In this document: positions 1 to 64,000 of the stretch, one piece after another
Layout of the letters: every line of letters starts with the position of its first letter
Position numbering within the stretch: position 1 is the first letter of the stretch
Virus record (IMG/VR): IMGVR_UViG_3300029904_000353
Span: 1,107-65,106 of that record
Direction: 5' to 3' (one strand)
Source of the DNA: a virus
Length of the DNA stretch: 64,000 nt
Made by a program: the position numbers and the translations under genes
The notes under the pieces: generated by a model
Told to the model about the DNA's origin: nothing
What the model saw: only the letters and a program-made list of their open reading frames with translations
The model's database searches: none

Positions 1-1
1 C

Positions 2-91
2 AGCTCCACCACCTCCATATACATCAACTTCAACCGTGAGAAGGTGGATCAAGCGAACAGGAAGGTGATAGACTTCTTTTTGCTTCGATGA
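2..91 (+). CDS. C-terminal end of probable tyrosine integrase (partial)
   Basis: Translated by hand: SSTTSIYINFNREKVDQANRKVIDFFLLR*, resembling the TT.IY...D.ANRKV tail of Bacteroidales tyrosine recombinases; position next to immunity operon. Confidence 0.6.
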   Translation, partial: SSTTSIYINFNREKVDQANRKVIDFFLLR

Positions 92-365
92 GTTCGTCAT
101 AGATAACATGGCTGAACTCATTACTGAAATACTCTGCCCACTCTCTATACAACAAACATACTCCTGTCCGAGGATCTGTATAATCCATCGCATCCCACAG
201 GTCTTCCAGACGCCCTTCCGCCTCAAACGGATCACAACCAAAGGCTTCTGAAACCTCATCAGGATAATAGTCAATGATAGCGTCTATCTAGTCCCCGCGA
301 TCCGTACAACCTTTGTGATAGATGGCGTTGAAAGTAGCTTTATAGATTGCTTTTTCTCTTTCCAT
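30..365 (-). pseudogene. 111-codon acidic ORF interrupted by in-frame TAG at codon 26 (288-290)
   Basis: Hand translation MEREKAIYKATFNAIYHKGCTDRGD*IDAIIDYYPDEVSEAFGCDPFEAEGRLEDLWDAMDY...; A-rich leader before ATG. Confidence 0.5.
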
Positions 366-379
366 ATTTTATGATGTTT

Positions 380-532
380 TTAAGGATGGATGTCTATTAC
401 ATTCCCAGTCCACTTGTCAACGACAAAAGATTTGCTGATCACGTATCTTCCGTTCTGGATGTACAAGTAGAAAAGAAACAATGCAAACACGGCGATGATG
501 AGTTTCGCGATTCTGTACCAATTCTATTTCAT
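380..532 (-). pseudogene. 50-codon single-TM ORF interrupted by in-frame TAG at codon 3 (524-526)
   Basis: MK*NWYRIAKLIIAVFALFLFYLYIQNGRYVISKSFVVDKWTGNVIDIHP; ATG overlaps the upstream stop (ATGA). Confidence 0.5.
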
Positions 533-1188
533 TCTTCAACTCCCTCAAAATTGAATATATACATATCATTACCTAACTTCAAATGCAGCTCAAATGGTTT
601 TCCTTTTGGATTCTCTACTGCTATTATCCCATTAAGTTCTTGTCCGGAAAAGACGGTATTCCTTTTTAGATATTCTTTCCTCACATATTCTTCAGCATCA
701 GAATATGCAGCATCTTGCCCACCAGTATAGACACTTATTGTCGATTCCACTTCCCCTGTATTTTGGCCTTGCCCGTCTTTGATGGCAGTAGCGGCATTTA
801 CTTTCTCCACATTATCAGGTCCGAACCAAAGAATATTTTTCTTCAACTTCTTTAAATACTCGGATGCAGAATACACTTCTAATTCCACTTCTTTACCTTT
901 TCTAATAGTAAAAGCTGTTATCCCTTTCGGATTGAAATCCAAAGGGGATTCTCCTTGGTTTCTCAAAACAACATACAATCTCATTTCTTTCCCAAACCCA
1001 TATGATTTACTCGAAATCCGAGGTGCAAGAGAGATTTCCAAATTCTCTGTGCTATAACTCAAGACTTCTACACCATCAATATAGACACGAATAGGATTAT
1101 CATAACGCGTCTGAGAAAATAACAAGACACTACATGAAAGTAATAAAATCGTAAAAAATGTCTTCATCACACATTCGTTTTTATGCAT
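529..1188 (-). CDS. Exported hypothetical protein in immunity operon
   Basis: N-terminal signal-like segment MKTFFTILLLSCSVLLFSQ; tightly packed behind repressor and lipoprotein. Confidence 0.8.
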   Translation of the reverse strand: MHKNECVMKTFFTILLLSCSVLLFSQTRYDNPIRVYIDGVEVLSYSTENLEISLAPRISSKSYGFGKEMRLYVVLRNQGESPLDFNPKGITAFTIRKGKEVELEVYSASEYLKKLKKNILWFGPDNVEKVNAATAIKDGQGQNTGEVESTISVYTGGQDAAYSDAEEYVRKEYLKRNTVFSGQELNGIIAVENPKGKPFELHLKLGNDMYIFNFEGVEE

Positions 1189-1190
1189 AC

Positions 1191-1778
1191 TTAGTTTTTT
1201 GATTCTACAATACTATCAACCTCTATCCATAAGTTATCCATTTCATATTCTTTTTCAGACGGGTAACCGGTTATTTGTTCAGTAAGCCACCTCTTAATCC
1301 TAACTATAAAATGAGCTTTATCTAAATCTAATAAATCCTCTACAGGCATATTCAATGTATGTAAATTATTTATTCTCAATTCATTAGAATGTATAGCATC
1401 ATACAAATAAGCAATATCTTCATCATCGCTTAAATAACTATCAACAATCTCTTTATTGGACATGTTTCTCATATTGGAATAAGTTTTCTTCATCTCTCGG
1501 ATTATATATTTTAATAACTTTTTACGCTCACTCACGTTATTATTATATTGTATATACTCAGTGCATCGTATTATACCTTTTTCATCCATACATTCACCAC
1601 AAAATCCTCCAGAAATAGAAGTTATATTCTCATTAATAATAAGAATTCCACCTTGAATTTCATCACATCTTTTATTAGAATGAATCATACCCTTTCTATC
1701 AATATAATAATAATAAGATGATTTTTTGCAAGATGACAAAATAACAAATCCTAATAATAGAATACATATATTCTTCAT
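1191..1778 (-). CDS. Lipoprotein, candidate lysogenic-conversion/superinfection-exclusion factor
   Basis: Lipobox MKNICILLLGFVILSSC; directly downstream of repressor. Confidence 0.78.
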   Translation of the reverse strand: MKNICILLLGFVILSSCKKSSYYYYIDRKGMIHSNKRCDEIQGGILIINENITSISGGFCGECMDEKGIIRCTEYIQYNNNVSERKKLLKYIIREMKKTYSNMRNMSNKEIVDSYLSDDEDIAYLYDAIHSNELRINNLHTLNMPVEDLLDLDKAHFIVRIKRWLTEQITGYPSEKEYEMDNLWIEVDSIVESKN

Positions 1779-1797
1779 AATTTCTATTAATACAAAA

Positions 1798-2448
1798 TTA
1801 CAATCTTTTCATACACCCCAATACTTGGTACACTATCTCAATCATATCCTTACGCAAATCCTGTACCCCATACTCCGGAGACTTATTGGTCGGAACCAAT
1901 GAATAACAATCCACATTCTCTGAAGGTCCAATACGCTTGATAGTACGCATTCCATTTCTTGTAACTATTGCATAAACCTCACCGAAAGGAAGAAATGAAA
2001 AATCTTCTATACGTTTTAAGGCTATAATATCCCCATGGGTAATTTCCGGCTCCATACTATGCCCCGTGACATTACACCAACAAGTAGCCTCGTTGTACTT
2101 CTTAAAATCTATCAGATATTCCGGTACAGTGGTCTGGTCATTGAGAACGATATCAAAGCCTCCGATGAAGTCTACATTATAATATGGTACGCCTTTGGAA
2201 TAATTAATGTTGGGCAATTCATTTTCCACAGGATTTGAGGAATCAAGAAGCATATTCCCATCACCGCTTATAAGCCAAGAACGATTTAATAAGGGAAATG
2301 CTCTTAGAACATTTTCTACCTTATCTGAACCCATACCTTCACGTATATTATTAACATAACCATTTGAAAGAGAGCATCTTCTTTCAAATTCAGATCTCGA
2401 AATACCTTGACTTTTAATAAAAGTCATCAATCGTTCCTTTATTCCCAT
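1798..2448 (-). CDS. CI-like repressor (N-terminal HTH + S24 autoproteolytic domain)
   Basis: HTH ISRSEFERRCSLSNGYV; S24 motifs VTGHSMEP and TIKRI; divergent from cro-like gene. Confidence 0.92.
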   Translation of the reverse strand: MGIKERLMTFIKSQGISRSEFERRCSLSNGYVNNIREGMGSDKVENVLRAFPLLNRSWLISGDGNMLLDSSNPVENELPNINYSKGVPYYNVDFIGGFDIVLNDQTTVPEYLIDFKKYNEATCWCNVTGHSMEPEITHGDIIALKRIEDFSFLPFGEVYAIVTRNGMRTIKRIGPSENVDCYSLVPTNKSPEYGVQDLRKDMIEIVYQVLGCMKRL

Positions 2449-2480
2449 ACGCCTCTACATTAGTTAATAATTGTTTATTA

Positions 2481-2553
2481 TTAGAAATATCTCATAGAAA
2501 CATTTCTAAATCTCAAATATTATATTCATCTTTGCAGCAACAAAGTTAGAAAA
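2481..2553. promoter_or_regulatory. Candidate repressor operators (TAGAAA-NN-TTTCTA) and rightward promoter
   Basis: Perfect inverted repeat TAGAAA CA TTTCTA at 2495-2508, further TAGAAA half-sites at 2482 and 2547; near-consensus -7 box CATCTTTG at 2527-2534. Confidence 0.5.
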
Positions 2554-2585
2554 TAAACTTGTAAACACATAAACATCTATAAATA

Positions 2586-2816
2586 ATGATAGACATAAGA
2601 GACGAAAAATACTTAAGCAACTTGAAAGCGCTGCGCGAATCGCTTCCGGCCGGATATACCAAACGGATATCACAGGAAATGGGCGTATCTGCTATGACCG
2701 TTACCAATGCACTTTGGGGACGAACAAGACGCTACGACATAGTGGAAAAGGCTATACAGATAATGAACGACTACAACAAGTTAGCCCGGAAATTAGAAAA
2801 AACAGTGAACGAATAA
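2586..2816 (+). CDS. Cro-like HTH regulator
   Basis: HTH KRISQEMGVSAMTVTNALWG; first gene of the rightward operon, divergent from CI. Confidence 0.8.
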   Translation: MIDIRDEKYLSNLKALRESLPAGYTKRISQEMGVSAMTVTNALWGRTRRYDIVEKAIQIMNDYNKLARKLEKTVNE

Positions 2817-2832
2817 TAAATCCCATAACCTT

Positions 2833-3000
2833 ATGAAACTCTACATCTACCCCATCGCCAGCATCATGCTGATCATTGCCAGCCGGTTGCTTTCACACCA
2901 TGTACACTGCACAGGATGGAGCATCGCCATGCTGGCAGCCGGATTCATTAGCCTGGGCATCTACGCCTGGAAGTGTGACAAACAAGCCAACAGGAGGTGA
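2833..3000 (+). CDS. 55-aa two-TM small protein (below ORF-track cutoff)
   Basis: MKLYIYPIASIMLIIASRLLSHHVHCTGWSIAMLAAGFISLGIYAWKCDKQANRR*. Confidence 0.55.
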   Translation: MKLYIYPIASIMLIIASRLLSHHVHCTGWSIAMLAAGFISLGIYAWKCDKQANRR

Positions 3001-3004
3001 AGAC

Positions 3005-3217
3005 ATGGCACGCACAAGGAACATCGGAAAGATAATGCCCGTGCCAAAGGTATGGCTCAGCAAGAAAGAACTGGCCGCCTACCTGGGCGTATCCACCCGC
3101 TACATCGAGGTGAACATCAACACCAATCCGAAGGTAGACCTCTACAGGATGAGCGACAGGGTCGTGTTGTACAACAAAGAAAACATCGACCTAATCATAC
3201 GACGGTCCAAGACGTAA
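3005..3217 (+). CDS. Excisionase-like/winged-helix DNA-binding protein
   Basis: WLSKKELAAYLGVSTRYI motif typical of Xis/HTH_17 proteins; start reassigned to ATG 3005 after AGGAGGTGA. Confidence 0.7.
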   Translation: MARTRNIGKIMPVPKVWLSKKELAAYLGVSTRYIEVNINTNPKVDLYRMSDRVVLYNKENIDLIIRRSKT

Positions 3218-3236
3218 ACGAACACACGGACAAAAA

Positions 3237-3377
3237 TCCCCCTCCGGAAGGCGGACATCGCGCACACTACAACCACAAAGATGAATGGATTCAAAGTCAT
3301 AACGGCGCATGTTTTCAATAGGTAGTGTTTTCAGGATGACAGCGCGAAGGGCGGCAGTTCGAATCTGCCAGGGGGAA
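3237..3377 (+). ncRNA. tRNA-like element A (acceptor stem + T-arm, long arm with 14-codon mini-ORF replacing anticodon arm)
   Basis: TCCCCCT 3237-3243 pairs AGGGGGA 3370-3376; T-arm GGCAG-TTCGAAT-CTGCC 3353-3369; CGCGC/GCGCG and ACACTAC/GTAGTGT internal helices. Confidence 0.6.
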
Positions 3378-3390
3378 CGAATCTATAAAA

Positions 3391-3838
3391 CAGCATAGGC
3401 AATTACCCGGCAAGGTCTCAGCACAACAGCCTCAAAGCTGACATACATAGCCGGACTTGAGGGGAGGGCGAAAGATGAACGTAGCCTACCCGCCTCATGC
3501 GCAAGTCGCACATCTGCTGACATGTGCCGCGAACGTCATGACGAACCCGGGAAATATGCTGCCGTAGACATCTATGAGATTATAAATAGCCCTTCAGTGG
3601 GCACTCTACATATAGATACCATCCCCGCCCGGCCACGAGCCTGCCCTTTGATGCGGAGGCGGGGAACAAACCCTAACCATGTTTTAATCATATATATTTT
3701 GTGCTTAGCATGTTAACTGTCCCGCCCGGTCCGTGAGGATAGGACGGATTTCTGATTCCGAGACAAATCTTTGCTTGGCTCCATGGTTTGAGAAAGGGCC
3801 GGCCCCACGGGTTGGGGCTGACCCGCAAACCTGGGACA
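3391..3838 (+). ncRNA. Structured non-coding tract (several GC-clamped stem modules)
   Basis: CAGCATA/TATGCTG closing pair; TCCCCGCC 3622-3629/GGCGGGGA 3658-3665; TGTCCC 3718-3723/GGGACA 3833-3838; GNRA loop CC-GTGA-GG; no convincing ORF. Confidence 0.4.
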
Positions 3839-3882
3839 AACAAAGAAATATATAATAATGTATCACTTAAACTCAAACCATT

Positions 3883-4839
3883 ATGAGCAACATCCAAATC
3901 ACCGTTGACAGGCTGAACCAGTTACAGCCTGCCGACATCCTGACCTACGAACCTGTCAGGGACAAATTCATTCAAATCTGGGACACCCTCTGGGGCGAAG
4001 GGACAGGAGAAGCCGCCTACGAACGTGAGCTGAACCACTTCACCCACTGGCTGAAGGACAACGCGCAGACCGCATCCAAGGTCACGTGCTTCTCCATCTT
4101 CACCACCTTCATCGACCTGGCTATCTGCGGCCTTTCCGTCGAGCCGGGCGTGCGCGCCCTCTGCTACCTGCAAGGGAGAAATATCACCGTAGGGAAAGAT
4201 GACAAAGGGAAAAGCATATATGAAGCCCGGCTCACACTCAACATATCAGGTTATGGAGAACTGGTGATGCGTGCACGGGCCGGACAAATCAAGTATGCCG
4301 ACAACCCCGTCATCGTCTATGAGGAAGACAGTTTTTCCTTCTCGGACAACGACGGGCGCAAATCCGTAAAATACACCTGCAACCTCCCGCACAAAAGCCG
4401 GCACATCGTGGCCTGCTTCATGAAGATTGTCCGCACGGACAACTCCGTGGACTACGCCGTGATGTTCGAGGAAGACTGGGCGCGGCTCTCCGACTACTCC
4501 GCCAAGCAAAACCGGAAGTGGGACGACCAGAGCCGCCGGTGGGTGAAAGGAAACCCCAACGAACTCTATTCTTCGCAGAACGGAGGCATCGATCCCGGCT
4601 TCCTGATGGCCAAATGTATCAAACATGCCTTTAAGACCTATCCGAAGGTGCGAATCGGCAAGGCCACGCAGATGGATACCGACACGGTGGATGCACCGCA
4701 AGAAAATTTATACGGCGTGGAAGAACCGGAAGAAAAGCCGCAGCCCGAAAAGCCGCAGAACTTCTGCCCGCCGCGCGACGACTCCCAAGGTGTCACCATC
4801 GACCCCGGACAATCGGAAGACGGCGACGAACCCTGGTAA
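3883..4839 (+). CDS. recT: RecT/Redbeta-like single-strand annealing protein
   Basis: GLSVEP..CYL, SGYGELVMRARAG, final K.CIKHAFK motif and acidic tail characteristic of RecT family. Confidence 0.82.
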   Translation: MSNIQITVDRLNQLQPADILTYEPVRDKFIQIWDTLWGEGTGEAAYERELNHFTHWLKDNAQTASKVTCFSIFTTFIDLAICGLSVEPGVRALCYLQGRNITVGKDDKGKSIYEARLTLNISGYGELVMRARAGQIKYADNPVIVYEEDSFSFSDNDGRKSVKYTCNLPHKSRHIVACFMKIVRTDNSVDYAVMFEEDWARLSDYSAKQNRKWDDQSRRWVKGNPNELYSSQNGGIDPGFLMAKCIKHAFKTYPKVRIGKATQMDTDTVDAPQENLYGVEEPEEKPQPEKPQNFCPPRDDSQGVTIDPGQSEDGDEPW

Positions 4840-4871
4840 TTCTTCATTCTTAATTCTTCATTTTATATATT

Positions 4872-6071
4872 ATGAGCAACGAACTTATCCTACGCGAAGA
4901 CAACATACGCCTGGTAATGTCCCAAGCCCCGCAGGCATGGCGCGACAACCAGCAAAGCCATGACCGCTGCCTCGCCTCCTGCCGGTCCCTGCTGGACACC
5001 ATAGAGGCCGAAGGCATGAACGACGAACTCGACCAGATGGCGGACACCTACATCCGCAAGAGCCGCAACACCGTGAAGAAGATGAACGAACAGCGCAGTG
5101 CCGTCACCAAACTGTTCGACGAGATACGCACCGTCTTCACCACACTGGAGAACGAAGTGGACCCCACGAAGAAAGGCAGCATACCCTATCAGTTGCAGGA
5201 CTACCGCAACGCCTATGCCGCCAGGAAGCAGCGCGAGGCCGAGGAACGCAGACGCGCCGAAGAACAACGCCAACGCCGCGAACTGGCACGCGCATCCTAC
5301 CTCCGGGACGTGGAGGCCGATTACCGCCAGACGTTCAACCGGCACCTCACACAGCGGTACAACGAGTTGGCCGCGCTCAACCAGGAGATTACCCTACAAA
5401 ACTTCGAGGAGCAAGAGCGCAAGATACGAGCCATCCCCCTGGACCTGCCCGACGACTACGCATCGGCCCTCTACTCCGGCGTGCGCATTCCGGCAGAGAT
5501 GGACAGCACAGAGGCAGCAGGCATCCGCCGGCAGGTACTCGAAGGGCTGATGCCCCAGTTCCGCGAGCAGTACAACTTCGAGATGCAGTCCAACGTGGAA
5601 AGCGTCCTTACCCTCCTGCCCAGCAAGAGGAAAGAACTAGAGGCCATCGCAAAATCGTCTGCCGAAGAAGCCGCCCGCCGTGCCGAAGAACTGAAACGCC
5701 GCGAGGCCGAGGAAGCCGCCCGCCGCGAACAGGAACGCATCCGCCGCGAGCAGGAAGAGCGCGAACGCCAGCAGGTGCAGAAACAGCAGGCTGAAATGGC
5801 CGGACTGTTCGAGCAGGCCAAAGCCGCCGCCCCTGTCTACCAGCCCAAAGCACAGGTGAAGAAGCGCATCGTGGTCAACGACCCGCGCGGATTCCTCGAC
5901 ATCCTCAACCTCTGGTGGACAACGGAAGGCGTCACCCTCAGCGTGGAGGAACTGGCGAAGAAATTCAAGTCGCAGCTCACCCTCTGCGAACGCCTGGCCA
6001 ACGACAAGCAGGACCCGCGCTTCATCCAGTCTGCCTATATCACGTATGAAGACGAAGTAAAAGCAAAGTAA
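4872..6071 (+). CDS. Coiled-coil hypothetical protein of recombination module
   Basis: 399-aa ORF with long E/R/A-rich helices between RecT and nuclease. Confidence 0.8.
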   Translation: MSNELILREDNIRLVMSQAPQAWRDNQQSHDRCLASCRSLLDTIEAEGMNDELDQMADTYIRKSRNTVKKMNEQRSAVTKLFDEIRTVFTTLENEVDPTKKGSIPYQLQDYRNAYAARKQREAEERRRAEEQRQRRELARASYLRDVEADYRQTFNRHLTQRYNELAALNQEITLQNFEEQERKIRAIPLDLPDDYASALYSGVRIPAEMDSTEAAGIRRQVLEGLMPQFREQYNFEMQSNVESVLTLLPSKRKELEAIAKSSAEEAARRAEELKRREAEEAARREQERIRREQEERERQQVQKQQAEMAGLFEQAKAAAPVYQPKAQVKKRIVVNDPRGFLDILNLWWTTEGVTLSVEELAKKFKSQLTLCERLANDKQDPRFIQSAYITYEDEVKAK

Positions 6072-6085
6072 ATTAAGAACTAATA

Positions 6086-6742
6086 ATGGATGCCTATTAC
6101 AACCGCACCGAAGTCTCCAACAGCGACCTCACCGAACTGAAGAACCTGCTGCACCCGCACATCCAATACGGCGACCGTGAGCAGGCCTTCCGGTTCGGAT
6201 CGCTGGTGGATGCCATCATCACCGAACCCGACCGCGTCAACTACTTCCGGCGGACGGTGGACGATGTTCTCTATACGGACGAAGAATTTGACCACGCCCG
6301 CGAGATGAACCGGTCCCTGCGCATGGAAGCCCGTCACGACGCTTTCCTGAAGACCGTGCTGGAGCAGGCCGAGACGCAACGCTTCATGGTGAACGGCAGG
6401 CAGGACTTCGAGTATGGCGGATTCGCCTTCACGCTGCCCACCCGTTGCAAATGGGACTGGTGGATGCCCTTCGCCGGATTCGGCGGAGACCTCAAGACCA
6501 CGTTCGCCGCCTCGCAGCGGGAGTTTGAGGAAGCCATCGACTTCTTCGACTGGGACCGCAGCCGCGCCTGGTACATGGACATCGCCGGGAGCAACCGCGA
6601 CTTCATCTACGCCATCAGCAAACGGAATTGCCTGGTGTTCAAGCACTTCATCAACCGGGGCGACGGCACCTACCGCCGAGGCCGCGAGAAGTACGAGGAA
6701 CTGGCCTTCCAGTATTGGCTTTTTAATTTGAATGGAATATGA
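6086..6742 (+). CDS. PD-(D/E)XK exonuclease (RecE-like partner of RecT)
   Basis: RFGSLVDAIITEP, RCKWDWW, GGDLKTT and QxxxY-like RAWY motifs. Confidence 0.8.
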   Translation: MDAYYNRTEVSNSDLTELKNLLHPHIQYGDREQAFRFGSLVDAIITEPDRVNYFRRTVDDVLYTDEEFDHAREMNRSLRMEARHDAFLKTVLEQAETQRFMVNGRQDFEYGGFAFTLPTRCKWDWWMPFAGFGGDLKTTFAASQREFEEAIDFFDWDRSRAWYMDIAGSNRDFIYAISKRNCLVFKHFINRGDGTYRRGREKYEELAFQYWLFNLNGI

Positions 6743-6930
6743 AAAAAGGAGAATACAGCTACCACCCCTACGGTCGGCACTTCCGCATCTACGTCTGCAT
6801 CTACGCCGACAGTCGCACCACGACGTCCGACCCCGTGCCCGGCGAGCCACTCTACACCGACCGCGAGGCAGCCAGAAAGAGAGTGTACGAACTGAACGGA
6901 TGGAACTACAAACCAAGACAACCCCGATGA
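6739..6930 (+). CDS. Small hypothetical protein
   Basis: 63 aa, ATGA-coupled to both neighbours. Confidence 0.6.
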   Translation: MKKGEYSYHPYGRHFRIYVCIYADSRTTTSDPVPGEPLYTDREAARKRVYELNGWNYKPRQPR

Positions 6931-8327
6931 GCACCCCTCTGAAAGTCACCCCCTACCCCTACCAGTCGGAAGGTATTGCGCAAGGATTGAAGTGGAAACG
7001 CTTCTTCCTGGCCGACGAACCCGGACTGGGCAAGACGCTGCAAAGCATCGGCATCATCCACGCCGCCGGCGCCTGGCCCTGCCTGGTCATCTGCCCCTCC
7101 TCGCTGAAGATCAACTGGCAGCGCGAGGTGGAGAAGTTCACAGACGCCAAGGCCCTTGTCCTGACCGATGCCGTGCGCACCACGTGGCCCTACCTCGTGC
7201 AGATGCGGATGTTCCAATACATCATCGTCAACTACGAGAGCCTGCGCAAGTACTTCGTGTGGGACATCAAGGGAGGCAAGTCCTTCCGGCTCCGCGACGT
7301 GGTGTTCTGCCCGCAGATACGCCTGTTCCGCTCGGTCATCATCGACGAGAGCCACCGCGTGAAGGACGCCACGACCCAGCAGGCCAAGTTCGCCAAGGGG
7401 CTGGCGGCGGGCAAGGAATACATCATCCTGCTCAGCGGCACGCCCGTGGTCAACCGCCCCGCCGACCTCGTGGCGCAACTCTCCATCATGGACCGCCTGA
7501 AGGACTTCGGCGGGCGCGGACAGTTCCTGCTGGACTACGCCCAAGGGGAACACGAAGCCTCCAACCTCGACGAACTGAGCCGACGGCTTTACGCCACCTG
7601 CCTGCTTCGCCGGGAAAAGGCCAAAGTCCTGACACAGCTGCCCGCCAAGACCCGCGTGGACCTCTACGTGGACATCGCCAACCGCGAGGAATACGACACC
7701 GCCGCCGGCGACCTGGCGCAGTACTTGCGGGACTACAAGCAGTGTTCCGAGCCGGAGATACGCCGCAAGATGCGCATGGAAGCCCTGGTACGCTTCATGG
7801 CCCTGCGGGGCATCGCCGCACGGGGGAAGGTGGCACAAGCCGCAGACTTCATCCGCACCGTCACCGACAGCGGCCAGCCCCTCGTGGTGTTCTGCTCGCT
7901 GCACGACATCGTGGACGAGCTGCACCGCCTGTTCCCCCGCGCCGTCACCGTCACCGGACGGGACAACGCCGTGATGAAGCAGGCCGCCGTGGACGCCTTC
8001 CAGCAAGGGCGGACCCGGCTCATCATCTGCTCCATCAAGGCCGCAGGCGTGGGCCTCACGCTCACCGCCGCCAGCCGCGTGGCCTTCATCGAGTTCCCCT
8101 GGACGTATGCCGACTGCCAGCAGTGCGAAGACCGCTGCCACCGCATCGGACAGCGCGACAACGTGACGTGCTACTACCTCATCGGCCGCGGCACCATCGA
8201 CCGCAAGCTCTACCAGATCATCTACGACAAGCGGGCCGTGGCCAACCAGGTGATGGCCGCCGACGACGAAATCCCGACGGACACCCTGTATTTCGACGAA
8301 CTGGCCGAAGCCTTCTTACATGAATAA
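6927..8327 (+). CDS. SNF2-family (HARP-like) helicase
   Basis: PYQSEG Q-motif, ADEPGLGKT, IIDESH, LSGTP, QCEDRCHRIGQ; start reassigned to ATG 6927. Confidence 0.92.
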   Translation: MSTPLKVTPYPYQSEGIAQGLKWKRFFLADEPGLGKTLQSIGIIHAAGAWPCLVICPSSLKINWQREVEKFTDAKALVLTDAVRTTWPYLVQMRMFQYIIVNYESLRKYFVWDIKGGKSFRLRDVVFCPQIRLFRSVIIDESHRVKDATTQQAKFAKGLAAGKEYIILLSGTPVVNRPADLVAQLSIMDRLKDFGGRGQFLLDYAQGEHEASNLDELSRRLYATCLLRREKAKVLTQLPAKTRVDLYVDIANREEYDTAAGDLAQYLRDYKQCSEPEIRRKMRMEALVRFMALRGIAARGKVAQAADFIRTVTDSGQPLVVFCSLHDIVDELHRLFPRAVTVTGRDNAVMKQAAVDAFQQGRTRLIICSIKAAGVGLTLTAASRVAFIEFPWTYADCQQCEDRCHRIGQRDNVTCYYLIGRGTIDRKLYQIIYDKRAVANQVMAADDEIPTDTLYFDELAEAFLHE

Positions 8328-8347
8328 CTAATAATGAATAATGAAGA

Positions 8348-8515
8348 ATGGACGTATGCAAGACCGACCTCATCCAAGCCGCCCGCCTGCTACAAGAAGC
8401 GGCAACCTACATCCAATCCCGCGCCCGGTCGGCCCGCGAGGCCGACAAGGCCAGGCAGATGAACAGATTGAGCAAGAAACTGATTAAAAAGATAGAGACA
8501 AATGAAAAACTATGA
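8348..8515 (+). CDS. 55-aa helical hypothetical protein
   Basis: Hand translation MDVCKTDLIQAARLLQEAATYIQSRARSAREADKARQMNRLSKKLIKKIETNEKL*; fills the gap. Confidence 0.5.
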   Translation: MDVCKTDLIQAARLLQEAATYIQSRARSAREADKARQMNRLSKKLIKKIETNEKL

Positions 8516-9140
8516 ATGTAAAGTCATCCTCGACCGCACGATGGAGAACGGTATGACAAAGAAAGTAACCGAGCAGTACATCATTCAGGACTGCCTAAGC
8601 CTGTCCGAATCCGAAAGCCGCATGTCAGAGTACATAGCACCCTACGCAATCGGAGACTTTGAGGTCATTTCCTCCCGCGTGGCTCCCTACCATGAGATTG
8701 TATATGACAAGTTCGGCATCGTGAGCCAGGCAGACGGCGAAGCCCAGAAACTGCTCGGGCAGAACCGCAACGCGTCTACCGACCCCGACCGCTGGTACCG
8801 CGTGAAAGTATCCCTCATCACCCTCGACGAAAAGAGCGGAAGAGAAAAACGCACCGCTCTCAACCTGCTGGTCAACGCGTGCAGTGTAAACGCCGCGCAC
8901 GACGTCACGGTGGAACACATGAAAGGCTGCATGTCCGACTACGAAATCGGGAACATCGACGAGACCAAGATTATGGACGTGATACCTTTGGAAGAAATAC
9001 CGGCTGGACAGAAGTCATTCAAATCCTTCAAAAAGGAAGTAGGAAAGTTTGTAGACAGCTTGCCCAAAGGATACAAAACTACCATTCACGTGGACGGGAT
9101 GGAAGACGTCACCATCGACAAGACGAAGGAGGACGCGTAA
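8502..9140 (+). CDS. Hypothetical protein with internal duplication (DUF4494-like by recollection)
   Basis: Two related halves (YECKV..TMENGMTKKVTEQY.. / WYRVKV..TLDEKSGREKRTA..). Confidence 0.75.
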   Translation: MKNYECKVILDRTMENGMTKKVTEQYIIQDCLSLSESESRMSEYIAPYAIGDFEVISSRVAPYHEIVYDKFGIVSQADGEAQKLLGQNRNASTDPDRWYRVKVSLITLDEKSGREKRTALNLLVNACSVNAAHDVTVEHMKGCMSDYEIGNIDETKIMDVIPLEEIPAGQKSFKSFKKEVGKFVDSLPKGYKTTIHVDGMEDVTIDKTKEDA

Positions 9141-9268
9141 TGACCGAACAAGACTACATCCCCGACTGGTGGATACCGTGCCGTAAAACCCCGGCTTCAA
9201 CGCGATTAACCCCCGGCTTTAACCCCGTTAAACCGGGGATTCTATAAACATTACAAAACACAGAGACA

Positions 9269-9652
9269 ATGAAAGAAATCAGCATGAGAATCCCCGACGG
9301 CACAAGGAAAGTGACCGTCGAGACAGGTGACGACGGGAAAGCCGCCATCTGGTACGAGAAACCCGAAGTGAAAGTAGAAGAAAATCAACTCCTCTTTGAT
9401 GCCCTTGCCAAGGAAGGCAAGCGTTGGAACGCCGATAAGAAGTGCATCGAGGACTTGCCGAGGTGGAGGGCGAAGAAGGATGAAACCTATTATTTCGTTA
9501 GCATAGATGCCGAAGTAATTGATAATATAGAATATGGCTACAGTGTAGACGATGCGTGCTATTCCGTCGGCAACCACTTCAAGACCCGCGAAGCCGCCGA
9601 GTGCGTGGCCAAGCAAATCCGTGAAATCTTCAAGAACAGCAAGCCAGAGTAA
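9269..9652 (+). CDS. Hypothetical phage accessory protein
   Basis: 127-aa ORF, RWRAKKDETYYFV...GNHFKTREAAE. Confidence 0.75.
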   Translation: MKEISMRIPDGTRKVTVETGDDGKAAIWYEKPEVKVEENQLLFDALAKEGKRWNADKKCIEDLPRWRAKKDETYYFVSIDAEVIDNIEYGYSVDDACYSVGNHFKTREAAECVAKQIREIFKNSKPE

Positions 9653-9679
9653 GACCATCTTGCGTACTTCATAACATCA

Positions 9680-9826
9680 TCCCCGCAAGCCCAACCCGAG
9701 GTACGCCACTGTGGCACGGTACACGGGAACTGCGGGGAACCACCCGGGCAGTGTTGCGTAATGTGAGAACGGCTGTCACATCCCATGCGGTTGCACACGA
9801 TGCGGGTTCGAGCCCCGCCTGCCCGG
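9680..9826 (+). ncRNA. GC-clamped hairpin (9680-9738) followed by tRNA-like element (9745-9826)
   Basis: TCCCCGCA/TGCGGGGA 8-bp clamp; acceptor CGGGCAG/CTGCCCG and T-arm GCGGG-TTCGAGC-CCCGC; no canonical D or anticodon arm. Confidence 0.55.
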
Positions 9827-9845
9827 CAATCAAAAACAGGAACCA

Positions 9846-10316
9846 ATGTACTACCTCAGACGAAAGAAGAAGAAAGACAAGCCCCTCCCCCTGTTCGACA
9901 AGGCAGGGGTGAAGATAAAGAAGAAACCCGACCTGAAAGCCAGGCTCGACAAGGAGTTTTCGCTATACATCCGGCTGCGCGACGCGATGCCCGGCGGATT
10001 CTTCCGCTGCATCAGCTGCGGCCAGATAAAGCCCTTCGAGCAGGCCGATTGCGGGCATTACATAAACCGACAGCACATGTCCACCCGCTTCGATGAGATG
10101 AATTGCAACGCCCAGTGCCGTAAGTGCAACCGCTTCATGGAGGGCAACATGTCGGGCTACCGCCAAGGCCTGGTCGCCAAATATGGCGAGCAACGTGTAC
10201 TACTATTGGAATCCAAGAAGAATCAGACACGCAAGTACAGCGACTTCGAGTATGCCGAACTAATCAAGTATTACAAGGCGTTGAACGCCAAACTTAGAAA
10301 GGAGAAAAGCCTATGA
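9846..10316 (+). CDS. ninG: NinG/Rap-like Holliday-junction endonuclease
   Basis: FSLYIRLRD, CISCG, DCGHYI, NCNAQCRKCNRF motifs. Confidence 0.85.
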   Translation: MYYLRRKKKKDKPLPLFDKAGVKIKKKPDLKARLDKEFSLYIRLRDAMPGGFFRCISCGQIKPFEQADCGHYINRQHMSTRFDEMNCNAQCRKCNRFMEGNMSGYRQGLVAKYGEQRVLLLESKKNQTRKYSDFEYAELIKYYKALNAKLRKEKSL

Positions 10317-10693
10317 CCCTACAAGAAGAAGCCAAACAAATAAGCGACTACCTGCAAATCACCTGCCAGAACAACCCGCAGGAAATACAGCAGCGTATCG
10401 CCGACACTATGGTCTATGTGGCCCGCACAGGCGAAATGCTCGCCACGGCCAAGCAAATGCTTCGCCGCCGAAAGTCCGAAGAGATACAGAACACCATTAT
10501 AGCCATCGCCAAGGAAAACTGCCTCTCAGCCAAGGTGCAGAACGCCCTGCTCGACAGCATCGCCGAAGAAGAAGCCTTCCTCGTCGACACCCTCGACCGG
10601 CTCAACGCCGCCGCCACCCACCAGCTCGACGCGCTGCGCACCCTGCTCTCCTACGAACGCGAGGGGATGAGGCTGAACAAGACTGGATATTAG
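10313..10693 (+). CDS. Helical hypothetical protein
   Basis: 126 aa, ATGA-coupled to ninG. Confidence 0.75.
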   Translation: MTLQEEAKQISDYLQITCQNNPQEIQQRIADTMVYVARTGEMLATAKQMLRRRKSEEIQNTIIAIAKENCLSAKVQNALLDSIAEEEAFLVDTLDRLNAAATHQLDALRTLLSYEREGMRLNKTGY

Positions 10694-10717
10694 GATCAAC
10701 ACATAACCACCAAACCT

Positions 10718-11449
10718 ATGGCCAAAAATCAAAAGAAATCATTCGTTTTTAATGTCGCCTGGCATGAGGTGCTAACGGATTTCGAGCCGGAGGTCAGACT
10801 TGAAGTGTACGACGCAATCATCGAATACGTAGCGTCGGGGACACTGCCCGAGCTGAAACCGCTCTCGAAAATGGCATTCTCCTTCATTAAAAAAGAGATT
10901 GATTACAACAACGAGAAGTACGAGGAAACGGTCATCAAACGCAGCGAGGCCGGGAAGAAAGGGATGCAGTCCAGGTACGGGAACCAACCGGGCGTAACAA
11001 AGCTAACAAACGTAACAAGCGATAACAAAGCTAACACGTGTTACGACAGCCTAACAAACGTAACTGATAATGATAATGTAGATGATAATGATCATGTAGA
11101 TGTGGAGGATAAATCCTCCTCCCCCCAAAGCCCCCCAAGGGGCGGGGAAGGAGGAACGGATTTCCTGTCTTCTCCCCTGTCGCAGCGCGACGGAATCCCC
11201 CGCAACTTCGACGGGCTGTGCCGCGAGATGAACACCCTCGGCATCCCCCAGCGCCAGCAGGACGAAATCATGCGCCTCTCCAACTTCGGGCAGATAGGCC
11301 ACCCCGTCTTCGCCCTCATCCGCGAATGCCTCGACAGCCGGGGCCGCAAGTTGGAGAAAGACCGCATCCGACAGCCCGGAGCCTACATCCTCTCCCGCCT
11401 GAGGCAAGACAGCGGCAAACCGACGGAGGCGGCGGGTCATGGAGGCTAA
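10718..11449 (+). CDS. Probable replication initiator (lambda O-like organisation)
   Basis: N-terminal KKSFVF...YDAIIEY domain, R.EAGKKG motif, T/N/D-rich linker encoded by DNA repeats. Confidence 0.7.
   Translation: MAKNQKKSFVFNVAWHEVLTDFEPEVRLEVYDAIIEYVASGTLPELKPLSKMAFSFIKKEIDYNNEKYEETVIKRSEAGKKGMQSRYGNQPGVTKLTNVTSDNKANTCYDSLTNVTDNDNVDDNDHVDVEDKSSSPQSPPRGGEGGTDFLSSPLSQRDGIPRNFDGLCREMNTLGIPQRQQDEIMRLSNFGQIGHPVFALIRECLDSRGRKLEKDRIRQPGAYILSRLRQDSGKPTEAAGHGG
10993..11105 (+). repeat. Iteron-like repeats inside initiator gene, candidate origin
   Basis: TAACAAAGCTAACA twice, CTAACAAACGTAAC twice, followed by GATAAT repeats. Confidence 0.5.
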
Positions 11450-11660
11450 ACGCTACATCGTCCAGCTCGATGACGACGCGCTGACCGCCTTCCTGTTCCA
11501 CTGGGTGAACCACGGCAAGCCTTGTCCCCTGCTTTTCCAGAAGCCACGGACAGACGGACAGACCGCCGTCCGACTGCAATACACCGATGGTGACACGGAG
11601 AGCATCCTGTTCCTGCGCGATGCCATCCAAGCCACCAGATGCAGGCTGTATGAACGATAA
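11439..11660 (+). CDS. Small hypothetical protein
   Basis: 73 aa, overlaps both neighbours in operon fashion. Confidence 0.65.
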   Translation: MEAKRYIVQLDDDALTAFLFHWVNHGKPCPLLFQKPRTDGQTAVRLQYTDGDTESILFLRDAIQATRCRLYER

Positions 11661-12660
11661 CCAAGACAAAGACCGTATGACCCACGCATCACTCTTCAGC
11701 GGCATAGGCGGAGCCGAGATAGCCGCTACGTGGATGGGATGGAGAAATCTATTCCATTGCGAGATAAACCCTTTCGGACGCAAAGTCCTCGAATACTGGT
11801 ATCCAAATTCAACGAGTTATGAAGACATCACAAAAACAGATTTTTCAGAATGGCGGGGACGCGTCGACGTGCTCACCGCAGGCTTCCCATGCCAGCCCTT
11901 CAGCGTGGCCGGACAGCGAAAGGGAGCGGACGATGACCGCTACCTCTGGCCGCAGGTTGTCCGCGCTGTGCGTGAAATCCGACCCGCTTGGGTCGTTGGC
12001 GAGAACGTTGCTGGAATCCTCACGATGGTTCAGCCCGGCGAGGAGGTTGAAGTGGGAAGCGGCTCCGCTCTTTTCGACGAGAATCACCTATACCGAACGG
12101 AGCAGCAGTACGTCCTCGAAACCGTCTGCCAAGACCTCGAGCGTGAAGGATATTCCGTCCAGCCGTTTGTTATTCCGGCTTGTGCCGTCGGAGCGCCCCA
12201 AAGGAGAGACCGCGTGTGGATTATTGCCCACCGTGCAGACGCAGGGGCTGAAACGATGCAATGCGGAAGGGAAAACGGAGTTCATGCCGCTGGATTTGCT
12301 GCCTACACCCAATGCTGCGGAAGGAGAGAAATACACAACGAGGTACAACTCGGACAGCCAAATGGGCAAAGGGCTTACGGCAATGGCTGTGAACGGCTTG
12401 CTGCCTACACCACAAACGAGAGATTACAAAGGAGAATGTCACATGACACAATCTTGCCTGCCGAATACTTTTCAGGCTTCCCAACTCAACCCCCTGTTTG
12501 TAACGGAAATGATGGGCTTTCCCTTGGACTGGTTGGTATCACCTTTCCAAAGTGGCGGGCAGAATCCATCAAAGCCTTAGGCAACGCATGGGTGCCGCAA
12601 GTGGCATACGAGATATTCAGAGCCATACAACAGATCGAAGATGAAGAAACAACCAGTTAG
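11650..12660 (+). CDS. DNA (cytosine-5) methyltransferase, alpha polypeptide
   Basis: Motif I SLFSGIGG, IV GFPCQPFS, VI ENVAGI, VIII PQRRDRVW, X KALGNAWVPQVA; motif IX not found in this frame. Confidence 0.92.
   Translation: MNDNQDKDRMTHASLFSGIGGAEIAATWMGWRNLFHCEINPFGRKVLEYWYPNSTSYEDITKTDFSEWRGRVDVLTAGFPCQPFSVAGQRKGADDDRYLWPQVVRAVREIRPAWVVGENVAGILTMVQPGEEVEVGSGSALFDENHLYRTEQQYVLETVCQDLEREGYSVQPFVIPACAVGAPQRRDRVWIIAHRADAGAETMQCGRENGVHAAGFAAYTQCCGRREIHNEVQLGQPNGQRAYGNGCERLAAYTTNERLQRRMSHDTILPAEYFSGFPTQPPVCNGNDGLSLGLVGITFPKWRAESIKALGNAWVPQVAYEIFRAIQQIEDEETTS
11819..12580 (+). CDS. Overprinted alternative-frame ORF, probable MTase beta polypeptide
   Basis: 253-aa same-strand frame nested in MTase; three LLPT[PV] repeats and motif-IX-like QLNPLFVTEMMGFPLDW. 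Confidence 0.7.
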   Translation: MKTSQKQIFQNGGDASTCSPQASHASPSAWPDSERERTMTATSGRRLSALCVKSDPLGSLARTLLESSRWFSPARRLKWEAAPLFSTRITYTERSSSTSSKPSAKTSSVKDIPSSRLLFRLVPSERPKGETACGLLPTVQTQGLKRCNAEGKTEFMPLDLLPTPNAAEGEKYTTRYNSDSQMGKGLTAMAVNGLLPTPQTRDYKGECHMTQSCLPNTFQASQLNPLFVTEMMGFPLDWLVSPFQSGGQNPSKP

Positions 12661-12817
12661 ACCCGCCCGTGACACCACCCTCCCCGTCCGCTGCCGCGAC
12701 TGTCGCAACGCATCGGAGTTCATCGAGAACTCCTGCTACTGCAAGGCAACGGGGAGGAGGGTCTGTTCTTGCATGAGGTACGGGAGGGTGTGCAAGTACT
12801 TTGAATCAAGAAAATAG
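12641..12817 (+). CDS. 58-aa Cys-rich small protein
   Basis: Hand translation with CRDC, CYC, CSC and C residues; possible metal binder. Confidence 0.5.
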   Translation: MKKQPVRPARDTTLPVRCRDCRNASEFIENSCYCKATGRRVCSCMRYGRVCKYFESRK

Positions 12818-12827
12818 CAAATCAATA

Positions 12828-13733
12828 ATGACAGCATCCGAAATAAACCTCACGCTAAGCGAAGTCCTCTCCCGCGTCCGTCCCGGGTTGCAGAATAAGA
12901 TTCTCTACTCCATCGACCTCATACGAAAGGCCGAGAAGATGGCATTGCGCCTTGACCCCGTGAACGGCTTCTACAACACATTTTCCGGAGGCAAGGACAG
13001 CCAGTGTCTATACCACCTCGTCAAGCTGGCAGGCGTGAAAGCCAAGACACACATGAACCTCACCAGCGTAGACCCGCCCGAAGTCATCCGCTTTGTCAAG
13101 TCGCAATACCCGGACGTGGAGCTGATAAAACCAAAGATGAGCATCTACGACATGGCGAAAAAGAAACACATCCTACCGACACGGAGGTTCCGCTGGTGCT
13201 GTGCTGAGTACAAAGAAATGTCCGGTGCGGGAAAGGTGACGCTCATCGGCGTGCGTAAACAGGAAAGCGCACGACGCGCCAAACGGGAGGAAATCAGCAC
13301 CAACATTAAAGGCAAGCGTGCAGAAGAGACTTTTGACCAATGGAGTGAACATGAAGAACAGATGGTTACTTGCGTAGGAGGAAAGGACAAGATACTTGTG
13401 TCGCCAATCATCTATTGGACGGAACGGGACGTGTGGGAGTTCCTTAACAGGAACGGCATTCCGCATTGTAAGTTGTATGATGAAGGTAGAACACGGATTG
13501 GTTGCTTATGCTGCCCCATGTCAAATTATAAGCAGAAGTTGAAAGACATATTAGAGTATCCACATGTGAAGCGTGGCTGGATACAAGCTATCCAATGGCT
13601 CATTGATAACGGATATGTGAACCGTAACTTTCAAGATGCCGAAACCGGATTCCGCTGGTGGATAAGCGAAAAGTCCTTCGACAAATTTCATGCAGACGAA
13701 GTATTACAACGAAAAATAAAATTTGAACCATGA
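12828..13733 (+). CDS. PAPS-reductase-family (PP-loop) protein
   Basis: PP-loop FSGGKDS, WCCAEYKE, IGVRKQESARR, PIIYWTERDVW, RIGCLCCPM. Confidence 0.88.
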   Translation: MTASEINLTLSEVLSRVRPGLQNKILYSIDLIRKAEKMALRLDPVNGFYNTFSGGKDSQCLYHLVKLAGVKAKTHMNLTSVDPPEVIRFVKSQYPDVELIKPKMSIYDMAKKKHILPTRRFRWCCAEYKEMSGAGKVTLIGVRKQESARRAKREEISTNIKGKRAEETFDQWSEHEEQMVTCVGGKDKILVSPIIYWTERDVWEFLNRNGIPHCKLYDEGRTRIGCLCCPMSNYKQKLKDILEYPHVKRGWIQAIQWLIDNGYVNRNFQDAETGFRWWISEKSFDKFHADEVLQRKIKFEP

Positions 13734-14362
13734 CCCGAGACTTAGCCAACAGAATCGTGAGCAAGCACGAATCACTGGTAGTTCTTGCAACTTACAACAT
13801 CCTATTTACAGATGACATCGTTTGCGGGGAGATTATCGACGCATTCTACCGGCTGGAGAAATCCCCTCTTTTCCGACAACGAACCAAGCAGCTTGCGCGT
13901 CAAGCCGTCCTGGCGCAGAAATCATACGAGCGGCTGGTGAACGAAATCATCAGCGACCGCTGTACGTTCTTCGCCGATGCCAACGAAACATTCGCGGAAG
14001 AAGTGAACCGTCACGTGCAAATCCTGTACTGGAGTATTAAACGAGAAATGGATAAGCACAACGTGGAGCACTCGGATGTCCTTTCCAAACTAGAGACGGC
14101 ACGCACCCTATGCGATTTCGCCTGCCAGCAATTCGACAAACGGCTGGAGGAACTGAAACAGACAGACCGTCGTTTCTCCGGATTCCACCTTGATTACCTG
14201 AGGCTGACCAACCTCTTGCGGTTGATGAACGAACTAATGCGGACGTTTTATCTCCCCTGCCTGTTAGACTTTAATACGCCTGAGTGCCTGTCTGCCATCG
14301 ACATCCTTGCAAAAAAGCTGGTGGATGCGGAGAAAATTGCAAAGGCTATATCGGTTGATTAA
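13730..14362 (+). CDS. Helical hypothetical protein
   Basis: 210 aa, ATGA-coupled. Confidence 0.75.
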   Translation: MTRDLANRIVSKHESLVVLATYNILFTDDIVCGEIIDAFYRLEKSPLFRQRTKQLARQAVLAQKSYERLVNEIISDRCTFFADANETFAEEVNRHVQILYWSIKREMDKHNVEHSDVLSKLETARTLCDFACQQFDKRLEELKQTDRRFSGFHLDYLRLTNLLRLMNELMRTFYLPCLLDFNTPECLSAIDILAKKLVDAEKIAKAISVD

Positions 14363-14379
14363 CTTAATACTTATGTAAT

Positions 14380-14688
14380 ATGACAAGAGAACAGATTGAG
14401 AAAGAAATCGACGCACGATTGGAGGAGCCGGATAACGAATGGGACGGCATATTTAACAGCGGATATTCCAGAGGTTTTAGGGATGGTGCCCAATGGCGCA
14501 TCAACTCCGTGTGGCACGATGCTAAAACGGAGACCCCCCGCAACAACGAGCCAATCATAGGCATAACTGGAAAAATATGGTGCTATATGGGCTTGTGTGG
14601 CGAAACAGCAAAAGAGATATGCCCCGAAATGAAGAAATGGGCATACATTTCAGACCTAATTCCCGAAAGAAAGGAGGAAACGAAATGA
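14380..14688 (+). CDS. Accessory hypothetical protein
   Basis: GFRDGAQWRINSVWHD...KWAYISDLIP; start of AT-richer accessory tract. Confidence 0.75.
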   Translation: MTREQIEKEIDARLEEPDNEWDGIFNSGYSRGFRDGAQWRINSVWHDAKTETPRNNEPIIGITGKIWCYMGLCGETAKEICPEMKKWAYISDLIPERKEETK

Positions 14689-14960
14689 AAACAGCGGAGC
14701 AATTTAGAGAACAGGCAATTAAACTTGATTTGCATTATTGGGAGCATCATACCTGCGCTATTTGCGGAGAACCAACCGGGTATTATTTCTTTACATATCC
14801 GAATTATGAAGTTGTTTTTGACAGTGGTTGCGGATGCAGTTTTGGAAGCAATCCACGTCCTTCAAGCTGGGAAGATGTCGCAGAGTTTTATAACATGCAA
14901 ACAAACCCTGATGTTATCAATAAAATGGACGAATTTTGGCAATGGGAGGAAACGGAATGA
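14685..14960 (+). CDS. Accessory Zn-finger-like protein
   Basis: CAICG and CGC motifs; start reassigned to ATG 14685. Confidence 0.65.
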   Translation: MKTAEQFREQAIKLDLHYWEHHTCAICGEPTGYYFFTYPNYEVVFDSGCGCSFGSNPRPSSWEDVAEFYNMQTNPDVINKMDEFWQWEETE

Positions 14961-15151
14961 TTTACGACATGGATATGTGCGATGCAATGACACATGACAA
15001 CGGCTATTGTCCTCTGCGTGATAAATGCAAGCGGTTTATATTAGGACAGAAAGCATTGATGGAGGATTATTATCCGATATATTGGATTGAGCCTTGTTAT
15101 GAGAACGGGGAGTGCGAACTGTTTATCGAAGTAAAGGAGGAAGAGAAATGA
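14957..15151 (+). CDS. Small Cys-rich accessory protein
   Basis: MDMC...CPLRDKCKRF...CELF. Confidence 0.65.
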   Translation: MIYDMDMCDAMTHDNGYCPLRDKCKRFILGQKALMEDYYPIYWIEPCYENGECELFIEVKEEEK

Positions 15152-15390
15152 TACGCGAAGTGACGATGTACCAAGTCGTGTGCGACCGCTGCGGAAGGCC
15201 ATGTGCCGAAATAGGACGTATCAAAGCATGGGCGAACCGAGAATCCGCACAGATAGCAGCGTGGGAATCGGGTTGGCTTATAACCAACCACGAGACCTAT
15301 TGCCCCGACTGCGTGGAGTACGATGAGGAAACGGATGAGTATAAACCAAAAAAAAGAAGGAGGACTAAGAAAAGACAGTACAAGAATTGA
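15148..15390 (+). CDS. Small Zn-finger accessory protein
   Basis: CDRCG and YCPDC pairs. Confidence 0.7.
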   Translation: MIREVTMYQVVCDRCGRPCAEIGRIKAWANRESAQIAAWESGWLITNHETYCPDCVEYDEETDEYKPKKRRRTKKRQYKN

Positions 15391-15528
15391 TTAACGAACT
15401 CATGAAAGTAGAAGATAAGTCTAAAGAAGTAATTATAGGAGTGTTTTTGGAGCATTATTACTCTTATCGAGAAGTTGATCATATTGAAGAATATGAGGAC
15501 GATATAACCATTTTCACAGATGATTAAT

Positions 15529-16263
15529 ATGGAACGAAAGATAGGAGAAATATTTGAGTACAACGGTGAGTGGTATCAGTGCGTAGGAGGTACTTGCAGA
15601 AATTGTAGTTTTTACTATGATACTGTTTGCAAGAACATTACCACTATTGGAAGTACCAATTTTGGAAATTGCCATTGTTCTTTAAGAACAGACCATAAAT
15701 CTGTTATTTTCAAGAAACTTGAAAAGGTCGGAGAGCCTTTCACCTGTAACTATTATGGGGATAACAGGTTACTAACTATACAAGAATATCAGGCCTATGA
15801 TATAAATATTAGTTCCATAAATAATATACCGATGTACGTTTCTAATTATAAACATAAGAGAATAGCAATCGAACTTAAGCAAAACCAAGAAAATATGGAA
15901 GAAAAGAAATCGAACTTAAAGCCCTTCTCCCTTGAGGCGGCCAAGGCAGGCAAGCCCGTCTGTACGAGGGATGGAAGAAAGGCAAGGATTATTTGCTTTG
16001 ATGCAAAAGATACACAGCCCATTATCGGATTGTATGAAAAAAATATTGATGGAATAGTTCGTGAATATCTCTGTTCTTATCATACAGATGGAAGAATGTA
16101 TGATGACCAAGATACTGGATATGACCTTATGATGCTCCCCGAAAAGAAAGAAGGGTGGATTATTAAACCTAAAGACTACCAAGTATATCAGAATAAAGAA
16201 GATGCTGAAAGAATTTGTAATAAAGATTACCAAGTTATAGCAAAAATTTCTTGGGAGGAATGA
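15529..16263 (+). CDS. Two-domain accessory protein
   Basis: Cys-rich N-half; C-half LKPFSLEAAKAGKPVCTRDGRKARIICFD. Confidence 0.75.
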   Translation: MERKIGEIFEYNGEWYQCVGGTCRNCSFYYDTVCKNITTIGSTNFGNCHCSLRTDHKSVIFKKLEKVGEPFTCNYYGDNRLLTIQEYQAYDINISSINNIPMYVSNYKHKRIAIELKQNQENMEEKKSNLKPFSLEAAKAGKPVCTRDGRKARIICFDAKDTQPIIGLYEKNIDGIVREYLCSYHTDGRMYDDQDTGYDLMMLPEKKEGWIIKPKDYQVYQNKEDAERICNKDYQVIAKISWEE

Positions 16264-16264
16264 T

Positions 16265-16462
16265 ATGGCATGGGTAGCAGTAGATAAAAACGGTGCAGAA
16301 TGTATTTATCAATTTTGTCCGGTTCGTTCTGAAATAGAAGATAAATTTATTTCATTGTACCCTTATGGTATGTGGTTGGCACTTCCTAAAGGTTCTGTCA
16401 AGAAACTTATAGGAAGAGATTTAACTTGGGAAGACAATCCTGTAGAATTAAAGGAGGAATAA
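16265..16462 (+). CDS. Small accessory protein
   Basis: MAWVAVDKNG...LTWEDNPVEL; paralog of next gene. Confidence 0.7.
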   Translation: MAWVAVDKNGAECIYQFCPVRSEIEDKFISLYPYGMWLALPKGSVKKLIGRDLTWEDNPVELKEE

Positions 16463-16464
16463 CT

Positions 16465-16824
16465 ATGTGGATTGCGCGTGATGCTGACGAAACATTGTGG
16501 GGATACCCAATTAAACCTGAAAAAGATAAAGAATTAAATAGATGGATTGTTCCAGATAATTGTTCTATTCAAAATGCTGGTTTTCCAATTACTTCTAATC
16601 TATTCCCAGAAGTTAAATGGGAAGACAGTGAGCCGCGAGAACTTGTTTTGAAACCGATAAATGAGGAACATGGATTTGTCAACCTTTACAAGGATGGCGG
16701 TCAAGTGAAAGTAGGCTGGAAAATCTTTCCTACCAAGAAAGAAGCCGAGGAGAATTTCAAGGATGATGAGAAATATATCACAACAGCAAATATACAATGG
16801 AGGGACAGCCATGATAACCTTTGA
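16465..16824 (+). CDS. Accessory protein
   Basis: MWIARDADE...VKWEDSEPREL; start reassigned to ATG 16465. Confidence 0.7.
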   Translation: MWIARDADETLWGYPIKPEKDKELNRWIVPDNCSIQNAGFPITSNLFPEVKWEDSEPRELVLKPINEEHGFVNLYKDGGQVKVGWKIFPTKKEAEENFKDDEKYITTANIQWRDSHDNL

Positions 16825-17002
16825 AGAATTTGCTGACGCATACGCAGCGGCAGTTCCTAAGATACTTGCCAAGATGAAGTATCTTGAACGTATCGGACGT
16901 GACCCGTTCGACGAAAACAAGCCGTTGCCTAAGTGGCGGCACAAGGTGAACAACCTTAAAGAGAGAAGAAAACAAAACAGAAGTAACAAAATACCTTTTT
17001 GA
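16811..17002 (+). CDS. Small basic accessory protein
   Basis: MITFEEFADAY..., overlaps neighbours. Confidence 0.55.
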   Translation: MITFEEFADAYAAAVPKILAKMKYLERIGRDPFDENKPLPKWRHKVNNLKERRKQNRSNKIPF

Positions 17003-17004
17003 TT

Positions 17005-17646
17005 ATGAAGAAAATTATGTTCAAGGATGAATTCCTGCTCACCAAAGCGGTGCTTGAAGGCAGAAAGACGCAGACGCGCCGTTTGGCTTCCTCGTTTCTG
17101 CCCGATGCAGTGCGTATCGGATACGCTCGTTTTGAAATAGCAAATGGGCGTGAATTACGCTGCTGGACGAAAGGAAATTCCTGCATCAAGTTCAATCTTC
17201 CTTACAAGGTTGGAGAAGTGGTTGCCGTGGCGCAAAGCTATCGTGATTGTGGCGGAATAAATGAAGAAGGAGTACCTATGTGGGAGATTATATCCCAAAG
17301 AGTAGGTGGTGCAAATGCCGGATGGGACAATAAGATGTTTGCTCGGGCAGAACTCATGCCCCACCAAATCCGCATAACCGATGTGCGAGTAGAGCGTTTG
17401 CAAGACATTTCGGATATTGATTGCCTGAAAGAAGGAGTAGTAGTTAATGAACCTAAAATTAAAGGTGGTATTAACATGTATTACCCTTGCGAATATCTTC
17501 GGTCATGTGCTAAGGAAGTAGGATGGGGCATAGTGTTTCACACGCCCCGTGAAGCCTTTGCTCACTTAATCAACAAGGTGAGCAGAAAAGACGTGTGGCA
17601 ATCCAATCCGTATGTTTTCGTGTATGATTTTGAACTTGTAAAATGA
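17005..17646 (+). CDS. ASCH/PUA-like domain protein
   Basis: IMFKDE...AVLEGRKTQTRR N-terminus; ITDVRVERLQDIS; W..NPYVFVYDF. Confidence 0.65.
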   Translation: MKKIMFKDEFLLTKAVLEGRKTQTRRLASSFLPDAVRIGYARFEIANGRELRCWTKGNSCIKFNLPYKVGEVVAVAQSYRDCGGINEEGVPMWEIISQRVGGANAGWDNKMFARAELMPHQIRITDVRVERLQDISDIDCLKEGVVVNEPKIKGGINMYYPCEYLRSCAKEVGWGIVFHTPREAFAHLINKVSRKDVWQSNPYVFVYDFELVK

Positions 17647-17653
17647 TAGGATT

Positions 17654-18079
17654 ATGAAAAACAAATTAGTGGCGTTTATAACATCAACATCATTTTTGGA
17701 TGTAGAATTAGATTTATCAGGATATGAATATGAACACGGAACTCATAACGGATATGTCGCTGTTCCTCCCGGAAATAAATATCATGGTAAAAGTGTAAAG
17801 AATATGGAAGATTTTAAAGTGCATGGTGGAATTACTCTTTCAGAGCCAGCAACATATCCTGATAAAATGAACGGAATGGAAATCAAGAAAGAGTACGTTG
17901 GTAAAAGAAACAAACTTTTAGAAAAAGCCGAATTTATAACGGATAACACAGAAATAGGCGATGATTGGTGGATTTTCGGCTTTGACACCGCGCATTGGGG
18001 CGACAACAAATATAACTGGGATAGACAAGCAGTAATTGAAGAAACACTTTCAATGATGGAACAACTAAATTGTGAATAA
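17654..18079 (+). CDS. Conserved-looking phage hypothetical protein
   Basis: NGYVAVP...VHGGIT...GFDTAH motifs. Confidence 0.75.
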   Translation: MKNKLVAFITSTSFLDVELDLSGYEYEHGTHNGYVAVPPGNKYHGKSVKNMEDFKVHGGITLSEPATYPDKMNGMEIKKEYVGKRNKLLEKAEFITDNTEIGDDWWIFGFDTAHWGDNKYNWDRQAVIEETLSMMEQLNCE

Positions 18080-18083
18080 GATT

Positions 18084-18512
18084 ATGAAATCGAAGCAAGT
18101 ATTAGATGTGCAACAGATGCAGCACCTGCAAGAACTGGGTCTGGACACAAGCAACGCAAGCGCATTATATTGCATAGACAATGAGTCTGGAGAGAAACAG
18201 TTGATGTGGAATGAACAAGTAGAGGAAACGGACAAGGACGACGAGTATTTTCGTATAGTCCCCGCCTACACCTTGCAGGACGTGCTGGATGCGCTGCCGA
18301 AGTATTACCATATTGCAAACGTCGGATGGACTAAGTTATCTATTCGTGTACACACTACAAAAGAGTGGGAAATCGGATATGTTTATACGAACGAAGTTAG
18401 CAAATATGCCTATGGGTTTCGTATTTTGGGCAAAGAGTTGATTGATGCCGCATACGAGTTATTGGTATGGTGCGTCGAGCAAGGCTATGTAGAAACGAAC
18501 AAAAACGAATAA
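18084..18512 (+). CDS. Accessory protein (paralog of 19203..19601)
   Basis: QMQHLQELGLD...PAYTLQDVLDALP...AYELLVWCVEQGY. Confidence 0.75.
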   Translation: MKSKQVLDVQQMQHLQELGLDTSNASALYCIDNESGEKQLMWNEQVEETDKDDEYFRIVPAYTLQDVLDALPKYYHIANVGWTKLSIRVHTTKEWEIGYVYTNEVSKYAYGFRILGKELIDAAYELLVWCVEQGYVETNKNE

Positions 18513-18515
18513 ATT

Positions 18516-19040
18516 ATGGAAAAGTATAAAGTATTATTTGCCGATTTGGACGGAACTTTGATTGATACGGTAAGTGGTAATACGTTCCCGAAAGGCATTT
18601 GGGATATGCGTATTAGATTTGATGTGCTTGATGCGATTAAGGAACTTAAACCGCTTTGTGTAATTATTGTGACCAATCAAGGCGGAATAGAAAAAGGTTT
18701 CGTAAACAGACGCAACTTTGAGTTTAAGATGGAATACATTACCCGTTCAATAAAAGAATATGTTGGATGTTATACGGAATATTCTTATTGTGAAAGCAAT
18801 GATAAGGCAAACCATTATAGAAAGCCCAATACTGGAATGCTTGAAAGTATGATGACAAAATGCCTAAAGCATTTGTTCCGTCCGGATAACCTAACAAAAG
18901 ATGATTGCCTTATGATTGGTGATGCTTCCGGCAAGGTAGGTCAGTTCTCTGATAGTGATAAGAAAACCGCAGAGAACTTCGGGATTGATTATCTTGATGT
19001 GGAAGATTTTGTAAAAGGAATGAAGTATGAGAGTAATTAA
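18516..19040 (+). CDS. HAD-family polynucleotide 3'-phosphatase-like protein
   Basis: DLDGT motif I, TNQGG motif II, RKPNTGM motif III, GDASG...SDSD motif IV as in PNKP phosphatase domains. Confidence 0.85.
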   Translation: MEKYKVLFADLDGTLIDTVSGNTFPKGIWDMRIRFDVLDAIKELKPLCVIIVTNQGGIEKGFVNRRNFEFKMEYITRSIKEYVGCYTEYSYCESNDKANHYRKPNTGMLESMMTKCLKHLFRPDNLTKDDCLMIGDASGKVGQFSDSDKKTAENFGIDYLDVEDFVKGMKYESN

Positions 19041-19200
19041 GAAAGGCAAACTTCCTCCTAAAGAGAAGAAAATGACGTGTCCTGAATGCGGATGCATATT
19101 CATGTACGAACGCTCAGACATACATTCAGACCAGCGAGAAGGTTGTTGGGTGGTATGCCCAACATGTAAGAAGTATATAACTGTTGACGGGAGGTGGTGA
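19027..19200 (+). CDS. 57-aa Zn-ribbon protein
   Basis: Hand translation with CPECG and CPTC pairs. Confidence 0.6.
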   Translation: MRVIKKGKLPPKEKKMTCPECGCIFMYERSDIHSDQREGCWVVCPTCKKYITVDGRW

Positions 19201-19202
19201 TT

Positions 19203-19601
19203 ATGAACTTCAAGAACAACATTGCAACCACCCGTGAGCAGTCGGAAAGGTTGCTTGCAATGGGACTGAAGCCCGAAACGGCGGATATGTGCTATAACTT
19301 GTATTTTGCAAGTGCGCCGCCCGAAATAAACAATTATGGAGCAGACCTATATAAAGACAAAAGATTCATCCCCTCATGGAGCCTCGCACGCCTGCTGGAG
19401 ATGATGCCGAAATACATTGACGAAAAAGAAGAAGTGCTGCTTATGATAGAACCTCCATTAATCGTTTATTACGACACCCGGTATAAAGGTCAACAGCATT
19501 TTACGACCAATCCAGACATATTCGATAATTGTGTCGCAATGATAGATTGGCTCATCAGAAACGGACATTTCAACAAGGAATACTTAATAGAAAATCCATA
19601 A
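19203..19601 (+). CDS. Accessory protein (paralog of 18084..18512)
   Basis: EQSERLLAMGLK...PSWSLARLLEMMP...VAMIDWLIRNGH. Confidence 0.75.
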   Translation: MNFKNNIATTREQSERLLAMGLKPETADMCYNLYFASAPPEINNYGADLYKDKRFIPSWSLARLLEMMPKYIDEKEEVLLMIEPPLIVYYDTRYKGQQHFTTNPDIFDNCVAMIDWLIRNGHFNKEYLIENP

Positions 19602-19669
19602 TATATTTGGGTATAGAAAAAGAGATACTAAAACAGCATCTCTTTTGATATTATCATTGTTTGTGAATT

Positions 19670-19736
19670 TTCAATGGAGGGATTCGAACCCTCACCTTCT
19701 CTGTGGAGATGTTCTAACCAATTAAACTACAAAGCA
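19670..19736 (-). ncRNA. Degenerate tRNA with shrunken anticodon arm
   Basis: Minus strand: TAGTTTAATTGGTTAGAAC D-arm, TCTC-CACA-GAGA 12-nt arm, GAGGG-TTCGAAT-CCCTC T-arm; acceptor only 4 of 7 pairs. Confidence 0.65.
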
Positions 19737-19834
19737 ATACTTCTCCGATGAATCCACAGCTTCAAACAAGAGAAGAAATGGCGATAGCCATCCTAATACA
19801 GGGCTTTGACAGTCCATATTGCGTATTAGTGCGG

Positions 19835-19866
19835 CAAATATAGAACTATTTTTTGAAATAAACAAA
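19835..19866 (-). promoter_or_regulatory. Consensus Bacteroidetes primary-sigma promoter, antisense to early operon
   Basis: TTTG-N20-TATATTTG on minus strand (TTTG-N19-21-TAnnTTTG consensus). Confidence 0.75.
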
Positions 19867-19871
19867 TTAGT

Positions 19872-20408
19872 ATGAACCTGAACGAACTACGAGACGAAGC
19901 CTACTCCATCGCCAAGGCGAACGGATGGCACGAAGAAGAGCACAGCGACGAACATTGGCTCATGTTAGTCATTACCGAGATAGCCGAAGCCGTACAAGCA
20001 GACCGTAAGAACCTGCACGCCGACGTGGAAGCCTTCAAGAAATACGAAGAAATCATAGACTTCAAGGAAAACTTCGAGCGGCAAATCAAGAATACGGTGG
20101 AAGAAGAATTGAGCGACGTGGTGATACGATGCTTGGATTTAGCAGGACTGCGTTCCATCAGTCTTTGCAGTGTTGTAACGACAGACCACGAATTTAAAGA
20201 TTATTGGGCCAATATGCCGTTTTTCAAATTCGCTTATGATTCTTGCTGTTTCTTGATAAATGATTGTGCGAAGGATGCTGTTAAGACAACAATCTCATCT
20301 GTGTACAGATATTGCAGGCACCATAGCATTGACCTTGACTTCTTCATCCGCACCAAAATGGAATACAACCGCCTGCGTGGCTACCACCACGGAGGGAAAA
20401 GATACTAG
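19872..20408 (+). CDS. MazG-like nucleotide pyrophosphohydrolase
   Basis: ITEIAEAVQADRK and EEELSDVVIRCLD acidic motifs; KMEYNRLR tail. Confidence 0.8.
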   Translation: MNLNELRDEAYSIAKANGWHEEEHSDEHWLMLVITEIAEAVQADRKNLHADVEAFKKYEEIIDFKENFERQIKNTVEEELSDVVIRCLDLAGLRSISLCSVVTTDHEFKDYWANMPFFKFAYDSCCFLINDCAKDAVKTTISSVYRYCRHHSIDLDFFIRTKMEYNRLRGYHHGGKRY

Positions 20409-20455
20409 GACACAACATTTTATTTATCAAATTAATCAATAAAGAAATAACAGAC

Positions 20456-20809
20456 ATGTACATTCAACTCAAAAACTCACCTTCGGCCCCTGTGCTCATC
20501 AGCAGACGCCTGTTCAAAGCCATGGAATTCAAAGGGCCATCACCTTGGTTCATCATCATCACACGAATCCGGGGAACCGATAACTTTGCACTGGTTCCTG
20601 TAGAGCGATTAGACACCTTCAAGACCCAGTGTTGCATGGTACTTCCTGTGCATGGGAATCGACGGACACCTGCCTCTTTCCGATGGACCATCCCGTCGTT
20701 GGACTACTTCCTCGGCATGACAGGAACAAACATCATTAGCAACAAAATAATCAAAGTCAAAGAAATCACCACATCCAAACGAAAATGCTTCAAGATATGT
20801 ACCGACTGA
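20456..20809 (+). CDS. Hypothetical protein
   Basis: 117-aa ORF in early operon. Confidence 0.65.
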   Translation: MYIQLKNSPSAPVLISRRLFKAMEFKGPSPWFIIITRIRGTDNFALVPVERLDTFKTQCCMVLPVHGNRRTPASFRWTIPSLDYFLGMTGTNIISNKIIKVKEITTSKRKCFKICTD

Positions 20810-21135
20810 ACCAACCCAAACCCGACATCCGTTTTAACCGGAACGGGAGAATAGACATCATCGACCAAGTTGTCCAGCGAATGAACCTCGGACACCAAAA
20901 CCGCGTATCCTTCTACGTAGATCAAGAACACAACCTGTTCGTACGTCCCGACACGGACGGGTTGCGCCCCACCATCTCACGCGGAAATAAATCTCTACGA
21001 TTCTATAGCAAGCAAGTCACGGATGCTGTACTCTCACTTCCCGACCTGCCCCAAGGATTAGAGAAAGCCGCCTTCCGCATCGGGACATCCGATGACGGGA
21101 TAAACTACCCGGTCATCACCCGGAGACTGCTCTGA
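20797..21135 (+). CDS. Hypothetical protein (last early gene)
   Basis: KPDIRFNRNGRIDI...; start reassigned to ATG 20797. Confidence 0.65.
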   Translation: MYRLNQPKPDIRFNRNGRIDIIDQVVQRMNLGHQNRVSFYVDQEHNLFVRPDTDGLRPTISRGNKSLRFYSKQVTDAVLSLPDLPQGLEKAAFRIGTSDDGINYPVITRRLL

Positions 21136-21142
21136 CCCCCAA

Positions 21143-21188
21143 AAGATTGCCCGGAAGTGACCGTGAAGGCCGACCTCCGGGCAATCTT
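21143..21188. terminator. Stem-loop at convergence of early and late transcription
   Basis: AAGATTGCCCGGA / TCCGGGCAATCTT 13-bp inverted repeat. Confidence 0.75.
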
Positions 21189-21239
21189 CAAATCCATTGT
21201 ACTTAGCCAGCCGGATAAGTATTCCAAGTGAGAAAATCC

Positions 21240-21374
21240 TTATTCCGTCTCTTCTCCATCTTCTGATTGCAACGACGTGGATTCAGCAGCGGCTGCTTCC
21301 AACACTTCCACACGTTTCTCCAGTTCCTCAATCTTCATATAGGCCTGGACCTCATCACGAATCTTTTCTGCCAT
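21240..21374 (-). CDS. 44-aa acidic coiled-coil protein
   Basis: MAEKIRDEVQAYMKIEELEKRVEVLEAAAAESTSLQSEDGEETE*; AGGAGG upstream. Confidence 0.55.
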   Translation of the reverse strand: MAEKIRDEVQAYMKIEELEKRVEVLEAAAAESTSLQSEDGEETE

Positions 21375-21490
21375 AGTAAATTCCTCCTATTGATTTTAAT
21401 GTTAATAAATATGAGTTATTTAGTTTGCAAGTTATTGAGTTCAGGAACAATCAACTCATAAACTCAAAAACTTATCAACTTACATTCTCT

Positions 21491-24400
21491 CTATCTCGGT
21501 TTGTTCCTCCACTTTCTGGTAAAATACACCGATGTCTGCGCCAATGATTCCCCGATGTGCATGTCGCGTACAATAGCCACCCGAAAATACCGGTAAGGTG
21601 AACCTTGCAGTCGCGTCACCCGGTAACCTCGCGCACTTCCTATGGGCACATAGTTCATACCGTCATGGCTGGCAAACACCATTACCGCACCTTCCATACG
21701 GCGCATCTGCCCACGGTTGACAACAGCATTCACCGTCTTGAGCGCATCATCGCCCAGCTTCATCGGACGGCTTAACAAGAATATACGCACCTCTTTCCCC
21801 GTGTCGTCATAGTCCTGTTTCTGCGAAAGGTTCACCACCTCCCCCGTGGTACGCTGCAAGTAACTGTTCGGATAGTCCGTCACTTCCGTCACAAAGTCGG
21901 CAGAAATCGTAGCCCAAGTCCTAGAGTTCAGCGAATAGACATAAGCATACTGGCTACCCTCGCGAAACAGCACCAGCCTGGCGTTTGGATAATCATAGGC
22001 GATGCGGCAACCCTCCAGAAAGTCTTTCACCGGCACCTGGTTGCCCACCTCTTCCAACAAATTTTCTTTGGCCAGCACGTCATGCAAGCGATCCACCGTA
22101 TGCGGGTCGAACGATGGACCGTCCAGTTCAGCGGACAGCAGATCCACATTGCTGCCATCCACTACCATCAGGCCCTTGTCAGACACGAACACCACCGCAC
22201 CGTCCGTCTGAGTAATGCTCTGGGGGTTAGTGCAAACATCACGGCTCATCGGCTGCTTTACACTGTATAAACCCGTATCAGACACTTCCATAGCCCAAAT
22301 GCCATCCGTTGCAAAGACCAACAAAGGGAACTGACCGAACTGCCCCTGCGAAAGGGCGCGCGTAGTGCTGCTGATACCTCTTATCTCGCCAACCCCCACC
22401 GTGTTGATTCCACCCAAGGGGAAATAGAAAGGATTGCCTGCTTCAGAGGTATATATTTTGTTCTTCTCGACAATTTCCCGGTTAGCAGAAGCAACAGGCA
22501 CATCCGCCGGGCTGATGCTCTCATAGACCGGGCCAGCCTTGAACCCACTGAACCAATAAGCACCGTTCAGGGATTTGTGTTCCGTCAGTTGGATTTCAGC
22601 AGCTTGATTAAAATAACCACCCTGAATGATGACCGCCTTGTAGGCATTCGGGTCGGGATAGAACAGGTAGTCCGTGAAGTAATACACCTCTTCGCCCGCC
22701 GGTTGGCTGACAATAATCTCCTCCCCATCGCCAGCATGGACATAGATGAATATCGTATAATAGTTCTTCAACTCCATGATTTCAGAACCCAGAAAAGAGA
22801 CATTGTACCCCACCTGCATTTCTGCCGGGAAACCATCGAAAAGTTCCCTCCGCACGTTGGCCAGGTTCAGACGTTGGTTGTAAGCAAAGGCATACAACGG
22901 CTTAATCAAGTCGTGTGTCTGGTAATCGTCAGGCAACGTCTTTTGCAGGTTGAGGTTCCTCAATTGGTTCTCGTCCGCCTCCACCGCTCCTTCCTGGATA
23001 TAGTCCTCATCATCCGGGTCTATGGAATAGGATTTGAACAGGTAGAACAGGCCGTTGCTCCGGATTTTCTCCAGGTAATCGCCTTGGGCGTCTTCAACTT
23101 TGGGCAAATCTACCATTACGGTACCCAACAGATACTGTCCTTCATTGTCAACCTCCATGACTGACGTGCCATATAAGGCTTGAGCACTCAATATATACAT
23201 CTTTTGCCAGGTATACATGTATTGCCCGAAGTTGGAATAGGAATCCAGCCGGGAAATGGTGTAAGCGTCCTTGTAGGCATACTTCTCCCGGCTGTACAGG
23301 TACTCCAACTGCCCGTTGGGAAGGTAGTTGTAGAACTGTTCGGAGACAAAGACGTCGATGCCCACCACGATGTCCTTCCATTTCTCCAAATCCTCGCCCA
23401 GCGTCAACTTGTGTATCTCCAGCTCAACATGCGGACCGACCACCTGATAATAAAGGGTCTTGAAATTCCCGTCTTTCCCGGTCATGCGGTTCACGATGAC
23501 CGCAGGCCTGCCCGATGAATTGGGCACCATCAGCAACGGTGCCGACTGCATGATGTAGGAACCGTCATACAACCTGTAGGCATAGCGGACAAAGAATGGA
23601 TAGACGAACTTGTTCTCCTCGGTGGCTTCATATACCCACAGGGCGGTTTTGGCCAATACGTCGTTGGAAACCGTCGTCTTGTCGTTGTCGGACAATTCGA
23701 TGCGGTCCAGCATGCCTTGGTCCAGCAACTTGTAGTCGCTTTCGGGAAAACCGTCGGACAGGGACACGGAGAAAATGGAATCCTCGTCCGTGTTCACCGC
23801 CGGGGGCGTGGCCAGCCATCCTTCGGGATTGGCAGACGACGTGTCGCAGGGGGGAGCTTCATCCGCATCGGTATTGGCAGCGAAACGGAATTTTACACTC
23901 TCCGGCCTGATGCTGTCATTAAAACAATGCACATTGTCCCAACTGATAGTATTTTCCTCATAAGAAACACTTCCTATGCAAATACACCAGTTCACGCCAT
24001 TGCGATTAGGAACATCATACCAACCATCAGGAATAGGATTATTTCCAGAAGGCTTGCCGGGAACTATATAATAGACATCCCCGGTTCCTCCCGTGTCAAC
24101 TGATACTTCTATTTCCTTGAACACGTAGGTCTTCCAGTCCCCTGTATGCACGTCCTCCGCCTCCTTGCTCACCCGGACAGGCTCAGACCAGGCATCGTCC
24201 CCGTCGTTCTTCTGTATCATCCACAGGCTTTGCCCGCTGTTGCTACCGATGGATTTAATCAGCACCTGGGATTTTCCGGACAGCGAGAAGCTGATGGCCG
24301 TCTCCGGAGGCTTTTGCCCCAGATACTCGTACGAACCATCCCTGTACAACAAGTAGTGCATCCCCTCATCCGAAAACACTATTACTGTGTTCCCCACAGA

Positions 24401-24706
24401 AGATACGGACAAGATGCTGTCAGCGCCACTGAATCCTTCTATAAGTTCATATTGGAAATCCTGGTCGTAGAAACCCGACTTGCCGTCCGTGGTTGTCACC
24501 AGGTAGTTCTTATATTGTGACATGACGTGTATGTACACCAGCCTTTCCCCCTCGCCCAGCGTGAACTCCGCATCCGGAAGCACGATGGGACGCATGCCAC
24601 CGTTCTGACTGATGAGGTTGTGCGAAAGGCTCAAGTCACCGTCAGCACAATCCAGTTCGGACGTTGCCTGTGTGATGCCCGTATATCTGATGTTGCTCTC
24701 TTCCAT
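21491..24706 (-). CDS. Podovirus tail tubular/nozzle-like protein
   Basis: 1071 aa; N-terminal DGDLSLSHNL, beta-propeller-like YTSEAGNPFYF / QFGQFPLLVF / SREVC-like segments; late module. Confidence 0.7.
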   Translation of the reverse strand: MEESNIRYTGITQATSELDCADGDLSLSHNLISQNGGMRPIVLPDAEFTLGEGERLVYIHVMSQYKNYLVTTTDGKSGFYDQDFQYELIEGFSGADSILSVSSVGNTVIVFSDEGMHYLLYRDGSYEYLGQKPPETAISFSLSGKSQVLIKSIGSNSGQSLWMIQKNDGDDAWSEPVRVSKEAEDVHTGDWKTYVFKEIEVSVDTGGTGDVYYIVPGKPSGNNPIPDGWYDVPNRNGVNWCICIGSVSYEENTISWDNVHCFNDSIRPESVKFRFAANTDADEAPPCDTSSANPEGWLATPPAVNTDEDSIFSVSLSDGFPESDYKLLDQGMLDRIELSDNDKTTVSNDVLAKTALWVYEATEENKFVYPFFVRYAYRLYDGSYIMQSAPLLMVPNSSGRPAVIVNRMTGKDGNFKTLYYQVVGPHVELEIHKLTLGEDLEKWKDIVVGIDVFVSEQFYNYLPNGQLEYLYSREKYAYKDAYTISRLDSYSNFGQYMYTWQKMYILSAQALYGTSVMEVDNEGQYLLGTVMVDLPKVEDAQGDYLEKIRSNGLFYLFKSYSIDPDDEDYIQEGAVEADENQLRNLNLQKTLPDDYQTHDLIKPLYAFAYNQRLNLANVRRELFDGFPAEMQVGYNVSFLGSEIMELKNYYTIFIYVHAGDGEEIIVSQPAGEEVYYFTDYLFYPDPNAYKAVIIQGGYFNQAAEIQLTEHKSLNGAYWFSGFKAGPVYESISPADVPVASANREIVEKNKIYTSEAGNPFYFPLGGINTVGVGEIRGISSTTRALSQGQFGQFPLLVFATDGIWAMEVSDTGLYSVKQPMSRDVCTNPQSITQTDGAVVFVSDKGLMVVDGSNVDLLSAELDGPSFDPHTVDRLHDVLAKENLLEEVGNQVPVKDFLEGCRIAYDYPNARLVLFREGSQYAYVYSLNSRTWATISADFVTEVTDYPNSYLQRTTGEVVNLSQKQDYDDTGKEVRIFLLSRPMKLGDDALKTVNAVVNRGQMRRMEGAVMVFASHDGMNYVPIGSARGYRVTRLQGSPYRYFRVAIVRDMHIGESLAQTSVYFTRKWRNKPR

Positions 24707-24731
24707 GGGATATAGTCCATAAATTGATGAA

Positions 24732-25229
24732 TCAATACAACCTGTCAGACGGACGGCGGACCGGGGCGGTACGCAGCTCTAATACGCCCTTGATGCGCTC
24801 CAGCTCGTCGGCCGCACGGGTCAGGTATTGCTCCGCCTCCTGCGGATTGGTCTTTTCAAAGATACTGTAGATGCAGTAGTCGGCCACGTGGGCGTGCATC
24901 AGGCTGGTCAGTTGGGTGGTCGCTCCATAGTTCCAGCGGTCAGGCATGGCGAGGTTGAGCACGTAGTCGCCCTCCACATCCTCCAGCCGGTCGTCGTCCA
25001 TCAGCCTTCCCGCAGTCAGGTAACGGGCGCAACGGCTCCTCACGTTGGCCAAGGCAACAGACATGGCACGGGCCACGATGTATTTGTCCACGCCTTCCTC
25101 GGGAGTCTGTATGTCCGCAGCCTTCTCTTCCTGTCCGGGCACAAAGAGCCTACGGCCGGTCACATGGGCCGCATTGATGACGTCGCCCAGGATTTCTGCA
25201 CGGTTCAAAACGATGGTCACATTCCTCAT
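24732..25229 (-). CDS. Putative head-tail adaptor/structural protein
   Basis: Helical 165-aa ORF preceding nozzle gene; SLMHAHVADYCIYSIF. Confidence 0.6.
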   Translation of the reverse strand: MRNVTIVLNRAEILGDVINAAHVTGRRLFVPGQEEKAADIQTPEEGVDKYIVARAMSVALANVRSRCARYLTAGRLMDDDRLEDVEGDYVLNLAMPDRWNYGATTQLTSLMHAHVADYCIYSIFEKTNPQEAEQYLTRAADELERIKGVLELRTAPVRRPSDRLY

Positions 25230-25779
25230 ATTGTTTCAGTATTAATCGGTCGTTCGCTTTCCTCACCATCCCCTCGCAGCCACAGCCCGGCAGGGCAATC
25301 TCCACATCATCCGGGATGTCTCTTTCCGAGAAACGACCACAAGGTTCGTCCCTATAGAGCAGTTTTTGGCGGAGGTCTGACGCATAATCCGTAGATTCGG
25401 TTTCATACTGGGATGCACGGTCCGGGGCCAGGACGGACAACCACCCGGCGAGGACATGCGCCGCTATCATCATCTTGATATCTGTGATGATACTACCGGT
25501 CAACAACTCATTGTAGCGGGCGGGCATCTCCGCGGTGAGGGTCAGCACCTCGTCAGCATCATAGCTGGCAAGCTCGTGCGCCACGGTTTCACTTCGTAGG
25601 TAACGCTTGAAGAGCTGCACCACGGACGTATATCCCTCTATCCAATAGGTATCCAGGAATCCGCCTTCATACGCTGATGCCCATACCTGCTCGAAGTTGT
25701 CAGGATGCACAGATGCCTCCAGCGAAGAGCGTTTCTCCACTTCCTTGAATACCTCCGATTTCCGTATTTCCAGCTTCAT
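25150..25779 (-). CDS. Putative structural/adaptor protein
   Basis: First gene after late promoter; shares IAAHVLAGWL-type segment with next gene; 80-nt 3' overlap with it. Confidence 0.6.
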   Translation of the reverse strand: MKLEIRKSEVFKEVEKRSSLEASVHPDNFEQVWASAYEGGFLDTYWIEGYTSVVQLFKRYLRSETVAHELASYDADEVLTLTAEMPARYNELLTGSIITDIKMMIAAHVLAGWLSVLAPDRASQYETESTDYASDLRQKLLYRDEPCGRFSERDIPDDVEIALPGCGCEGMVRKANDRLILKQYEECDHRFEPCRNPGRRHQCGPCDRP

Positions 25780-25794
25780 ACTTCTGTTTTTGCG

Positions 25795-25829
25795 CAAAGT
25801 AGGTAAAAATACGGAGGAAGGCGACTATA
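25795..25829 (-). promoter_or_regulatory. Late promoter type TAT(A/C)G-N26-TTTG
   Basis: TATAG tcgccttcctccgt atttttacctac TTTG; aligns with 46939 and 40961 copies. Confidence 0.55.
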
Positions 25830-25847
25830 TTTTATGACTATAATGGT

Positions 25848-26273
25848 TCACCTCTCCGCTATTAAATGATTACGGCAATGCACGCAGAGAAAGTCCTTGG
25901 CCACGGGAAACATCCGCTGTCCGATGTTTCCCGCCAAGTAGGCCGCTTCCTCCCCGTAGGGAGAGAGTTGGTAAGCCTGCTCGATGTGACGTGACAGGTG
26001 GCGCATTTCGTGCAGCCATGAGTTCAGAAATTCGGCGGGAGAAGAAGTGAGGCCGATGACCATCACCGTCTCTCCGCGTCCAAAGTTAGAATAGGTCAAC
26101 CCGGTGTCAAGCCTGCCTGCCGACAGGTTCCTTGAGGCACGTTTCAATTCCACGCCACGGCATCCTGCCCGTCGGAGGGCGCACAGGATGCGGTCGTGCC
26201 AGTAGGTCGTCACGGCATAATAGACGTGCACATGCCAGTCATAAGCACTCAGGTAGATGTCTTGCTGTATCAT
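25848..26273 (-). CDS. HExxH (zincin-like) protein
   Basis: NSWLHEMRHL...EEAAYLAG; start reassigned to ATG 26273 overlapping upstream stop. Confidence 0.7.
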   Translation of the reverse strand: MIQQDIYLSAYDWHVHVYYAVTTYWHDRILCALRRAGCRGVELKRASRNLSAGRLDTGLTYSNFGRGETVMVIGLTSSPAEFLNSWLHEMRHLSRHIEQAYQLSPYGEEAAYLAGNIGQRMFPVAKDFLCVHCRNHLIAER

Positions 26274-26686
26274 AGCATCTGCCTCCAAGGTATCACGATG
26301 CCACGCCCGATACAATTGGCATAGAATTCGTCGAACGTGCGGGTCGGATTTCCGTCTATGTCGTCCACATACAGTTTGATATGCAGGCAGACGTGTGCCT
26401 CGTCTTGAAGCGACTTCTTATAGAAATCGGCTTTCAGCATATTGGCCAGGTAGTAGACATCATATCCTCCGCCGTTTTTCAATTCAATGCCGTTGCGTTT
26501 CAGCATCGCATCCACCTCGTCTGCGCTCCACGCTTCCAGCTTCTTTTTCTTGCCGGTCATTTCATCTTTCACCTGCATCTGGCCGACGGCCCACTTGTAC
26601 AGCCGTTCGCTGAAGTGCGGACCGTAGGTGCCCACGTATGCAGCAAAGTCTTCAGGAAGCCTTCTGTAAAGGTCGTTTCTTTGCAT
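26270..26686 (-). CDS. Hypothetical protein of unknown cassette
   Basis: YGPHFSERLYKWAV...YYLANMLKADFY...YVDDIDG; start at ATG 26686 after AAGGAGG. Confidence 0.75.
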   Translation of the reverse strand: MQRNDLYRRLPEDFAAYVGTYGPHFSERLYKWAVGQMQVKDEMTGKKKKLEAWSADEVDAMLKRNGIELKNGGGYDVYYLANMLKADFYKKSLQDEAHVCLHIKLYVDDIDGNPTRTFDEFYANCIGRGIVIPWRQML

Positions 26687-26777
26687 GTTTTTATCCTCCT
26701 TTTGTAATATAAAATTATCAATCCGTCTGATTTTTACAAGCAACTGAATATCAATCAGTTGGCAAATCATATAAGAA

Positions 26778-26852
26778 GGCCGTGCCAAGTGCGTACTTTG
26801 TGCGTGTCAAGTGGAGACTTTGACACGGGGTTTGCGCAACTTTGACACGGCC
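26778..26852 (-). terminator. Nested double stem with U-rich tail (terminator/attenuator candidate)
   Basis: GGCCGTGCCAAG..CGTGTCAAG / CTTTGACACG..CTTTGACACGGCC; TTCTTAT tail on minus strand. Confidence 0.5.
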
Positions 26853-26904
26853 TTTCCGCTGAATATGTTGAAATCCGCCGATAGTATACGGTTAATTTAC
26901 CATA

Positions 26905-27234
26905 TTACATATATCGCCCGTCTGAACGTCTGCGGTGTCGCTCACCCATGCCTTCGCCGGAATAGCCTCTGCCGCGCTGCCCGTAGTCGCCGCGTTCGCC
27001 CATGTCGTCGTCCTCGTCGTCCACGCCCATGTCGCGCGGCATCGTGCGCTCGCCCATGCCTTGCGTCAGCTCGGGAGGAACGCGGTAGCCCAGCTTCTTC
27101 AGCTTTTTCAAGGCTTTTTCAAAACCGTGTCGGCAACCTTCTTCGTAGGCCTCCTCCACCTCGTCGCGCAGTCCGAAGCCGCCTTCCTGCTCATCGTCGA
27201 TTTCGTGAATCAGTTTAAGATTTCTGTAACTCAT
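26905..27234 (-). CDS. Low-complexity acidic/RG-rich protein
   Basis: EEAYEEGCRHGFEKA helix then MGERGDYGQRGRGYSGEGMGERH repeats. Confidence 0.7.
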   Translation of the reverse strand: MSYRNLKLIHEIDDEQEGGFGLRDEVEEAYEEGCRHGFEKALKKLKKLGYRVPPELTQGMGERTMPRDMGVDDEDDDMGERGDYGQRGRGYSGEGMGERHRRRSDGRYM

Positions 27235-27239
27235 AGTTT

Positions 27240-27764
27240 CTATTGTTTTGGATTCGTCTTTGTTTCGTCCTTTTCTTCCAAACACTTCATCAGTTTCTCG
27301 TTCATGACCTGTAAGCGGGCCAATTGCGCTTTGATTTCTGCCAGTTCCTTATCCTGCTGTTGCTTTGCGGCAATTTCGGGGTTCAGCATGGAAAGCATCT
27401 GCTGGCAGGCGGAAAGGAAGTTCTTATGGTAGTCCACACTGCGGAGAACTTCTTCGCTCTTCTGCTTCATGGTGATGATTTCAGCATTCATCTCGTCACG
27501 CGAGGCAGAAACCAGCATCCCAGTCCGGGTATCGTCTGCAATGTCCATGTTGGCGGGCAATTCTTGCAGGTTCACGTTTTGGCCGTTGATGTTCACCACC
27601 ACGTCCACCACCATAGTAGGTTGTGGATAACCCGCCGCAGATGGCTTGTAGACGGTACGCATCGGAGTGACGCTCACCACTTGCCCGTATTCCAGGCTGG
27701 GACTGTTTCCCGCATTCCGATGAAGAATATACAATGCACTGTTAGGTCGTAAATTCTGAAACAT
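27240..27764 (-). CDS. SH3-like N-terminus + coiled-coil protein
   Basis: MFQNLRPNSALYILH beta region; C-terminal heptads. Confidence 0.75.
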   Translation of the reverse strand: MFQNLRPNSALYILHRNAGNSPSLEYGQVVSVTPMRTVYKPSAAGYPQPTMVVDVVVNINGQNVNLQELPANMDIADDTRTGMLVSASRDEMNAEIITMKQKSEEVLRSVDYHKNFLSACQQMLSMLNPEIAAKQQQDKELAEIKAQLARLQVMNEKLMKCLEEKDETKTNPKQ

Positions 27765-27828
27765 AGTCGAATTGGTTTAGTAATTGGAGAACGCCGCTTG
27801 CACGGCGCCCCGTTTGATTGATAGATTC

Positions 27829-28215
27829 TCAGGCTCCAGCCGTGGCTGTGCTCGGACGGAATCCGCCGTTCACGATATACAACTGGTTGGTGTACCGGTT
27901 GTAGTGAATCTCGTAGATTCCGGGGCCGGCGAAGTTGGCCACCGTGGCTGGTGTGGTGCCGTATTCCAGCAAGGGACGGGTATCACCGTTCGTCCCTATC
28001 AGTATAGGAAGCGTGGCGGTAGTCCCTGCCGGGATGGCATCCCGAAGATCGAGGAAGAAACCGCCCACGTAGTTGCGCCGGTAGAAGGCATGGTTAGGCA
28101 GCTCTATCGTAACATTCTCCGTTCCTACCGTGACACCCGTGCTCGGTATGGTGTTGAAGTTGTTACGTCCCAGATTCGGGAAAAGGAAAGGCAAGTTTGG
28201 AAAGAAGTCCCACAT
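27829..28215 (-). CDS. Small beta-rich protein
   Basis: 128 aa; preceded by AAGGAGGTGA. Confidence 0.75.
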   Translation of the reverse strand: MWDFFPNLPFLFPNLGRNNFNTIPSTGVTVGTENVTIELPNHAFYRRNYVGGFFLDLRDAIPAGTTATLPILIGTNGDTRPLLEYGTTPATVANFAGPGIYEIHYNRYTNQLYIVNGGFRPSTATAGA

Positions 28216-28235
28216 AAGTCACCTCCTTTCCTTCG

Positions 28236-29222
28236 TTAGCCCCAAAATCCTGTGTTGTATCCACCGCAACCATATCCTGCATAACCGCCTGCGGCAGCAC
28301 CGAAGGCAGCGGCACGGGCCACTTCGGGATTATAAACTTGCAACTGCGGGTATGGCACGCTTACCGTGTTGGGAAGCTTGCACTTGATGCCGTCAACCTC
28401 TCCCTGCAAGGATTGGATTCCTGCGACAAGCGGTGCAATCTGCTGAGCCACGCTTCCCATAATAGTTTGTGTCTGATGCTCGTTATTGAGTTGTGCAGCC
28501 AATGTTGCGCTCTTCTGACGTTCCGCATCAAGTTTGTCTTGTAATACACGGGTTTCTGCCGCATCGAGCTTCGCCAAGATAGCTTGCGTTTGAGCTTGTG
28601 TGGCATCCTGCAAGTTACGTGCATTATTATTCATTTCCCGTGTCAGCGTGTTCATGTTCTGACAGTTTTGAAGTTGCGTGGCACAACCTTGCCGTTCTAT
28701 GGCCTGAAGCACGTTGCAGCAACAAGACGACATTTGAGAGATGATGTTGTTATCTCCGGCTTGCAAGGCATTGATTACCTGCGTACCGGTTAGTCCAACC
28801 TGGTTGCCCACCTGCGTAATCGTGTTCTGCACGTTGCACAGGGCCGTCTGCAATTGCTGTGTCGAGCAGTTCAGCGAGGAGGCGATCTGCTGGATGGCAT
28901 TCCCGTTGCCTTGGATGGCCTGCATCAGCAGTTCACGTCCTGCATTTCCTGCCAGTTCAGCAGGCAGGCCATTACTGCCACGACCCCCACCGAAGAAGCC
29001 GCCATTGCCGTTCCAACCGAAGATGCTGGCGATGACCACCAACCAGATGATGCTCCACCAGCCGTCCTGGCCGCCAAAGCCGTTGCGATTGCCCATCAGG
29101 GCCAACAGATTGGGATCGACGCTACGGCCTCCCAACATTCCGGGCAACAGGGCGGTAATATCCAGCTTGCTGCCGCCATTACCTCCGTCGCCACCAAAAA
29201 CATAAGTCCGTTCTGTAGACAT
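28236..29222 (-). CDS. Gly-rich single-TM coiled-coil protein
   Basis: TM GWWSIIWLVVIASIFG, Gly/Asn-rich flank, SSCCCN motif, Q-rich coiled coil. Confidence 0.82.
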   Translation of the reverse strand: MSTERTYVFGGDGGNGGSKLDITALLPGMLGGRSVDPNLLALMGNRNGFGGQDGWWSIIWLVVIASIFGWNGNGGFFGGGRGSNGLPAELAGNAGRELLMQAIQGNGNAIQQIASSLNCSTQQLQTALCNVQNTITQVGNQVGLTGTQVINALQAGDNNIISQMSSCCCNVLQAIERQGCATQLQNCQNMNTLTREMNNNARNLQDATQAQTQAILAKLDAAETRVLQDKLDAERQKSATLAAQLNNEHQTQTIMGSVAQQIAPLVAGIQSLQGEVDGIKCKLPNTVSVPYPQLQVYNPEVARAAAFGAAAGGYAGYGCGGYNTGFWG

Positions 29223-29267
29223 AAATAGTTAAGGTTTAGGTTTACGGGCAATATCGCCCGCCGGAGG

Positions 29268-29275
29268 CAAAGGTA
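29268..29275 (-). promoter_or_regulatory. -7 promoter box for the unknown cassette
   Basis: TACCTTTG on minus strand 46 nt before ATG 29222. Confidence 0.55.
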
Positions 29276-29283
29276 TGGATTGT

Positions 29284-29592
29284 TCATATCGAGGGGAATA
29301 AATTATTTTTCAGCTGTTTGCGAACATTTTGCGCGTAGATTGCAATCATTTTGTTGGTGCTCAGGCGTACTTCATAATGGCCGAGAAGATAGCGTATGGA
29401 TGCCGGCGTTTTCCGCATGTACACGGCAATTTGAACGGGATAGAAACCACGTTCGGAGAGCAGTTTCACGTAGATGCAACGGGCATCCACTACTTCAGTG
29501 TGCTTACAAGATGAAAGTATCTGCGAAGCGGATACTTCTGTCTCCCGGGAGACAGCTTGAAGAATTTCGGCAAAGATTTCACTCTTACACAT
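29284..29592 (-). CDS. HTH protein resembling DnaA C-terminal domain
   Basis: EILQAVSRETEV...ILS...EVVDARCIYVKLL...QIAVYMRKT; start reassigned to ATG 29592. Confidence 0.65.
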   Translation of the reverse strand: MCKSEIFAEILQAVSRETEVSASQILSSCKHTEVVDARCIYVKLLSERGFYPVQIAVYMRKTPASIRYLLGHYEVRLSTNKMIAIYAQNVRKQLKNNLFPSI

Positions 29593-29626
29593 ATCATGTT
29601 TCAATTTTATTGTTTACCTTTGCCCT

Positions 29627-29727
29627 TGTCCAGTATAAAATAAACAAAAGCATAGAACTTCACGTGAAGGCATTTGCCCTCAACGTGGTGGAGTTCTATG
29701 CTCGTACTTTTTGTTTTATGCTGGACA
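29627..29727 (+). ncRNA. About 100-nt long hairpin with its own promoter box
   Basis: TGTCCAGTATAAAA/TTTTATGCTGGACA and GCATAGAACT/AGTTCTATGC stems; TACCTTTG at 29615-29622 just upstream. Confidence 0.5.
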
Positions 29728-29746
29728 CATCAAACAAGAACACGTT

Positions 29747-29775
29747 GGGGGCTTTTCTTTTGCTCTGAAGCCCCC
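29747..29775. terminator. Terminator-like hairpin after lysis genes
   Basis: GGGGGCTT / AAGCCCCC. Confidence 0.5.
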
Positions 29776-29789
29776 GAAAAGAGCCTCGT

Positions 29790-30251
29790 TCAATGCCGCC
29801 TCACATAGACAACGACATACACGACGAGAAAAATGATTAATCCCAGCAACCCGAAGATGGCCACGCCGCCCACATCCTGCTTGAACTGTTGCCACTTGCT
29901 CAACTTTTTCTCCACTTCCACAATTTCCGGTTTGGTAACGGTGACGTATCGGTCGATGAAGTAAGGCACTTCTACCTGTGTAGTAGCAAACGGCCAAATA
30001 CCAAGGGAATGGTGCAACAGGCCGCCGCTCCACTGCGCCCAACTATAGCCGTACGGATTGGACAGGAAAGAAGAGGTGTCTCGCGTGGCGACGCTGTCCT
30101 TATAAGGAACCAGCCGAACGTACATCGACGTGTCATGCACCACCGTGCTGTCCACCCGCACCGTCTCCACGGGGATGTACCGCACCTGCCTGCACGACGC
30201 AAGGCTCAGCAAGGCCAATACATACAATAGGAATATCCCCGCCGTCCTCAT
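29790..30251 (-). CDS. Unimolecular spanin candidate
   Basis: Lipobox LLSLASC, beta-rich middle, C-terminal TM GVAIFGLLGLIIFLVVYVVVYVRRH; after endolysin; start at ATG 30251. Confidence 0.75.
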   Translation of the reverse strand: MRTAGIFLLYVLALLSLASCRQVRYIPVETVRVDSTVVHDTSMYVRLVPYKDSVATRDTSSFLSNPYGYSWAQWSGGLLHHSLGIWPFATTQVEVPYFIDRYVTVTKPEIVEVEKKLSKWQQFKQDVGGVAIFGLLGLIIFLVVYVVVYVRRH

Positions 30252-30652
30252 AGCAGCCCCCACCCCCTTTCCACATCCTCCATCACCGCGTCCACCCCGT
30301 TCTCGTGCCGGGAGATGGCGGCGGCCAGGGCGCACATCGTGCCCTTGTCGTCCACGTCGGGCACCCATGTCGGGGGCACCTGCAAATCGCTGCACACCGC
30401 GCGGGTGTAGGCCGCCGTGTCGTTCTCCGACGGAGGTGCCCAGCGGCCTATCATCTCGGCGAGGGTCTGTAGCTTGTACTTCTTACGGTAGGTTTGAAGC
30501 GTCTTGATCAATGCTCGGTAGCCCCACATCGGGGCGGTGAACTGGAAGAACTGCGGGTCGGTCTGCCGGGCACGCAGGCCCATCCAGCGGTCGTTGCTCC
30601 GGCGGATGTTGCCCGGGTTATTGTTCCGTAATCCTCTGGGTTGATTGTTCAT
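30248..30652 (-). CDS. Endolysin (lysozyme-fold, NNPGNIR family)
   Basis: RGLRNNNPGNIR, WAPPSENDTAAY, AISRHENG motifs; between holin and spanin. Confidence 0.8.
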   Translation of the reverse strand: MNNQPRGLRNNNPGNIRRSNDRWMGLRARQTDPQFFQFTAPMWGYRALIKTLQTYRKKYKLQTLAEMIGRWAPPSENDTAAYTRAVCSDLQVPPTWVPDVDDKGTMCALAAAISRHENGVDAVMEDVERGWGLL

Positions 30653-31148
30653 GATTATCCTCCTTTATCACGTTGATATAATCCTCTTTTTTCCCGCCTG
30701 CCATTTTACGCAGCACGACAGCAGCCACTTCTTTGAAGTTCAAGCTGTACCCTTTCGGCTTGAGGATGTTGCTGATGATGGACAGGAACTCGATGCCGCA
30801 CACCAGCAGGCAAGCCCAACGGTCGATAGCATAGCAGTTGCCCGCTGCCACGTTGATCATGCACACCATGCACACGAACGAGAAGTACGTCACCATCTTG
30901 CCCATCGTACGACGGACGGCTCGGCTCACCCGGACTTCCTCCTTCATCAACAGGCTCTTGCGCACGCCGAAGCACAAGTCGCACACAATCACCGCACAGC
31001 TGACAATCAGCCACGGTACCATGTGTGACAAACTTTCCTGAATAAAAGCAGTGGCCAACGCGGCAAATCCGCTGGACACGCCTTGCGTCACTATGTCTTT
31101 CACCATAAACCGCTCTTTTGAGTCCAAATGTACGCCTGTCTCATCCAT
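30618..31148 (-). CDS. Holin
   Basis: Multiple TM segments, DLCFGVRKS and RRTMGKMVTY motifs, IEFLSIISNI; upstream of endolysin. Confidence 0.8.
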   Translation of the reverse strand: MDETGVHLDSKERFMVKDIVTQGVSSGFAALATAFIQESLSHMVPWLIVSCAVIVCDLCFGVRKSLLMKEEVRVSRAVRRTMGKMVTYFSFVCMVCMINVAAGNCYAIDRWACLLVCGIEFLSIISNILKPKGYSLNFKEVAAVVLRKMAGGKKEDYINVIKEDNHEQSTQRITEQ

Positions 31149-31185
31149 ACCTGACTATATAAAATGGCAATACGAAACACGACAG

Positions 31186-31608
31186 TTACTCCGTCAAGTA
31201 TTTCACCCATGAGAAGTAGGCGGAATTCTCATTATAATTCGCGTCCTTTTCATTAGCATACGCCTCTTGCTCGAACGACACTGCCCGATAGGCTTTATTA
31301 CCGTCACGCAAGATACAAAGGCGGACTACATACTCCACCCCATACCACAGATAATACAGTAACGGAACTACCAAGAACCACCACGCGCTCACACCCCATG
31401 CCAGCACAGCCACCAGCAACAGCAACCCTGTGAGCATCGTCATCTCCGTCCATTGCCTGGCATGGGTGCATTCATGGTTGCGCACATACTGCGGCACTTC
31501 CGATTCCTTCAACTTGGTAAAGACCCACGGGCCTACCGTTATCGTTTCGCAGTGGCTGAAGAACAACAATACTTCGGCTATCCAGCTTTCGTAATAGATG
31601 CGTTTCAT
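31186..31608 (-). CDS. HExxH membrane-associated metallopeptidase-like protein
   Basis: RNHECTHARQW, two TM segments, SFEQEAY. Confidence 0.7.
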   Translation of the reverse strand: MKRIYYESWIAEVLLFFSHCETITVGPWVFTKLKESEVPQYVRNHECTHARQWTEMTMLTGLLLLVAVLAWGVSAWWFLVVPLLYYLWYGVEYVVRLCILRDGNKAYRAVSFEQEAYANEKDANYNENSAYFSWVKYLTE

Positions 31609-31626
31609 AATCAATATGCTTTTGAA

Positions 31627-32118
31627 TTATCCGACTAAATTATAAGCGATAAGAGACAGAAACTCTTCCCTTTTCATTTCCACAGATTCTCCGTTTGCAT
31701 TCAAATAGTCGAAGTTCCCATCTGCTCCGACCAAATCATAGATATCTTCCAAATCCTGTTTTGTCAGTTTCCCGTTTTTAATGTCCACTTGCTCTTCAGC
31801 CTTTCGCTTGCGGGCTTCATTAATAGAATCTACCAAAACAGCCTGTTCTTCTTCGAAGGCTTTCATACTTTCTTCGTCTTTCTCAATCTTTCCTTCTTTC
31901 ATATTGGCGTATTTCTTGGCACGCTCATCATAACCATCATTTTTCAATCCGTTTTCTACTTCTTGTATAGTCCTGAAATACTCATTCAGCTTATTTTGGT
32001 ATGCCACTCTCAACAGCATTACATTAGCTGCTGTTTCTTTACTTAATCTTCTTCCTTCAAATGTCAAAGGAATGTTTTGCAGGATATTCCTGTGATTGTA
32101 AATGTCGTTGTAAGTCAT
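31627..32118 (-). CDS. Hypothetical protein after tail fibre (possible assembly chaperone)
   Basis: 163-aa acidic helical ORF coupled to fibre gene. Confidence 0.65.
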   Translation of the reverse strand: MTYNDIYNHRNILQNIPLTFEGRRLSKETAANVMLLRVAYQNKLNEYFRTIQEVENGLKNDGYDERAKKYANMKEGKIEKDEESMKAFEEEQAVLVDSINEARKRKAEEQVDIKNGKLTKQDLEDIYDLVGADGNFDYLNANGESVEMKREEFLSLIAYNLVG

Positions 32119-34661
32119 AAAACTAAAATTTTTTTAATAGAACATATTTCATTCTCTATATTTACTAATTTGCGAGCAATGCTAATGGACGATAATAAAG
32201 CAATATGAGAATATTCCATTGATAAATACCCTTTACTATCCTCTTGTACTAAATCATGTAAAATTTTTCTCCAGTATTGAGCTGTAGAACCAGCTCCTAA
32301 TTTATTTGTTTTCAACCATCTGAATCTAAAAGATGGAGCTAAAGCAATATCTTCTATCGACAAATTAATATCTTCAATCTTTTCTTTTAATCTTTCATCT
32401 GACGAATTTATTACAGAATTATAGTTATTATTATCAAGCATGTTTCTCCAAGAACTCCATCCATCATAATGCTCTCTAATCAACACTCCTCCATTTATAT
32501 CATTGGGAACGTACATTTGAATTATTGATGAATTAGTATCTCCTTTGAATACTGATAATGTCCCATATCTGTAAATAGTATCTGGACCATTGGAAGGCCA
32601 ATCATATTCAGCTAAATTATAGGCTCCATTATCCTTTATATTATTAACATTATCACTAGCACTCAATCTACCTTTATGCGTAAAATATGAAGATATGCCT
32701 CTACCTGCAAGCATTTCTGAATTCAAATTAGTACATAAAGTTCCATTACTTATAGGGATATTTCCATTTGAATTGCCAAATGAATAAGAGCATTGAGAAA
32801 TAGTTCCTCCATTTAGATAAACAGGACGAGTTGAAGAACCTACAGTAGAAGATAATTTTGTTAAAGTACCATTACTTATATATACTGGGGTATCAGATGA
32901 ACCTACTGTATCAGTATAATCATCAATATAAGTAGCCCCAGAATAATATGCCAATCTTCCAGAGGAACCACTATTTACATTAGCTGATAGATTGTAGGAA
33001 CATTCAGTAGGAATTCCTAAATTTAAGTATATGGGTTTTGAAGTAGCCCCAACCGTTGAATTACCTAATTTATTGACTATTCCCGAGAAATTATTATTGT
33101 CAACAATAGTTCTCCAACTTTGCCAATCATTTACTTCATATTTTTGTCTAATATTGATTCCATAGGAATTATTATGTGGAATATAAATTTGAGTGACGGG
33201 ATGGTCTACACCAGATTTGAATACCAATAACATACCATATTCATACGTATTATCAGGTCCATCAGATGGGAATGATTCTGATAAAATCTGATAAGAACCA
33301 GATTTTACTATATCATCAAAACTTCCATTGCTATATAATCCTGATTCTTCAAAACTATCCAGAATACCATACCCCGATAAGGTCGTAGGTTTTACTCCTT
33401 GCAGAAGAGATTTCCAAGAATTATCCAAATCTGAGATGCTATCCAAATCCGTAGAAACATAATCTGACAGATTTTCATTTATCCATTTCCCACTACTGCT
33501 TATAAGTATTTGGTTATCTTGTAAAGATGCAATATCTACATCCGAAAGTTCTGATAATCCTCCTGTGACAGAACCTTCTTCGCCTTTTTCACCTTGTGGA
33601 ATACCAAGATTTAATTTGTATTTAGGATTACCCTGCAAGTCTGTTCCATCAGGAATTAAAGATGCTGTAGCTGAAGAACCTGGGGCTAATGTGGATGTCT
33701 GACCTATTTCCAATACAGGGGTTTTGCCATCTTCTCCATCAGCTCCAGCAGGACCAGTTCCACCTTGTTCCCCTTGGGGTCCCTGTGGTCCTTCTGGTCC
33801 TGTTTCTCCTTGTAAACCCTGTGCCCCTCTTTCTCCCTGTTCACCTTTTTCTCCTTGAGGGCCTTGTTCTCCAGTATCGCCCTTTTGTCCTTTGGGGATA
33901 GATACATTTACTAAATATTTAGGATTACCACTTGTATCAGTCCCGTTAGATGTAATATCAATAGAAGGTTGTGCAGAAGAATCTACAGAAGTAGCAGTTC
34001 CAGATTCAAATATTGGAGTTTTTCCATCTGCTCCATTTGTGCCATCTGCTCCAGACTCTCCCTTTTCACCTCTTGGAATACCCAAATTTATTTTGTACTT
34101 TGGATTTCCATCTGCACTCACTCCATCTGATTCTACACTGCCTGTGGCGGAAGTATTAGGCTGCAATGTTGTCACAGTACCAGATACAAATACAGGTGTT
34201 TTCCCGTCAAAACCATCCTTGCCTTTAGCTAAAACACCTGTATCTTCGTCACCAATATACCAGTTGCCATTTTCGCCTATATGTGGAGTAGTTCCTGCTT
34301 CTCCCTGCATATAAAAAGGAGGGAGTTCTATACTCACTTCGCAACAATCTGTCCTGTTTGTAGTAAGTATAATCCCTATATCTCTCTTATCCCATAAATC
34401 ACAAATTCCGTCATGAAAATCTTGGTCACTAAGATAAAAATGTCTTGTACAGGTTAAAATTCCAGGGGGAAGATTATGGTCGTCAAATACAACTAAAAGA
34501 CGACCATCTTCCTGTAACTGGCAATTTGTATAAATCCCATCTACATGGCTTGCTACATACTGCCTATCAAAAACAGTACGATATTCAAAGAGAAATGGAA
34601 CAGTAAAGTCACATCCTTCTTCAAACAGTTTAAAATCAGATTTATAATTTATACTATACAT
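32115..34661 (-). CDS. Tail fibre with collagen repeats, two knob-like repeats and C-terminal intramolecular chaperone
   Basis: GxY collagen run, 3x GKTP..GT..T...KY..N..IP.G.KG; duplicated G.Y...P..GP...YG.L.VFK...W.SWR domain; SDERLKEKIEDI (peptidase S74-type) motif. Confidence 0.85.
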   Translation of the reverse strand: MYSINYKSDFKLFEEGCDFTVPFLFEYRTVFDRQYVASHVDGIYTNCQLQEDGRLLVVFDDHNLPPGILTCTRHFYLSDQDFHDGICDLWDKRDIGIILTTNRTDCCEVSIELPPFYMQGEAGTTPHIGENGNWYIGDEDTGVLAKGKDGFDGKTPVFVSGTVTTLQPNTSATGSVESDGVSADGNPKYKINLGIPRGEKGESGADGTNGADGKTPIFESGTATSVDSSAQPSIDITSNGTDTSGNPKYLVNVSIPKGQKGDTGEQGPQGEKGEQGERGAQGLQGETGPEGPQGPQGEQGGTGPAGADGEDGKTPVLEIGQTSTLAPGSSATASLIPDGTDLQGNPKYKLNLGIPQGEKGEEGSVTGGLSELSDVDIASLQDNQILISSSGKWINENLSDYVSTDLDSISDLDNSWKSLLQGVKPTTLSGYGILDSFEESGLYSNGSFDDIVKSGSYQILSESFPSDGPDNTYEYGMLLVFKSGVDHPVTQIYIPHNNSYGINIRQKYEVNDWQSWRTIVDNNNFSGIVNKLGNSTVGATSKPIYLNLGIPTECSYNLSANVNSGSSGRLAYYSGATYIDDYTDTVGSSDTPVYISNGTLTKLSSTVGSSTRPVYLNGGTISQCSYSFGNSNGNIPISNGTLCTNLNSEMLAGRGISSYFTHKGRLSASDNVNNIKDNGAYNLAEYDWPSNGPDTIYRYGTLSVFKGDTNSSIIQMYVPNDINGGVLIREHYDGWSSWRNMLDNNNYNSVINSSDERLKEKIEDINLSIEDIALAPSFRFRWLKTNKLGAGSTAQYWRKILHDLVQEDSKGYLSMEYSHIALLSSISIARKLVNIENEICSIKKILVL

Positions 34662-34681
34662 AAATGATAGTAATGATTTAA

Positions 34682-37486
34682 TTACACTAATTCTTCCCCA
34701 GAGAATTTAATCCAATTCCCCCACTTGCCATTTAGATACAATCTTTTATATATATAGTTATCATTTCCATATGCTATGACAAAACTACCTTCGTTATTTC
34801 CTGTCAACCCTGGACCTGATTTGAATACTTGCATCAGACAAAACAAATCATAACCGTCTATTGTTACTACTCCTGTTCTATAAAAAAATCCGACCGAATT
34901 ATCATTGGATAAAAGAGTTCCCCAATCTGTAGACTGGTTAAAATTATCACAGACGATAGAAGTGTCCTTATCGCTAATGAAAATAGTTGATGATGAAAGA
35001 TTATGTATCTTTGTATTGCTTAATGGCAGTTCTACAGCTCCACTTGGCAAAGAAGCTATTGGTAAGGAATAACTTGCCAGTGCAAATCCTTTGTTTAGAA
35101 CGGGAACAACCTTTGTCAATCCCATTCCAAGATTATTATAGTAATACAAATGATACAAGTTATCCTTCAGCACATAATAGAATTTACCAAAGTTGGCTAT
35201 AGGGGAAGCGTAATTGGGCGTATAATATGTGGTATAAACAGAACTTGATATAGTGCCACGCTGACTCTTGATTCTGAAAACCACATCCAAGTAATCCATC
35301 TGGGTAATCCTTAAAAGCAAGAATTTTGGACTTTCCCAATCACTGTCCTGTGAATACTGAAGTGTTCCAAGATAAATATATGGACTGGATGATTCCCAGA
35401 ATCTTGTAGTAATGTTTGGACTGACTGCTTCATTGAATCCTCCTATATCTCCTATGGTAGTACCAGACAAATCACTATATAAATCCCAAACGACCCCATT
35501 GAATCTGTTTTCTATTATATTATTTGTGTACGGATAAATATCAAAAACTTTTTTCTTATCTCCTTCATAACTAAGATTTTGATAAATTATATCAAAATTG
35601 TTTGCTCTTACCTCTTCTCCAGTACCTGCATTAAGGATTTGTACAAGAGTTTTAGTCAATGCCGTGCATTCTCTTGCAAGATTCGAGTTTACCCATGAAT
35701 CTTTAGAAACTCTTTCAGTATCTATTTTAAGAGCAATATCTATATTATCGAAGAATATGTTAGAGAAATAATTATAGTTTATTCCACCATCTTTGGCATG
35801 TAGATATATTCCAACCTTATCATAGCTTTCTGTTAGTGTTGAGTGTATTTTTAAATCATGAATTCTATTAAATTCAGTCCATCCAATGTTGCTGTTTGTT
35901 TCCAACGTCACAAAGTTACCAGAGTAGTCCAATGACGCGTCTAATAACAAATCAAATAATTGATTATAGGACCCCCTTATGATAATTCCAGAATTATTTG
36001 TGAATGTAATCCTTGTATTAGGAAAACTGCCAAATAAAATCTTATCTCCATCTAATATCAAATCAGAAGATACTTCTACATTAGAAACAAGGCAACAAGA
36101 TTTGAATACATCAATAACCTTTTGAATGCTACCCCCTGAATTGCCAAACCATTCAATAAATCCTCCAGTAACATTCCATGTTCCAGAAAACGAAAGGGTG
36201 TCCCAGAATATTTTCTGTAAGCCTGAAATTATTTTGGTATTTTCACCTAAAATTGTTCCATTTCTCAAACTCCCTCCTTGAAAATCCAACGTACACCCTT
36301 CCGGTACAGTTATCGTCTCCCCATCCAAATCATAATCATACTGGATGATATACCGCGTATTCGCCTTATTCATCATCGCCTGTGTCAGCACATTCTTTCC
36401 GTCGGATATGTTCTTGCGAAGATATACACGACCAAGCCCACTGAACAAAGACGCGTTATATTCCTTGTTTGCAAACTGAAGCACATGGACATCTGCGGAC
36501 TTCTCAATAGAATGGAGATCTTCTTCATCCGGATTGTTCACGATCTCTACACCCCCTTCCCCTCCGGGTTGGGTATAGAGTTTGCCTGTAACAGGATCTA
36601 TCTTCACTTCTTGGGTATCTAAGGAAGTTTTAGTCGCAGCTTTTATGCCTCCTAGTGTGGTTTCTGTAGCCGCTTTTAATTCCTCCCCGCCTTTAGGTAC
36701 ATAAAGTTTTCCATCAGAACCAATTTTAACTTCTACGGTTTCACTACTGGTCTTGCTTGCAGCTTTGATACCGCCCAACTTCGTTTCTGTTGCCACAGAC
36801 AACGACCCTCCTCCGGGTTTCACATACAAGCGACCGGTTTCCGGATCCACCTTGACCTCTTCCGTTTCGTCATCCGTCTTAGTGACTGCGGTGATGCCAC
36901 CCAGCTTGTGCTCTTGAGCAACTTCCAGCTTAAACTTCAGCGAATCCAGATATTCGCCCTCAGTCCCATTGAAATCGCCGCGCAACACCGCTATTTCGTA
37001 GGCAGAAAGGCCGTCATAGCCATACGTGGCCACGGCGCTTCGGATCTTGATTTCCGCCTCTCCGCTATCCTTATAAAAAGTCGATTCACTGTCATATTCC
37101 GTCAACGCAAACACAAAATCCTTGCGCGAACGCATGATACAGCGGTCGTTGAAACGATGGTCGTGCGGATGCTTGAAGGGCCAGCGCAGAGGTTGGTTGC
37201 GGCAACCGGAATCCACGCTTGGCGTAAGGGTATCCGAACAGGGAAGGAGATTGTTATAGTTCTTCACCCAGATAGCTTCCAGCGAATAAGCGCCTTCCGG
37301 CAATCCCTGCGGAATGTCGAACACAAGATTCCCGCCTTCAGCCACAGCTTCAAGCAGGTATTTCTCATAATTACCGATAAGGAACACTTTGACCAACGCG
37401 CGAGAAAAGTCTTCGTGAACGTCGCTGGTGCCACGGAAGATGCTCCATACGACATGTATCTGACGGTCTTTGCTGATGTATATCAT
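34682..37486 (-). CDS. Tail spike/receptor-binding protein with putative beta-helix
   Basis: 3x (V/A)A..T.LGGI.A..KT repeats, YDYDLDGETITVPEGCTLDFQGG, N-rich beta-helix-like middle. Confidence 0.78.
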   Translation of the reverse strand: MIYISKDRQIHVVWSIFRGTSDVHEDFSRALVKVFLIGNYEKYLLEAVAEGGNLVFDIPQGLPEGAYSLEAIWVKNYNNLLPCSDTLTPSVDSGCRNQPLRWPFKHPHDHRFNDRCIMRSRKDFVFALTEYDSESTFYKDSGEAEIKIRSAVATYGYDGLSAYEIAVLRGDFNGTEGEYLDSLKFKLEVAQEHKLGGITAVTKTDDETEEVKVDPETGRLYVKPGGGSLSVATETKLGGIKAASKTSSETVEVKIGSDGKLYVPKGGEELKAATETTLGGIKAATKTSLDTQEVKIDPVTGKLYTQPGGEGGVEIVNNPDEEDLHSIEKSADVHVLQFANKEYNASLFSGLGRVYLRKNISDGKNVLTQAMMNKANTRYIIQYDYDLDGETITVPEGCTLDFQGGSLRNGTILGENTKIISGLQKIFWDTLSFSGTWNVTGGFIEWFGNSGGSIQKVIDVFKSCCLVSNVEVSSDLILDGDKILFGSFPNTRITFTNNSGIIIRGSYNQLFDLLLDASLDYSGNFVTLETNSNIGWTEFNRIHDLKIHSTLTESYDKVGIYLHAKDGGINYNYFSNIFFDNIDIALKIDTERVSKDSWVNSNLARECTALTKTLVQILNAGTGEEVRANNFDIIYQNLSYEGDKKKVFDIYPYTNNIIENRFNGVVWDLYSDLSGTTIGDIGGFNEAVSPNITTRFWESSSPYIYLGTLQYSQDSDWESPKFLLLRITQMDYLDVVFRIKSQRGTISSSVYTTYYTPNYASPIANFGKFYYVLKDNLYHLYYYNNLGMGLTKVVPVLNKGFALASYSLPIASLPSGAVELPLSNTKIHNLSSSTIFISDKDTSIVCDNFNQSTDWGTLLSNDNSVGFFYRTGVVTIDGYDLFCLMQVFKSGPGLTGNNEGSFVIAYGNDNYIYKRLYLNGKWGNWIKFSGEELV

Positions 37487-37492
37487 AACGAA

Positions 37493-38161
37493 TTAGGATG
37501 GATTAAAATTTGACGTTGCCAGTTTAAGGAACAAATCTCCTTGTTCAGAATTGCCGCGGCTGATTTCAACCAGGCCGGCGCAATAGTATACTATAGATGA
37601 GCGCAACAGGGCGGGAATACCAATGGTATCGCCTGAATCTCCCGAACGTACTATAGGAAGGGGAATATACAAGGCGCGTTCAATGCTATGGTCTGCCTTG
37701 CCGTCTTCACCTTTACCTGCCGTGAAGTATTCCATGGTGCGTTGCCCTTCCGCATTGTGCGAAAATACGCAGACCGGTTTCAGAGGTGTGCCTCTGGTGA
37801 AAGAATTACGTTGCATCAAGTCCGTGCTGCTCCCCTCTTCGGCTACGGAGGTCACGGCGCGGTTCCACGACTTCAGTTTGATACTTACCAACCGGAGAAA
37901 GTCGTCCGGCAACAGTATATAGCCACAACCGTCGCCTGCATCAACGGGCTTGACGGATCCAAGATCCAAGCTTTCCGCATCCAACAGCTGTGAGGGGCAC
38001 ATTTCGATAACAGAACGAACTGCCACCGCCAGTTTGGCGCGGATAAGTTCGTCCAGCTCCATGTTGTCCGTTCCTGTGGCCAGGTATTCACTTTCCACTT
38101 GGTTTTCGTCAAGAGTGATGCGAACAGCTTCCACCAATTCCTCTACCGGTACTTGCTTCAT
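37493..38161 (-). CDS. Head-tail adaptor-like protein
   Basis: YILLPDDFLRLVSIKLKSW...IVYYCAGLV; downstream of capsid. Confidence 0.6.
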   Translation of the reverse strand: MKQVPVEELVEAVRITLDENQVESEYLATGTDNMELDELIRAKLAVAVRSVIEMCPSQLLDAESLDLGSVKPVDAGDGCGYILLPDDFLRLVSIKLKSWNRAVTSVAEEGSSTDLMQRNSFTRGTPLKPVCVFSHNAEGQRTMEYFTAGKGEDGKADHSIERALYIPLPIVRSGDSGDTIGIPALLRSSIVYYCAGLVEISRGNSEQGDLFLKLATSNFNPS

Positions 38162-38165
38162 GGGA

Positions 38166-38564
38166 CTACTGAATACTGATGTTCGGGAAGCGTATGCTTA
38201 TTTTCGCAGCCTCGGCCAGAATCTCGTCCGGCGTGGTCAATGCATCGCGGTCGCTCCCGTGATTGTTCACTAAGTATTCTATGGCCTCCTGCCACGTCTC
38301 TACGCCCTTCACGTCCTGCACCTTCGAGGAGGATTTGGACTTGCGACCGGCTTTCTTCGACGCATGAGACGTTATTTCGGATTGTCCCTCCATGCGTCTA
38401 TAGATGCGTCCGTACATGTCGCTGGCCTCCAAAGCCTTGATTTCATCGTCATTCTTGGCGATGTACATGCTTCCGCCTTTGGTGCATGGGGTGAAACAAA
38501 AACGCTTGTCCACCCCATTCACCAACAACGAAAAAGATATGTTCAGATTAGAAATGTATCGCAT
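38166..38564 (-). CDS. Hypothetical virion-module protein
   Basis: 132 aa directly after capsid; C-terminal EAIEYLVNNHG small helical domain. Confidence 0.7.
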   Translation of the reverse strand: MRYISNLNISFSLLVNGVDKRFCFTPCTKGGSMYIAKNDDEIKALEASDMYGRIYRRMEGQSEITSHASKKAGRKSKSSSKVQDVKGVETWQEAIEYLVNNHGSDRDALTTPDEILAEAAKISIRFPNISIQ

Positions 38565-38680
38565 TTCAATGAAGAATTAATTTAATGAAGAACTAAGAAT
38601 TAAGAATGAAGAATTCTCAAGGATGCTCCGCGCTCAATTCTTCATTTTGCGCGGAGCGCGATTCTTCATCCTTCCTTTTT

Positions 38681-40096
38681 TTAGAGGCTTGCCAGCTTCA
38701 CCCGAGCATGTGCCTTCGGATAGACCAGGTAGCAGCAGCTTGCCTCCTTCATCACGACAGCCTGCGTGTCGCGCTTTGCCAGCTTGGCCATGTCGTACTC
38801 TTTGCGGCTCCAGGGGAGGAACGTCTTCTTGCGGAGGTATTCCGGATCGATAACAAACATCTCGTCGCTCTTCTCGTTCATGTCCATCAGTTCATGGTGC
38901 ATCACGAGCAGTTTGCCGAAATTGCTGTCGAACGAGGTGAACTTCAGTCCCCAACGCTCAAATTCCTTCACCACCTTGAAGCGTTCGCTCTGCATCTTGG
39001 CCAGCGTGGCAAGCATCGTACTGCCTGCAAAGCCAACCTTCGTGCCGTTACCAGAATCATTGCCGGTAAAGAGGTCTTTCAGGAAATCCACCATCTGGTC
39101 GTCGGTGATGGTAACTGAACCCGATGCAGCAGTGCCGATGGACATGTCCTTGCCGGCCATCCAGTAGATGCCGCCGGTGAAGTAAACATCTGCACCGCTC
39201 TTTTTCGGATCTTTGCTCTTTCCCTTGATGCCGAACAAATAACTGTTCTCCATGCCAAGGCGCATATCATAGATGCCGTCCTCCTCCATGTCGGAGAAAT
39301 TCCAGTCAACTTTCTTATCCCACATCTTGTCGAAAGTGGACTGCTCCACCTGCATCATGAACTTCTGGCAGAACTGTTCTTCCGGCGTGGGAAGGTTGTA
39401 GAAGTTGCCGGTCTCCACATCGATTTCCGATGCGGCGCGCCCCATGCGGATAAGGACAGTATCGACATTAATCTGCGGCACCAGACTGTTCGTCTGGTCG
39501 CTGTTCTTCTTGCCGTTGACGGCAATCACCACCGGATAACCCGTTTCGTCGTTCTTTCCCACTACGTACAGCATCAGGTCTTTGGTGTCTTCTGTTACAC
39601 CGTCGGCCTTGTAACCCTTCACGCCCACCACGCGGATAGTGTCCGTCAGCGAGAAAATGGAACCATCGTCCACCTGCACCGTAGTGGATGCCTGGCCGCT
39701 CGTCATGGCATTGACTTGCGTCTTGACCGTCGTCTTGATGGGGCGGGTAGCCACGCTGTAATACTGCACCACCATGCTTCCGCTGCGCGAAATCGTACTG
39801 GCACTTCGCGTAATCTGGTCGATAGGCGTGCGCATCGGACGCATCTTGGTGATGCGTTTGTCTACTTCCTTGGCATAATAATCCGGATCATCGTCCCCGG
39901 TCTGTTCAATGCCGGTCGTTGCCGTGGCGCCACCCAGCGAGTTGGTAATGTTCTTACCTCCATCTGCCATGTCCGTTGCCTCACCGCCCATGGCAGTAGC
40001 AGCCGCCATACATACGCCGGTCATCGAACTGGCCACGATGGCCAGCAACATCAACAATGCCTGGCCAAACCATTGATAGATTTTCTTCCCTTTCAT
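38681..40096 (-). CDS. Major capsid protein with N-terminal hydrophobic segment
   Basis: Follows scaffold; PIDQITR, NFCQKF-like FCQKFMMQVEQS, MENSYLFG, FTGGIYW, DTQAVVMKE; N-terminus WFGQALLMLLAIVASSMTGVCMAAA. Confidence 0.82.
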   Translation of the reverse strand: MKGKKIYQWFGQALLMLLAIVASSMTGVCMAAATAMGGEATDMADGGKNITNSLGGATATTGIEQTGDDDPDYYAKEVDKRITKMRPMRTPIDQITRSASTISRSGSMVVQYYSVATRPIKTTVKTQVNAMTSGQASTTVQVDDGSIFSLTDTIRVVGVKGYKADGVTEDTKDLMLYVVGKNDETGYPVVIAVNGKKNSDQTNSLVPQINVDTVLIRMGRAASEIDVETGNFYNLPTPEEQFCQKFMMQVEQSTFDKMWDKKVDWNFSDMEEDGIYDMRLGMENSYLFGIKGKSKDPKKSGADVYFTGGIYWMAGKDMSIGTAASGSVTITDDQMVDFLKDLFTGNDSGNGTKVGFAGSTMLATLAKMQSERFKVVKEFERWGLKFTSFDSNFGKLLVMHHELMDMNEKSDEMFVIDPEYLRKKTFLPWSRKEYDMAKLAKRDTQAVVMKEASCCYLVYPKAHARVKLASL

Positions 40097-40133
40097 CTTT
40101 CTGTTTCGTTTTTAATTGTTATGAATCGTTTTA

Positions 40134-40943
40134 TTAATCGTCCCACACGCTCTTGCGGCGTCCCACAATCTTATCCAGCCGGGAGAGCAACGGGTCTTCA
40201 CGCCTGCCGCTTTCACCACCGCGCCCGCTTTGCGAAATGTCGCTGGGCATATCAGAGGTCTTCGTACGTTTACGCTTGTTCAGGTCGATGTTGGCATTGC
40301 GCCCGGCCACTTCACCCTCTTGTCGTGCCTCGGCCACCCGGGCGTTGGCATCCTGCTGCATCAGGTCATAATTCGCCGCCTTCATCAGCATCATCCAGTC
40401 ATCCTTGTTGATGTCGTTGGTAATGATGCGATCTAACAGACCTCCGTCGCCATATAGATAGGAATAAGCCTTATCAGCATCTTCGTCGGTAAACTTGCCT
40501 TCGGCCTTGGCTGCGTCCAGGTCGTCCAGCATCTTCTGCATATTGGCTTCGGCCTGCGCTTGCAGTTCCTTGTTCCTGGCCTGCTTCTCGGTATATTTCG
40601 AGAAGGCTTCGGCAAATTCCTTGGCCTTGGCTTCGTCGTTCAGGGCTTCGCGGAAATCGTCGCCGTATTGCTCGATGAGGTATTCCATCGGGTTTCCTCC
40701 CTTGCGCATCACCATCAGGAATCCGGCACTGCGCGGGTCGTTGGCCAACAGTTCGCCCAATTCCCGCTGGGCAGCGTCGCTCCTGTCCATCCGGTCCCAT
40801 TCGTCACCCAGGACACCATAAAAAACCTCTTCGTCCCCGACATCCACATCGGGATGACGCTGGCCGAAGCGTTCCATGAATTGTTCCCTTCGGGTCTTTT
40901 CCTGCTGGTTATCAATCTTTTGTATCTCCTTATTTTCTTCCAT
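40134..40943 (-). CDS. Scaffolding protein
   Basis: Acidic, helical, basic C-terminal tip, immediately before capsid; start reassigned to ATG 40943. Confidence 0.75.
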   Translation of the reverse strand: MEENKEIQKIDNQQEKTRREQFMERFGQRHPDVDVGDEEVFYGVLGDEWDRMDRSDAAQRELGELLANDPRSAGFLMVMRKGGNPMEYLIEQYGDDFREALNDEAKAKEFAEAFSKYTEKQARNKELQAQAEANMQKMLDDLDAAKAEGKFTDEDADKAYSYLYGDGGLLDRIITNDINKDDWMMLMKAANYDLMQQDANARVAEARQEGEVAGRNANIDLNKRKRTKTSDMPSDISQSGRGGESGRREDPLLSRLDKIVGRRKSVWDD

Positions 40944-40960
40944 TTCCTTTTTCTTTTTCA

Positions 40961-40995
40961 CAAATGTAACGAGCCGGTTTCACGGCCTGACGATA
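40961..40995 (-). promoter_or_regulatory. Late promoter for scaffold/capsid operon
   Basis: TATCG-N26-TTTG with consensus -7 box TACATTTG. Confidence 0.6.
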
Positions 40996-41021
40996 AAAAA
41001 TGCCACTTGCGGAATATTTCG

Positions 41022-41029
41022 TAATTTTG
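41022..41029 (+). promoter_or_regulatory. -7 promoter box for terminase operon
   Basis: TAATTTTG 31 nt before ATG 41060, divergent from capsid promoter. Confidence 0.55.
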
Positions 41030-41059
41030 AAGCAAGGATAACAGCATCATTCTAAATAT

Positions 41060-41506
41060 ATGAGAAAGAAAGGTAGCGTTTTCGTCCTATCGGACAGCAG
41101 GAACCGGGATTTGCTGCGTGCCTACAACGAGCAGGTGAAAAAGCAGTTATGCCTGTACGGACGTATCACCAAGACGGGGCTTATCGAACGTACCGTAAGT
41201 TCCCCGGCCTCCCGCTTCTGGGTGTCGTCCGAACGGGCTTGCGTCATTATCTACCGCCTGGAGAAAGGGGAATCCATAGGATATATGAAAGAGAACAAAC
41301 TACGGTTCTACACGGAGCTGTACAAAGCCTTCTGCCTGTACCGCGAGCAGCATCCGGAAATCACCTGCGTCAAGCATCTGGTGGAAATCGTAGTCATGCA
41401 ACCCGCTCCCTGCTTCCCCATAACGCCCCGCGTGGCACGCAATATCATCGAAAAAATGCGCCGGAAATGCCAAAAGGAAAAAATAAACAAGTTGAACGGA
41501 AAGTAA
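41060..41506 (+). CDS. Basic protein with internal duplication; candidate late activator or small terminase
   Basis: VSSPASRFWVSSERACVII / VMQPAPCFPITPRVARNII repeats; first gene of terminase operon. Confidence 0.7.
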   Translation: MRKKGSVFVLSDSRNRDLLRAYNEQVKKQLCLYGRITKTGLIERTVSSPASRFWVSSERACVIIYRLEKGESIGYMKENKLRFYTELYKAFCLYREQHPEITCVKHLVEIVVMQPAPCFPITPRVARNIIEKMRRKCQKEKINKLNGK

Positions 41507-41967
41507 TAGTGTCACTTCTATTGCTTAACGTCTATCTGTGGCTGCCGATGAAATATGTTCCGGAACTCGCGGCTTCCTTCAATGCTGCCTGGTACACCCA
41601 TCTATGCAGCCAATGGGCGCATATCGGACTATTCCACCTGGTACTCAACCTATATGTGCTTTGGTTCTTGCGATTTACCTGGAAAGAATTTGGAGTCGCC
41701 TACCTTGTATCCATACCAGCCACCTTTGCATCCTCATCCGGTGCAATCGGTTTCAGCTCGGTCATCTACGCGCTGATGGGGTTGCTGCTGCCGCAGGTTC
41801 GTTTGTCCGTACGCGACTGGGGACTGTTCCTGGTTGTCAATGCGGCCACGGCGTTTGTGCCGTCCATCGCCTTTGGGGTGCATGTCGCGGCGTTTGGACT
41901 GGGGTTCTTATCTGCTAAAATCAAAAAATTATCTGATGAGTATAGAAGAGCTTGTAAAAGAGGATGA
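41467..41967 (+). CDS. Rhomboid-family intramembrane serine protease
   Basis: HIGLFHLVLN (TM2 H-x4-H-L-x2-N), catalytic GFS (GxS), HVAAFGLG (catalytic His helix); about 5-6 TMs; start reassigned to ATG 41467. Confidence 0.8.
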   Translation: MPKGKNKQVERKVIVSLLLLNVYLWLPMKYVPELAASFNAAWYTHLCSQWAHIGLFHLVLNLYVLWFLRFTWKEFGVAYLVSIPATFASSSGAIGFSSVIYALMGLLLPQVRLSVRDWGLFLVVNAATAFVPSIAFGVHVAAFGLGFLSAKIKKLSDEYRRACKRG

Positions 41968-44011
41968 CCGGAGGATGTCCGAGATACGTGCGCCATTCAA
42001 CCCCATCACGGGCGAGGGTTCAGTGGGAAAGAGGAAGAAGGTGCATATTGAGGACGTGTATCCCTATGATATGTTGATTCCTGTCCCCATGCTTCAAAAC
42101 AAGCTCGTAAAGCTCATCCTCAAGAAAGGCAGTATCCGCCAATTTTGTTTGGACCGCTATGGAATATGCGACACAGAAACCCGGGAGAAAGTAGTACGCC
42201 AATTCATCAAAGTGCGTTGCCGGCACGATTTTCCTTTCCTTGCCTATGCCTACAACTTAATCAAGAACAAGGAAGGCGGCAAGATGATACATTTCAAGCT
42301 GAGCTATCCGCAACGCTATCTGCTTTCCATTCTCGAAGATATGCGCCTGGCCGGTGTCCCTATCCGCATCATCTTGCTGAAAGCCCGCCAATGGGGAGGT
42401 TCCACGCTGGTGCAGCTCTACATCGCCTGGATTCAACTCTTTCACAAGGAAGGATGGTATTCCGACATCGTGGCGCAAGACGCTTCCACGTCACGAAAAA
42501 TCAAGGCCATGTACAGCAAGATGCTGGAAAGGTTGCCTCCTTGGCTCATCGGCTGCCCAGACAACGCGCAACTGGCTTTCACGCCTTACGAAGGTTCACA
42601 ACTGGACAGTATCATCACCTACGGAAAGGGTACGAACATCACCAAGGCACGTGATACGGTGATAACCATTGGCACCTACAACAATCCGAACTCCGGACGC
42701 GGCGGCGACATATCGTGCGTCCACTACTCCGAGGTCGGATTGTGGGAAGACACCGACGGCAAAAAGCCCGAAGACATCATCCGCTCCATATCATCCTCCC
42801 TGCTCATGGCTCCGCTCACCGTAGAGGTCATCGAATCCACGGCCAACGGCATGGGGAACTTCTTCTACCGCGCCTACCAGGCGGCCAAGCAGGGAAAGAG
42901 TAACCGGCGTGCCGTATTCGTGCCGTGGTTCAAGATTGAGAAATATACCCGACCTGTTAAAGACCGCAAAGCCTTTGCCCAATGGCTTTTGGACAACAAG
43001 GACAACAACAATCCACCCGAAGGTTGCTTGGATGCCGGCAAGTACTACTGGCACCTCTGGACGCTGGGGGCGACCTTTGAGGCAATCAACTGGTACATCT
43101 TCAAACGGAAGGACTACATTGACCACCAGGACATGATGGCAGAGTTTCCGTCGGACGACATCGAAGCCTTCCGCAACAGCGGCCGCCAGGTGTTCAACAT
43201 CTACTACCTGGACAAGCTGAAAGAGACTTGCAAGCCCCCGATCCACGTGGGAGAAGTGCAGGGCGACGGCGTGAAGGGCAGACGCGCCTTGCAGGACCTG
43301 CATTTCGTGGCCGACCACAACGGGATGCTGAAGGTATGGGCCATGCCGCAGCAGTTGAAGCACCGCATCGCCCGCCGCTACCTAGTCACGGTGGACGTGG
43401 GCGGACGGGGCAAGGAAGCGGACTGGTCGGACATCCTTGTCATTGACCGCTACTGGATGATGTTCGGCGGCAGCCCGGAGGTGGTGGCCGAATGGCACGG
43501 ACACATCGACCACGACCTGCTGGCCTGGAAGGCGGCGCAGATAGCCAGATTTTATGACAACGCCCGATTAGTCATCGAGAGCAACACCATTGAGACGAAA
43601 GACAACGACACGGACGGCGACCAGTCGGAACTCATCTTCAACCAGCTTGCAGGCGAATACGACAACCTCTACGTCCGCAAGGCGTCCGAAGCAAAGATAG
43701 CGCAGGGCATCGCCACCGAGTACGGCTTCCACACCAACCGCAAGACGAAACCCATGCTCATCAGCAACCTCGTGGCTTGCGTCCGCGACCTGTCGTACAT
43801 CGAACGAAACCTCGACGCCATCGCCGAGTATGCGGTCTACGAGAAGAAAGAGAACGGCTCGTTCGGCGCCGCCGACGGCTACCACGACGACCGCGTGATG
43901 ACGCGCGGCATCGGCCTGCACATCTGCTTCAACGAAATGGACCTGCCCGCCGTCGTCAAACCGAAGGACAAACGGCAAAAAACAAAGGTGATGACCGAAG
44001 CAAGCGTATGA
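41936..44011 (+). CDS. terL: Terminase large subunit
   Basis: LKARQWGGST Walker A, VHYSEVGLW Walker B, IESTANG, VTVDVGG RNase H Asp, HDDRVM; start reassigned to ATG 41936. Confidence 0.92.
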   Translation: MSIEELVKEDDRRMSEIRAPFNPITGEGSVGKRKKVHIEDVYPYDMLIPVPMLQNKLVKLILKKGSIRQFCLDRYGICDTETREKVVRQFIKVRCRHDFPFLAYAYNLIKNKEGGKMIHFKLSYPQRYLLSILEDMRLAGVPIRIILLKARQWGGSTLVQLYIAWIQLFHKEGWYSDIVAQDASTSRKIKAMYSKMLERLPPWLIGCPDNAQLAFTPYEGSQLDSIITYGKGTNITKARDTVITIGTYNNPNSGRGGDISCVHYSEVGLWEDTDGKKPEDIIRSISSSLLMAPLTVEVIESTANGMGNFFYRAYQAAKQGKSNRRAVFVPWFKIEKYTRPVKDRKAFAQWLLDNKDNNNPPEGCLDAGKYYWHLWTLGATFEAINWYIFKRKDYIDHQDMMAEFPSDDIEAFRNSGRQVFNIYYLDKLKETCKPPIHVGEVQGDGVKGRRALQDLHFVADHNGMLKVWAMPQQLKHRIARRYLVTVDVGGRGKEADWSDILVIDRYWMMFGGSPEVVAEWHGHIDHDLLAWKAAQIARFYDNARLVIESNTIETKDNDTDGDQSELIFNQLAGEYDNLYVRKASEAKIAQGIATEYGFHTNRKTKPMLISNLVACVRDLSYIERNLDAIAEYAVYEKKENGSFGAADGYHDDRVMTRGIGLHICFNEMDLPAVVKPKDKRQKTKVMTEASV

Positions 44012-44052
44012 ACCAGACAGTGAACAACAACAATAAGTACAACCCCGCTTTT

Positions 44053-44137
44053 CAGTCCTCATTGAGGACTGCGTCAGTATTCATTGAAGACTGCGCCAGT
44101 ATTCATTGAGGACTGCGTTAGTATCCTTTGAGGACTG
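44053..44137 (+). repeat. 4 x 22-bp array of imperfect palindromes CAGT..TCATTGAGGACTG
   Basis: 19-nt units at 44053, 44075, 44097, 44119 separated by 3 nt; first unit CAGTCCTCATTGAGGACTG is near-perfect palindrome. Confidence 0.85.
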
Positions 44138-44164
44138 GAAAGCAACTAAAAAAACTTTTTGATT

Positions 44165-44509
44165 ATGAATATGACAAAAAGAATCAAGGCTTTCTTCATC
44201 CTGATGAAAGCCGACCGGGAACTGAGACGGGCAAGCAGGCAGGCAGACCGTCTGTATCTGAAAAACGGCAGAAGATATTACGTCCTGCCCAACCTCCGCC
44301 ACGAGCTTCACGCCTACTGCTGGGCAGACATCAAGCGCATGCGCCGTGCCGGGATGTTTTCCAACCGCGCCACGCAGAGGGACTTCCTATTTGAATCCTT
44401 CTACCACACGCCCGGACAGTTCGGCGAGGGCACGCTGACGCCCCAACGCCGCAAGCAGAAACGCAATGCCTGGCTCAACTACGTGGCGCAGGTCCGGCGC
44501 CTGATTTGA
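44165..44509 (+). CDS. Basic hypothetical protein
   Basis: NGRRYYVLP, FLFESFYHTP; after terminase. Confidence 0.7.
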   Translation: MNMTKRIKAFFILMKADRELRRASRQADRLYLKNGRRYYVLPNLRHELHAYCWADIKRMRRAGMFSNRATQRDFLFESFYHTPGQFGEGTLTPQRRKQKRNAWLNYVAQVRRLI

Positions 44510-44550
44510 AAAATCATCCGCAAATGCTACGTTTTTCCAATCATAAACTT

Positions 44551-44558
44551 TATCTTTG
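44551..44558 (+). promoter_or_regulatory. -7 promoter box for small membrane gene pair
   Basis: TATCTTTG 19 nt before ATG 44577. Confidence 0.65.
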
Positions 44559-44576
44559 CAGTAAAATCAAGTAAGG

Positions 44577-44819
44577 ATGGGAAACTTCAGCAACCAACAG
44601 AAAGCCAAGGAAGAGGCGAAAGAGCGGGACAAGACCAGACGAGAGAAACTGGCAGGTTATTTCTATGATTCCTCCAAAGTTATTCTGGCAGGTGTAGTGG
44701 TAGGAGGATTAGCACCTTTATTCTCCAAACCTGAGATTGAACTGAATTATTATATCATAATAGCAGGCATCATGGCAACTGTTTTGCTAGCGTGGATAGG
44801 TAATAACATTTTAAAATAG
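44577..44819 (+). CDS. 80-aa two-TM membrane protein (moron-like)
   Basis: Charged N-terminus REKLAGYFYD then two TMs; AT-rich. Confidence 0.78.
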   Translation: MGNFSNQQKAKEEAKERDKTRREKLAGYFYDSSKVILAGVVVGGLAPLFSKPEIELNYYIIIAGIMATVLLAWIGNNILK

Positions 44820-44825
44820 ATAATT

Positions 44826-44930
44826 ATGACACAATTAGGATTAACATTCACAGTCATTGCTGCTCTTGCAGCTATTTTCCTGATATGGCTTAACACCAAG
44901 GCCGGGAAAAAGTGGAAAGAAACCTTGTAA
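44826..44930 (+). CDS. 34-aa single-TM peptide
   Basis: MTQLGLTFTVIAALAAIFLIWLNTKAGKKWKETL*. Confidence 0.65.
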   Translation: MTQLGLTFTVIAALAAIFLIWLNTKAGKKWKETL

Positions 44931-44939
44931 TGCAATAGC

Positions 44940-44967
44940 AAAGGCGACCCGCCAATGGGCCGCCTTT
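44940..44967. terminator. Bidirectional terminator between membrane pair and portal
   Basis: AAAGGCG.CCC / GGG.CGCCTTT. Confidence 0.7.
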
Positions 44968-44970
44968 CTT

Positions 44971-46920
44971 TTATGCCTGTCCTACGGCATTCCCTGCCGC
45001 AGGCAATGCCCCCTGCTGTGCCAACATCTGCTGTTGCCGCTCCAGTTCCTGCCGCTGCGTCTGGATGAGCTGGAGCAACTGGTCGCCGAAGGGGAACGCA
45101 CCCACCTGGAGCATCTGCTCGATAGTAATCTGCTTGGCGTTGAGCAGTTGCAACAGCAGTTCGTTGTTCAGTGCGCGATACACCGGCGTATCGTAGCTCT
45201 CCGTGATAGCCAAGTCGAAGTCAATGCCTCCCATCGTCTGCGGGTCATACCGCACCACCGCCGACCGTCCGGCCACCTTCACCGTCATCGGTTCGTCATA
45301 GAACTGCTGGATATTCTTCAATTTCTTCTTGGCATCCGCCGTCAGGAAGCTGGAATACGTCTCCAGCAGGTCGATGATGGACGTAGAAGCATTGTTGGCC
45401 TGCTGCTGGTAAAGCACGCCGCTCGTTCCGCTGGAAGCCTGCTTGCCTTGCAACGCCCCGTGCACGCCGCTCACGTCGTCCATCAGTTGCATCTGTAAGG
45501 TAATCATGTCCTGCAATCCCTGCACCTTGCTGCTGTTCACCATCTGTTGCGGTGGCTTGGCACCTTCCTTCAGCTTTAGCTTGATGACACCGTTGAAACG
45601 TGTCCACTCCTCGGCAATATCCTCGATGTTCATGTCCTCCGGGATGCTGCTTTCATCCACCACCAACACACCCTTGGCCGAGGCTTTCACGATAAAATCA
45701 TTAAGAATGATATAATGGTTGATATACCTTTGCTGATCGATGATGTCCGCCACGAACGGATGAATCTCCCCATCTATAAAAGGATAAGCCTTCACCGTAT
45801 AGGGATGCTCGCCGTGGGCGTATGGCGACTCCCCTTCTTCCAGCACATCCCCGAAAGGCGACAGGAAGCGATAATACCAGTAGTTTTCGATGATATACTC
45901 ATATTCTATCAGTGGCACCCGGTCTTCAGGCATATAGAGACGGATGTTCCCGTTCTCGTCCAGCAGGTAATTGCCCGCCGCGTCCTTCATGCGGTTTTCC
46001 TCCATGCGGGTGGCATTCTCCTGGCGGATGGCTTTCAGGTTGTCGTAAGAGTCGATGTAAGCGTCGCCCTCCAGCCAGTCGTGGCACCACAGGGCCTTCC
46101 GTTGCTCCTGCGTCCACACCTCGATAACACGGCACAGGCTAAGGTCGTAAGGCTGTAGGAAGGACACATAATCGTTGGCATTGCGATGAAAAGTGTCAAT
46201 ATAGTTTGCCAGCACGTCCCGGTTGCGTGCCTTCTTGTAGATGTCCTCCAGGCGTTGCAGGTCGGCATCGCTCTTGGCAAAGGCCGAGGCCAGTTGCCCG
46301 AAAGTGATGTCGTGCAGTTCGCCGATGATGCTCACGTCGTCCATGCGAATGTCGTTCATCTGCCCGTCCATGAAGAAGAAGTTCGGGTTCACGTTGTCCG
46401 TCCAGCAGTCCTGCCTCCCACCCCGCATCGAATACACCTCCTTCTGCACGGCCAGCCCGCCGATGAGGAACTCCTCGAACATGCGGGCATCCAGTTCTTT
46501 TTTGTCATTCAGCTTATTGTTATACTCCAGGATGGTGCTCATCGTCTCGCCCAGTTTCTGCTCCTCCCTGTCCCTTGCAATGCACACCGGTGTCTTCTGT
46601 TGGTTCCGGTACACGCCTATCACGATTCTTGCCAGCCGCCGGATAAGGTTGTTCTTCAGCGGGATGTTGCCCTGCATCCGGATGTATTCCTCCTCGGTGA
46701 TGGTGCGCCCGCAATACTCCACCGGGTCTCCCCATTGGTCGCCGTACATATACCGTTTGTTCCGTTCACGCTCCTTTCGGTAATGGTCCATGCAGTCCCA
46801 GGCACGGGCGGCACGAAACAGGATGTCCATGTAGCGTTTGTTGCTCCGCTGCTTCTTGTCGTATGCCACGGTGTCCGTCTGCGGCAACGGCTGTTTGGGT
46901 ATCAGTCTTCTTCTTGCCAT
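44971..46920 (-). CDS. Portal protein (podovirus type)
   Basis: RERNKRYMYGDQW, NNLIRRL..IVIG, IIDQQRYIN, DDVSGVHGALQG, SGVLYQQQ; start reassigned to ATG 46920. Confidence 0.88.
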   Translation of the reverse strand: MARRRLIPKQPLPQTDTVAYDKKQRSNKRYMDILFRAARAWDCMDHYRKERERNKRYMYGDQWGDPVEYCGRTITEEEYIRMQGNIPLKNNLIRRLARIVIGVYRNQQKTPVCIARDREEQKLGETMSTILEYNNKLNDKKELDARMFEEFLIGGLAVQKEVYSMRGGRQDCWTDNVNPNFFFMDGQMNDIRMDDVSIIGELHDITFGQLASAFAKSDADLQRLEDIYKKARNRDVLANYIDTFHRNANDYVSFLQPYDLSLCRVIEVWTQEQRKALWCHDWLEGDAYIDSYDNLKAIRQENATRMEENRMKDAAGNYLLDENGNIRLYMPEDRVPLIEYEYIIENYWYYRFLSPFGDVLEEGESPYAHGEHPYTVKAYPFIDGEIHPFVADIIDQQRYINHYIILNDFIVKASAKGVLVVDESSIPEDMNIEDIAEEWTRFNGVIKLKLKEGAKPPQQMVNSSKVQGLQDMITLQMQLMDDVSGVHGALQGKQASSGTSGVLYQQQANNASTSIIDLLETYSSFLTADAKKKLKNIQQFYDEPMTVKVAGRSAVVRYDPQTMGGIDFDLAITESYDTPVYRALNNELLLQLLNAKQITIEQMLQVGAFPFGDQLLQLIQTQRQELERQQQMLAQQGALPAAGNAVGQA

Positions 46921-46938
46921 CTCTTCTGTTTTTTGCTG

Positions 46939-46973
46939 CAAAAGAAAGGGTTACACGGAAGAGGGCGGCTATA
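46939..46973 (-). promoter_or_regulatory. Late promoter for portal
   Basis: TATAG ccgccctcttccgt gtaaccctttct TTTG; near-identical to 25795 copy. Confidence 0.55.
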
Positions 46974-47051
46974 TAAAGTGACACACGAAAAGTCCCCGCT
47001 ATCTTCGCAGACAACAGGGACATAACCATTAAACTACTTGTTATGGATTCT

Positions 47052-50000
47052 CTACTTTAGATTATCTATCTGCTCCAGCAGCGAGCGTTTCATCTCCGCC
47101 ACCTTCTTTTGAAGCTCCTCCTTCTCCTTCGTCGCTTCTTCCGGAAGCTTCTTCTCCATATCTCGTATGCGGTCTATGATTCGCTTATTCCTTTTGAAGA
47201 TAAGGTACTTCTTGTAATCATCGGATTGATAGAGCCTGTTCAGCTTATCCAAATAATCCAAGTCGCCACGGGCAGCCTCACGACCATAACCGCGTAACTC
47301 CTTGACCACTTCTTCATACAGGTCATAGAGCTTGTAATATCGCTCATTCACTTTACTGAAGGCTGAACGGTCATCACTGGCATCGTTGAAAAAGCGGTTC
47401 AACACAGGAGTGCTATACCATTGCAGATTGTCGCTCTTTTCACCATTAATGACGCTTTCCACACCTCCTGCCAAAGTTTTTGCGGCTTGATTGAATGTCT
47501 TTGCCATACCGCCGAAGTAGGATTCAAACAAATGTTCCACTTTGGCCGGATTCCAATTCATAATGGGTTCCAGCACATCTGCTTGCTTATATTTATCTCC
47601 TCCGGCCAATTCATTAGTCCATTCGGACAGCTTCACCAACCAATCAGATGTACTGTTGTAGGCTTTCGTCCACTCCGGCATGGTTTCGTTAAAAGCATTT
47701 TGACGATAGATGGGTTTTCCGGTAAAATCCTTGTTCTCGTATATTTGCCAGAACGGACTAATAACATCCGGCATCAGTGTGGTAACCAAATCGCCATTGT
47801 TTCCCAACGGATTGATAGGCAACAGTTCGGTGATTTGGTTGATGGCTTGGTAAGCTATCTTATCCCCGCAATTGGTATCTTCACTGATTGTAGCCTGATA
47901 CGCCATCTCTCCAAGACCATAGAAGGCACGCAGTTCAATAGGCAACGGTATGGTGATGAATTTCCCGTTTCCCGCATATAGGCATAAGTTATTACGACGC
48001 ACCCACTCAGGGAGGTTCCCGTAATAATCATCGTCATCACCTCCCAGCATTGATATGGCTATCCCATTTAACACAGGAACCAAGAATCCTGCTGCGGTAA
48101 ATCCGCCTAAGGTAGTATAAAATGCCTTCGGATTCTTTTTAGACAACCTGCTGAAATTAGCCAAGGACTGAACAGCCGCATTGAAGAACAAATACAGATT
48201 ACGGAACAGTCCTGAGGTCCAACCGAACACGCCGCTCGTTTTCACTCCAGCCCCCTTCTTGTTGAAGTTCACCGTTACTTCTTTGGCATCATTCACCGAT
48301 TCTGAAATTGTCTTTCCCTGTTCCCGTGAAGTCATGTAAGTAGTAAAACGGGAAACATCCTCTGCCCACCGGTTCATCATGCTGAAGAATTGAGCGGAAG
48401 CACGTACGGCACGGAAGTAATCACGTTTACCGGTAATTTTGTTCAACTCACGGCTGACCATCCGCTTATACTCGTCCACGCTGTGCAGCGAGGTATATCC
48501 GGTTTCACCCCCGTTGTCCAGGAACTCTTCAAACAAGGCATCGTCCGCATGGTTTGCATCGCCTTTCCCACGCAGGTTGCGGGCAATAACCCTCATGGCC
48601 CGCGGGATGTTCGCTGCAAACCGTCTGGCGTACGCTCCACCCTCTTTGATGTTCACTGCTGAAACTGCAAAAATCAGGTCACGCGACAAGTTGCTCAATA
48701 CAAACGCCGGATTCCGGTTCGTGAAGTTGGCTGCCAGTTGACGGTTGAATCGGCTGATGCCCTCCAGCATCTTGTTGGGCTCTACCGACGGGTTGGTCAG
48801 CCCGTTCACCGCCTGCGCCGCCCGAGGGCTTCCATTCACAAAGATAAGATAGTCCTTCCCGTTTCGCTTCACGTTCACGATGTGTTCTTTGGCCTGTCGG
48901 GCACTGATACGGTAGTCTATGTTCAACCCTTCCTTCACTTGGGTAGCCTCACCGTTTTCTTTCAGCATGTTCATGCGCTCTTCGTGCTCCTCCACTTTAC
49001 GGGCTATGGTATCGGCATCGTCATTCTCTTCAATATCGGGAAATGACAATACCCATTCTCCCGTACTTGGGTCTTTCACATACCATGCCTCGCGCACAGT
49101 CAGTACGTCCGTCGGATGGTTGATGGCCATGTTCAGGAAATTCTGCTTCATCAGGTTCCGATTTCCTTGCAGGATGGCGCTCTCCGCCATGTTACCTATG
49201 GTGGCCAGCGGGTCGTCCGACATGGAGCGGCGGCCTTTGGCTGACTTCAGCACAGAGTTTACAGGAGACGTTTCCGAATTGAGGTACTCAAACACGTCTT
49301 CCGCCGTCTGTTCGTCCCAGCCGCGCAGGGGGATGTAGTGCTTGAACATCTTGCCCACCTTGTCGTATGTATCCCTGCTCATCATGCCGCTTTCATACGA
49401 CTTGCGGAGCGTTTCCTTTGTAGCAGCATTTACTTTATCCCAAAGAGAGCGGGTATCAAAACGTCGCTCAAATTCATTGACAAGAAGCCGGGCAAATTCC
49501 TTGGGCGTGGCTTCGTCCAAGGTAGTTGAGGACTTCCCCCCGGATAGTTGAGGACTACCTTCGGGATAGTTCTCAACTACCTTTTGCCTATCCCGCAGGG
49601 CTGTCAGGCCGGAGTAATCCTCCTCCAGATGCTGCTCCAGACGTTTCCGGTAATACTTCTCTTTTTCAGCGTCTATCTTGGCCTTCCGCTTGTCGTAGTC
49701 CGCTTGCGTGACGCCGCCCAGCTTGTAAAGTTGCTCCAACTCCTTATACAGTTTTTCAAACCTCCTCTCGGCTTCCTGCGCAGCATCCCGCTCTGCAAAC
49801 ACCTCATTGCGCTCCAGTCCGTGCTTGGCCACCATATAATCGATGATTTCCGGATAACCGGCACCTTGCTTGATCAGGTTGGCCACCTCCTGTAGCATGG
49901 GCTTAAAGAACTTATCGCCATATACCTCCGTTTCACGTGTGCTCTTGCTTGACATTTGGTTTTCGGCCATGTAAGCGTTCTCGTAGCTTTTCAGTTTGCT

Positions 50001-53000
50001 TCCGGAGTATTTCTCCACTACTTCCTGCAAGCGTTTCAATGCGAGCATACTATCCTGATAAGCTTCCTGAGCCTTAAACCGGTTTCCGGTCACGGCGCGG
50101 TTGTAGGCGTCACGACTGCCGTCGTCACTGGTCTGACCGTCGGGAGTTTCACGATATAAATCATTCGCCCCTTCTGCTGCATTATCCGTTTCGGCTGGAA
50201 CTTGCGCATAATTACCCACCTTCAACTCATGCTGCTTCACCACGTCGGCGGCTTCGCCCAAGATGCTGCGATAACGCCCCGGCTCTGCCAGGTTCTCATA
50301 GCTACGCCAGAGGATATAACGCAGCTCGTTGTCCGACAGCGTAACGCCGTTGAAGTCATTGAATCCAATCTTATGAAGCATCCGCAAGAACAGCTCCTTG
50401 ATTTTCCGCCACCAGCTTGCATCCAAATCTTCAAAATTGGTTTCTTCTGCCAACGAAGCAAGATATTCTTCCGTGGCAAGCCGAGTATCCCATCCGTTCT
50501 TCTTGGCAAGCTCCACAATCTTTCTGCGCACATCCAGGTCGGCATTTCGGTACACATTATCTAGGAAGGTATCAAAATGCTCTCCAAAAAGTTGGCGCAG
50601 TCCGTAGTGAGCCACGGCCTCATGAAGTAGTGTCTGAGCCACATCAAACTCACTCGTGTGATTAGGAATAACAATCGTAATTTTTCCGGCAGCACGATTA
50701 TAAAATCCTTTAGCCTTTGCTCGTCGTCCACTCAATGTTTTCACATCGGTCACGATTTCCACGTTGTCAAGGTGTAGCTTCCGCGCCAAATTCTCCGCCC
50801 GACGTACCATATAGCCACGTTCGCGTTCGGCGAATGCTTGGCGTTGGCTTACAGTACGGGTAGATTGCCCAAGCATCTTGGCAATGGGGTCGTTGACATT
50901 GGACAGTTCATAGTCGTTCAGTGCGCCGTTTCCGTTTCTCATCATGTCAGAGGCTTTCTTGCGTCCTTTGTTTATGCCGTCCACAATCTTTACGCCGAGA
51001 TTCTTCAATTCTTCAAGGAGCGACGGCGTAACAGTGTTGTCGGGAATGGCAACATTTTCATCCTCAATAAGTTCTGCAATACGTTGTGCCACCTCGCTAT
51101 CGGGAACTATGCGTACCGGTCGCATCCAGCGAGAAAGAATGACTTTGCGCTTCTTGTCACCACTAAGCTGTCTGTTCACAGGTCCTGCGTTCCACTTCGT
51201 TTCATCTACGGGGTCTTTCGCTCCCTCTGCTTGATAACCACTGGTAAGCTCGCTTTCGGGCACTTCTACCTCAACCGTTACAAGGTTAGGGCGTTTGTAG
51301 GCTTCCGCGAACTGATCGTTGAGCGGATTACGCGAAGTATGGAAGTAGGGGTTATATGCTACCCATAAGCCTTTTCCGTTGTCTTTGACAATGTAAATGT
51401 GGTTCTTGTGCGCTCCCTCTTTCTCCACCAATTGTGGACGTTCATCTGACACTTCCCACTGACCGAACTCTGAAGGAGCTTGACTTATTCGGTTACTTCC
51501 AGTACCTATTTTCTTCGACATGGGCGAATACAGCTTACCGTCCACCAACGACATGGCTCTGTATACCTTAACTGTAGGCTCACTGTTCAGACGTTCAATC
51601 TCGCTTTCGTCATCAACTATGCGGTACAAGTCGTTGGCTTCCTCTTCATTAATTGTATTTTCTCTTTTGTGCTCTTTCGAGTTTTCCTTGGCCTTTTCCT
51701 CCAACTGTTTTTGCAAATCCTCAACTTCCTTTTCTGCCTCCTTCAGTTCCTCTTCACGCCCCCAAGGGGTATTCATAGCCTGGGTAAGCCCTTCTATTTT
51801 CTTTTCCTGTTCACGGATGTTGGCCTCGGTATCCGCAAGATTCTTCTTGATAACATCCAGTTGATGGCCGATACTTGACATCAGTCCACGTCCTCCATTG
51901 AATTGGCGACCTTCCACGATGTGCTCTTTCCCGGCATACAGTTCATACACCATACGTCCCTCGTTGTAGTGTACAACTACCTCGGCCGCACCGTCATTCA
52001 GGTTCAGTTTCAACGGTGCAATGCCACGGTTCAAGCTATAGGATTCATCATAGGCATCAATTATCGGATCAAGGTTTGAACCCAATTTCTCATTAAAGCT
52101 CTGCCCGTTCACCTCTACCTTTTTCACGCCATTTGGAAAATACTCATCAACTACCCGGGTAGCCTTCTCATACGTATTTTTTGATTCCTGCAATAACTTG
52201 ATGCGGCGTTTGGCCGATTCGACACTGTCGGCCATGGCACTCTTGCTGTTGGCATCGCTTCGCTTGGAGTTACGTAATCGTTTCAGCTTGTTCTGTGCGG
52301 CAAACAGGAGTTGTGCCGTCTTGTCACCACTCAACGTGGCTGCCATTTGGCTGAATGTCATTCCACTGGGGTCTTCATCATCCTGTTCTTCCATTACACG
52401 ACTGTCCGTATTCCCTTTCATCATTTGGTTGATGAACTCCTGCTTGACACGAAGGCGGTCGTAGGCAGTGGCATCCAATGTTCCCTGCACGCCGTAGGTT
52501 AACACATGTACCGGCTTGTCCCACGTGGCATACAGGTTGCCTTGCCGCAGGATACGCCCGTTCCTCTGCTCGAAGTCCATCGGACGGAGCGGGGCATCCA
52601 CATGATGCAGGGCATACAGTCGGTCCTGCACGTTCACACCGACACCCATTTTCTCGGTACTGCCCAAGAGGATGCGCACGTCTCCATTCCTCACTTTCTC
52701 AAACAAGGCTTTGCGGCGGTCTCCGTCATAGTTGTTCACGATGGCAATCTCATTGGCAGGTATGCCGGCAGCTACCAGTTTCTCCTTCATATCCTCATAG
52801 AGATTAAAACGGGGAACATCCGGGTCATAGTCAAACAGGTCCATTTTCGGACGTTCACCCGGAGACTGATAGCTATCGCAGAATACAAGCTGCGTGCCCT
52901 TGTCCGGTGTGCTTTCCTTGTAGAGTTTTACAATGTTGCGCACGACCTGGTTCGTCTTGCTATTCGGATTGTCCGCATAGCTCGGATTCAACAACCTCAA

Positions 53001-56000
53001 GTCGATAGCTGCCTGCTTGGCCTTGGTGAACACGACCAGCGGCAACGCACTCTTCTCGCGCTTGGCTTGCCCGGTCAGTTTGTTGTAATCTTCCAATTCA
53101 CGCACCAACATGTCCATAACGTCTTCCAGGTCCTCGTTCTTGTCTATGACGATGTTCTCCATTTTCCCGCCAGCCAGCTTGGGGATGTTTTTATCTTGCT
53201 GGAACTCCTTCACGTCCTCCGTCAGCACAACATCTGCATGGCTCCGGAAAGCCTTCAGCAGTTCAGGAACATTCACATAACTCTTGAACCGGTCAGCAAT
53301 CTTGAAATTGCCCGTGGCCGTGAACTCCAACGAAGGCTCTACCGTACCAAAAGTGGTAGCAAAATCATCAAAACTACGAATGTTATAGGCATTAAGTATG
53401 TCCGGAGAAACAAAATTCATCATCGTCCATACCTCTGCCATCGTATTAGTAATAGGTGTACCGGTTGCAAGTATCACATTACGCCCTCCGTTCTTCTCCT
53501 GTACCCAACGAGCCTTCAACAACAAACTGTTGGCACGTTGCGAGGCACCGGAATCCACACCTTTCACATTGTTCATTTTAGTGGCAAAGCCTATCTTCTT
53601 GAAGTTGTGTGCCTCGTCGATGAACAAGGCATCAATACCCAGTTTCTCGAAGCTCATCACATCGTCGGTCCGCCGGTCAAGCACACGTTCAGCCCGGCTC
53701 TTGGCCCTGTCGGCAGCCTTTGCCTTTTCCTTCACGTTACTCTTCTTAGACTTCTTGCTATCTCCGCCTTCCAAGTTTTCACGCAATCCTTGCATCTCTT
53801 TCTGCAAGCGACGCTGCAAGGCGTAATCATCCGTCTTGGCTATAGCCTCCAGATATTCGTCAATGCGCTTCTGGATAAGCTCTTTTTTCCTACCTTCATC
53901 GTCAGGAATAAAACCTAGGAAGGATTGCGGTATCACAATGGCATCAAAGTCTCCGGTAGCAATCAAGTTGAACAGACGCTTGCGGTTCTCAGCACTACGC
54001 TCATCCTTGCTGGGGGCCAGCACATTGGCAGAGGGATAAAGACGATAGAAATCCTTCACGAAATCCTCCAATGTAGCATTCTGCACCACAATCATAGGTT
54101 TTCTGGCCAGACCTAATCTGCGCATTTCCATCGCGGTAGTAATCATCGTAAAAGTCTTTCCCGTTCCGACCTGGTGTGCCAGCAATGTGCTTTCGTGCAG
54201 GCTGCGTTGCACAGCCTTGGCTTGATGCTCACGCAAGGATATGGATGCATTCGAGCCGGGATAATGTGTCACGACGACCTTATTCCCTTTCTTATCCGTC
54301 TCGGCATGAGAAAAAGAAGGCAGACTATACTTCTTCAACCGATAGTTGTTATACTTGTCATTGTAGATTCGCTCCAGTTCACGGTGGATTTCATTGCGCC
54401 CGTCAATGTATTCAATGAACTTATCAGATATTTCCATGATTTTTTCCGAAACGGCTTGCGTCTCTGCTTCGTTGGGTACTCGGATTGTGCTTTTCCCGCC
54501 AGGGCCATACGTAGTCTGTTCGTCAAAAATCTTCGGTTTCCGCTGGTTAAGGGCATTGGTGAACAAATCCAAGGTATTCATCCTCTCAGTCTTGTACAAT
54601 CCCGATTTAGCAAAATCCGTGATGTGTGCCCGACGACTGACAACAAACTCGTTCAACAACGGTTCATAGCTCACGTCAGCACCGGTTATGCCCAACACAC
54701 TCTCGGCAAAGTCATTGATGTACTCCACAGGAATCCAAGGCGTTCCCAACCGATAGCTGATATCACCAAAGCGTATAGTTTCCGGCTGAACGCCCATCAA
54801 ATCCTCCACGTTTTTCTGATAATCAGGATTGTTTTCAGCAGCCGCACGGGCTTCCTCTAGCTTCTCACGGACATTGCCGGATAGATAAGTATCGCGGTCT
54901 ACCAAAGCCCCTGTAATCGGATCGCGATAGGCATCTCCTCGTTCCAGTATCTCATCAGTCACCTGCTCCTCCGTTTCGTCCATCAAACGGGCCATATAAG
55001 AAATGTCCAATGTACCTTTGTACGAAAGGCTGATATTGACAGCGTCTTGAAGACTGTCCGCAGTGGTAGGTTCATTTATAGGATAACTGACACGACGCTC
55101 CAAGATGCCTTTACCCTTCTTCACTTGCCAAACCATCTTCTTGCCATTGGCAGATGGCACACGAGCCACCTCTTCCAGCGACAGCGGTAAGTTGTGCTCA
55201 TAATCCTCGGCAAAGATATTGTCCAGAGGCTTGTTTCGATTCAATGTGCCATATTTTTGGACGAATGCATCATATTGTTCGTTCAACTGCTTTCTCAAGG
55301 CTTTCGGGTCTTCCTCTTCGCTCTGTTCGGCTGAAATCAGCTTTTTGAGCGTGTCCTTCAGTGCATTATAATCCGCCACAGCATCGGCCGTCCTTCTTTC
55401 CTTTCCGTTGAAAGTAAAGGCATCTTTGGCATCCACAGGTACCAGTTCACCATTGACAGCGACATAAACCTTGCCTTTCTTAGTGGTGATTGTGCCATTC
55501 TTCAATGATGTTTCCTCACGCTCCTGCATTTGAATGGAAGAAGCTTCCTTGGAAAGAATGTTTTCAGGCAATTGGGCGATAGCTTTTTCCAACTCTTCGG
55601 CAAGATTGGCACCGGCCTTTGGCTTCAATGTCTGCGAAGCACCACTGTAAAGTCCGCCACTGCCTGCATCAAAAGCAGTCATCATCTCGCCCAGCATCAT
55701 ATCGGGATGCTCAGCAAAGTATTCATTTACCAAGATGGGCTTGGTGCGCGTTTCTCCGTTTTCCTCATACGTGCCTTCACCTATTTGCGTGGTAGACACA
55801 AAGCCTATGCCGTTGGAAGGCTCTCCGGATTTTCTTTTGCGGAACACTAGTATATCAGCCGTCACGCTGGTACCAGCGTTTTGCAGGAAAGCGTTGTTGG
55901 GAAGTCGGATGGCACCCACCAAATCAATATTATTAGCAGCCACGAACTCGCGGAAATGGCTGTCAGAACCGTCCATCGTGGCGGACGAGGTGACAAATAC

Positions 56001-59000
56001 GCCCAAGCCTCCTTCTTTCAGTTCAAGCAAGCTCTTGGCAATAAAATAATTGTGCAGATTGTAGGCATTCCCCAACTCCCGTTTAAGCGAGCGGTCCAGT
56101 TTCTTGTCGTAGGGGGCATTGCGTCCAAATGGCACGTTGGTAATCACCAAGTCCTTGCTCTGGGGCGCGAAGTTGGTTTCATATCCTTGTACTTTCACGT
56201 CTGCATCGGGATAGAGATAGCTGGCTATACGCCCGGACAAGGAATCAATCTCGTACCCGCCGATACGGGATTGTGCGGAAAGTTCTGCGGGCATCAGGCC
56301 GATGATATGGCCGACACCCATAGCCGGTTCACTGACCACACCGCCCCGGAATCCGCTTCGCTGGACAATGCTCCACAAAGCCCGGATGACAGGAGTTGGC
56401 GTGTAATGGGAAGTCGTAGTGGATTGTACGGCACTCTGGAATTCTTCTTCGCTCAACAGTTCGCGCAGTTGTTCGTAATAAGTAAGATACTTGCTGTTCC
56501 AGTTTGCATCCTTATAATAGGTATTGCGGGCATTGTATTTGTCTTCATTCAACGCATCCGCCAATCCTCCCCAACCCACATAGCGGGAAAGGATTTCTTT
56601 TTGTTCCTCTGTGGCAGGCTGTCCGCTGGACTCAATCTCTTTCAGCGTGCGGATAGCCTCCACATTGGCTTTCAGTTTGGCAATGTCTCCTTGCGGAACT
56701 TGGATACCTTCCTCGCCAAACCGATAATTGCGTTGGTTCCTTACAACAGGCTGGCGGCTGCTTGTGCCTGCTGACTCAGGTACTCTTCGGCTTCCGTCCT
56801 CGTCAGGCACATGATGTCCATGCACGCTTCCACCAGTTCCTCGCTGTTCAGTTCGCTCAGTTTCTTGCCGTGCTCTTCCTCCCAGGCTGCTATCCGGCTC
56901 TGTACTTCCTTGCTCATTGTTTTCTTCTGTTTGGTTAAACAAATCGTTCAGGGACAAAGGTACGGATTTATCTTTTACCTTCTTCTTGGAAGATCGTTTG
57001 CGCACGATTTTTTCCTTGGCTACTCTCGCCTGTTCTTGTGCCTCTTGCTCGTTGGCTATGGTTTCGGCCATATCCAACACATTGGCCACAGGCTTGTCAA
57101 AGTTGGCCACATCAAAACGGCTCACCTCGTCGTAGCTGTCCATGTCATCTGTCAGCCCGGCCTCCTGTACTTCAGGTAAATCACGGGCACCGTTGTAGAA
57201 CGATTTCAGGTAAGGACGGATGGCATCACCCAAATCAGCAATCATGGCCTTGGCATATTCCGCGAACTTTCGGGCTCCTTTTTCAATATGATACACGGCC
57301 ATTTCTGTGCCGATAGCAAGGATTTCAGGGTCAATGCCCATGTTCATCTGTCCGCGCAGTTTCTGCTGCATCCGCTTCTTCAGTTCGGCATAGCGTTCAT
57401 CGGTGACGAGGCGATTATTTGATTTATGCTCTGCTACCTTCACACTCTTATACTCCGCAAACGGCTTCGTCTTGCGGTGGCTGCTTTCCACCCACTTCTT
57501 GAACTCCTCCTTGCTGACCTCACTGATAGTTCCCAGCCCTTTCCAGCCCGGAGAATAGTTGGCGAGATAAGCACGTTTAGCAGCCAGCGCGGACTTGAAT
57601 CCATACATCACCTTGTGCTCATCAAATGTACCATCGGAATTCACTTGGTCAATGACATACACCTTGCCCGTTGTCGGGTCGTCGGACAGGAACACGTCAA
57701 TATGGTCACCGTCCACACCTTCCGTGCCACGGATATAGCCGTAGTCGTTATTCATCGTCACGCTCCACGGCTGGCCGTTGGCATCCACGCCGCTGCGGAT
57801 ACTGCCTTTCGGGTTCTCGATGGTGATGTCGTAGCCGTCCAGCGTGATGTGTCCCTTCTTGTAGTTGCCGGCTTCCTTCTGGGCATCGGTAGGGGAGGAT
57901 GCAACTTCTTTGCGGGCATCGTCTATCTCCTTGGTCTTGACCACGCGCTCGGCATAGTCCAGAAGATTTTCGCTTTCTTGGCGTTCGGGAGCGATAAATC
58001 CGTTGTTTGTTTGGTCGTTTTGGGAAGAATCGCTACCTTTGCCCTCAGAAGAAGCGCTCAAATTTTGCCGGGTAGCTGTGTCGTCCGGCTTGCCAGATTG
58101 GTTACTTTCAACGTCCATCCTACTGTTAGTAGATTTGGGCGTTTCTTTTTTCTCGTATGCCGTTAGCAGCCATTGTTCGCGTGGAGTTCCCAAATATTCA
58201 CGGCTGACAACGGCAAAGTGAGAATCTGACTCAAGTTTTATTCTGTTGGGGGATTCCGAAACGACTTGCATCCCGTCAATTATCCCCTGCAAATCATTAA
58301 GAACTTCGGGATGCTTTCTGGCTATCTTTTCAAGACCGGCCTTTTCATTTCCCCAAACCAACGAAATGTTTCCTATCACAGGATGATGCAACGCACCAAT
58401 GGCTTCCCCATCCCTTTGGGAAAGCAAGAAGTCTATGGCTTCTTTCGGCTTTCCGACAAACTGGTCATAGATGGGGCCAAAGTTTCCTTCTCCAATGGGG
58501 CGTATATCGTTTACTCCTCCTTCACCTCCGGATGCGCCTTCAGATACAGTTCCTTCCTCAGCACGCACTCCATCATCAGCCGTGCCGGGTTGGCTTGCAG
58601 CTCCTTCAGTTCGTCCTTGTACTTGCCCCGGAAGAACAGGTTGTGCTTCAGGCAGAACTGATACGCCTGCTTCCCTGCTTCCAGCCGTTCCTGCTGGCTC
58701 ATCGCGTTCAGACGGTCCACTATCCGGGCTACTTCCATTTTCGCTTGTTCCTTGTTGTCCATTGTCTTTTTGGTTTAAGTAGGTTTGAATTTCTTCTTCG
58801 GCTTCCGCAAAGATACGGTCTAATTCCTCAACCGCCACACCTTCATACGGATTATTTTCAACCACATATTCCTGATAGGATTCGTATTCCTCCGGCGTCA
58901 TGTGCATTTCCCGTTCGCACCAATCGGCGTAGGCATCATACTCGGCCTGGCGTTCGCGTTCAGCCATCGCTTCGCGGTTCCGTCGGATATAGTTCGTCAG

Positions 59001-62000
59001 GTCGCCACGGGTACGCACTTCGGAAAGCACGTCAAGGATAGCATTGCGCCCGGCGTTCGGGTCGGACTGGTCGAAGAAGTTCGTGTCGGCTTCCTGGTCG
59101 GCCAGCATCAGTTGTTCTCCGGCACGTTCTATCGTCATGCCGCCATTGGCCTCACTGGCAAAGAGGCCGAACAAAGCACGGGCTTCATCCCCCTTATACC
59201 CCGTCTCGCGTTTGAAGTCGGCCTGCAAAAGGGGCAGTTTGCCCGTCGCCAGCATCTGTGCCGCCAGTTCGTGGCCGTCCATGGGTTCGCCCATGGATAG
59301 GATTTCTTCGGCCGTGGCATCTCCCACTTGCGTACGCTGCGATTGGATGGCGTCGGCCACCTGGTTCCAGTAGTCCACCTGCGCCTGGGCATCATCCACT
59401 CGTGCCTGCCATTCCTGCTTGGCCTTCTTGTATTGGGCTATGTTTGTACCCATCTTGGGGGCTTTGCCCTTTATGTTCCTCATCAGCTTGGCCGATGCGT
59501 CCTTGTTGGCCTGGACAAACGCATCCACTTCGTCTGACTCCAGTCCTTCGCTGTTGATAGAGGAGACAGTACGATCCACGGGGGCGCGGTGATAAAGAAA
59601 GTTGCCTTTCTCGTCTGTGGGAATATCGGAAAGTTCTTCTGTAGCTGGTTCTGTGAATTGTACCGCATTGCTTTCGACTTGTAGGCTCGAAGGTACTACC
59701 TCTGAACCGGATTGTGCTTGACTTTGAGCCGGATTGGCAGGAGCGGGCTGTTGCGCATCTTCCTCTCTGTTCAGATAAGGCATATAACCGCGTGATTTTT
59801 CATCGGCCATGACCCTGATTCGGTCTGTGCCAATTCTGTCAAGATAAGTATCTACATAATTTAATGACAATAAATAATCCCTATCACTTATTCTCCCGCT
59901 AAGATAATCAGCCGCATAACGTGCTCCTTCTGAAAGTTCACGCTTGATGCTTTCCGGATTCTCCTCGTAATAACTTTCATTAATATTTGGATTAGCCTTT
60001 TTGTAATCAGAAACAGTGGCTGAGTTTATCTTTTCTTGATTAATAGAATAAGTAGCTGGTGCAGCCGATTCCTCTGCGTCAATCTGCGCCTGCATGGCGT
60101 TGTAGTATTGTTCATCCGTGATTTCAACGACTTCCTCCTTGGTCTTGCCCTTTTCATCCACGGTGGTGCGAGTGGCCAGCCAGCCGCCATTGGGATTATC
60201 AGGATTCTGCTGGGCTATCTTGTACTGTGCCGCTCCATCGGTGAAGGTGGCTCCGATGGACGGAGGAACGATATCCGGGCTATACGTGCTTTCACGCTGT
60301 GCCTGTGCCGCAGCATCCTCGCGTATGGCCTGTGCCGTCTCGTCAATGACTTCCTGCGTGGGCATGGACCGGACGCTTTCCGGATTGTATTCCCCTTCTT
60401 TCAAGGCCACGGCTTCCACTTCCGGTCCTGCGCCGTCGGGCTTCCACAAAGGTTGACCGCCCATATATCCGACAATGTGGCCGGGTACTTCCACCATTTC
60501 GCCCACCTCGTTCATCACAAGGCGGCTGCATTCGGTGTAGGTATTCGTTTGTGGGTCGGAGTTGGCCACGATGTCCTCCGTCTCCGCCTGCACGGCCTCT
60601 TCCGTCTGTTCGGCGGCGACGTTCTCCATGGCCGACTGCTGCATCACGTCGTAGATGTACTTGATTTCGTATTTCTTCTCCTGCGGAGTCAGGCTGTCGT
60701 CGCGCAGGGTGTATTTCACAAACTCGCGCACCCCCTCCACATCACCATTCTGCGCCACGCGCTTGACCTCCTGCCAATGTTCCACCTCGTCCGGCGAAAG
60801 CGTGGATTCAAACCGTTTCACATCGCGGTTGAGCGTATAACGGTCACGGGCAAACCCCGCCGCACCGATGCCGCCGAACACGGCACTCATCAGGCCGACA
60901 CCCAGGAACGTATCAATGTTGTTGTCGAGGTCCACCAGCTGCTCCGGCGTCATGTCGCCCATCGCCACGCTGGCCAGGTTGTTGTATACCTCTTCGGCAT
61001 ACTCGCCGATGGCCCCGTGCCACTGCGTGCGGTCGGTAAACTCCTTGTAGGTAGGATTGTTCTTGATGCCCCGGTAGATTTCACCGACTTTGGAGGCAGA
61101 CAACTGTTTAATGCCGGGCAATCGTTTCACCAACCCGGACACGCCGCGCATGACGGGAGCAAAGTAATTGCCCACCATCTCGGACTGGTTCTCGAAGAAA
61201 GTGGACGTGAAGGCGCGGGCAATGGCTTCGCCGGTGCCCACATTGTTCTCACGCCCGGCATATTGGATGTTCCCTTTGTCATCCTCTGCAAACTGTACGT
61301 CGCCCGTCATGCGGCGTGAGGCATCTTCTGCCACGTTGCCCAATCCCGTCGTTGCCGTCACGCCCGCAGCGGCCACGGCGTCGCCTGCCATACGAGCCGC
61401 GCCACGAACGGCACGGCCTGCTGCTGTCCGCTTGGCCGTGTTCAGCCCGAACCGCTTGATGCCATGCTCCAAGATGGTCTTGGCTATACCTTTTCCTGCA
61501 CCCGACACGGGGTTCAACGCAAACTGGAGCATGAAGGGGATGCTCTCGGCGGTCACCGCCCCGGCCTTGTAGCCACGGCCCAAATCCTGCGCATAGTAGG
61601 CATTGGCAGCCATGTTTACCGCAGCCGCATCCAGCAATTGCTGTTCTTCGGCAGAAAGCTGTTCGCCCCGCTCTTCCTTCTCCGCCGCTTGGCGCAACAG
61701 GTTGTAGTAAGCGGTTTCCGATATGCCCATCATCCACGTGTCCGGGTCAAATCCCTTGTCGCGCAGGCCGCGCAGGGCACCGGCCACGAAATTCGTCTTG
61801 CCCTTCTTCCCGGCTTCCGTCACCAGTTTGTTGGCATCGTCCAGAAAGTTTCGGGCGGCTCTGAGCGAGGTGTATCGGTCTTGCTGCTCACGGGTCTGCG
61901 CATTGCCGTAACGCTGGGCAGCGGCCACCGCCGTGGACGGGATGAAGGCCGAACCGGCGGGCATGGGCAGGGCTTCGCGGGGCTTGTTCAGTTCGTTGTC

Positions 62001-62396
62001 GATGTTCCCCAACTGCTCCCGGACGTAGTCGGCAAAGAGGGCCTTTTCAGCCTCTCCGGAGGACTGGTTCAGTTGTAGTTGAGGACTGACGGAGTTGTCA
62101 TTGAGGACTGGAGCAGTTGTCATTGAGGACTGATTGGCTCGGTCGTACTCGTCAATCACCTGCTGGGCGACGGAGGTCGGGGGCGATGAAACATGCCCCA
62201 TTCCTTTGTCAAAATCAGCATAACTGCCCAGCTCCAGGCCGGATTCCTTCCCGGCATTGTACAGCCACTCGCGGGTCTCTTTTTCATCGGCATGTTGGTC
62301 GAAGTCTTCGTAGCTGCCCAGGTCATAACCGTTGCCGGACAGGGATTCATACAGCCACTTCCTCGTTTCTTGTTGCCTGTTATTATTGTCTTGCAT
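47052..62396 (-). CDS. 5114-aa polyvalent virion protein (DarB-like MTase/helicase plus accessory domains)
   Basis: PBECR-like segment (~58140-58500), inorganic-pyrophosphatase-like KEAGNYKKGH..DGDHIDVF (~57480-57900), N6-MTase EPAMGVG / TNVPFG (~55600-56730), SF2 helicase HQVGTGKT / IDEAH / EQRNGRILRQG (~52400-54250), ART-like segment (~51050-51600), HEAVAH zincin (~50610), LPD38-like C-terminus. Confidence 0.9.
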   Translation of the reverse strand: MQDNNNRQQETRKWLYESLSGNGYDLGSYEDFDQHADEKETREWLYNAGKESGLELGSYADFDKGMGHVSSPPTSVAQQVIDEYDRANQSSMTTAPVLNDNSVSPQLQLNQSSGEAEKALFADYVREQLGNIDNELNKPREALPMPAGSAFIPSTAVAAAQRYGNAQTREQQDRYTSLRAARNFLDDANKLVTEAGKKGKTNFVAGALRGLRDKGFDPDTWMMGISETAYYNLLRQAAEKEERGEQLSAEEQQLLDAAAVNMAANAYYAQDLGRGYKAGAVTAESIPFMLQFALNPVSGAGKGIAKTILEHGIKRFGLNTAKRTAAGRAVRGAARMAGDAVAAAGVTATTGLGNVAEDASRRMTGDVQFAEDDKGNIQYAGRENNVGTGEAIARAFTSTFFENQSEMVGNYFAPVMRGVSGLVKRLPGIKQLSASKVGEIYRGIKNNPTYKEFTDRTQWHGAIGEYAEEVYNNLASVAMGDMTPEQLVDLDNNIDTFLGVGLMSAVFGGIGAAGFARDRYTLNRDVKRFESTLSPDEVEHWQEVKRVAQNGDVEGVREFVKYTLRDDSLTPQEKKYEIKYIYDVMQQSAMENVAAEQTEEAVQAETEDIVANSDPQTNTYTECSRLVMNEVGEMVEVPGHIVGYMGGQPLWKPDGAGPEVEAVALKEGEYNPESVRSMPTQEVIDETAQAIREDAAAQAQRESTYSPDIVPPSIGATFTDGAAQYKIAQQNPDNPNGGWLATRTTVDEKGKTKEEVVEITDEQYYNAMQAQIDAEESAAPATYSINQEKINSATVSDYKKANPNINESYYEENPESIKRELSEGARYAADYLSGRISDRDYLLSLNYVDTYLDRIGTDRIRVMADEKSRGYMPYLNREEDAQQPAPANPAQSQAQSGSEVVPSSLQVESNAVQFTEPATEELSDIPTDEKGNFLYHRAPVDRTVSSINSEGLESDEVDAFVQANKDASAKLMRNIKGKAPKMGTNIAQYKKAKQEWQARVDDAQAQVDYWNQVADAIQSQRTQVGDATAEEILSMGEPMDGHELAAQMLATGKLPLLQADFKRETGYKGDEARALFGLFASEANGGMTIERAGEQLMLADQEADTNFFDQSDPNAGRNAILDVLSEVRTRGDLTNYIRRNREAMAERERQAEYDAYADWCEREMHMTPEEYESYQEYVVENNPYEGVAVEELDRIFAEAEEEIQTYLNQKDNGQQGTSENGSSPDSGPSERDEPAGTAGSREAGVSVLPEAQPVLPGQVQGRTEGAASQPGTADDGVRAEEGTVSEGASGGEGGVNDIRPIGEGNFGPIYDQFVGKPKEAIDFLLSQRDGEAIGALHHPVIGNISLVWGNEKAGLEKIARKHPEVLNDLQGIIDGMQVVSESPNRIKLESDSHFAVVSREYLGTPREQWLLTAYEKKETPKSTNSRMDVESNQSGKPDDTATRQNLSASSEGKGSDSSQNDQTNNGFIAPERQESENLLDYAERVVKTKEIDDARKEVASSPTDAQKEAGNYKKGHITLDGYDITIENPKGSIRSGVDANGQPWSVTMNNDYGYIRGTEGVDGDHIDVFLSDDPTTGKVYVIDQVNSDGTFDEHKVMYGFKSALAAKRAYLANYSPGWKGLGTISEVSKEEFKKWVESSHRKTKPFAEYKSVKVAEHKSNNRLVTDERYAELKKRMQQKLRGQMNMGIDPEILAIGTEMAVYHIEKGARKFAEYAKAMIADLGDAIRPYLKSFYNGARDLPEVQEAGLTDDMDSYDEVSRFDVANFDKPVANVLDMAETIANEQEAQEQARVAKEKIVRKRSSKKKVKDKSVPLSLNDLFNQTEENNEQGSTEPDSSLGGRARQETERTEQRGTGGSVHGHHVPDEDGSRRVPESAGTSSRQPVVRNQRNYRFGEEGIQVPQGDIAKLKANVEAIRTLKEIESSGQPATEEQKEILSRYVGWGGLADALNEDKYNARNTYYKDANWNSKYLTYYEQLRELLSEEEFQSAVQSTTTSHYTPTPVIRALWSIVQRSGFRGGVVSEPAMGVGHIIGLMPAELSAQSRIGGYEIDSLSGRIASYLYPDADVKVQGYETNFAPQSKDLVITNVPFGRNAPYDKKLDRSLKRELGNAYNLHNYFIAKSLLELKEGGLGVFVTSSATMDGSDSHFREFVAANNIDLVGAIRLPNNAFLQNAGTSVTADILVFRKRKSGEPSNGIGFVSTTQIGEGTYEENGETRTKPILVNEYFAEHPDMMLGEMMTAFDAGSGGLYSGASQTLKPKAGANLAEELEKAIAQLPENILSKEASSIQMQEREETSLKNGTITTKKGKVYVAVNGELVPVDAKDAFTFNGKERRTADAVADYNALKDTLKKLISAEQSEEEDPKALRKQLNEQYDAFVQKYGTLNRNKPLDNIFAEDYEHNLPLSLEEVARVPSANGKKMVWQVKKGKGILERRVSYPINEPTTADSLQDAVNISLSYKGTLDISYMARLMDETEEQVTDEILERGDAYRDPITGALVDRDTYLSGNVREKLEEARAAAENNPDYQKNVEDLMGVQPETIRFGDISYRLGTPWIPVEYINDFAESVLGITGADVSYEPLLNEFVVSRRAHITDFAKSGLYKTERMNTLDLFTNALNQRKPKIFDEQTTYGPGGKSTIRVPNEAETQAVSEKIMEISDKFIEYIDGRNEIHRELERIYNDKYNNYRLKKYSLPSFSHAETDKKGNKVVVTHYPGSNASISLREHQAKAVQRSLHESTLLAHQVGTGKTFTMITTAMEMRRLGLARKPMIVVQNATLEDFVKDFYRLYPSANVLAPSKDERSAENRKRLFNLIATGDFDAIVIPQSFLGFIPDDEGRKKELIQKRIDEYLEAIAKTDDYALQRRLQKEMQGLRENLEGGDSKKSKKSNVKEKAKAADRAKSRAERVLDRRTDDVMSFEKLGIDALFIDEAHNFKKIGFATKMNNVKGVDSGASQRANSLLLKARWVQEKNGGRNVILATGTPITNTMAEVWTMMNFVSPDILNAYNIRSFDDFATTFGTVEPSLEFTATGNFKIADRFKSYVNVPELLKAFRSHADVVLTEDVKEFQQDKNIPKLAGGKMENIVIDKNEDLEDVMDMLVRELEDYNKLTGQAKREKSALPLVVFTKAKQAAIDLRLLNPSYADNPNSKTNQVVRNIVKLYKESTPDKGTQLVFCDSYQSPGERPKMDLFDYDPDVPRFNLYEDMKEKLVAAGIPANEIAIVNNYDGDRRKALFEKVRNGDVRILLGSTEKMGVGVNVQDRLYALHHVDAPLRPMDFEQRNGRILRQGNLYATWDKPVHVLTYGVQGTLDATAYDRLRVKQEFINQMMKGNTDSRVMEEQDDEDPSGMTFSQMAATLSGDKTAQLLFAAQNKLKRLRNSKRSDANSKSAMADSVESAKRRIKLLQESKNTYEKATRVVDEYFPNGVKKVEVNGQSFNEKLGSNLDPIIDAYDESYSLNRGIAPLKLNLNDGAAEVVVHYNEGRMVYELYAGKEHIVEGRQFNGGRGLMSSIGHQLDVIKKNLADTEANIREQEKKIEGLTQAMNTPWGREEELKEAEKEVEDLQKQLEEKAKENSKEHKRENTINEEEANDLYRIVDDESEIERLNSEPTVKVYRAMSLVDGKLYSPMSKKIGTGSNRISQAPSEFGQWEVSDERPQLVEKEGAHKNHIYIVKDNGKGLWVAYNPYFHTSRNPLNDQFAEAYKRPNLVTVEVEVPESELTSGYQAEGAKDPVDETKWNAGPVNRQLSGDKKRKVILSRWMRPVRIVPDSEVAQRIAELIEDENVAIPDNTVTPSLLEELKNLGVKIVDGINKGRKKASDMMRNGNGALNDYELSNVNDPIAKMLGQSTRTVSQRQAFAERERGYMVRRAENLARKLHLDNVEIVTDVKTLSGRRAKAKGFYNRAAGKITIVIPNHTSEFDVAQTLLHEAVAHYGLRQLFGEHFDTFLDNVYRNADLDVRRKIVELAKKNGWDTRLATEEYLASLAEETNFEDLDASWWRKIKELFLRMLHKIGFNDFNGVTLSDNELRYILWRSYENLAEPGRYRSILGEAADVVKQHELKVGNYAQVPAETDNAAEGANDLYRETPDGQTSDDGSRDAYNRAVTGNRFKAQEAYQDSMLALKRLQEVVEKYSGSKLKSYENAYMAENQMSSKSTRETEVYGDKFFKPMLQEVANLIKQGAGYPEIIDYMVAKHGLERNEVFAERDAAQEAERRFEKLYKELEQLYKLGGVTQADYDKRKAKIDAEKEKYYRKRLEQHLEEDYSGLTALRDRQKVVENYPEGSPQLSGGKSSTTLDEATPKEFARLLVNEFERRFDTRSLWDKVNAATKETLRKSYESGMMSRDTYDKVGKMFKHYIPLRGWDEQTAEDVFEYLNSETSPVNSVLKSAKGRRSMSDDPLATIGNMAESAILQGNRNLMKQNFLNMAINHPTDVLTVREAWYVKDPSTGEWVLSFPDIEENDDADTIARKVEEHEERMNMLKENGEATQVKEGLNIDYRISARQAKEHIVNVKRNGKDYLIFVNGSPRAAQAVNGLTNPSVEPNKMLEGISRFNRQLAANFTNRNPAFVLSNLSRDLIFAVSAVNIKEGGAYARRFAANIPRAMRVIARNLRGKGDANHADDALFEEFLDNGGETGYTSLHSVDEYKRMVSRELNKITGKRDYFRAVRASAQFFSMMNRWAEDVSRFTTYMTSREQGKTISESVNDAKEVTVNFNKKGAGVKTSGVFGWTSGLFRNLYLFFNAAVQSLANFSRLSKKNPKAFYTTLGGFTAAGFLVPVLNGIAISMLGGDDDDYYGNLPEWVRRNNLCLYAGNGKFITIPLPIELRAFYGLGEMAYQATISEDTNCGDKIAYQAINQITELLPINPLGNNGDLVTTLMPDVISPFWQIYENKDFTGKPIYRQNAFNETMPEWTKAYNSTSDWLVKLSEWTNELAGGDKYKQADVLEPIMNWNPAKVEHLFESYFGGMAKTFNQAAKTLAGGVESVINGEKSDNLQWYSTPVLNRFFNDASDDRSAFSKVNERYYKLYDLYEEVVKELRGYGREAARGDLDYLDKLNRLYQSDDYKKYLIFKRNKRIIDRIRDMEKKLPEEATKEKEELQKKVAEMKRSLLEQIDNLK
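62048..62132 (+). repeat. Second 4 x 22-bp GAGGACTG array, inside the giant gene
   Basis: 19-nt units at 62048, 62070, 62092, 62114 (e.g. CAGTTGTCATTGAGGACTG), same orientation and span as 44053 array. Confidence 0.8.
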
Positions 62397-63585
62397 AAGG
62401 AGCTTTTTTTGAATTGTTGTTGTTTCGCATATATGGGGCGGACTTCTTTTCCGGCGGATACATGCCGCCGCCCAGCTTGAAGCCTCGGCTTCTCAACTCT
62501 TCCGGATAAACCATCCCGTTCTCCAAGGCGTATGCCGCAGCGGCCATCCAGTCGACTTCTTCGTTCACAGTCTGCTGCCCATAGTCGCCTTGGGTGACTT
62601 TCCGGGTGATGAACGGCCTTAAGTCTTCCCCGTTCAACCCGGTGGAATTGACGATTTGCCGGGCCTCGTTCTCCGTCAGCCGGGTATTACGGGTGTAGAT
62701 ATTCCCGTCGGCACCAATCACGCTGTCCACAATCTTGTCTTGTGCCCGTGCGGCATTGGCTTCCATCGCCCGGTTGTGCCGTCCGGTTTCTTTCGCCTGC
62801 TGTTCTTTCAGATTCCGGTCGGCATCCGCCTTGTCCTTATCCGCCTTCAGCTTCATGTTCCATTTCAGCAAGTCCAAGTCCCGTCCTTTCTGCTTATCAG
62901 CAGCATCAGCCGCAGCCTTTTCCCGTGCCAGACGGACGTTGTACGCATTGCGGATATCATCCCCCTTGGCCTCTGCCAGGATGGCATCCTGCCGGGCCTT
63001 CAGCGCATCCCGCTTCTCCTTGATGCGCCGCATCCGTTCGTTTTCCGCGAAGGCGCCCGCATTCAGGTCGGCGGGCACAGCCCCCTTGGCTGTATAATAG
63101 AGCTGGGCGGCATTGCCTATCAGGTTGCCCAGGTTGGCGAACACTTGTCCGAGATGCTCACGGCGTTCACGCTTCCGGCGTTCGTCCGGCGTCTCCTCGC
63201 TGGCAAAGTAGTTCCGGAGATTGGCATACGTGTTCAGCGGGTTCAGCCGCGCCTGCTCGCTCCAATACTCCTTGTCGGAGGCGTTCATGTCCTCTTGCGC
63301 ACTGCGGAACTGCTCTTCATCCATGTTCTGCAAGGCCACGCGCCGCATGGATTCCTGCGTGGTGGATTCCGGGTTGATGGTCGGGACAGGCGCGTTTGCC
63401 GGATTGGCACGGCCTGCCACCTGCGCCGCAGCCACCGGTTGCGCCGGCATCATTCCCGCCGATGGCGTTACGCTTGCCGCTGGTTCCGTAGGCGTACTCG
63501 CTTGCGTGGCGTTCGGTAGCGGTGAGGGAGTCTGTGCCTGCCTGCGTGCCCTGCGCTCGTTAATGTTGTCGATTCGTGTAGACAT
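62383..63585 (-). CDS. Probable ejection/internal virion protein
   Basis: Low-complexity P/A/T N-terminus, LANLGNLIGNAAQ helix, coiled coil; upstream of giant gene. Confidence 0.7.
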   Translation of the reverse strand: MSTRIDNINERRARRQAQTPSPLPNATQASTPTEPAASVTPSAGMMPAQPVAAAQVAGRANPANAPVPTINPESTTQESMRRVALQNMDEEQFRSAQEDMNASDKEYWSEQARLNPLNTYANLRNYFASEETPDERRKRERREHLGQVFANLGNLIGNAAQLYYTAKGAVPADLNAGAFAENERMRRIKEKRDALKARQDAILAEAKGDDIRNAYNVRLAREKAAADAADKQKGRDLDLLKWNMKLKADKDKADADRNLKEQQAKETGRHNRAMEANAARAQDKIVDSVIGADGNIYTRNTRLTENEARQIVNSTGLNGEDLRPFITRKVTQGDYGQQTVNEEVDWMAAAAYALENGMVYPEELRSRGFKLGGGMYPPEKKSAPYMRNNNNSKKAPYARQ

Positions 63586-63587
63586 AG

Positions 63588-64000
63588 TTATAGTATTCCT
63601 GATAAAGATTGACCTGCCTGTGCGAACCCTTGCGCTGCCGTCGCCACATTCTGTGCACGCTGATTGTTGACTCCCATCCGAGCCTCATCGATGGCTGATA
63701 GCTGATTCTCATAGTTCGAGCGCACCTGTTCCTTGTACGCATCTGCACGCTCGGCAATGTTGCTCGTCACATCTGCTATCACTTGGTTGTTGGCCGCCTT
63801 CTGCTGGGCCACGCTCTCATCCGTCGCACCGGTCACCGCTGCCGAACCTTGTGTGCGATTATACCTATCGTCAAGGATTTTTCGAGCTGAATTCAGTGCA
63901 GCCTGCGCGTCGCTACGCTGAGTAAAGTCACTGTAATACTCTTGGTCATACCAGTCCTGCGCACGATCCTGTGCGCGGTTCAAAATCCGTTCATTCCTTT
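63588..64000 (-). CDS. Probable ejection protein (5' end outside window)
   Basis: Q/A/N-rich helix, QGSAAVTGATDE, C-terminal AAQGFAQAGQSLSGIL; frame open to window edge. Confidence 0.65.
   Translation of the reverse strand, partial: RNERILNRAQDRAQDWYDQEYYSDFTQRSDAQAALNSARKILDDRYNRTQGSAAVTGATDESVAQQKAANNQVIADVTSNIAERADAYKEQVRSNYENQLSAIDEARMGVNNQRAQNVATAAQGFAQAGQSLSGIL

Follow-up and report, generated by a model that had tools for sequence, protein, structure and literature searches.

The locus holds two overlapping reading frames

The window, by which we mean the entire 64,000-nt stretch of Bacteroides phage DNA that was analysed (IMGVR_UViG_3300029904_000353:1107-65106), has on its plus strand an open reading frame from 11587 to 12660. 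The protein, of 336 aa (11650..12660), likely starts with the ATG at 11650, where there is an 11-nt overlap with the stop of the upstream gene; the ATG at 11677 is a second candidate. This protein, here called alpha, is the putative catalytic subunit of a DNA (cytosine-5) methyltransferase. It contains motif I for AdoMet binding (FSGIGG, 11695..11712), motif IV with the catalytic Cys (GFPCQPFS, 11881..11904), motif VI (ENV, 12001..12009), motif VIII (QRRDR, 12199..12213, or in its extended form QRRDRVWIIAH, 12199..12231) and motif X (GNAWVPQV, 12580..12603). The first-pass annotation had credited the main frame with just these motifs and with no motif IX, and all five could be placed by coordinate. 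In an alignment of 50 relatives the five motifs (FxGxG, PCQ, ENV, QxRxR and GNxxxxP) are invariant or nearly so, with motifs I, IV and VI in invariant columns. Alpha matched PF00145 (7.8e-40, 137.7 bits, cut-off 22) and TIGR00675 (117.5 bits, above the curated cut-off of 100.65), the top-scoring stretch of both covering only the N-terminal part of the protein, and it matched phrog_363 at 6.7e-74. No sequence resembling motif IX was found in the main frame of alpha. Between motifs VIII and X there are about 80 residues without a recognisable motif; the variable region and motif IX, which a single-chain enzyme carries there, do not lie in the main frame. This linker (about aa 195-273, 12232..12468) is free of stops and unconstrained in its amino acids, and in relatives its length varies from 57 to 232 codons.

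The second open reading frame, beta, lies wholly within alpha on the same strand but in the +1 frame (11819..12580), starts with an ATG and encodes 253 aa. Its N-terminal domain (aa 1-134, 11819..12220) overprints alpha motifs III-VIII and includes the segments PLGSLARTLLESS (11984-12022) and RLLFRLVPSE (12164-12193). It is followed by a variable region (12221..12481), likely the target-recognition part, with three LLPT[PV] modules: one LLPTV (12221-12235) and two LLPTP (12296-12310 and 12398-12412). Motif IX, QLNPLFVTEMMGFPLDW, comes next (12482..12532). The nested frame had been described before with these borders, this length and these three modules, which agrees with our reading, and as ending in motif IX, which does not; 15 further residues are found downstream, placing the motif near the C-terminal end. 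Beta ends with the stop codon TAG (12578-12580), of which the final base is also the first base of alpha motif X.

Sequence and profile searches of Pfam, NCBIfam and the PDB did not recognise beta, and its motif IX was not detected by Pfam; the sole useful family match was to phrog_1008, labelled 'DNA methyltransferase' (2.1e-18). An alignment of beta sequences revealed a conserved N-terminal domain of ~135 aa, a varying number of LLPTPxAxD modules and a near-invariant SQLNPLFVxEMMGFP, and the indels in this alignment are modular. The beta profile aligned to gp70 of Mycobacterium phage ShiLan, a single-chain methyltransferase, over the variable region and motif IX that gp70 has in frame (hhalign probability 96.9%, E 1.3e-10), which argues that the C-terminal part of beta is a genuine methyltransferase segment. 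Folded alone (AlphaFold2, 49 sequences), beta reached a mean pLDDT of 50.4, too poor for a fold search.

The nested layout is conserved among relatives

Relatives of the locus were gathered from IMG/VR (80 loci) and from bacterial genomes (80 loci), the latter mostly of Bacteroides, Segatella/Prevotella, Parabacteroides, Alistipes, Porphyromonas and Sphingobacteriia, where they presumably represent prophages. In 165 of the 167 loci that could be scored, the +1 frame held the modules and motif IX and the main frame held motif X; these were all 87 phage loci and 78 of the 80 loci from Bacteroidota genomes. This nested arrangement, which persists in relatives with only about 50% amino-acid identity, goes far beyond what chance would give. 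It is also present in ORF40 of Lactobacillus phage Lc-Nu, in Synechococcus cyanophage S-H1 and in one Porphyromonas phage, and among aquatic relatives of S-H1 it is the commonest layout. In the Bacteroides phages BS-TP4 and BKO1-TP3 the gene is annotated as one long methyltransferase CDS with a middle that looks like junk, and the +1 frame of the window matches the +1 frame of the BS-TP4 methyltransferase CDS.

The annotations of relatives call either alpha or beta and never both; several genome annotations give alpha alone, and gene callers often report beta as a stand-alone protein. This bears out the earlier suspicion that standard annotation would miss the second ORF. We also considered whether alpha-beta 'fusion' proteins of ~414 aa represent a third natural form. 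This was rejected, as these ORFs come from copies of BS-TP4 that are near-identical but have lost single bases at various sites, and they are mutants or sequencing errors. Such 414-aa ORFs populate protein databases.

Like these fusions, some alpha genes depart from the common pattern, in that they contain in-frame TGA codons. A lineage that is common in metagenomes and seen in many samples (L005) has a single TGA in alpha; recoding of this stop codon was ruled out because the neighbouring genes terminate in TGA. In one clade of Bacteroides prophages alpha contains 2-4 in-frame TGA codons, mostly at conserved Trp positions, and purifying selection on alpha persists in this clade. When genome-wide reading of TGA as Trp was examined in the L124 clade, there was no in-frame TGA in beta or in the neighbouring ORFs.

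Both frames are kept open and selection switches between them

Of 82 unique relatives, 72 were without stops in the main frame, and in 81 the open part of the +1 frame began at about nt 100-130 of the gene and continued until shortly after motif IX; the third frame had 9-52 stops. Frequent interruption of the beta frame in homologs, which the first-pass annotation had named as part of the result that would speak against its proposal, was thus not seen. For comparison with expectation we resampled synonymous codons as the null model and used a diversity set of 61 sequences, pairwise <97% identical. The +1 frame over alpha codons 58-189 had 1 stop in the 61 sequences where 4.06 were expected per sequence, and the main frame over the variable region likewise had 1 stop where 5.4 were expected per sequence, although the sequences compared are phylogenetically related and per-sequence statistics therefore overstate independence. 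The depletion of stops in both frames that had been put forward as a check was in this way observed. One relative (L085) has an insert of 435 nt in the beta frame, over which the alpha frame has 0 stops vs 9.3 expected and the third frame has 12. The insert resembles a pair of HNH_3 and AP2 homing-endonuclease domains, with weak Pfam matches.

The variation between relatives showed which frame is under selection. Over codons 10-194 and 300-334 the most variable position was main-frame position 3, and over codons of about 196-295 it was main-frame position 1, which is position 3 of beta (0.53-0.66). Purifying selection hence switches from the main to the +1 and back to the main frame, and it follows that over the variable region the alpha reading is unconstrained in its amino acids and the beta reading is constrained. 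Within the overlap the diversity at four-fold sites of alpha was reduced to 0.41, as compared to 0.64 outside (Mann-Whitney p 0.0017), and such sites were invariant at alpha codons 120, 172 and 177, which fall within the two segments of the beta N-terminal domain named above, PLGSLARTLLESS and RLLFRLVPSE.

Both junctions of the variable region are doubly constrained. At the 5' junction the last codons of the extended alpha motif VIII (WIIAH) share DNA with beta GLLPT. At the 3' junction (12478..12501) the same DNA reads FPTQPPVC in alpha and SQLNPLFV in beta; third positions of beta Thr, Ser and Pro codons, where any base would do, do not vary here and fall at F277, P278 and P282, alpha residues that are themselves invariant. 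True double constraint is confined to the beta N-terminal domain and these two junctions. The variable region itself, for which the first-pass annotation had considered that dual coding could constrain or diversify target recognition, is not doubly constrained: its alpha reading is only kept free of stops.

The start of the nested frame

Stops in the +1 frame were frequent up to alpha codon 47 (in 54-80% of sequences at some columns) and absent beyond it. The first ATG of this frame is at alpha codon 57 (11819 in the window) and was present in 57 of 61 sequences. It arises from alpha Tyr-Glu, and the Tyr codon at this site was TAT rather than TAC in a ratio of 58:2, vs 197:211 elsewhere in the gene. 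In 40-nt windows from 57 loci, RNA structure was weakest at the beta ATG (-1.1 to -2.7 kcal/mol), where the AT content also peaked (0.65-0.69). The alpha start was comparable in RNA structure (-3.2 kcal/mol), and the remainder of the gene had values of -6 to -10 kcal/mol and an AT content of about 0.45. An unstructured, AT-rich island of this kind is the context expected of an initiation site in Bacteroidota, although it could partly reflect the alpha residues encoded there (YEDITKTDF), which favour AT-rich codons. No evident Shine-Dalgarno sequence was found for beta. This weighs little, because the Bacteroidota seldom use one.

Predicted interaction between the two chains

Complex prediction with each chain given as an alignment yielded a score of 0.85 for alpha and beta, as compared to 0.32 for the best control. 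Among solved complexes 58 of 80 attain the pass mark used, as do 2 of 110 mismatched pairs. These counts hold only roughly since the alignments were our own, and a split pair such as this may also pass because the predictor has learned solved single-chain C5-methyltransferases. The three runs had a contact agreement of at least 71% and a partner pLDDT of at least 63. In the predicted complex the motif IX region of beta (220-245) contacts alpha 45-50 and 302-333, the latter being the motif X region, and beta 55-97 and 114-123 contact alpha 142-185 and 321-333. Beta RLLFRLVP (116-123) is thereby set against the alpha strand 169-185, and both of these segments are encoded by the same DNA. The prediction supports binding between alpha and beta.

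Variant layouts in the wider family

The wider family was surveyed with ShiLan gp70 and S-H1 alpha as queries, and layouts were assigned by motif patterns, so that the classes given here are approximate. Loci were classed as nested when motif IX was read in +1 and motif X in the main frame; in this class the +1 frame was free of stops over motifs IV-VIII in 71/72, 61/63, 38/39 and 18/18 unique loci. Single-chain loci, which have both motif IX and motif X in the main frame, kept the +1 ORF in 8 of 17 cases. In a sequential class (for example L195), motifs IX and X are both in the +1 frame and the main frame is closed after motif VIII; here the +1 frame was open over motifs IV-VIII in none of 7 loci. 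From the counts in the last two classes, an N-domain ORF that is universal in the wider family could be ruled out.

Nested layouts are found in phages of Bacteroidota, Bacillota and Cyanobacteria, and variant layouts in actinobacteriophages; in ShiLan and in Rhodococcus phage ReT1v-1 there is a return to the main frame before motif IX. This variety suggests that single-base indels might move modules between two translated frames. With both frames translated over the same DNA, recognition modules, motif IX or motif X could change subunits through a single-base indel and still not be lost.

A probable two-subunit methyltransferase and its alternatives

Taken together, our results make it very probable that the locus encodes a two-subunit DNA (cytosine-5) methyltransferase in overlapping frames of the same strand. 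A single mRNA would be read in two overlapping frames to give two chains. Alpha would supply the AdoMet-binding and catalytic core (motifs I-VIII) together with motif X, and its unconstrained linker would serve only to hold motif X on the alpha chain. Beta, read in the +1 frame, would have its own initiation at ATG 11819 and would supply an N-terminal domain that docks on alpha, a variable region of LLPTP modules and motif IX. The two chains would then assemble as one enzyme, as in M.EcoHK31I. We infer the translation of beta, the assembly of the two chains and their activity from the patterns described above. An M.EcoHK31I-like arrangement is what the first-pass annotation had proposed, and the open frames, the switch in selection, the conserved ATG at 11819 and the complex prediction all support it. 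The part assigned to beta in that proposal, to carry motif IX, was right as far as it went, but beta also holds all of the conserved variable region, as well as an N-terminal domain that is predicted to dock on alpha.

Beta might also be translated and act alone; it could then be, for instance, a regulatory or DNA-binding protein that overprints a methyltransferase gene. Its conserved N-terminal domain without a known family would fit this, as would the frequent calling of beta as a stand-alone protein. We nevertheless consider it quite unlikely. Alpha is incomplete by itself, because motif IX and a conserved variable region are missing from it, and the C-terminal part of beta has its homologue within a single-chain enzyme, where it comprises the in-frame variable region and motif IX; the predicted complex furthermore sets motif IX of beta against motif X of alpha. 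The same parts could in principle be joined in a single polypeptide by two programmed frameshifts, +1 near 12215-12235 and -1 near 12530-12550, as the passage from the main to the +1 and back to the main frame would restore the canonical order of motifs I-VIII, variable region, IX and X, and ShiLan gp70 is an example of single-chain relatives that exist. In that case, however, nothing would require the variable region to be open in the main frame or the ~400 nt upstream of it to be open in the +1 frame, and yet both are strongly maintained, and the conserved ATG, the codon bias and the unstructured context would be left unexplained. Functional sequences also overlap at the two junctions (WIIAH/GLLPT and FPTQPPVC/SQLNPLFV), so one frameshifted chain cannot hold both readings. 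By eye, neither junction has an in-frame stop or an obvious slippery run, and both frames are open for hundreds of codons, a situation that does not match programmed frameshifting. A frameshifted single chain is in our view very improbable.

If only alpha were functional, the +1 frame would be the untranslated relic of an ancestral in-frame region. The detection of alpha but not beta by Pfam, and the several genome annotations that list alpha alone, can be read in this way. A relic would not be expected to show purifying selection on the +1 frame instead of the main frame over codons 196-295, nor depletion of stops and a conserved start codon, and we find this reading extremely doubtful. Single-base deletions in near-identical copies in public assemblies (L093, L094) might finally point to a pseudogene, or to an assembly artefact with two compensating frameshifts. 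This we give practically no weight, as the same frames are present, both open, in 165 of 167 independent loci and to about 50% amino-acid identity; conservation of the frame arrangement already refutes it.

If the locus does encode a two-subunit methyltransferase, the overlap of ~760 nt would be among the longest well-supported same-strand gene overlaps in phages. It would be a rare and statistically strong case of a long overlapping gene pair on one strand in viruses of bacteria, and how widespread such pairs are is under debate. A large class of cytosine methyltransferases of phages and prophages would then be misannotated, and prediction of specificity or activity from alpha alone would fail because the recognition part would lie in an unannotated overlapping gene. 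In gut Bacteroides phages this would bear on the marking of phage DNA against host restriction. The family would also offer natural and diverse split methyltransferases for engineering, as has been tried with M.EcoHK31I (PMC2836561). A broader proposal, to which we give slightly less than an even chance, is that the nested layout is the dominant architecture of a very large family of phage C5-methyltransferases and that the overlap is a device for reshuffling specificity domains. Transfer of modules by indels would, if this is true, link the single-chain layout, the nested layout as in M.EcoHK31I and the sequential layout as in M.AquI.

Comparison with known systems

M.EcoHK31I, from E. coli HK31, is a C5-methyltransferase of alpha and beta chains with YGGCCR as its target, according to the work of Lee, Kam and Shaw (1995) as it is recounted in PMC2836561 and PMC3404938. 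[quoted passage not shown] Judged by this published description, the window has the same arrangement, with beta nested in alpha, motifs I-VIII and X on alpha and motif IX on beta. N-terminal deletions in M.EcoHK31I beta weaken its association with alpha (PMC2836561, PMC3404938), and in the window it is likewise the N-terminal part of beta that is predicted to dock on alpha. There are also differences. The TRD of M.EcoHK31I is predicted on alpha, whereas here the variable region is in beta and its alpha counterpart is an unconstrained linker. Furthermore, the enzyme of the window is a phage orphan methyltransferase in Bacteroidota, outside any restriction-modification system.

The alpha core had no blastn match in any complete E. 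coli genome, and tblastn with beta against plasmids returned only 8 records, from Bacteroides and Bacillota and none from enteric bacteria. In the literature that could be searched the nested layout is described only for M.EcoHK31I, and no phage family of this kind was found. A layout proven for one E. coli enzyme appears, from comparison of the sequences, to be conserved in hundreds of phage genes that are annotated as one gene.

M.AquI is another C5-methyltransferase of two polypeptides, split in the variable region, with motifs IX and X on the small subunit (PMC3404938). The enzyme proposed here would share its two-polypeptide composition, but the M.AquI genes are sequential, while in the window motif X is on alpha and beta is fully nested. 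Some relatives within the family, such as L195, are sequential like M.AquI.

Single-chain C5-methyltransferases with LLPTP/WPTP modules are also found in phages; an example is gp70 of Mycobacterium phage ShiLan, in which the catalytic motifs, LLPTP modules and motif IX are homologous to those of the window gene. A PAPS-reductase-like gene lies close downstream in both. Most modules and motifs IX and X of gp70 are in the main frame and thus form one chain, unlike in the window. Gp70 nonetheless retains a +1 ORF, with a beta-like N-terminal domain and two modules.

In-frame TGA codons in alpha

A group of prophage copies from Bacteroides and Parabacteroides (L122-L125, L128, L131, L132, L136, L147-L149, L152-L155 and L157), here referred to as the TGA clade, carries two to four stops per copy inside the frame of alpha, the main-frame methyltransferase ORF, and every one of them is TGA. 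An example is L124 from Bacteroides xylanisolvens XB1A (NC_021017.1, 3069525-3073379, reversed). The majority of these stops fall at conserved Trp sites (W28, W68 and W302 of the window alpha) and a small minority lie within the linker, the stretch between motifs VIII and X. Counted over all loci, 30 of the 31 cases of TGA at Trp belong to this clade, in which in-frame TGA was absent from the nested +1-frame ORF, beta, and from adjacent ORFs. Alpha is still under purifying selection (e.g. 9/1/40 differences by codon position). These features suggest that UGA is decoded as Trp at some rate in the TGA clade, either by attenuation or with the help of a suppressor tRNA, and speak less for a decaying gene.

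L005 (3330-3332), and likewise L006 and L007, also has one TGA within alpha (ETIC*DL), with beta intact. The L005 lineage consists of phages found across many metagenome samples. Recoding is unlikely here, since TGA serves as the stop of neighbouring genes in this lineage.

Fusions, insertions and frame layout

Two near-identical copies of the Bacteroides phage BS-TP4 (L093 and L094, both 1501-2745) each have a one-base deletion, at differing sites, and each holds an alpha-beta fusion ORF of 414 aa. A -1 indel anywhere that both frames are open creates a long ORF, and such fusions are therefore frequent in protein databases. The beta frame of L085 holds a 145-aa insert (2060-2494), through which the alpha frame runs stop-free (0 stops observed, 9.3 expected). 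This insert resembles a homing endonuclease, with weak matches to HNH_3 (4.3e-4) and AP2 (1.9e-3).

The point of return to the main frame varies across relatives. In L195 the main frame is shut past motif VIII and the +1 frame carries the LLPT[PV] modules together with motifs IX and X. In Rhodococcus phage ReT1v-1 (L092) the modules are in the +1 frame and both motifs in the main frame. Mycobacterium phage ShiLan gp70 (L090) is single-chain, its main frame encoding both motif IX and motif X, yet it retains in the +1 frame an ORF that holds two modules and an N-domain resembling that of beta.

Downstream genes

A 58-codon Cys-rich ORF (window 12641-12817; CxxC...CxC...CxC...C) shares 20 nt with the 3' end of alpha and terminates within the start of a PAPS-reductase-like gene; its product may be a small zinc-binding protein. 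The PAPS-reductase-like gene (12801-13733; PF01507, 8.9e-22) lies a short way downstream of the methyltransferase. This neighbourhood recurs in BS-TP4, L093, the Bacteroides phage BKO1-TP3, L005 and mycobacteriophage ShiLan (gp70 and gp72), and such synteny across phyla hints that the two genes form a shared DNA-modification module.

What the first reader, a model, noticed from the sequence alone, without database searches (positions are those of the whole stretch)
38681..41967. Rhomboid protease plus a membrane-anchored major capsid protein: candidate intramembrane-proteolysis route for capsid assembly
Seen: a rhomboid gene with intact catalytic motifs (HxxxxHLxxN, GFS, HVAAFGLG) sits in the terminase operon, overlapping terL and divergent from scaffold/capsid. 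The capsid ORF starts with a basic stretch and a hydrophobic helix (WFGQALLMLLAIVASSMTGVCMAAATAMGG) ending in small, helix-breaking residues. I found no HK97-, ClpP- or S49-type prohead protease in the window. Established: rhomboids cleave TM helices next to small residues; HK97-fold capsid proteins are normally cytoplasmic. Inference: the capsid protein is first tethered to the inner membrane and released or matured by the phage's own rhomboid, which would be an unusual assembly pathway. The single-TM Gly-rich protein (28236-29222) is an alternative substrate.
Basis: partly seen in the sequence, partly recalled or inferred. Interest (0 to 1): 0.88.

Follow-up and report, generated by a model that had tools for sequence, protein, structure and literature searches.

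The report
Phage rhomboid tied to capsid leader
A group of Bacteroides phages carries an intact membrane-embedded (rhomboid) protease inside its head-and-packaging genes, and its coat protein begins with a secretion-signal-like greasy leader; the two features are kept together and were lost together once, which suggests an undescribed, still untested, way of processing a virus coat protein.

Summary
ORF 41467-41967 (+) is a genuine 166-aa GlpG-like rhomboid: the family profile matches GlpG at E=8e-8, the AF2 model has pLDDT 93.6, and the catalytic residues are invariant. It overlaps a terS-position gene and terL, and is divergent from the scaffold and an SU10-type major capsid protein (MCP, 38681-40096, -). 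The MCP starts with a basic stretch, about 20 hydrophobic residues and a V-x-M-A / A-x-A junction.

Across 294 related loci (159 distinct rhomboids) the rhomboid and the leader always occur together. On a terL tree the rhomboid is one gain and one loss. The single rhomboid-less member (L063) is also the only MCP in that clade, where the neighbouring genes could be read, that lacks the leader. No S78, S49 or ClpP protease exists in the complete 67.5-kb provirus.

- Sister phages and more distant Bacteroidales prophages have hydrophobic MCP leaders without any phage rhomboid.
- Flanking charges predict an N-in/C-out leader, the wrong orientation for a cytoplasmic capsid and for canonical rhomboid substrates.
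- Cleavage is untested.

I put about 0.5 on the rhomboid acting on the capsid leader. Cultured relatives (BF1-TP2, BS-TP4, BKO1-TP3) make it testable.

The parts
41467..41967 (+). Phage mini-rhomboid intramembrane serine protease, 166 aa, six TM helices. Catalytic Ser97 is at 41755-41757 and His139 at 41881-41883. The TM2 motif is H52/H57/N61.
38681..40096 (-). Major capsid protein, SU10_MCP/DUF5309 family, 471 aa
39986..40096 (-). Capsid leader, residues 1-37: MKGKK, a hydrophobic stretch, and the junction G-V-C-M-A-A-A-T-A-M-G. It is followed by an acidic Gly/Thr-rich linker that runs to the D-P-D-Y-Y motif (about residue 70).
40134..40961 (-). Scaffold-position protein (phrog_22323). It is highly charged and has no TM segment. 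The likely start is the ATG at 40943.
40962..41059 (.). Divergent intergenic region with Bacteroides-type TAnnTTTG boxes: TAATTTTG at about 41022 on the + strand and TACATTTG at about 40963 on the - strand.
   Evidence: read from the sequence; not tested
41060..41506 (+). 148-aa gene in the small-terminase position (phrog_27246, function unknown). It overlaps the rhomboid start by 40 nt.
41936..44011 (+). Large terminase subunit. It overlaps the rhomboid stop by 32 nt.
44971..46941 (-). Portal protein (phrog_156; P22_portal in relative L225)
37493..38161 (-). Head-tail adaptor-position protein (phrog_22135; weak SU10_adaptor match in relative L225)

Best explanation
SHOWN. This Bacteroides provirus belongs to a large clade of temperate phages with SU10/P22-like head genes. 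At the base of that clade a catalytically intact mini-rhomboid (about 160 aa) was acquired, and it has been kept between the terS-position gene and terL, translationally coupled to both. In the same clade the major capsid protein is made with an N-terminal leader. The leader has 2-4 basic residues, then about 19-22 uncharged residues ending in T-G-A-S-S-G-V-M-M-A-(A/D/E)-A-(S/T), and then a 32-96-residue acidic Gly/Thr-rich linker before the capsid fold.

INFERRED. The leader takes the capsid precursor, or at least its N-terminus, to the inner membrane. The phage rhomboid acts on that leader at the small-residue junction. It either releases the capsid protein or clears the many leader peptides left in the membrane. 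In that sense it stands in for the prohead protease that these phages lack.

NOT RESOLVED. How the capsid domain stays in the cytoplasm is unknown, because the flanking charges predict an N-in/C-out leader.
For: The rhomboid is real and looks active. The profile matches GlpG at E=8e-8. The AF2 model has pLDDT 93.6 and its top 32 PDB matches are GlpG. H/H/N, G-x-S and H are invariant and are kept in 163 of 165 distinct ORFs.

Position and coupling are fixed. The gene overlaps both neighbours in the window, and the same synteny is seen in 294 locus entries with 159 distinct rhomboid cores and 188 distinct MCP bodies.

In those loci the only conserved module protein with a hydrophobic segment is the MCP. 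The junction motif occurs in no other real ORF of the window.

On the terL tree there is one rhomboid-bearing clade (support 99) of 108 distinct rows. The only rhomboid-less row, L180 (the same contig as L063), is nested with support 99 beside L152. That same contig has the clade's only leaderless MCP among loci where the synteny can be read. It starts M-K-M-A-A-S-T-L-P-D-A-G, exactly at the junction.

The leaders do not follow the Bacteroidetes Q-rule for signal peptidase I substrates: 0 of 82 have Q near the junction (rule from PMC5837995).

There is no S78, S49 or ClpP protease in the complete provirus.
Against: Hydrophobic MCP leaders exist without any phage rhomboid. This is so in sister phages L059, L060 and L064 (the L064 record is 100% complete). 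It is also so in Bacteroidales prophages with about 40% identical MCPs. The leader is therefore older than the rhomboid and does not need it.

The flanking charges (+3 before, -4 after) predict N-in/C-out. That would place the capsid domain outside the cytoplasm, and it runs opposite to the N-out/C-in substrates that rhomboids normally cut (established knowledge of GlpG and AarA).

The junction also fits A-x-A, a signal peptidase I site (74 of 82).

The correlated loss is a single event on one 16.7-kb metagenomic contig. Heads with a separate scaffold (P22, T7) need no protease at all. No cleavage data exist.
Confidence: 0.5

Rival explanations
1. The leader and the rhomboid are not enzyme and substrate. 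The capsid leader is handled by host machinery (signal peptidase I or another host protease) or is never removed. The rhomboid cuts some other membrane protein, such as a lysis regulator. One candidate is the spanin-like protein at 29790-30395, whose C-terminal TM has the canonical N-out/C-in orientation. The holin or a host envelope protein are others.
For: The A-x-A site is present in 74 of 82 leaders. Leaders exist in rhomboid-less sister phages and prophages. The predicted leader orientation is wrong for a rhomboid substrate. The window encodes other membrane proteins.
Against: The rhomboid sits in the head and packaging operon, overlapping terL, not in the lysis cassette. It was lost together with the leader in L063. 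None of 82 leaders obeys the Bacteroidetes Q-rule. The small TM protein next to terL (44577-44819) is found in only 5 of the first 144 rhomboid loci.
Confidence: 0.3
2. Another activity cuts the leader from the capsid protein. The rhomboid only degrades the freed hydrophobic leader peptides, playing a role like signal peptide peptidase. This would protect the membrane from tens of thousands of such peptides late in infection.
For: This reading also predicts strict co-occurrence and joint loss. It removes the need for the rhomboid to cut a precursor in the wrong orientation. The MCP is the most abundant late protein, which is general knowledge.
Against: No second protease is found in the provirus. 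Rhomboid-less relatives with leaders manage without one. Nothing here tells this reading apart from direct release.
Confidence: 0.12
3. The rhomboid is an accessory (moron-like) gene captured from a host, with no role in morphogenesis. Its linkage to the leader is hitch-hiking within one module.
For: The gene was gained once inside an otherwise conserved gene order. Sister phages do without it.
Against: It is retained in 107 of 108 distinct terL lineages over deep divergence, with catalytic residues invariant and overlapping reading frames on both sides. Morons are usually patchy and separately transcribed.
Confidence: 0.05

Closest known systems
E. coli GlpG and Providencia stuartii AarA (rhomboid proteases, MEROPS S54). 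AarA removes a short N-terminal extension from TatA.
   Same: They share the six-TM fold, the TM2 H-x4-H-x3-N motif, the TM4 G-x-S motif, the TM6 His and a periplasm-facing active site. AarA with TatA is a precedent for a rhomboid that activates a protein by trimming its N-terminus next to small residues (established knowledge).
   Different: The phage protein is only about 160 aa, with a very short L1 loop. It is phage-encoded and sits in a head and packaging operon. The proposed substrate is predicted N-in, whereas TatA and model substrates are N-out. P2' is small rather than hydrophobic.
Prohead maturation proteases of tailed phages (HK97 gp4 of family S78, lambda C of family S49, T4 gp21) and the membrane-attached T4 prohead
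   Same: Both involve a phage protease gene inside the head module and an N-terminal capsid segment that is dispensable in natural variants. T4 proheads are assembled on the inner membrane and are released after proteolysis (established knowledge).
   Different: Those enzymes are soluble, packaged inside the prohead and unrelated in fold. Their propeptides are not hydrophobic. No member of those families is present here.
Signal-peptide-bearing major capsid proteins reported for Porphyromonas gingivalis 'Nixviridae' prophages (PMC10367356)
   Same: These are also Bacteroidota phages whose MCP scores as carrying a Sec-type signal peptide. The authors assume phage-mediated removal.
   Different: That paper attributes removal to a conventional prohead protease and mentions no rhomboid. 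Whether those MCPs are of the SU10 type was not tested.
Bacteroides phages BF1-TP2, BS-TP4 and BKO1-TP3 (GenBank PQ571263, PQ571277, PQ571269; PMC12694917)
   Same: They are cultured members of the same clade, with MCPs 48-67% identical. BF1-TP2 (gp59) and BS-TP4 (gp8) show the same gene order, and these genes are annotated as rhomboid proteins.
   Different: Only the database annotation exists. The paper's main text never mentions the rhomboid or the capsid leader.
Host Prp-dependent trimming of capsid and scaffold leaders in Staphylococcus phage 80alpha
   Same: It is a capsid N-terminal leader removed by a protease that is not a classical prohead protease (established knowledge).
   Different: Prp is a soluble host cysteine protease. 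Its leader is short and mimics ribosomal protein L27, and it is not hydrophobic.

Membership tests
Rhomboid protease (Pfam PF01694, MEROPS S54) | Six-TM helical core with the GlpG fold | tested here: met
   The AF2 model has pLDDT 93.6. The top 32 Foldseek PDB matches are all GlpG, with TM 0.6-0.71 and probability 1.00.
Rhomboid protease (Pfam PF01694, MEROPS S54) | Catalytic dyad: Ser in the TM4 G-x-S-x motif and His in TM6 followed by a small-residue packing motif | tested here: met
   G95, S97, H139 and G146 are invariant in 23 homologues. The motifs are kept in 163 of 165 distinct ORFs.
Rhomboid protease (Pfam PF01694, MEROPS S54) | TM2 H-x4-H-x3-N (oxyanion-hole residues) | tested here: met
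   H52, H57 and N61 are invariant and align to the GlpG H-x4-H-x3-N motif.
Rhomboid protease (Pfam PF01694, MEROPS S54) | Score above the Pfam gathering threshold | tested here: inconclusive
   The window protein scores 17.8 bits against a cut-off of 22.6. Relatives P0019, P0020, L225 and L226 carry PF01694. The family profile hits GlpG at E=8e-8.
Rhomboid protease (Pfam PF01694, MEROPS S54) | Proteolytic activity on a TM substrate | not testable with these tools
   This needs a biochemical or genetic assay.
HK97-fold major capsid protein, SU10_MCP (PF17236) | Family profile match above threshold, and a position between the scaffold and adaptor genes | tested here: met
   116 bits against a cut-off of 24. 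PDB match to 'major capsid of VP1' (9in6) at E=1.9e-9. Gene order.
HK97-fold major capsid protein, SU10_MCP (PF17236) | HK97 fold of the body | tested here: inconclusive
   The AF2 model is poor (pLDDT 55) because the alignment is shallow.
Sec / signal peptidase I signal peptide (Bacteroidota) | Tripartite n-h-c region with A-x-A at positions -3 and -1 | tested here: met
   Basic N-terminus, a median run of 22 uncharged residues, and A-x-A in 74 of 82 distinct leaders.
Sec / signal peptidase I signal peptide (Bacteroidota) | Gln at +1 (the Bacteroidetes Q-rule, which holds for most SPI substrates; PMC5837995) | tested here: not met
   0 of 82 leaders have Q near the junction.
Canonical rhomboid substrate | Small P1 and hydrophobic P4 next to helix-destabilising residues | tested here: met
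   A pattern like V-x-M-A, preceded by G-A-S-S-G, is present in 77 of 82 leaders.
Canonical rhomboid substrate | N-out/C-in orientation of the TM segment and a hydrophobic P2' | tested here: not met
   Net charge is +3 before and -4 after the hydrophobic part, which predicts N-in. P2' is Ala, Ser or Thr. This is a prediction, not a measured topology.
Prohead protease and propeptide system | Protease gene in the head module, plus an N-terminal capsid segment absent from the mature shell | tested here: inconclusive
   Position is met. The leader is dispensable in natural variants L063 and P0074/P0077/P0078. Removal from virions was not tested.

The most novel reading that the evidence does not exclude
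In these phages, capsid precursors are tethered to the inner membrane by a signal-anchor-like leader. They are released for, or during, head assembly by the phage's own intramembrane rhomboid protease. This would be the first case of a rhomboid acting as a viral capsid-maturation enzyme, and the first case of an HK97-type coat protein that passes through a membrane-bound stage.
Probability: 0.35. Interest if true: 0.92.

Novelty: new variant of a known kind. Interest (0 to 1): 0.8.

Why it matters
Head maturation of tailed phages is thought to use either no protease or a soluble, prohead-packaged serine protease. A conserved intramembrane protease in the head module, linked by evolution to a hydrophobic leader on the coat protein, would add a new route.

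It would also give bacterial rhomboids, few of whose natural substrates are known, a clear candidate substrate. It raises a sharp question: how does a protein with a secretion-type leader end up in a cytoplasmic capsid?

The phages are common in human gut viromes (BS-TP4 in 31% of healthy Chinese viromes; PMC12694917). Cultured members with Bacteroides hosts exist, so the idea can be tested directly.

Tried and rejected
- Complex prediction of the rhomboid with MCP residues 1-70 gave no verdict. It is neither support nor evidence against.
- The AF2 model of the whole MCP was too poor to use (pLDDT 55).
- A degenerate DNA pattern for the leaderless variant found nothing in viral or metagenome contigs. 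A protein search on its N-terminus found only the three short-contig clusters already known. Contigs of P0077 and P0074 end before the rhomboid position. A second test of joint loss was therefore not possible.
- The whole-family rhomboid alignment was too divergent for the search for related loci.
- I first read the roughly 40%-identity MCP genes next to housekeeping genes as a domesticated cassette. I rejected that: they have scaffold, adaptor and sometimes portal homologues beside them and are prophage ends.
- The 'EYRR' tail shared by the rhomboid and by L063's terS-position protein is only the alternative reading frame of the terL start. It is not evidence of a fusion.
- Record L212 (leader, no rhomboid) also lacks terL and is uninformative.
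- The 400-aa protein at 62383-63585 has only a weak PmbA/TldD central-domain hit and looks more like an ejection protein.
- The 80-aa TM protein at 44577-44819 is not conserved with the rhomboid.
- Literature searches for a phage rhomboid found nothing.
Full report
ANATOMY. The region holds two divergent operons separated by a 98-bp spacer (40962-41059). The spacer carries Bacteroides-type TAnnTTTG boxes on both strands.

Leftward lie four genes:
- a charged scaffold-position protein (40134-40961);
- the major capsid protein (38681-40096; PF17236 SU10_MCP, E=2e-33; phrog_26635 over residues 8-469);
- a 132-aa protein;
- an adaptor-position protein (37493-38161).

Rightward lie three genes:
- a 148-aa gene in the small-terminase position (41060-41506, phrog_27246);
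- the rhomboid (ATG 41467 to 41967);
- terL (ATG 41936 to 44011).

The rhomboid overlaps its neighbours by 40 and 32 nt. The window is nearly all of a 67.5-kb provirus record rated 100% complete. Its nearest relatives sit in Bacteroides genomes.

THE RHOMBOID IS GENUINE. The single sequence is below the Pfam cut-off (17.8 against 22.6 bits, covering 3-137 of 143 profile positions). An alignment of 23 phage homologues of 15-76% identity has only seven invariant columns: H52, H57, N61, G95, S97, H139 and G146. These are the TM2 H-x4-H-x3-N, the TM4 G-x-S and the TM6 His of rhomboid proteases.
- The profile finds only GlpG and iRhom chains in the PDB. The best is E=8e-8, with the motifs aligned.
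- AlphaFold2 gives pLDDT 93.6.
- The top 32 Foldseek matches are GlpG structures.
- Charged loops place the N- and C-termini inside, so the active site faces the periplasm as in GlpG. This I read from the sequence.
- The family is large: 146 clusters at 50% identity with E<=1e-30, nearly all 150-180 aa.

THE CAPSID LEADER IS REAL AND CONSERVED. Of the 120 listed MCP homologues, all full-length ones but three begin with a basic N-terminus, a hydrophobic run and a small-residue junction. The hydrophobic residues vary freely while the character is kept, which is how a membrane segment evolves and shows that it is translated.

In 82 distinct leaders from rhomboid-bearing phages the consensus is M-K-K, then 13-16 hydrophobic residues, then T-G-A-S-S-G-V-M-M-A-(A/D/E/N)-A-(S/T)-x-L-P-D-A-G. 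The window's subclade has A-T-A-M-G-G-E in place of the L-P-D-A-G part.
- A pattern like V-x-M-A is present in 77 of 82 leaders.
- A-x-A is present in 74 of 82.
- Gln is present in none.

A 32-96-residue acidic Gly/Thr-rich linker follows, before the first conserved capsid motif. No other real ORF of the window carries the junction motif.

CO-OCCURRENCE. I fetched related loci with the MCP as bait from IMG/VR and from species genomes. In each I looked for the rhomboid with a family HMM.
- There are 294 locus entries with the rhomboid, with 159 distinct rhomboid cores and 188 distinct MCP bodies. The rhomboid always lies between the terS-position gene and terL, and the MCP always has the leader.
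- MCP identity to the window falls to about 45% in this set.
- Loci that lack a rhomboid hit are mostly contig ends (L005, L035, L055, L164, L268). One record also lacks terL (L212).

A terL tree of 111 distinct sequences puts the rhomboid-less phages L064 and L059+L060 at the base. The rest form one clade (support 99) of 108 rows, of which 107 carry the rhomboid. The exception is L180, the same contig as L063. It is nested beside L152 with support 99. Its terS-position gene runs straight into terL, with no rhomboid.

The same contig has the clade's only leaderless MCP among loci where the neighbouring genes can be read. It begins M-K-M-A-A-S-T-L-P-D-A-G, at the junction. All 75 of its closest relatives that can be read have both features. 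If the two losses were independent, their falling on the same tip would have a chance of roughly 1 in 100. It is still one event on one metagenomic contig.

A second leaderless form, in the window's own subclade (P0074, P0077, P0078, starting M-K-I-E-R-K-Y-L-L-M-A-P-A-G), sits on contigs too short to show the rhomboid site.

WHAT SPEAKS AGAINST A SIMPLE ENZYME-SUBSTRATE STORY.
1. The leader is older than the rhomboid. The basal phages L059, L060 and L064 have hydrophobic leaders of another type, with a second hydrophobic stretch such as A-L-A-V-V-V-P-G-V, and no rhomboid anywhere in their records. A large set of Bacteroidales prophages with about 40% identical MCPs also has leaders, many with a lipobox-like Cys. 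None of the five genomes searched has a convincing phage-type rhomboid. Four had no match, and one had only weak partial matches, the best at E=1.2e-4.
2. The flanking charges (median +3 before, -4 after) predict N-in/C-out. That topology would export the capsid body, and it is opposite to canonical rhomboid substrates.
3. A-x-A fits signal peptidase I. Against regular secretion, none of the leaders follows the Bacteroidetes Q-rule (PMC5837995).

Possible ways out of the topology problem are all speculative:
- a stalled loop intermediate, in which the long flexible acidic linker spans the membrane back to the cytoplasm;
- a re-entrant hairpin;
- rhomboid action on free leader peptides only.

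NO OTHER PROTEASE FOUND.
- S78, S49 and ClpP profiles find nothing in the whole provirus.
- The head, tail and lysis genes and the 5114-aa polyvalent protein show no maturation protease.
- A 142-aa HExxH membrane protein lies in the lysis cassette.
- Heads with a separate scaffold often lack a protease, so this absence alone proves nothing.

WHAT IS KNOWN.
- GenBank records of the cultured Bacteroides phages BF1-TP2 and BS-TP4 annotate the gene as a rhomboid protein. The paper that describes them does not mention it.
- A P. gingivalis prophage study noted SignalP-positive capsid proteins and assumed that a prohead protease removes the signal.
- I found no paper on a phage rhomboid.
I did not test it.

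VERDICT. The evolutionary link between rhomboid and leader within the clade is strong. The mechanism, in which the rhomboid cuts or clears the capsid leader, is the best reading at about 0.5. It is unproven, and the topology problem remains open.

Noticed in passing
L079-L146 (for example L083:7911-9311, L096:7926-9335, L103:7941-9380): Bacteroidales prophages with MCPs about 40% identical carry N-terminal leaders. Many end in a lipobox-like L-(A/S)-(S/G)-C, followed by a second short hydrophobic stretch (A-x-L-A-V-G-x-I-x-G-G). No convincing phage rhomboid was found in the five genomes checked. A capsid protein that looks like a lipoprotein precursor is unexplained.
   Followed up: partly
window 47052-62396 (-): A 5114-aa polyvalent protein lies next to the portal gene. 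Its domains are LPD14, PBECR1 nuclease, InPase, an Eco57I-type methylase, an SNF2 helicase and LPD38.
   Followed up: partly
window 29790-31614 (-): This is a lysis cassette. It holds a spanin-like protein with a lipobox and a C-terminal TM (29790-30395), a holin (PF05105, 30618-31148), and a 142-aa membrane protein with an HExxH motif (31186-31614, phrog_15610 'protease'). No classical endolysin domain was seen.
   Followed up: partly
window 62383-63585 (-): A 400-aa protein upstream of the giant gene has a marginal PmbA/TldD central-domain hit (22.8 bits). Its protein-atlas neighbours are phage proteins of unknown function. Its role is unknown.
   Followed up: partly
window 44577-44819 (+); L228:468-689: A small TM protein lies after terL (phrog_23063, weak DUF6722). 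It is present in only 5 of the first 144 rhomboid loci. In BS-TP4, the small gene (gp5) downstream of terL is annotated as a YajC-like Sec accessory subunit.
   Followed up: partly
P0074, P0077, P0078; L066:1196-2557: These are leaderless MCP variants, 80-83% identical to the window's MCP. The hydrophobic stretch is replaced by M-K-I-E-R-K-Y-L-L. The contigs are too short to see whether the rhomboid is kept.
   Followed up: partly
window 32001-36000, 1-2000 and 14001-20000: GC content drops to 35-40%, against about 50% elsewhere. The drops cover much of the two large tail-fibre genes (32115-34661 and 34682-37486) and a lipoprotein gene at 529-1188. This suggests recently exchanged modules.
   Followed up: no
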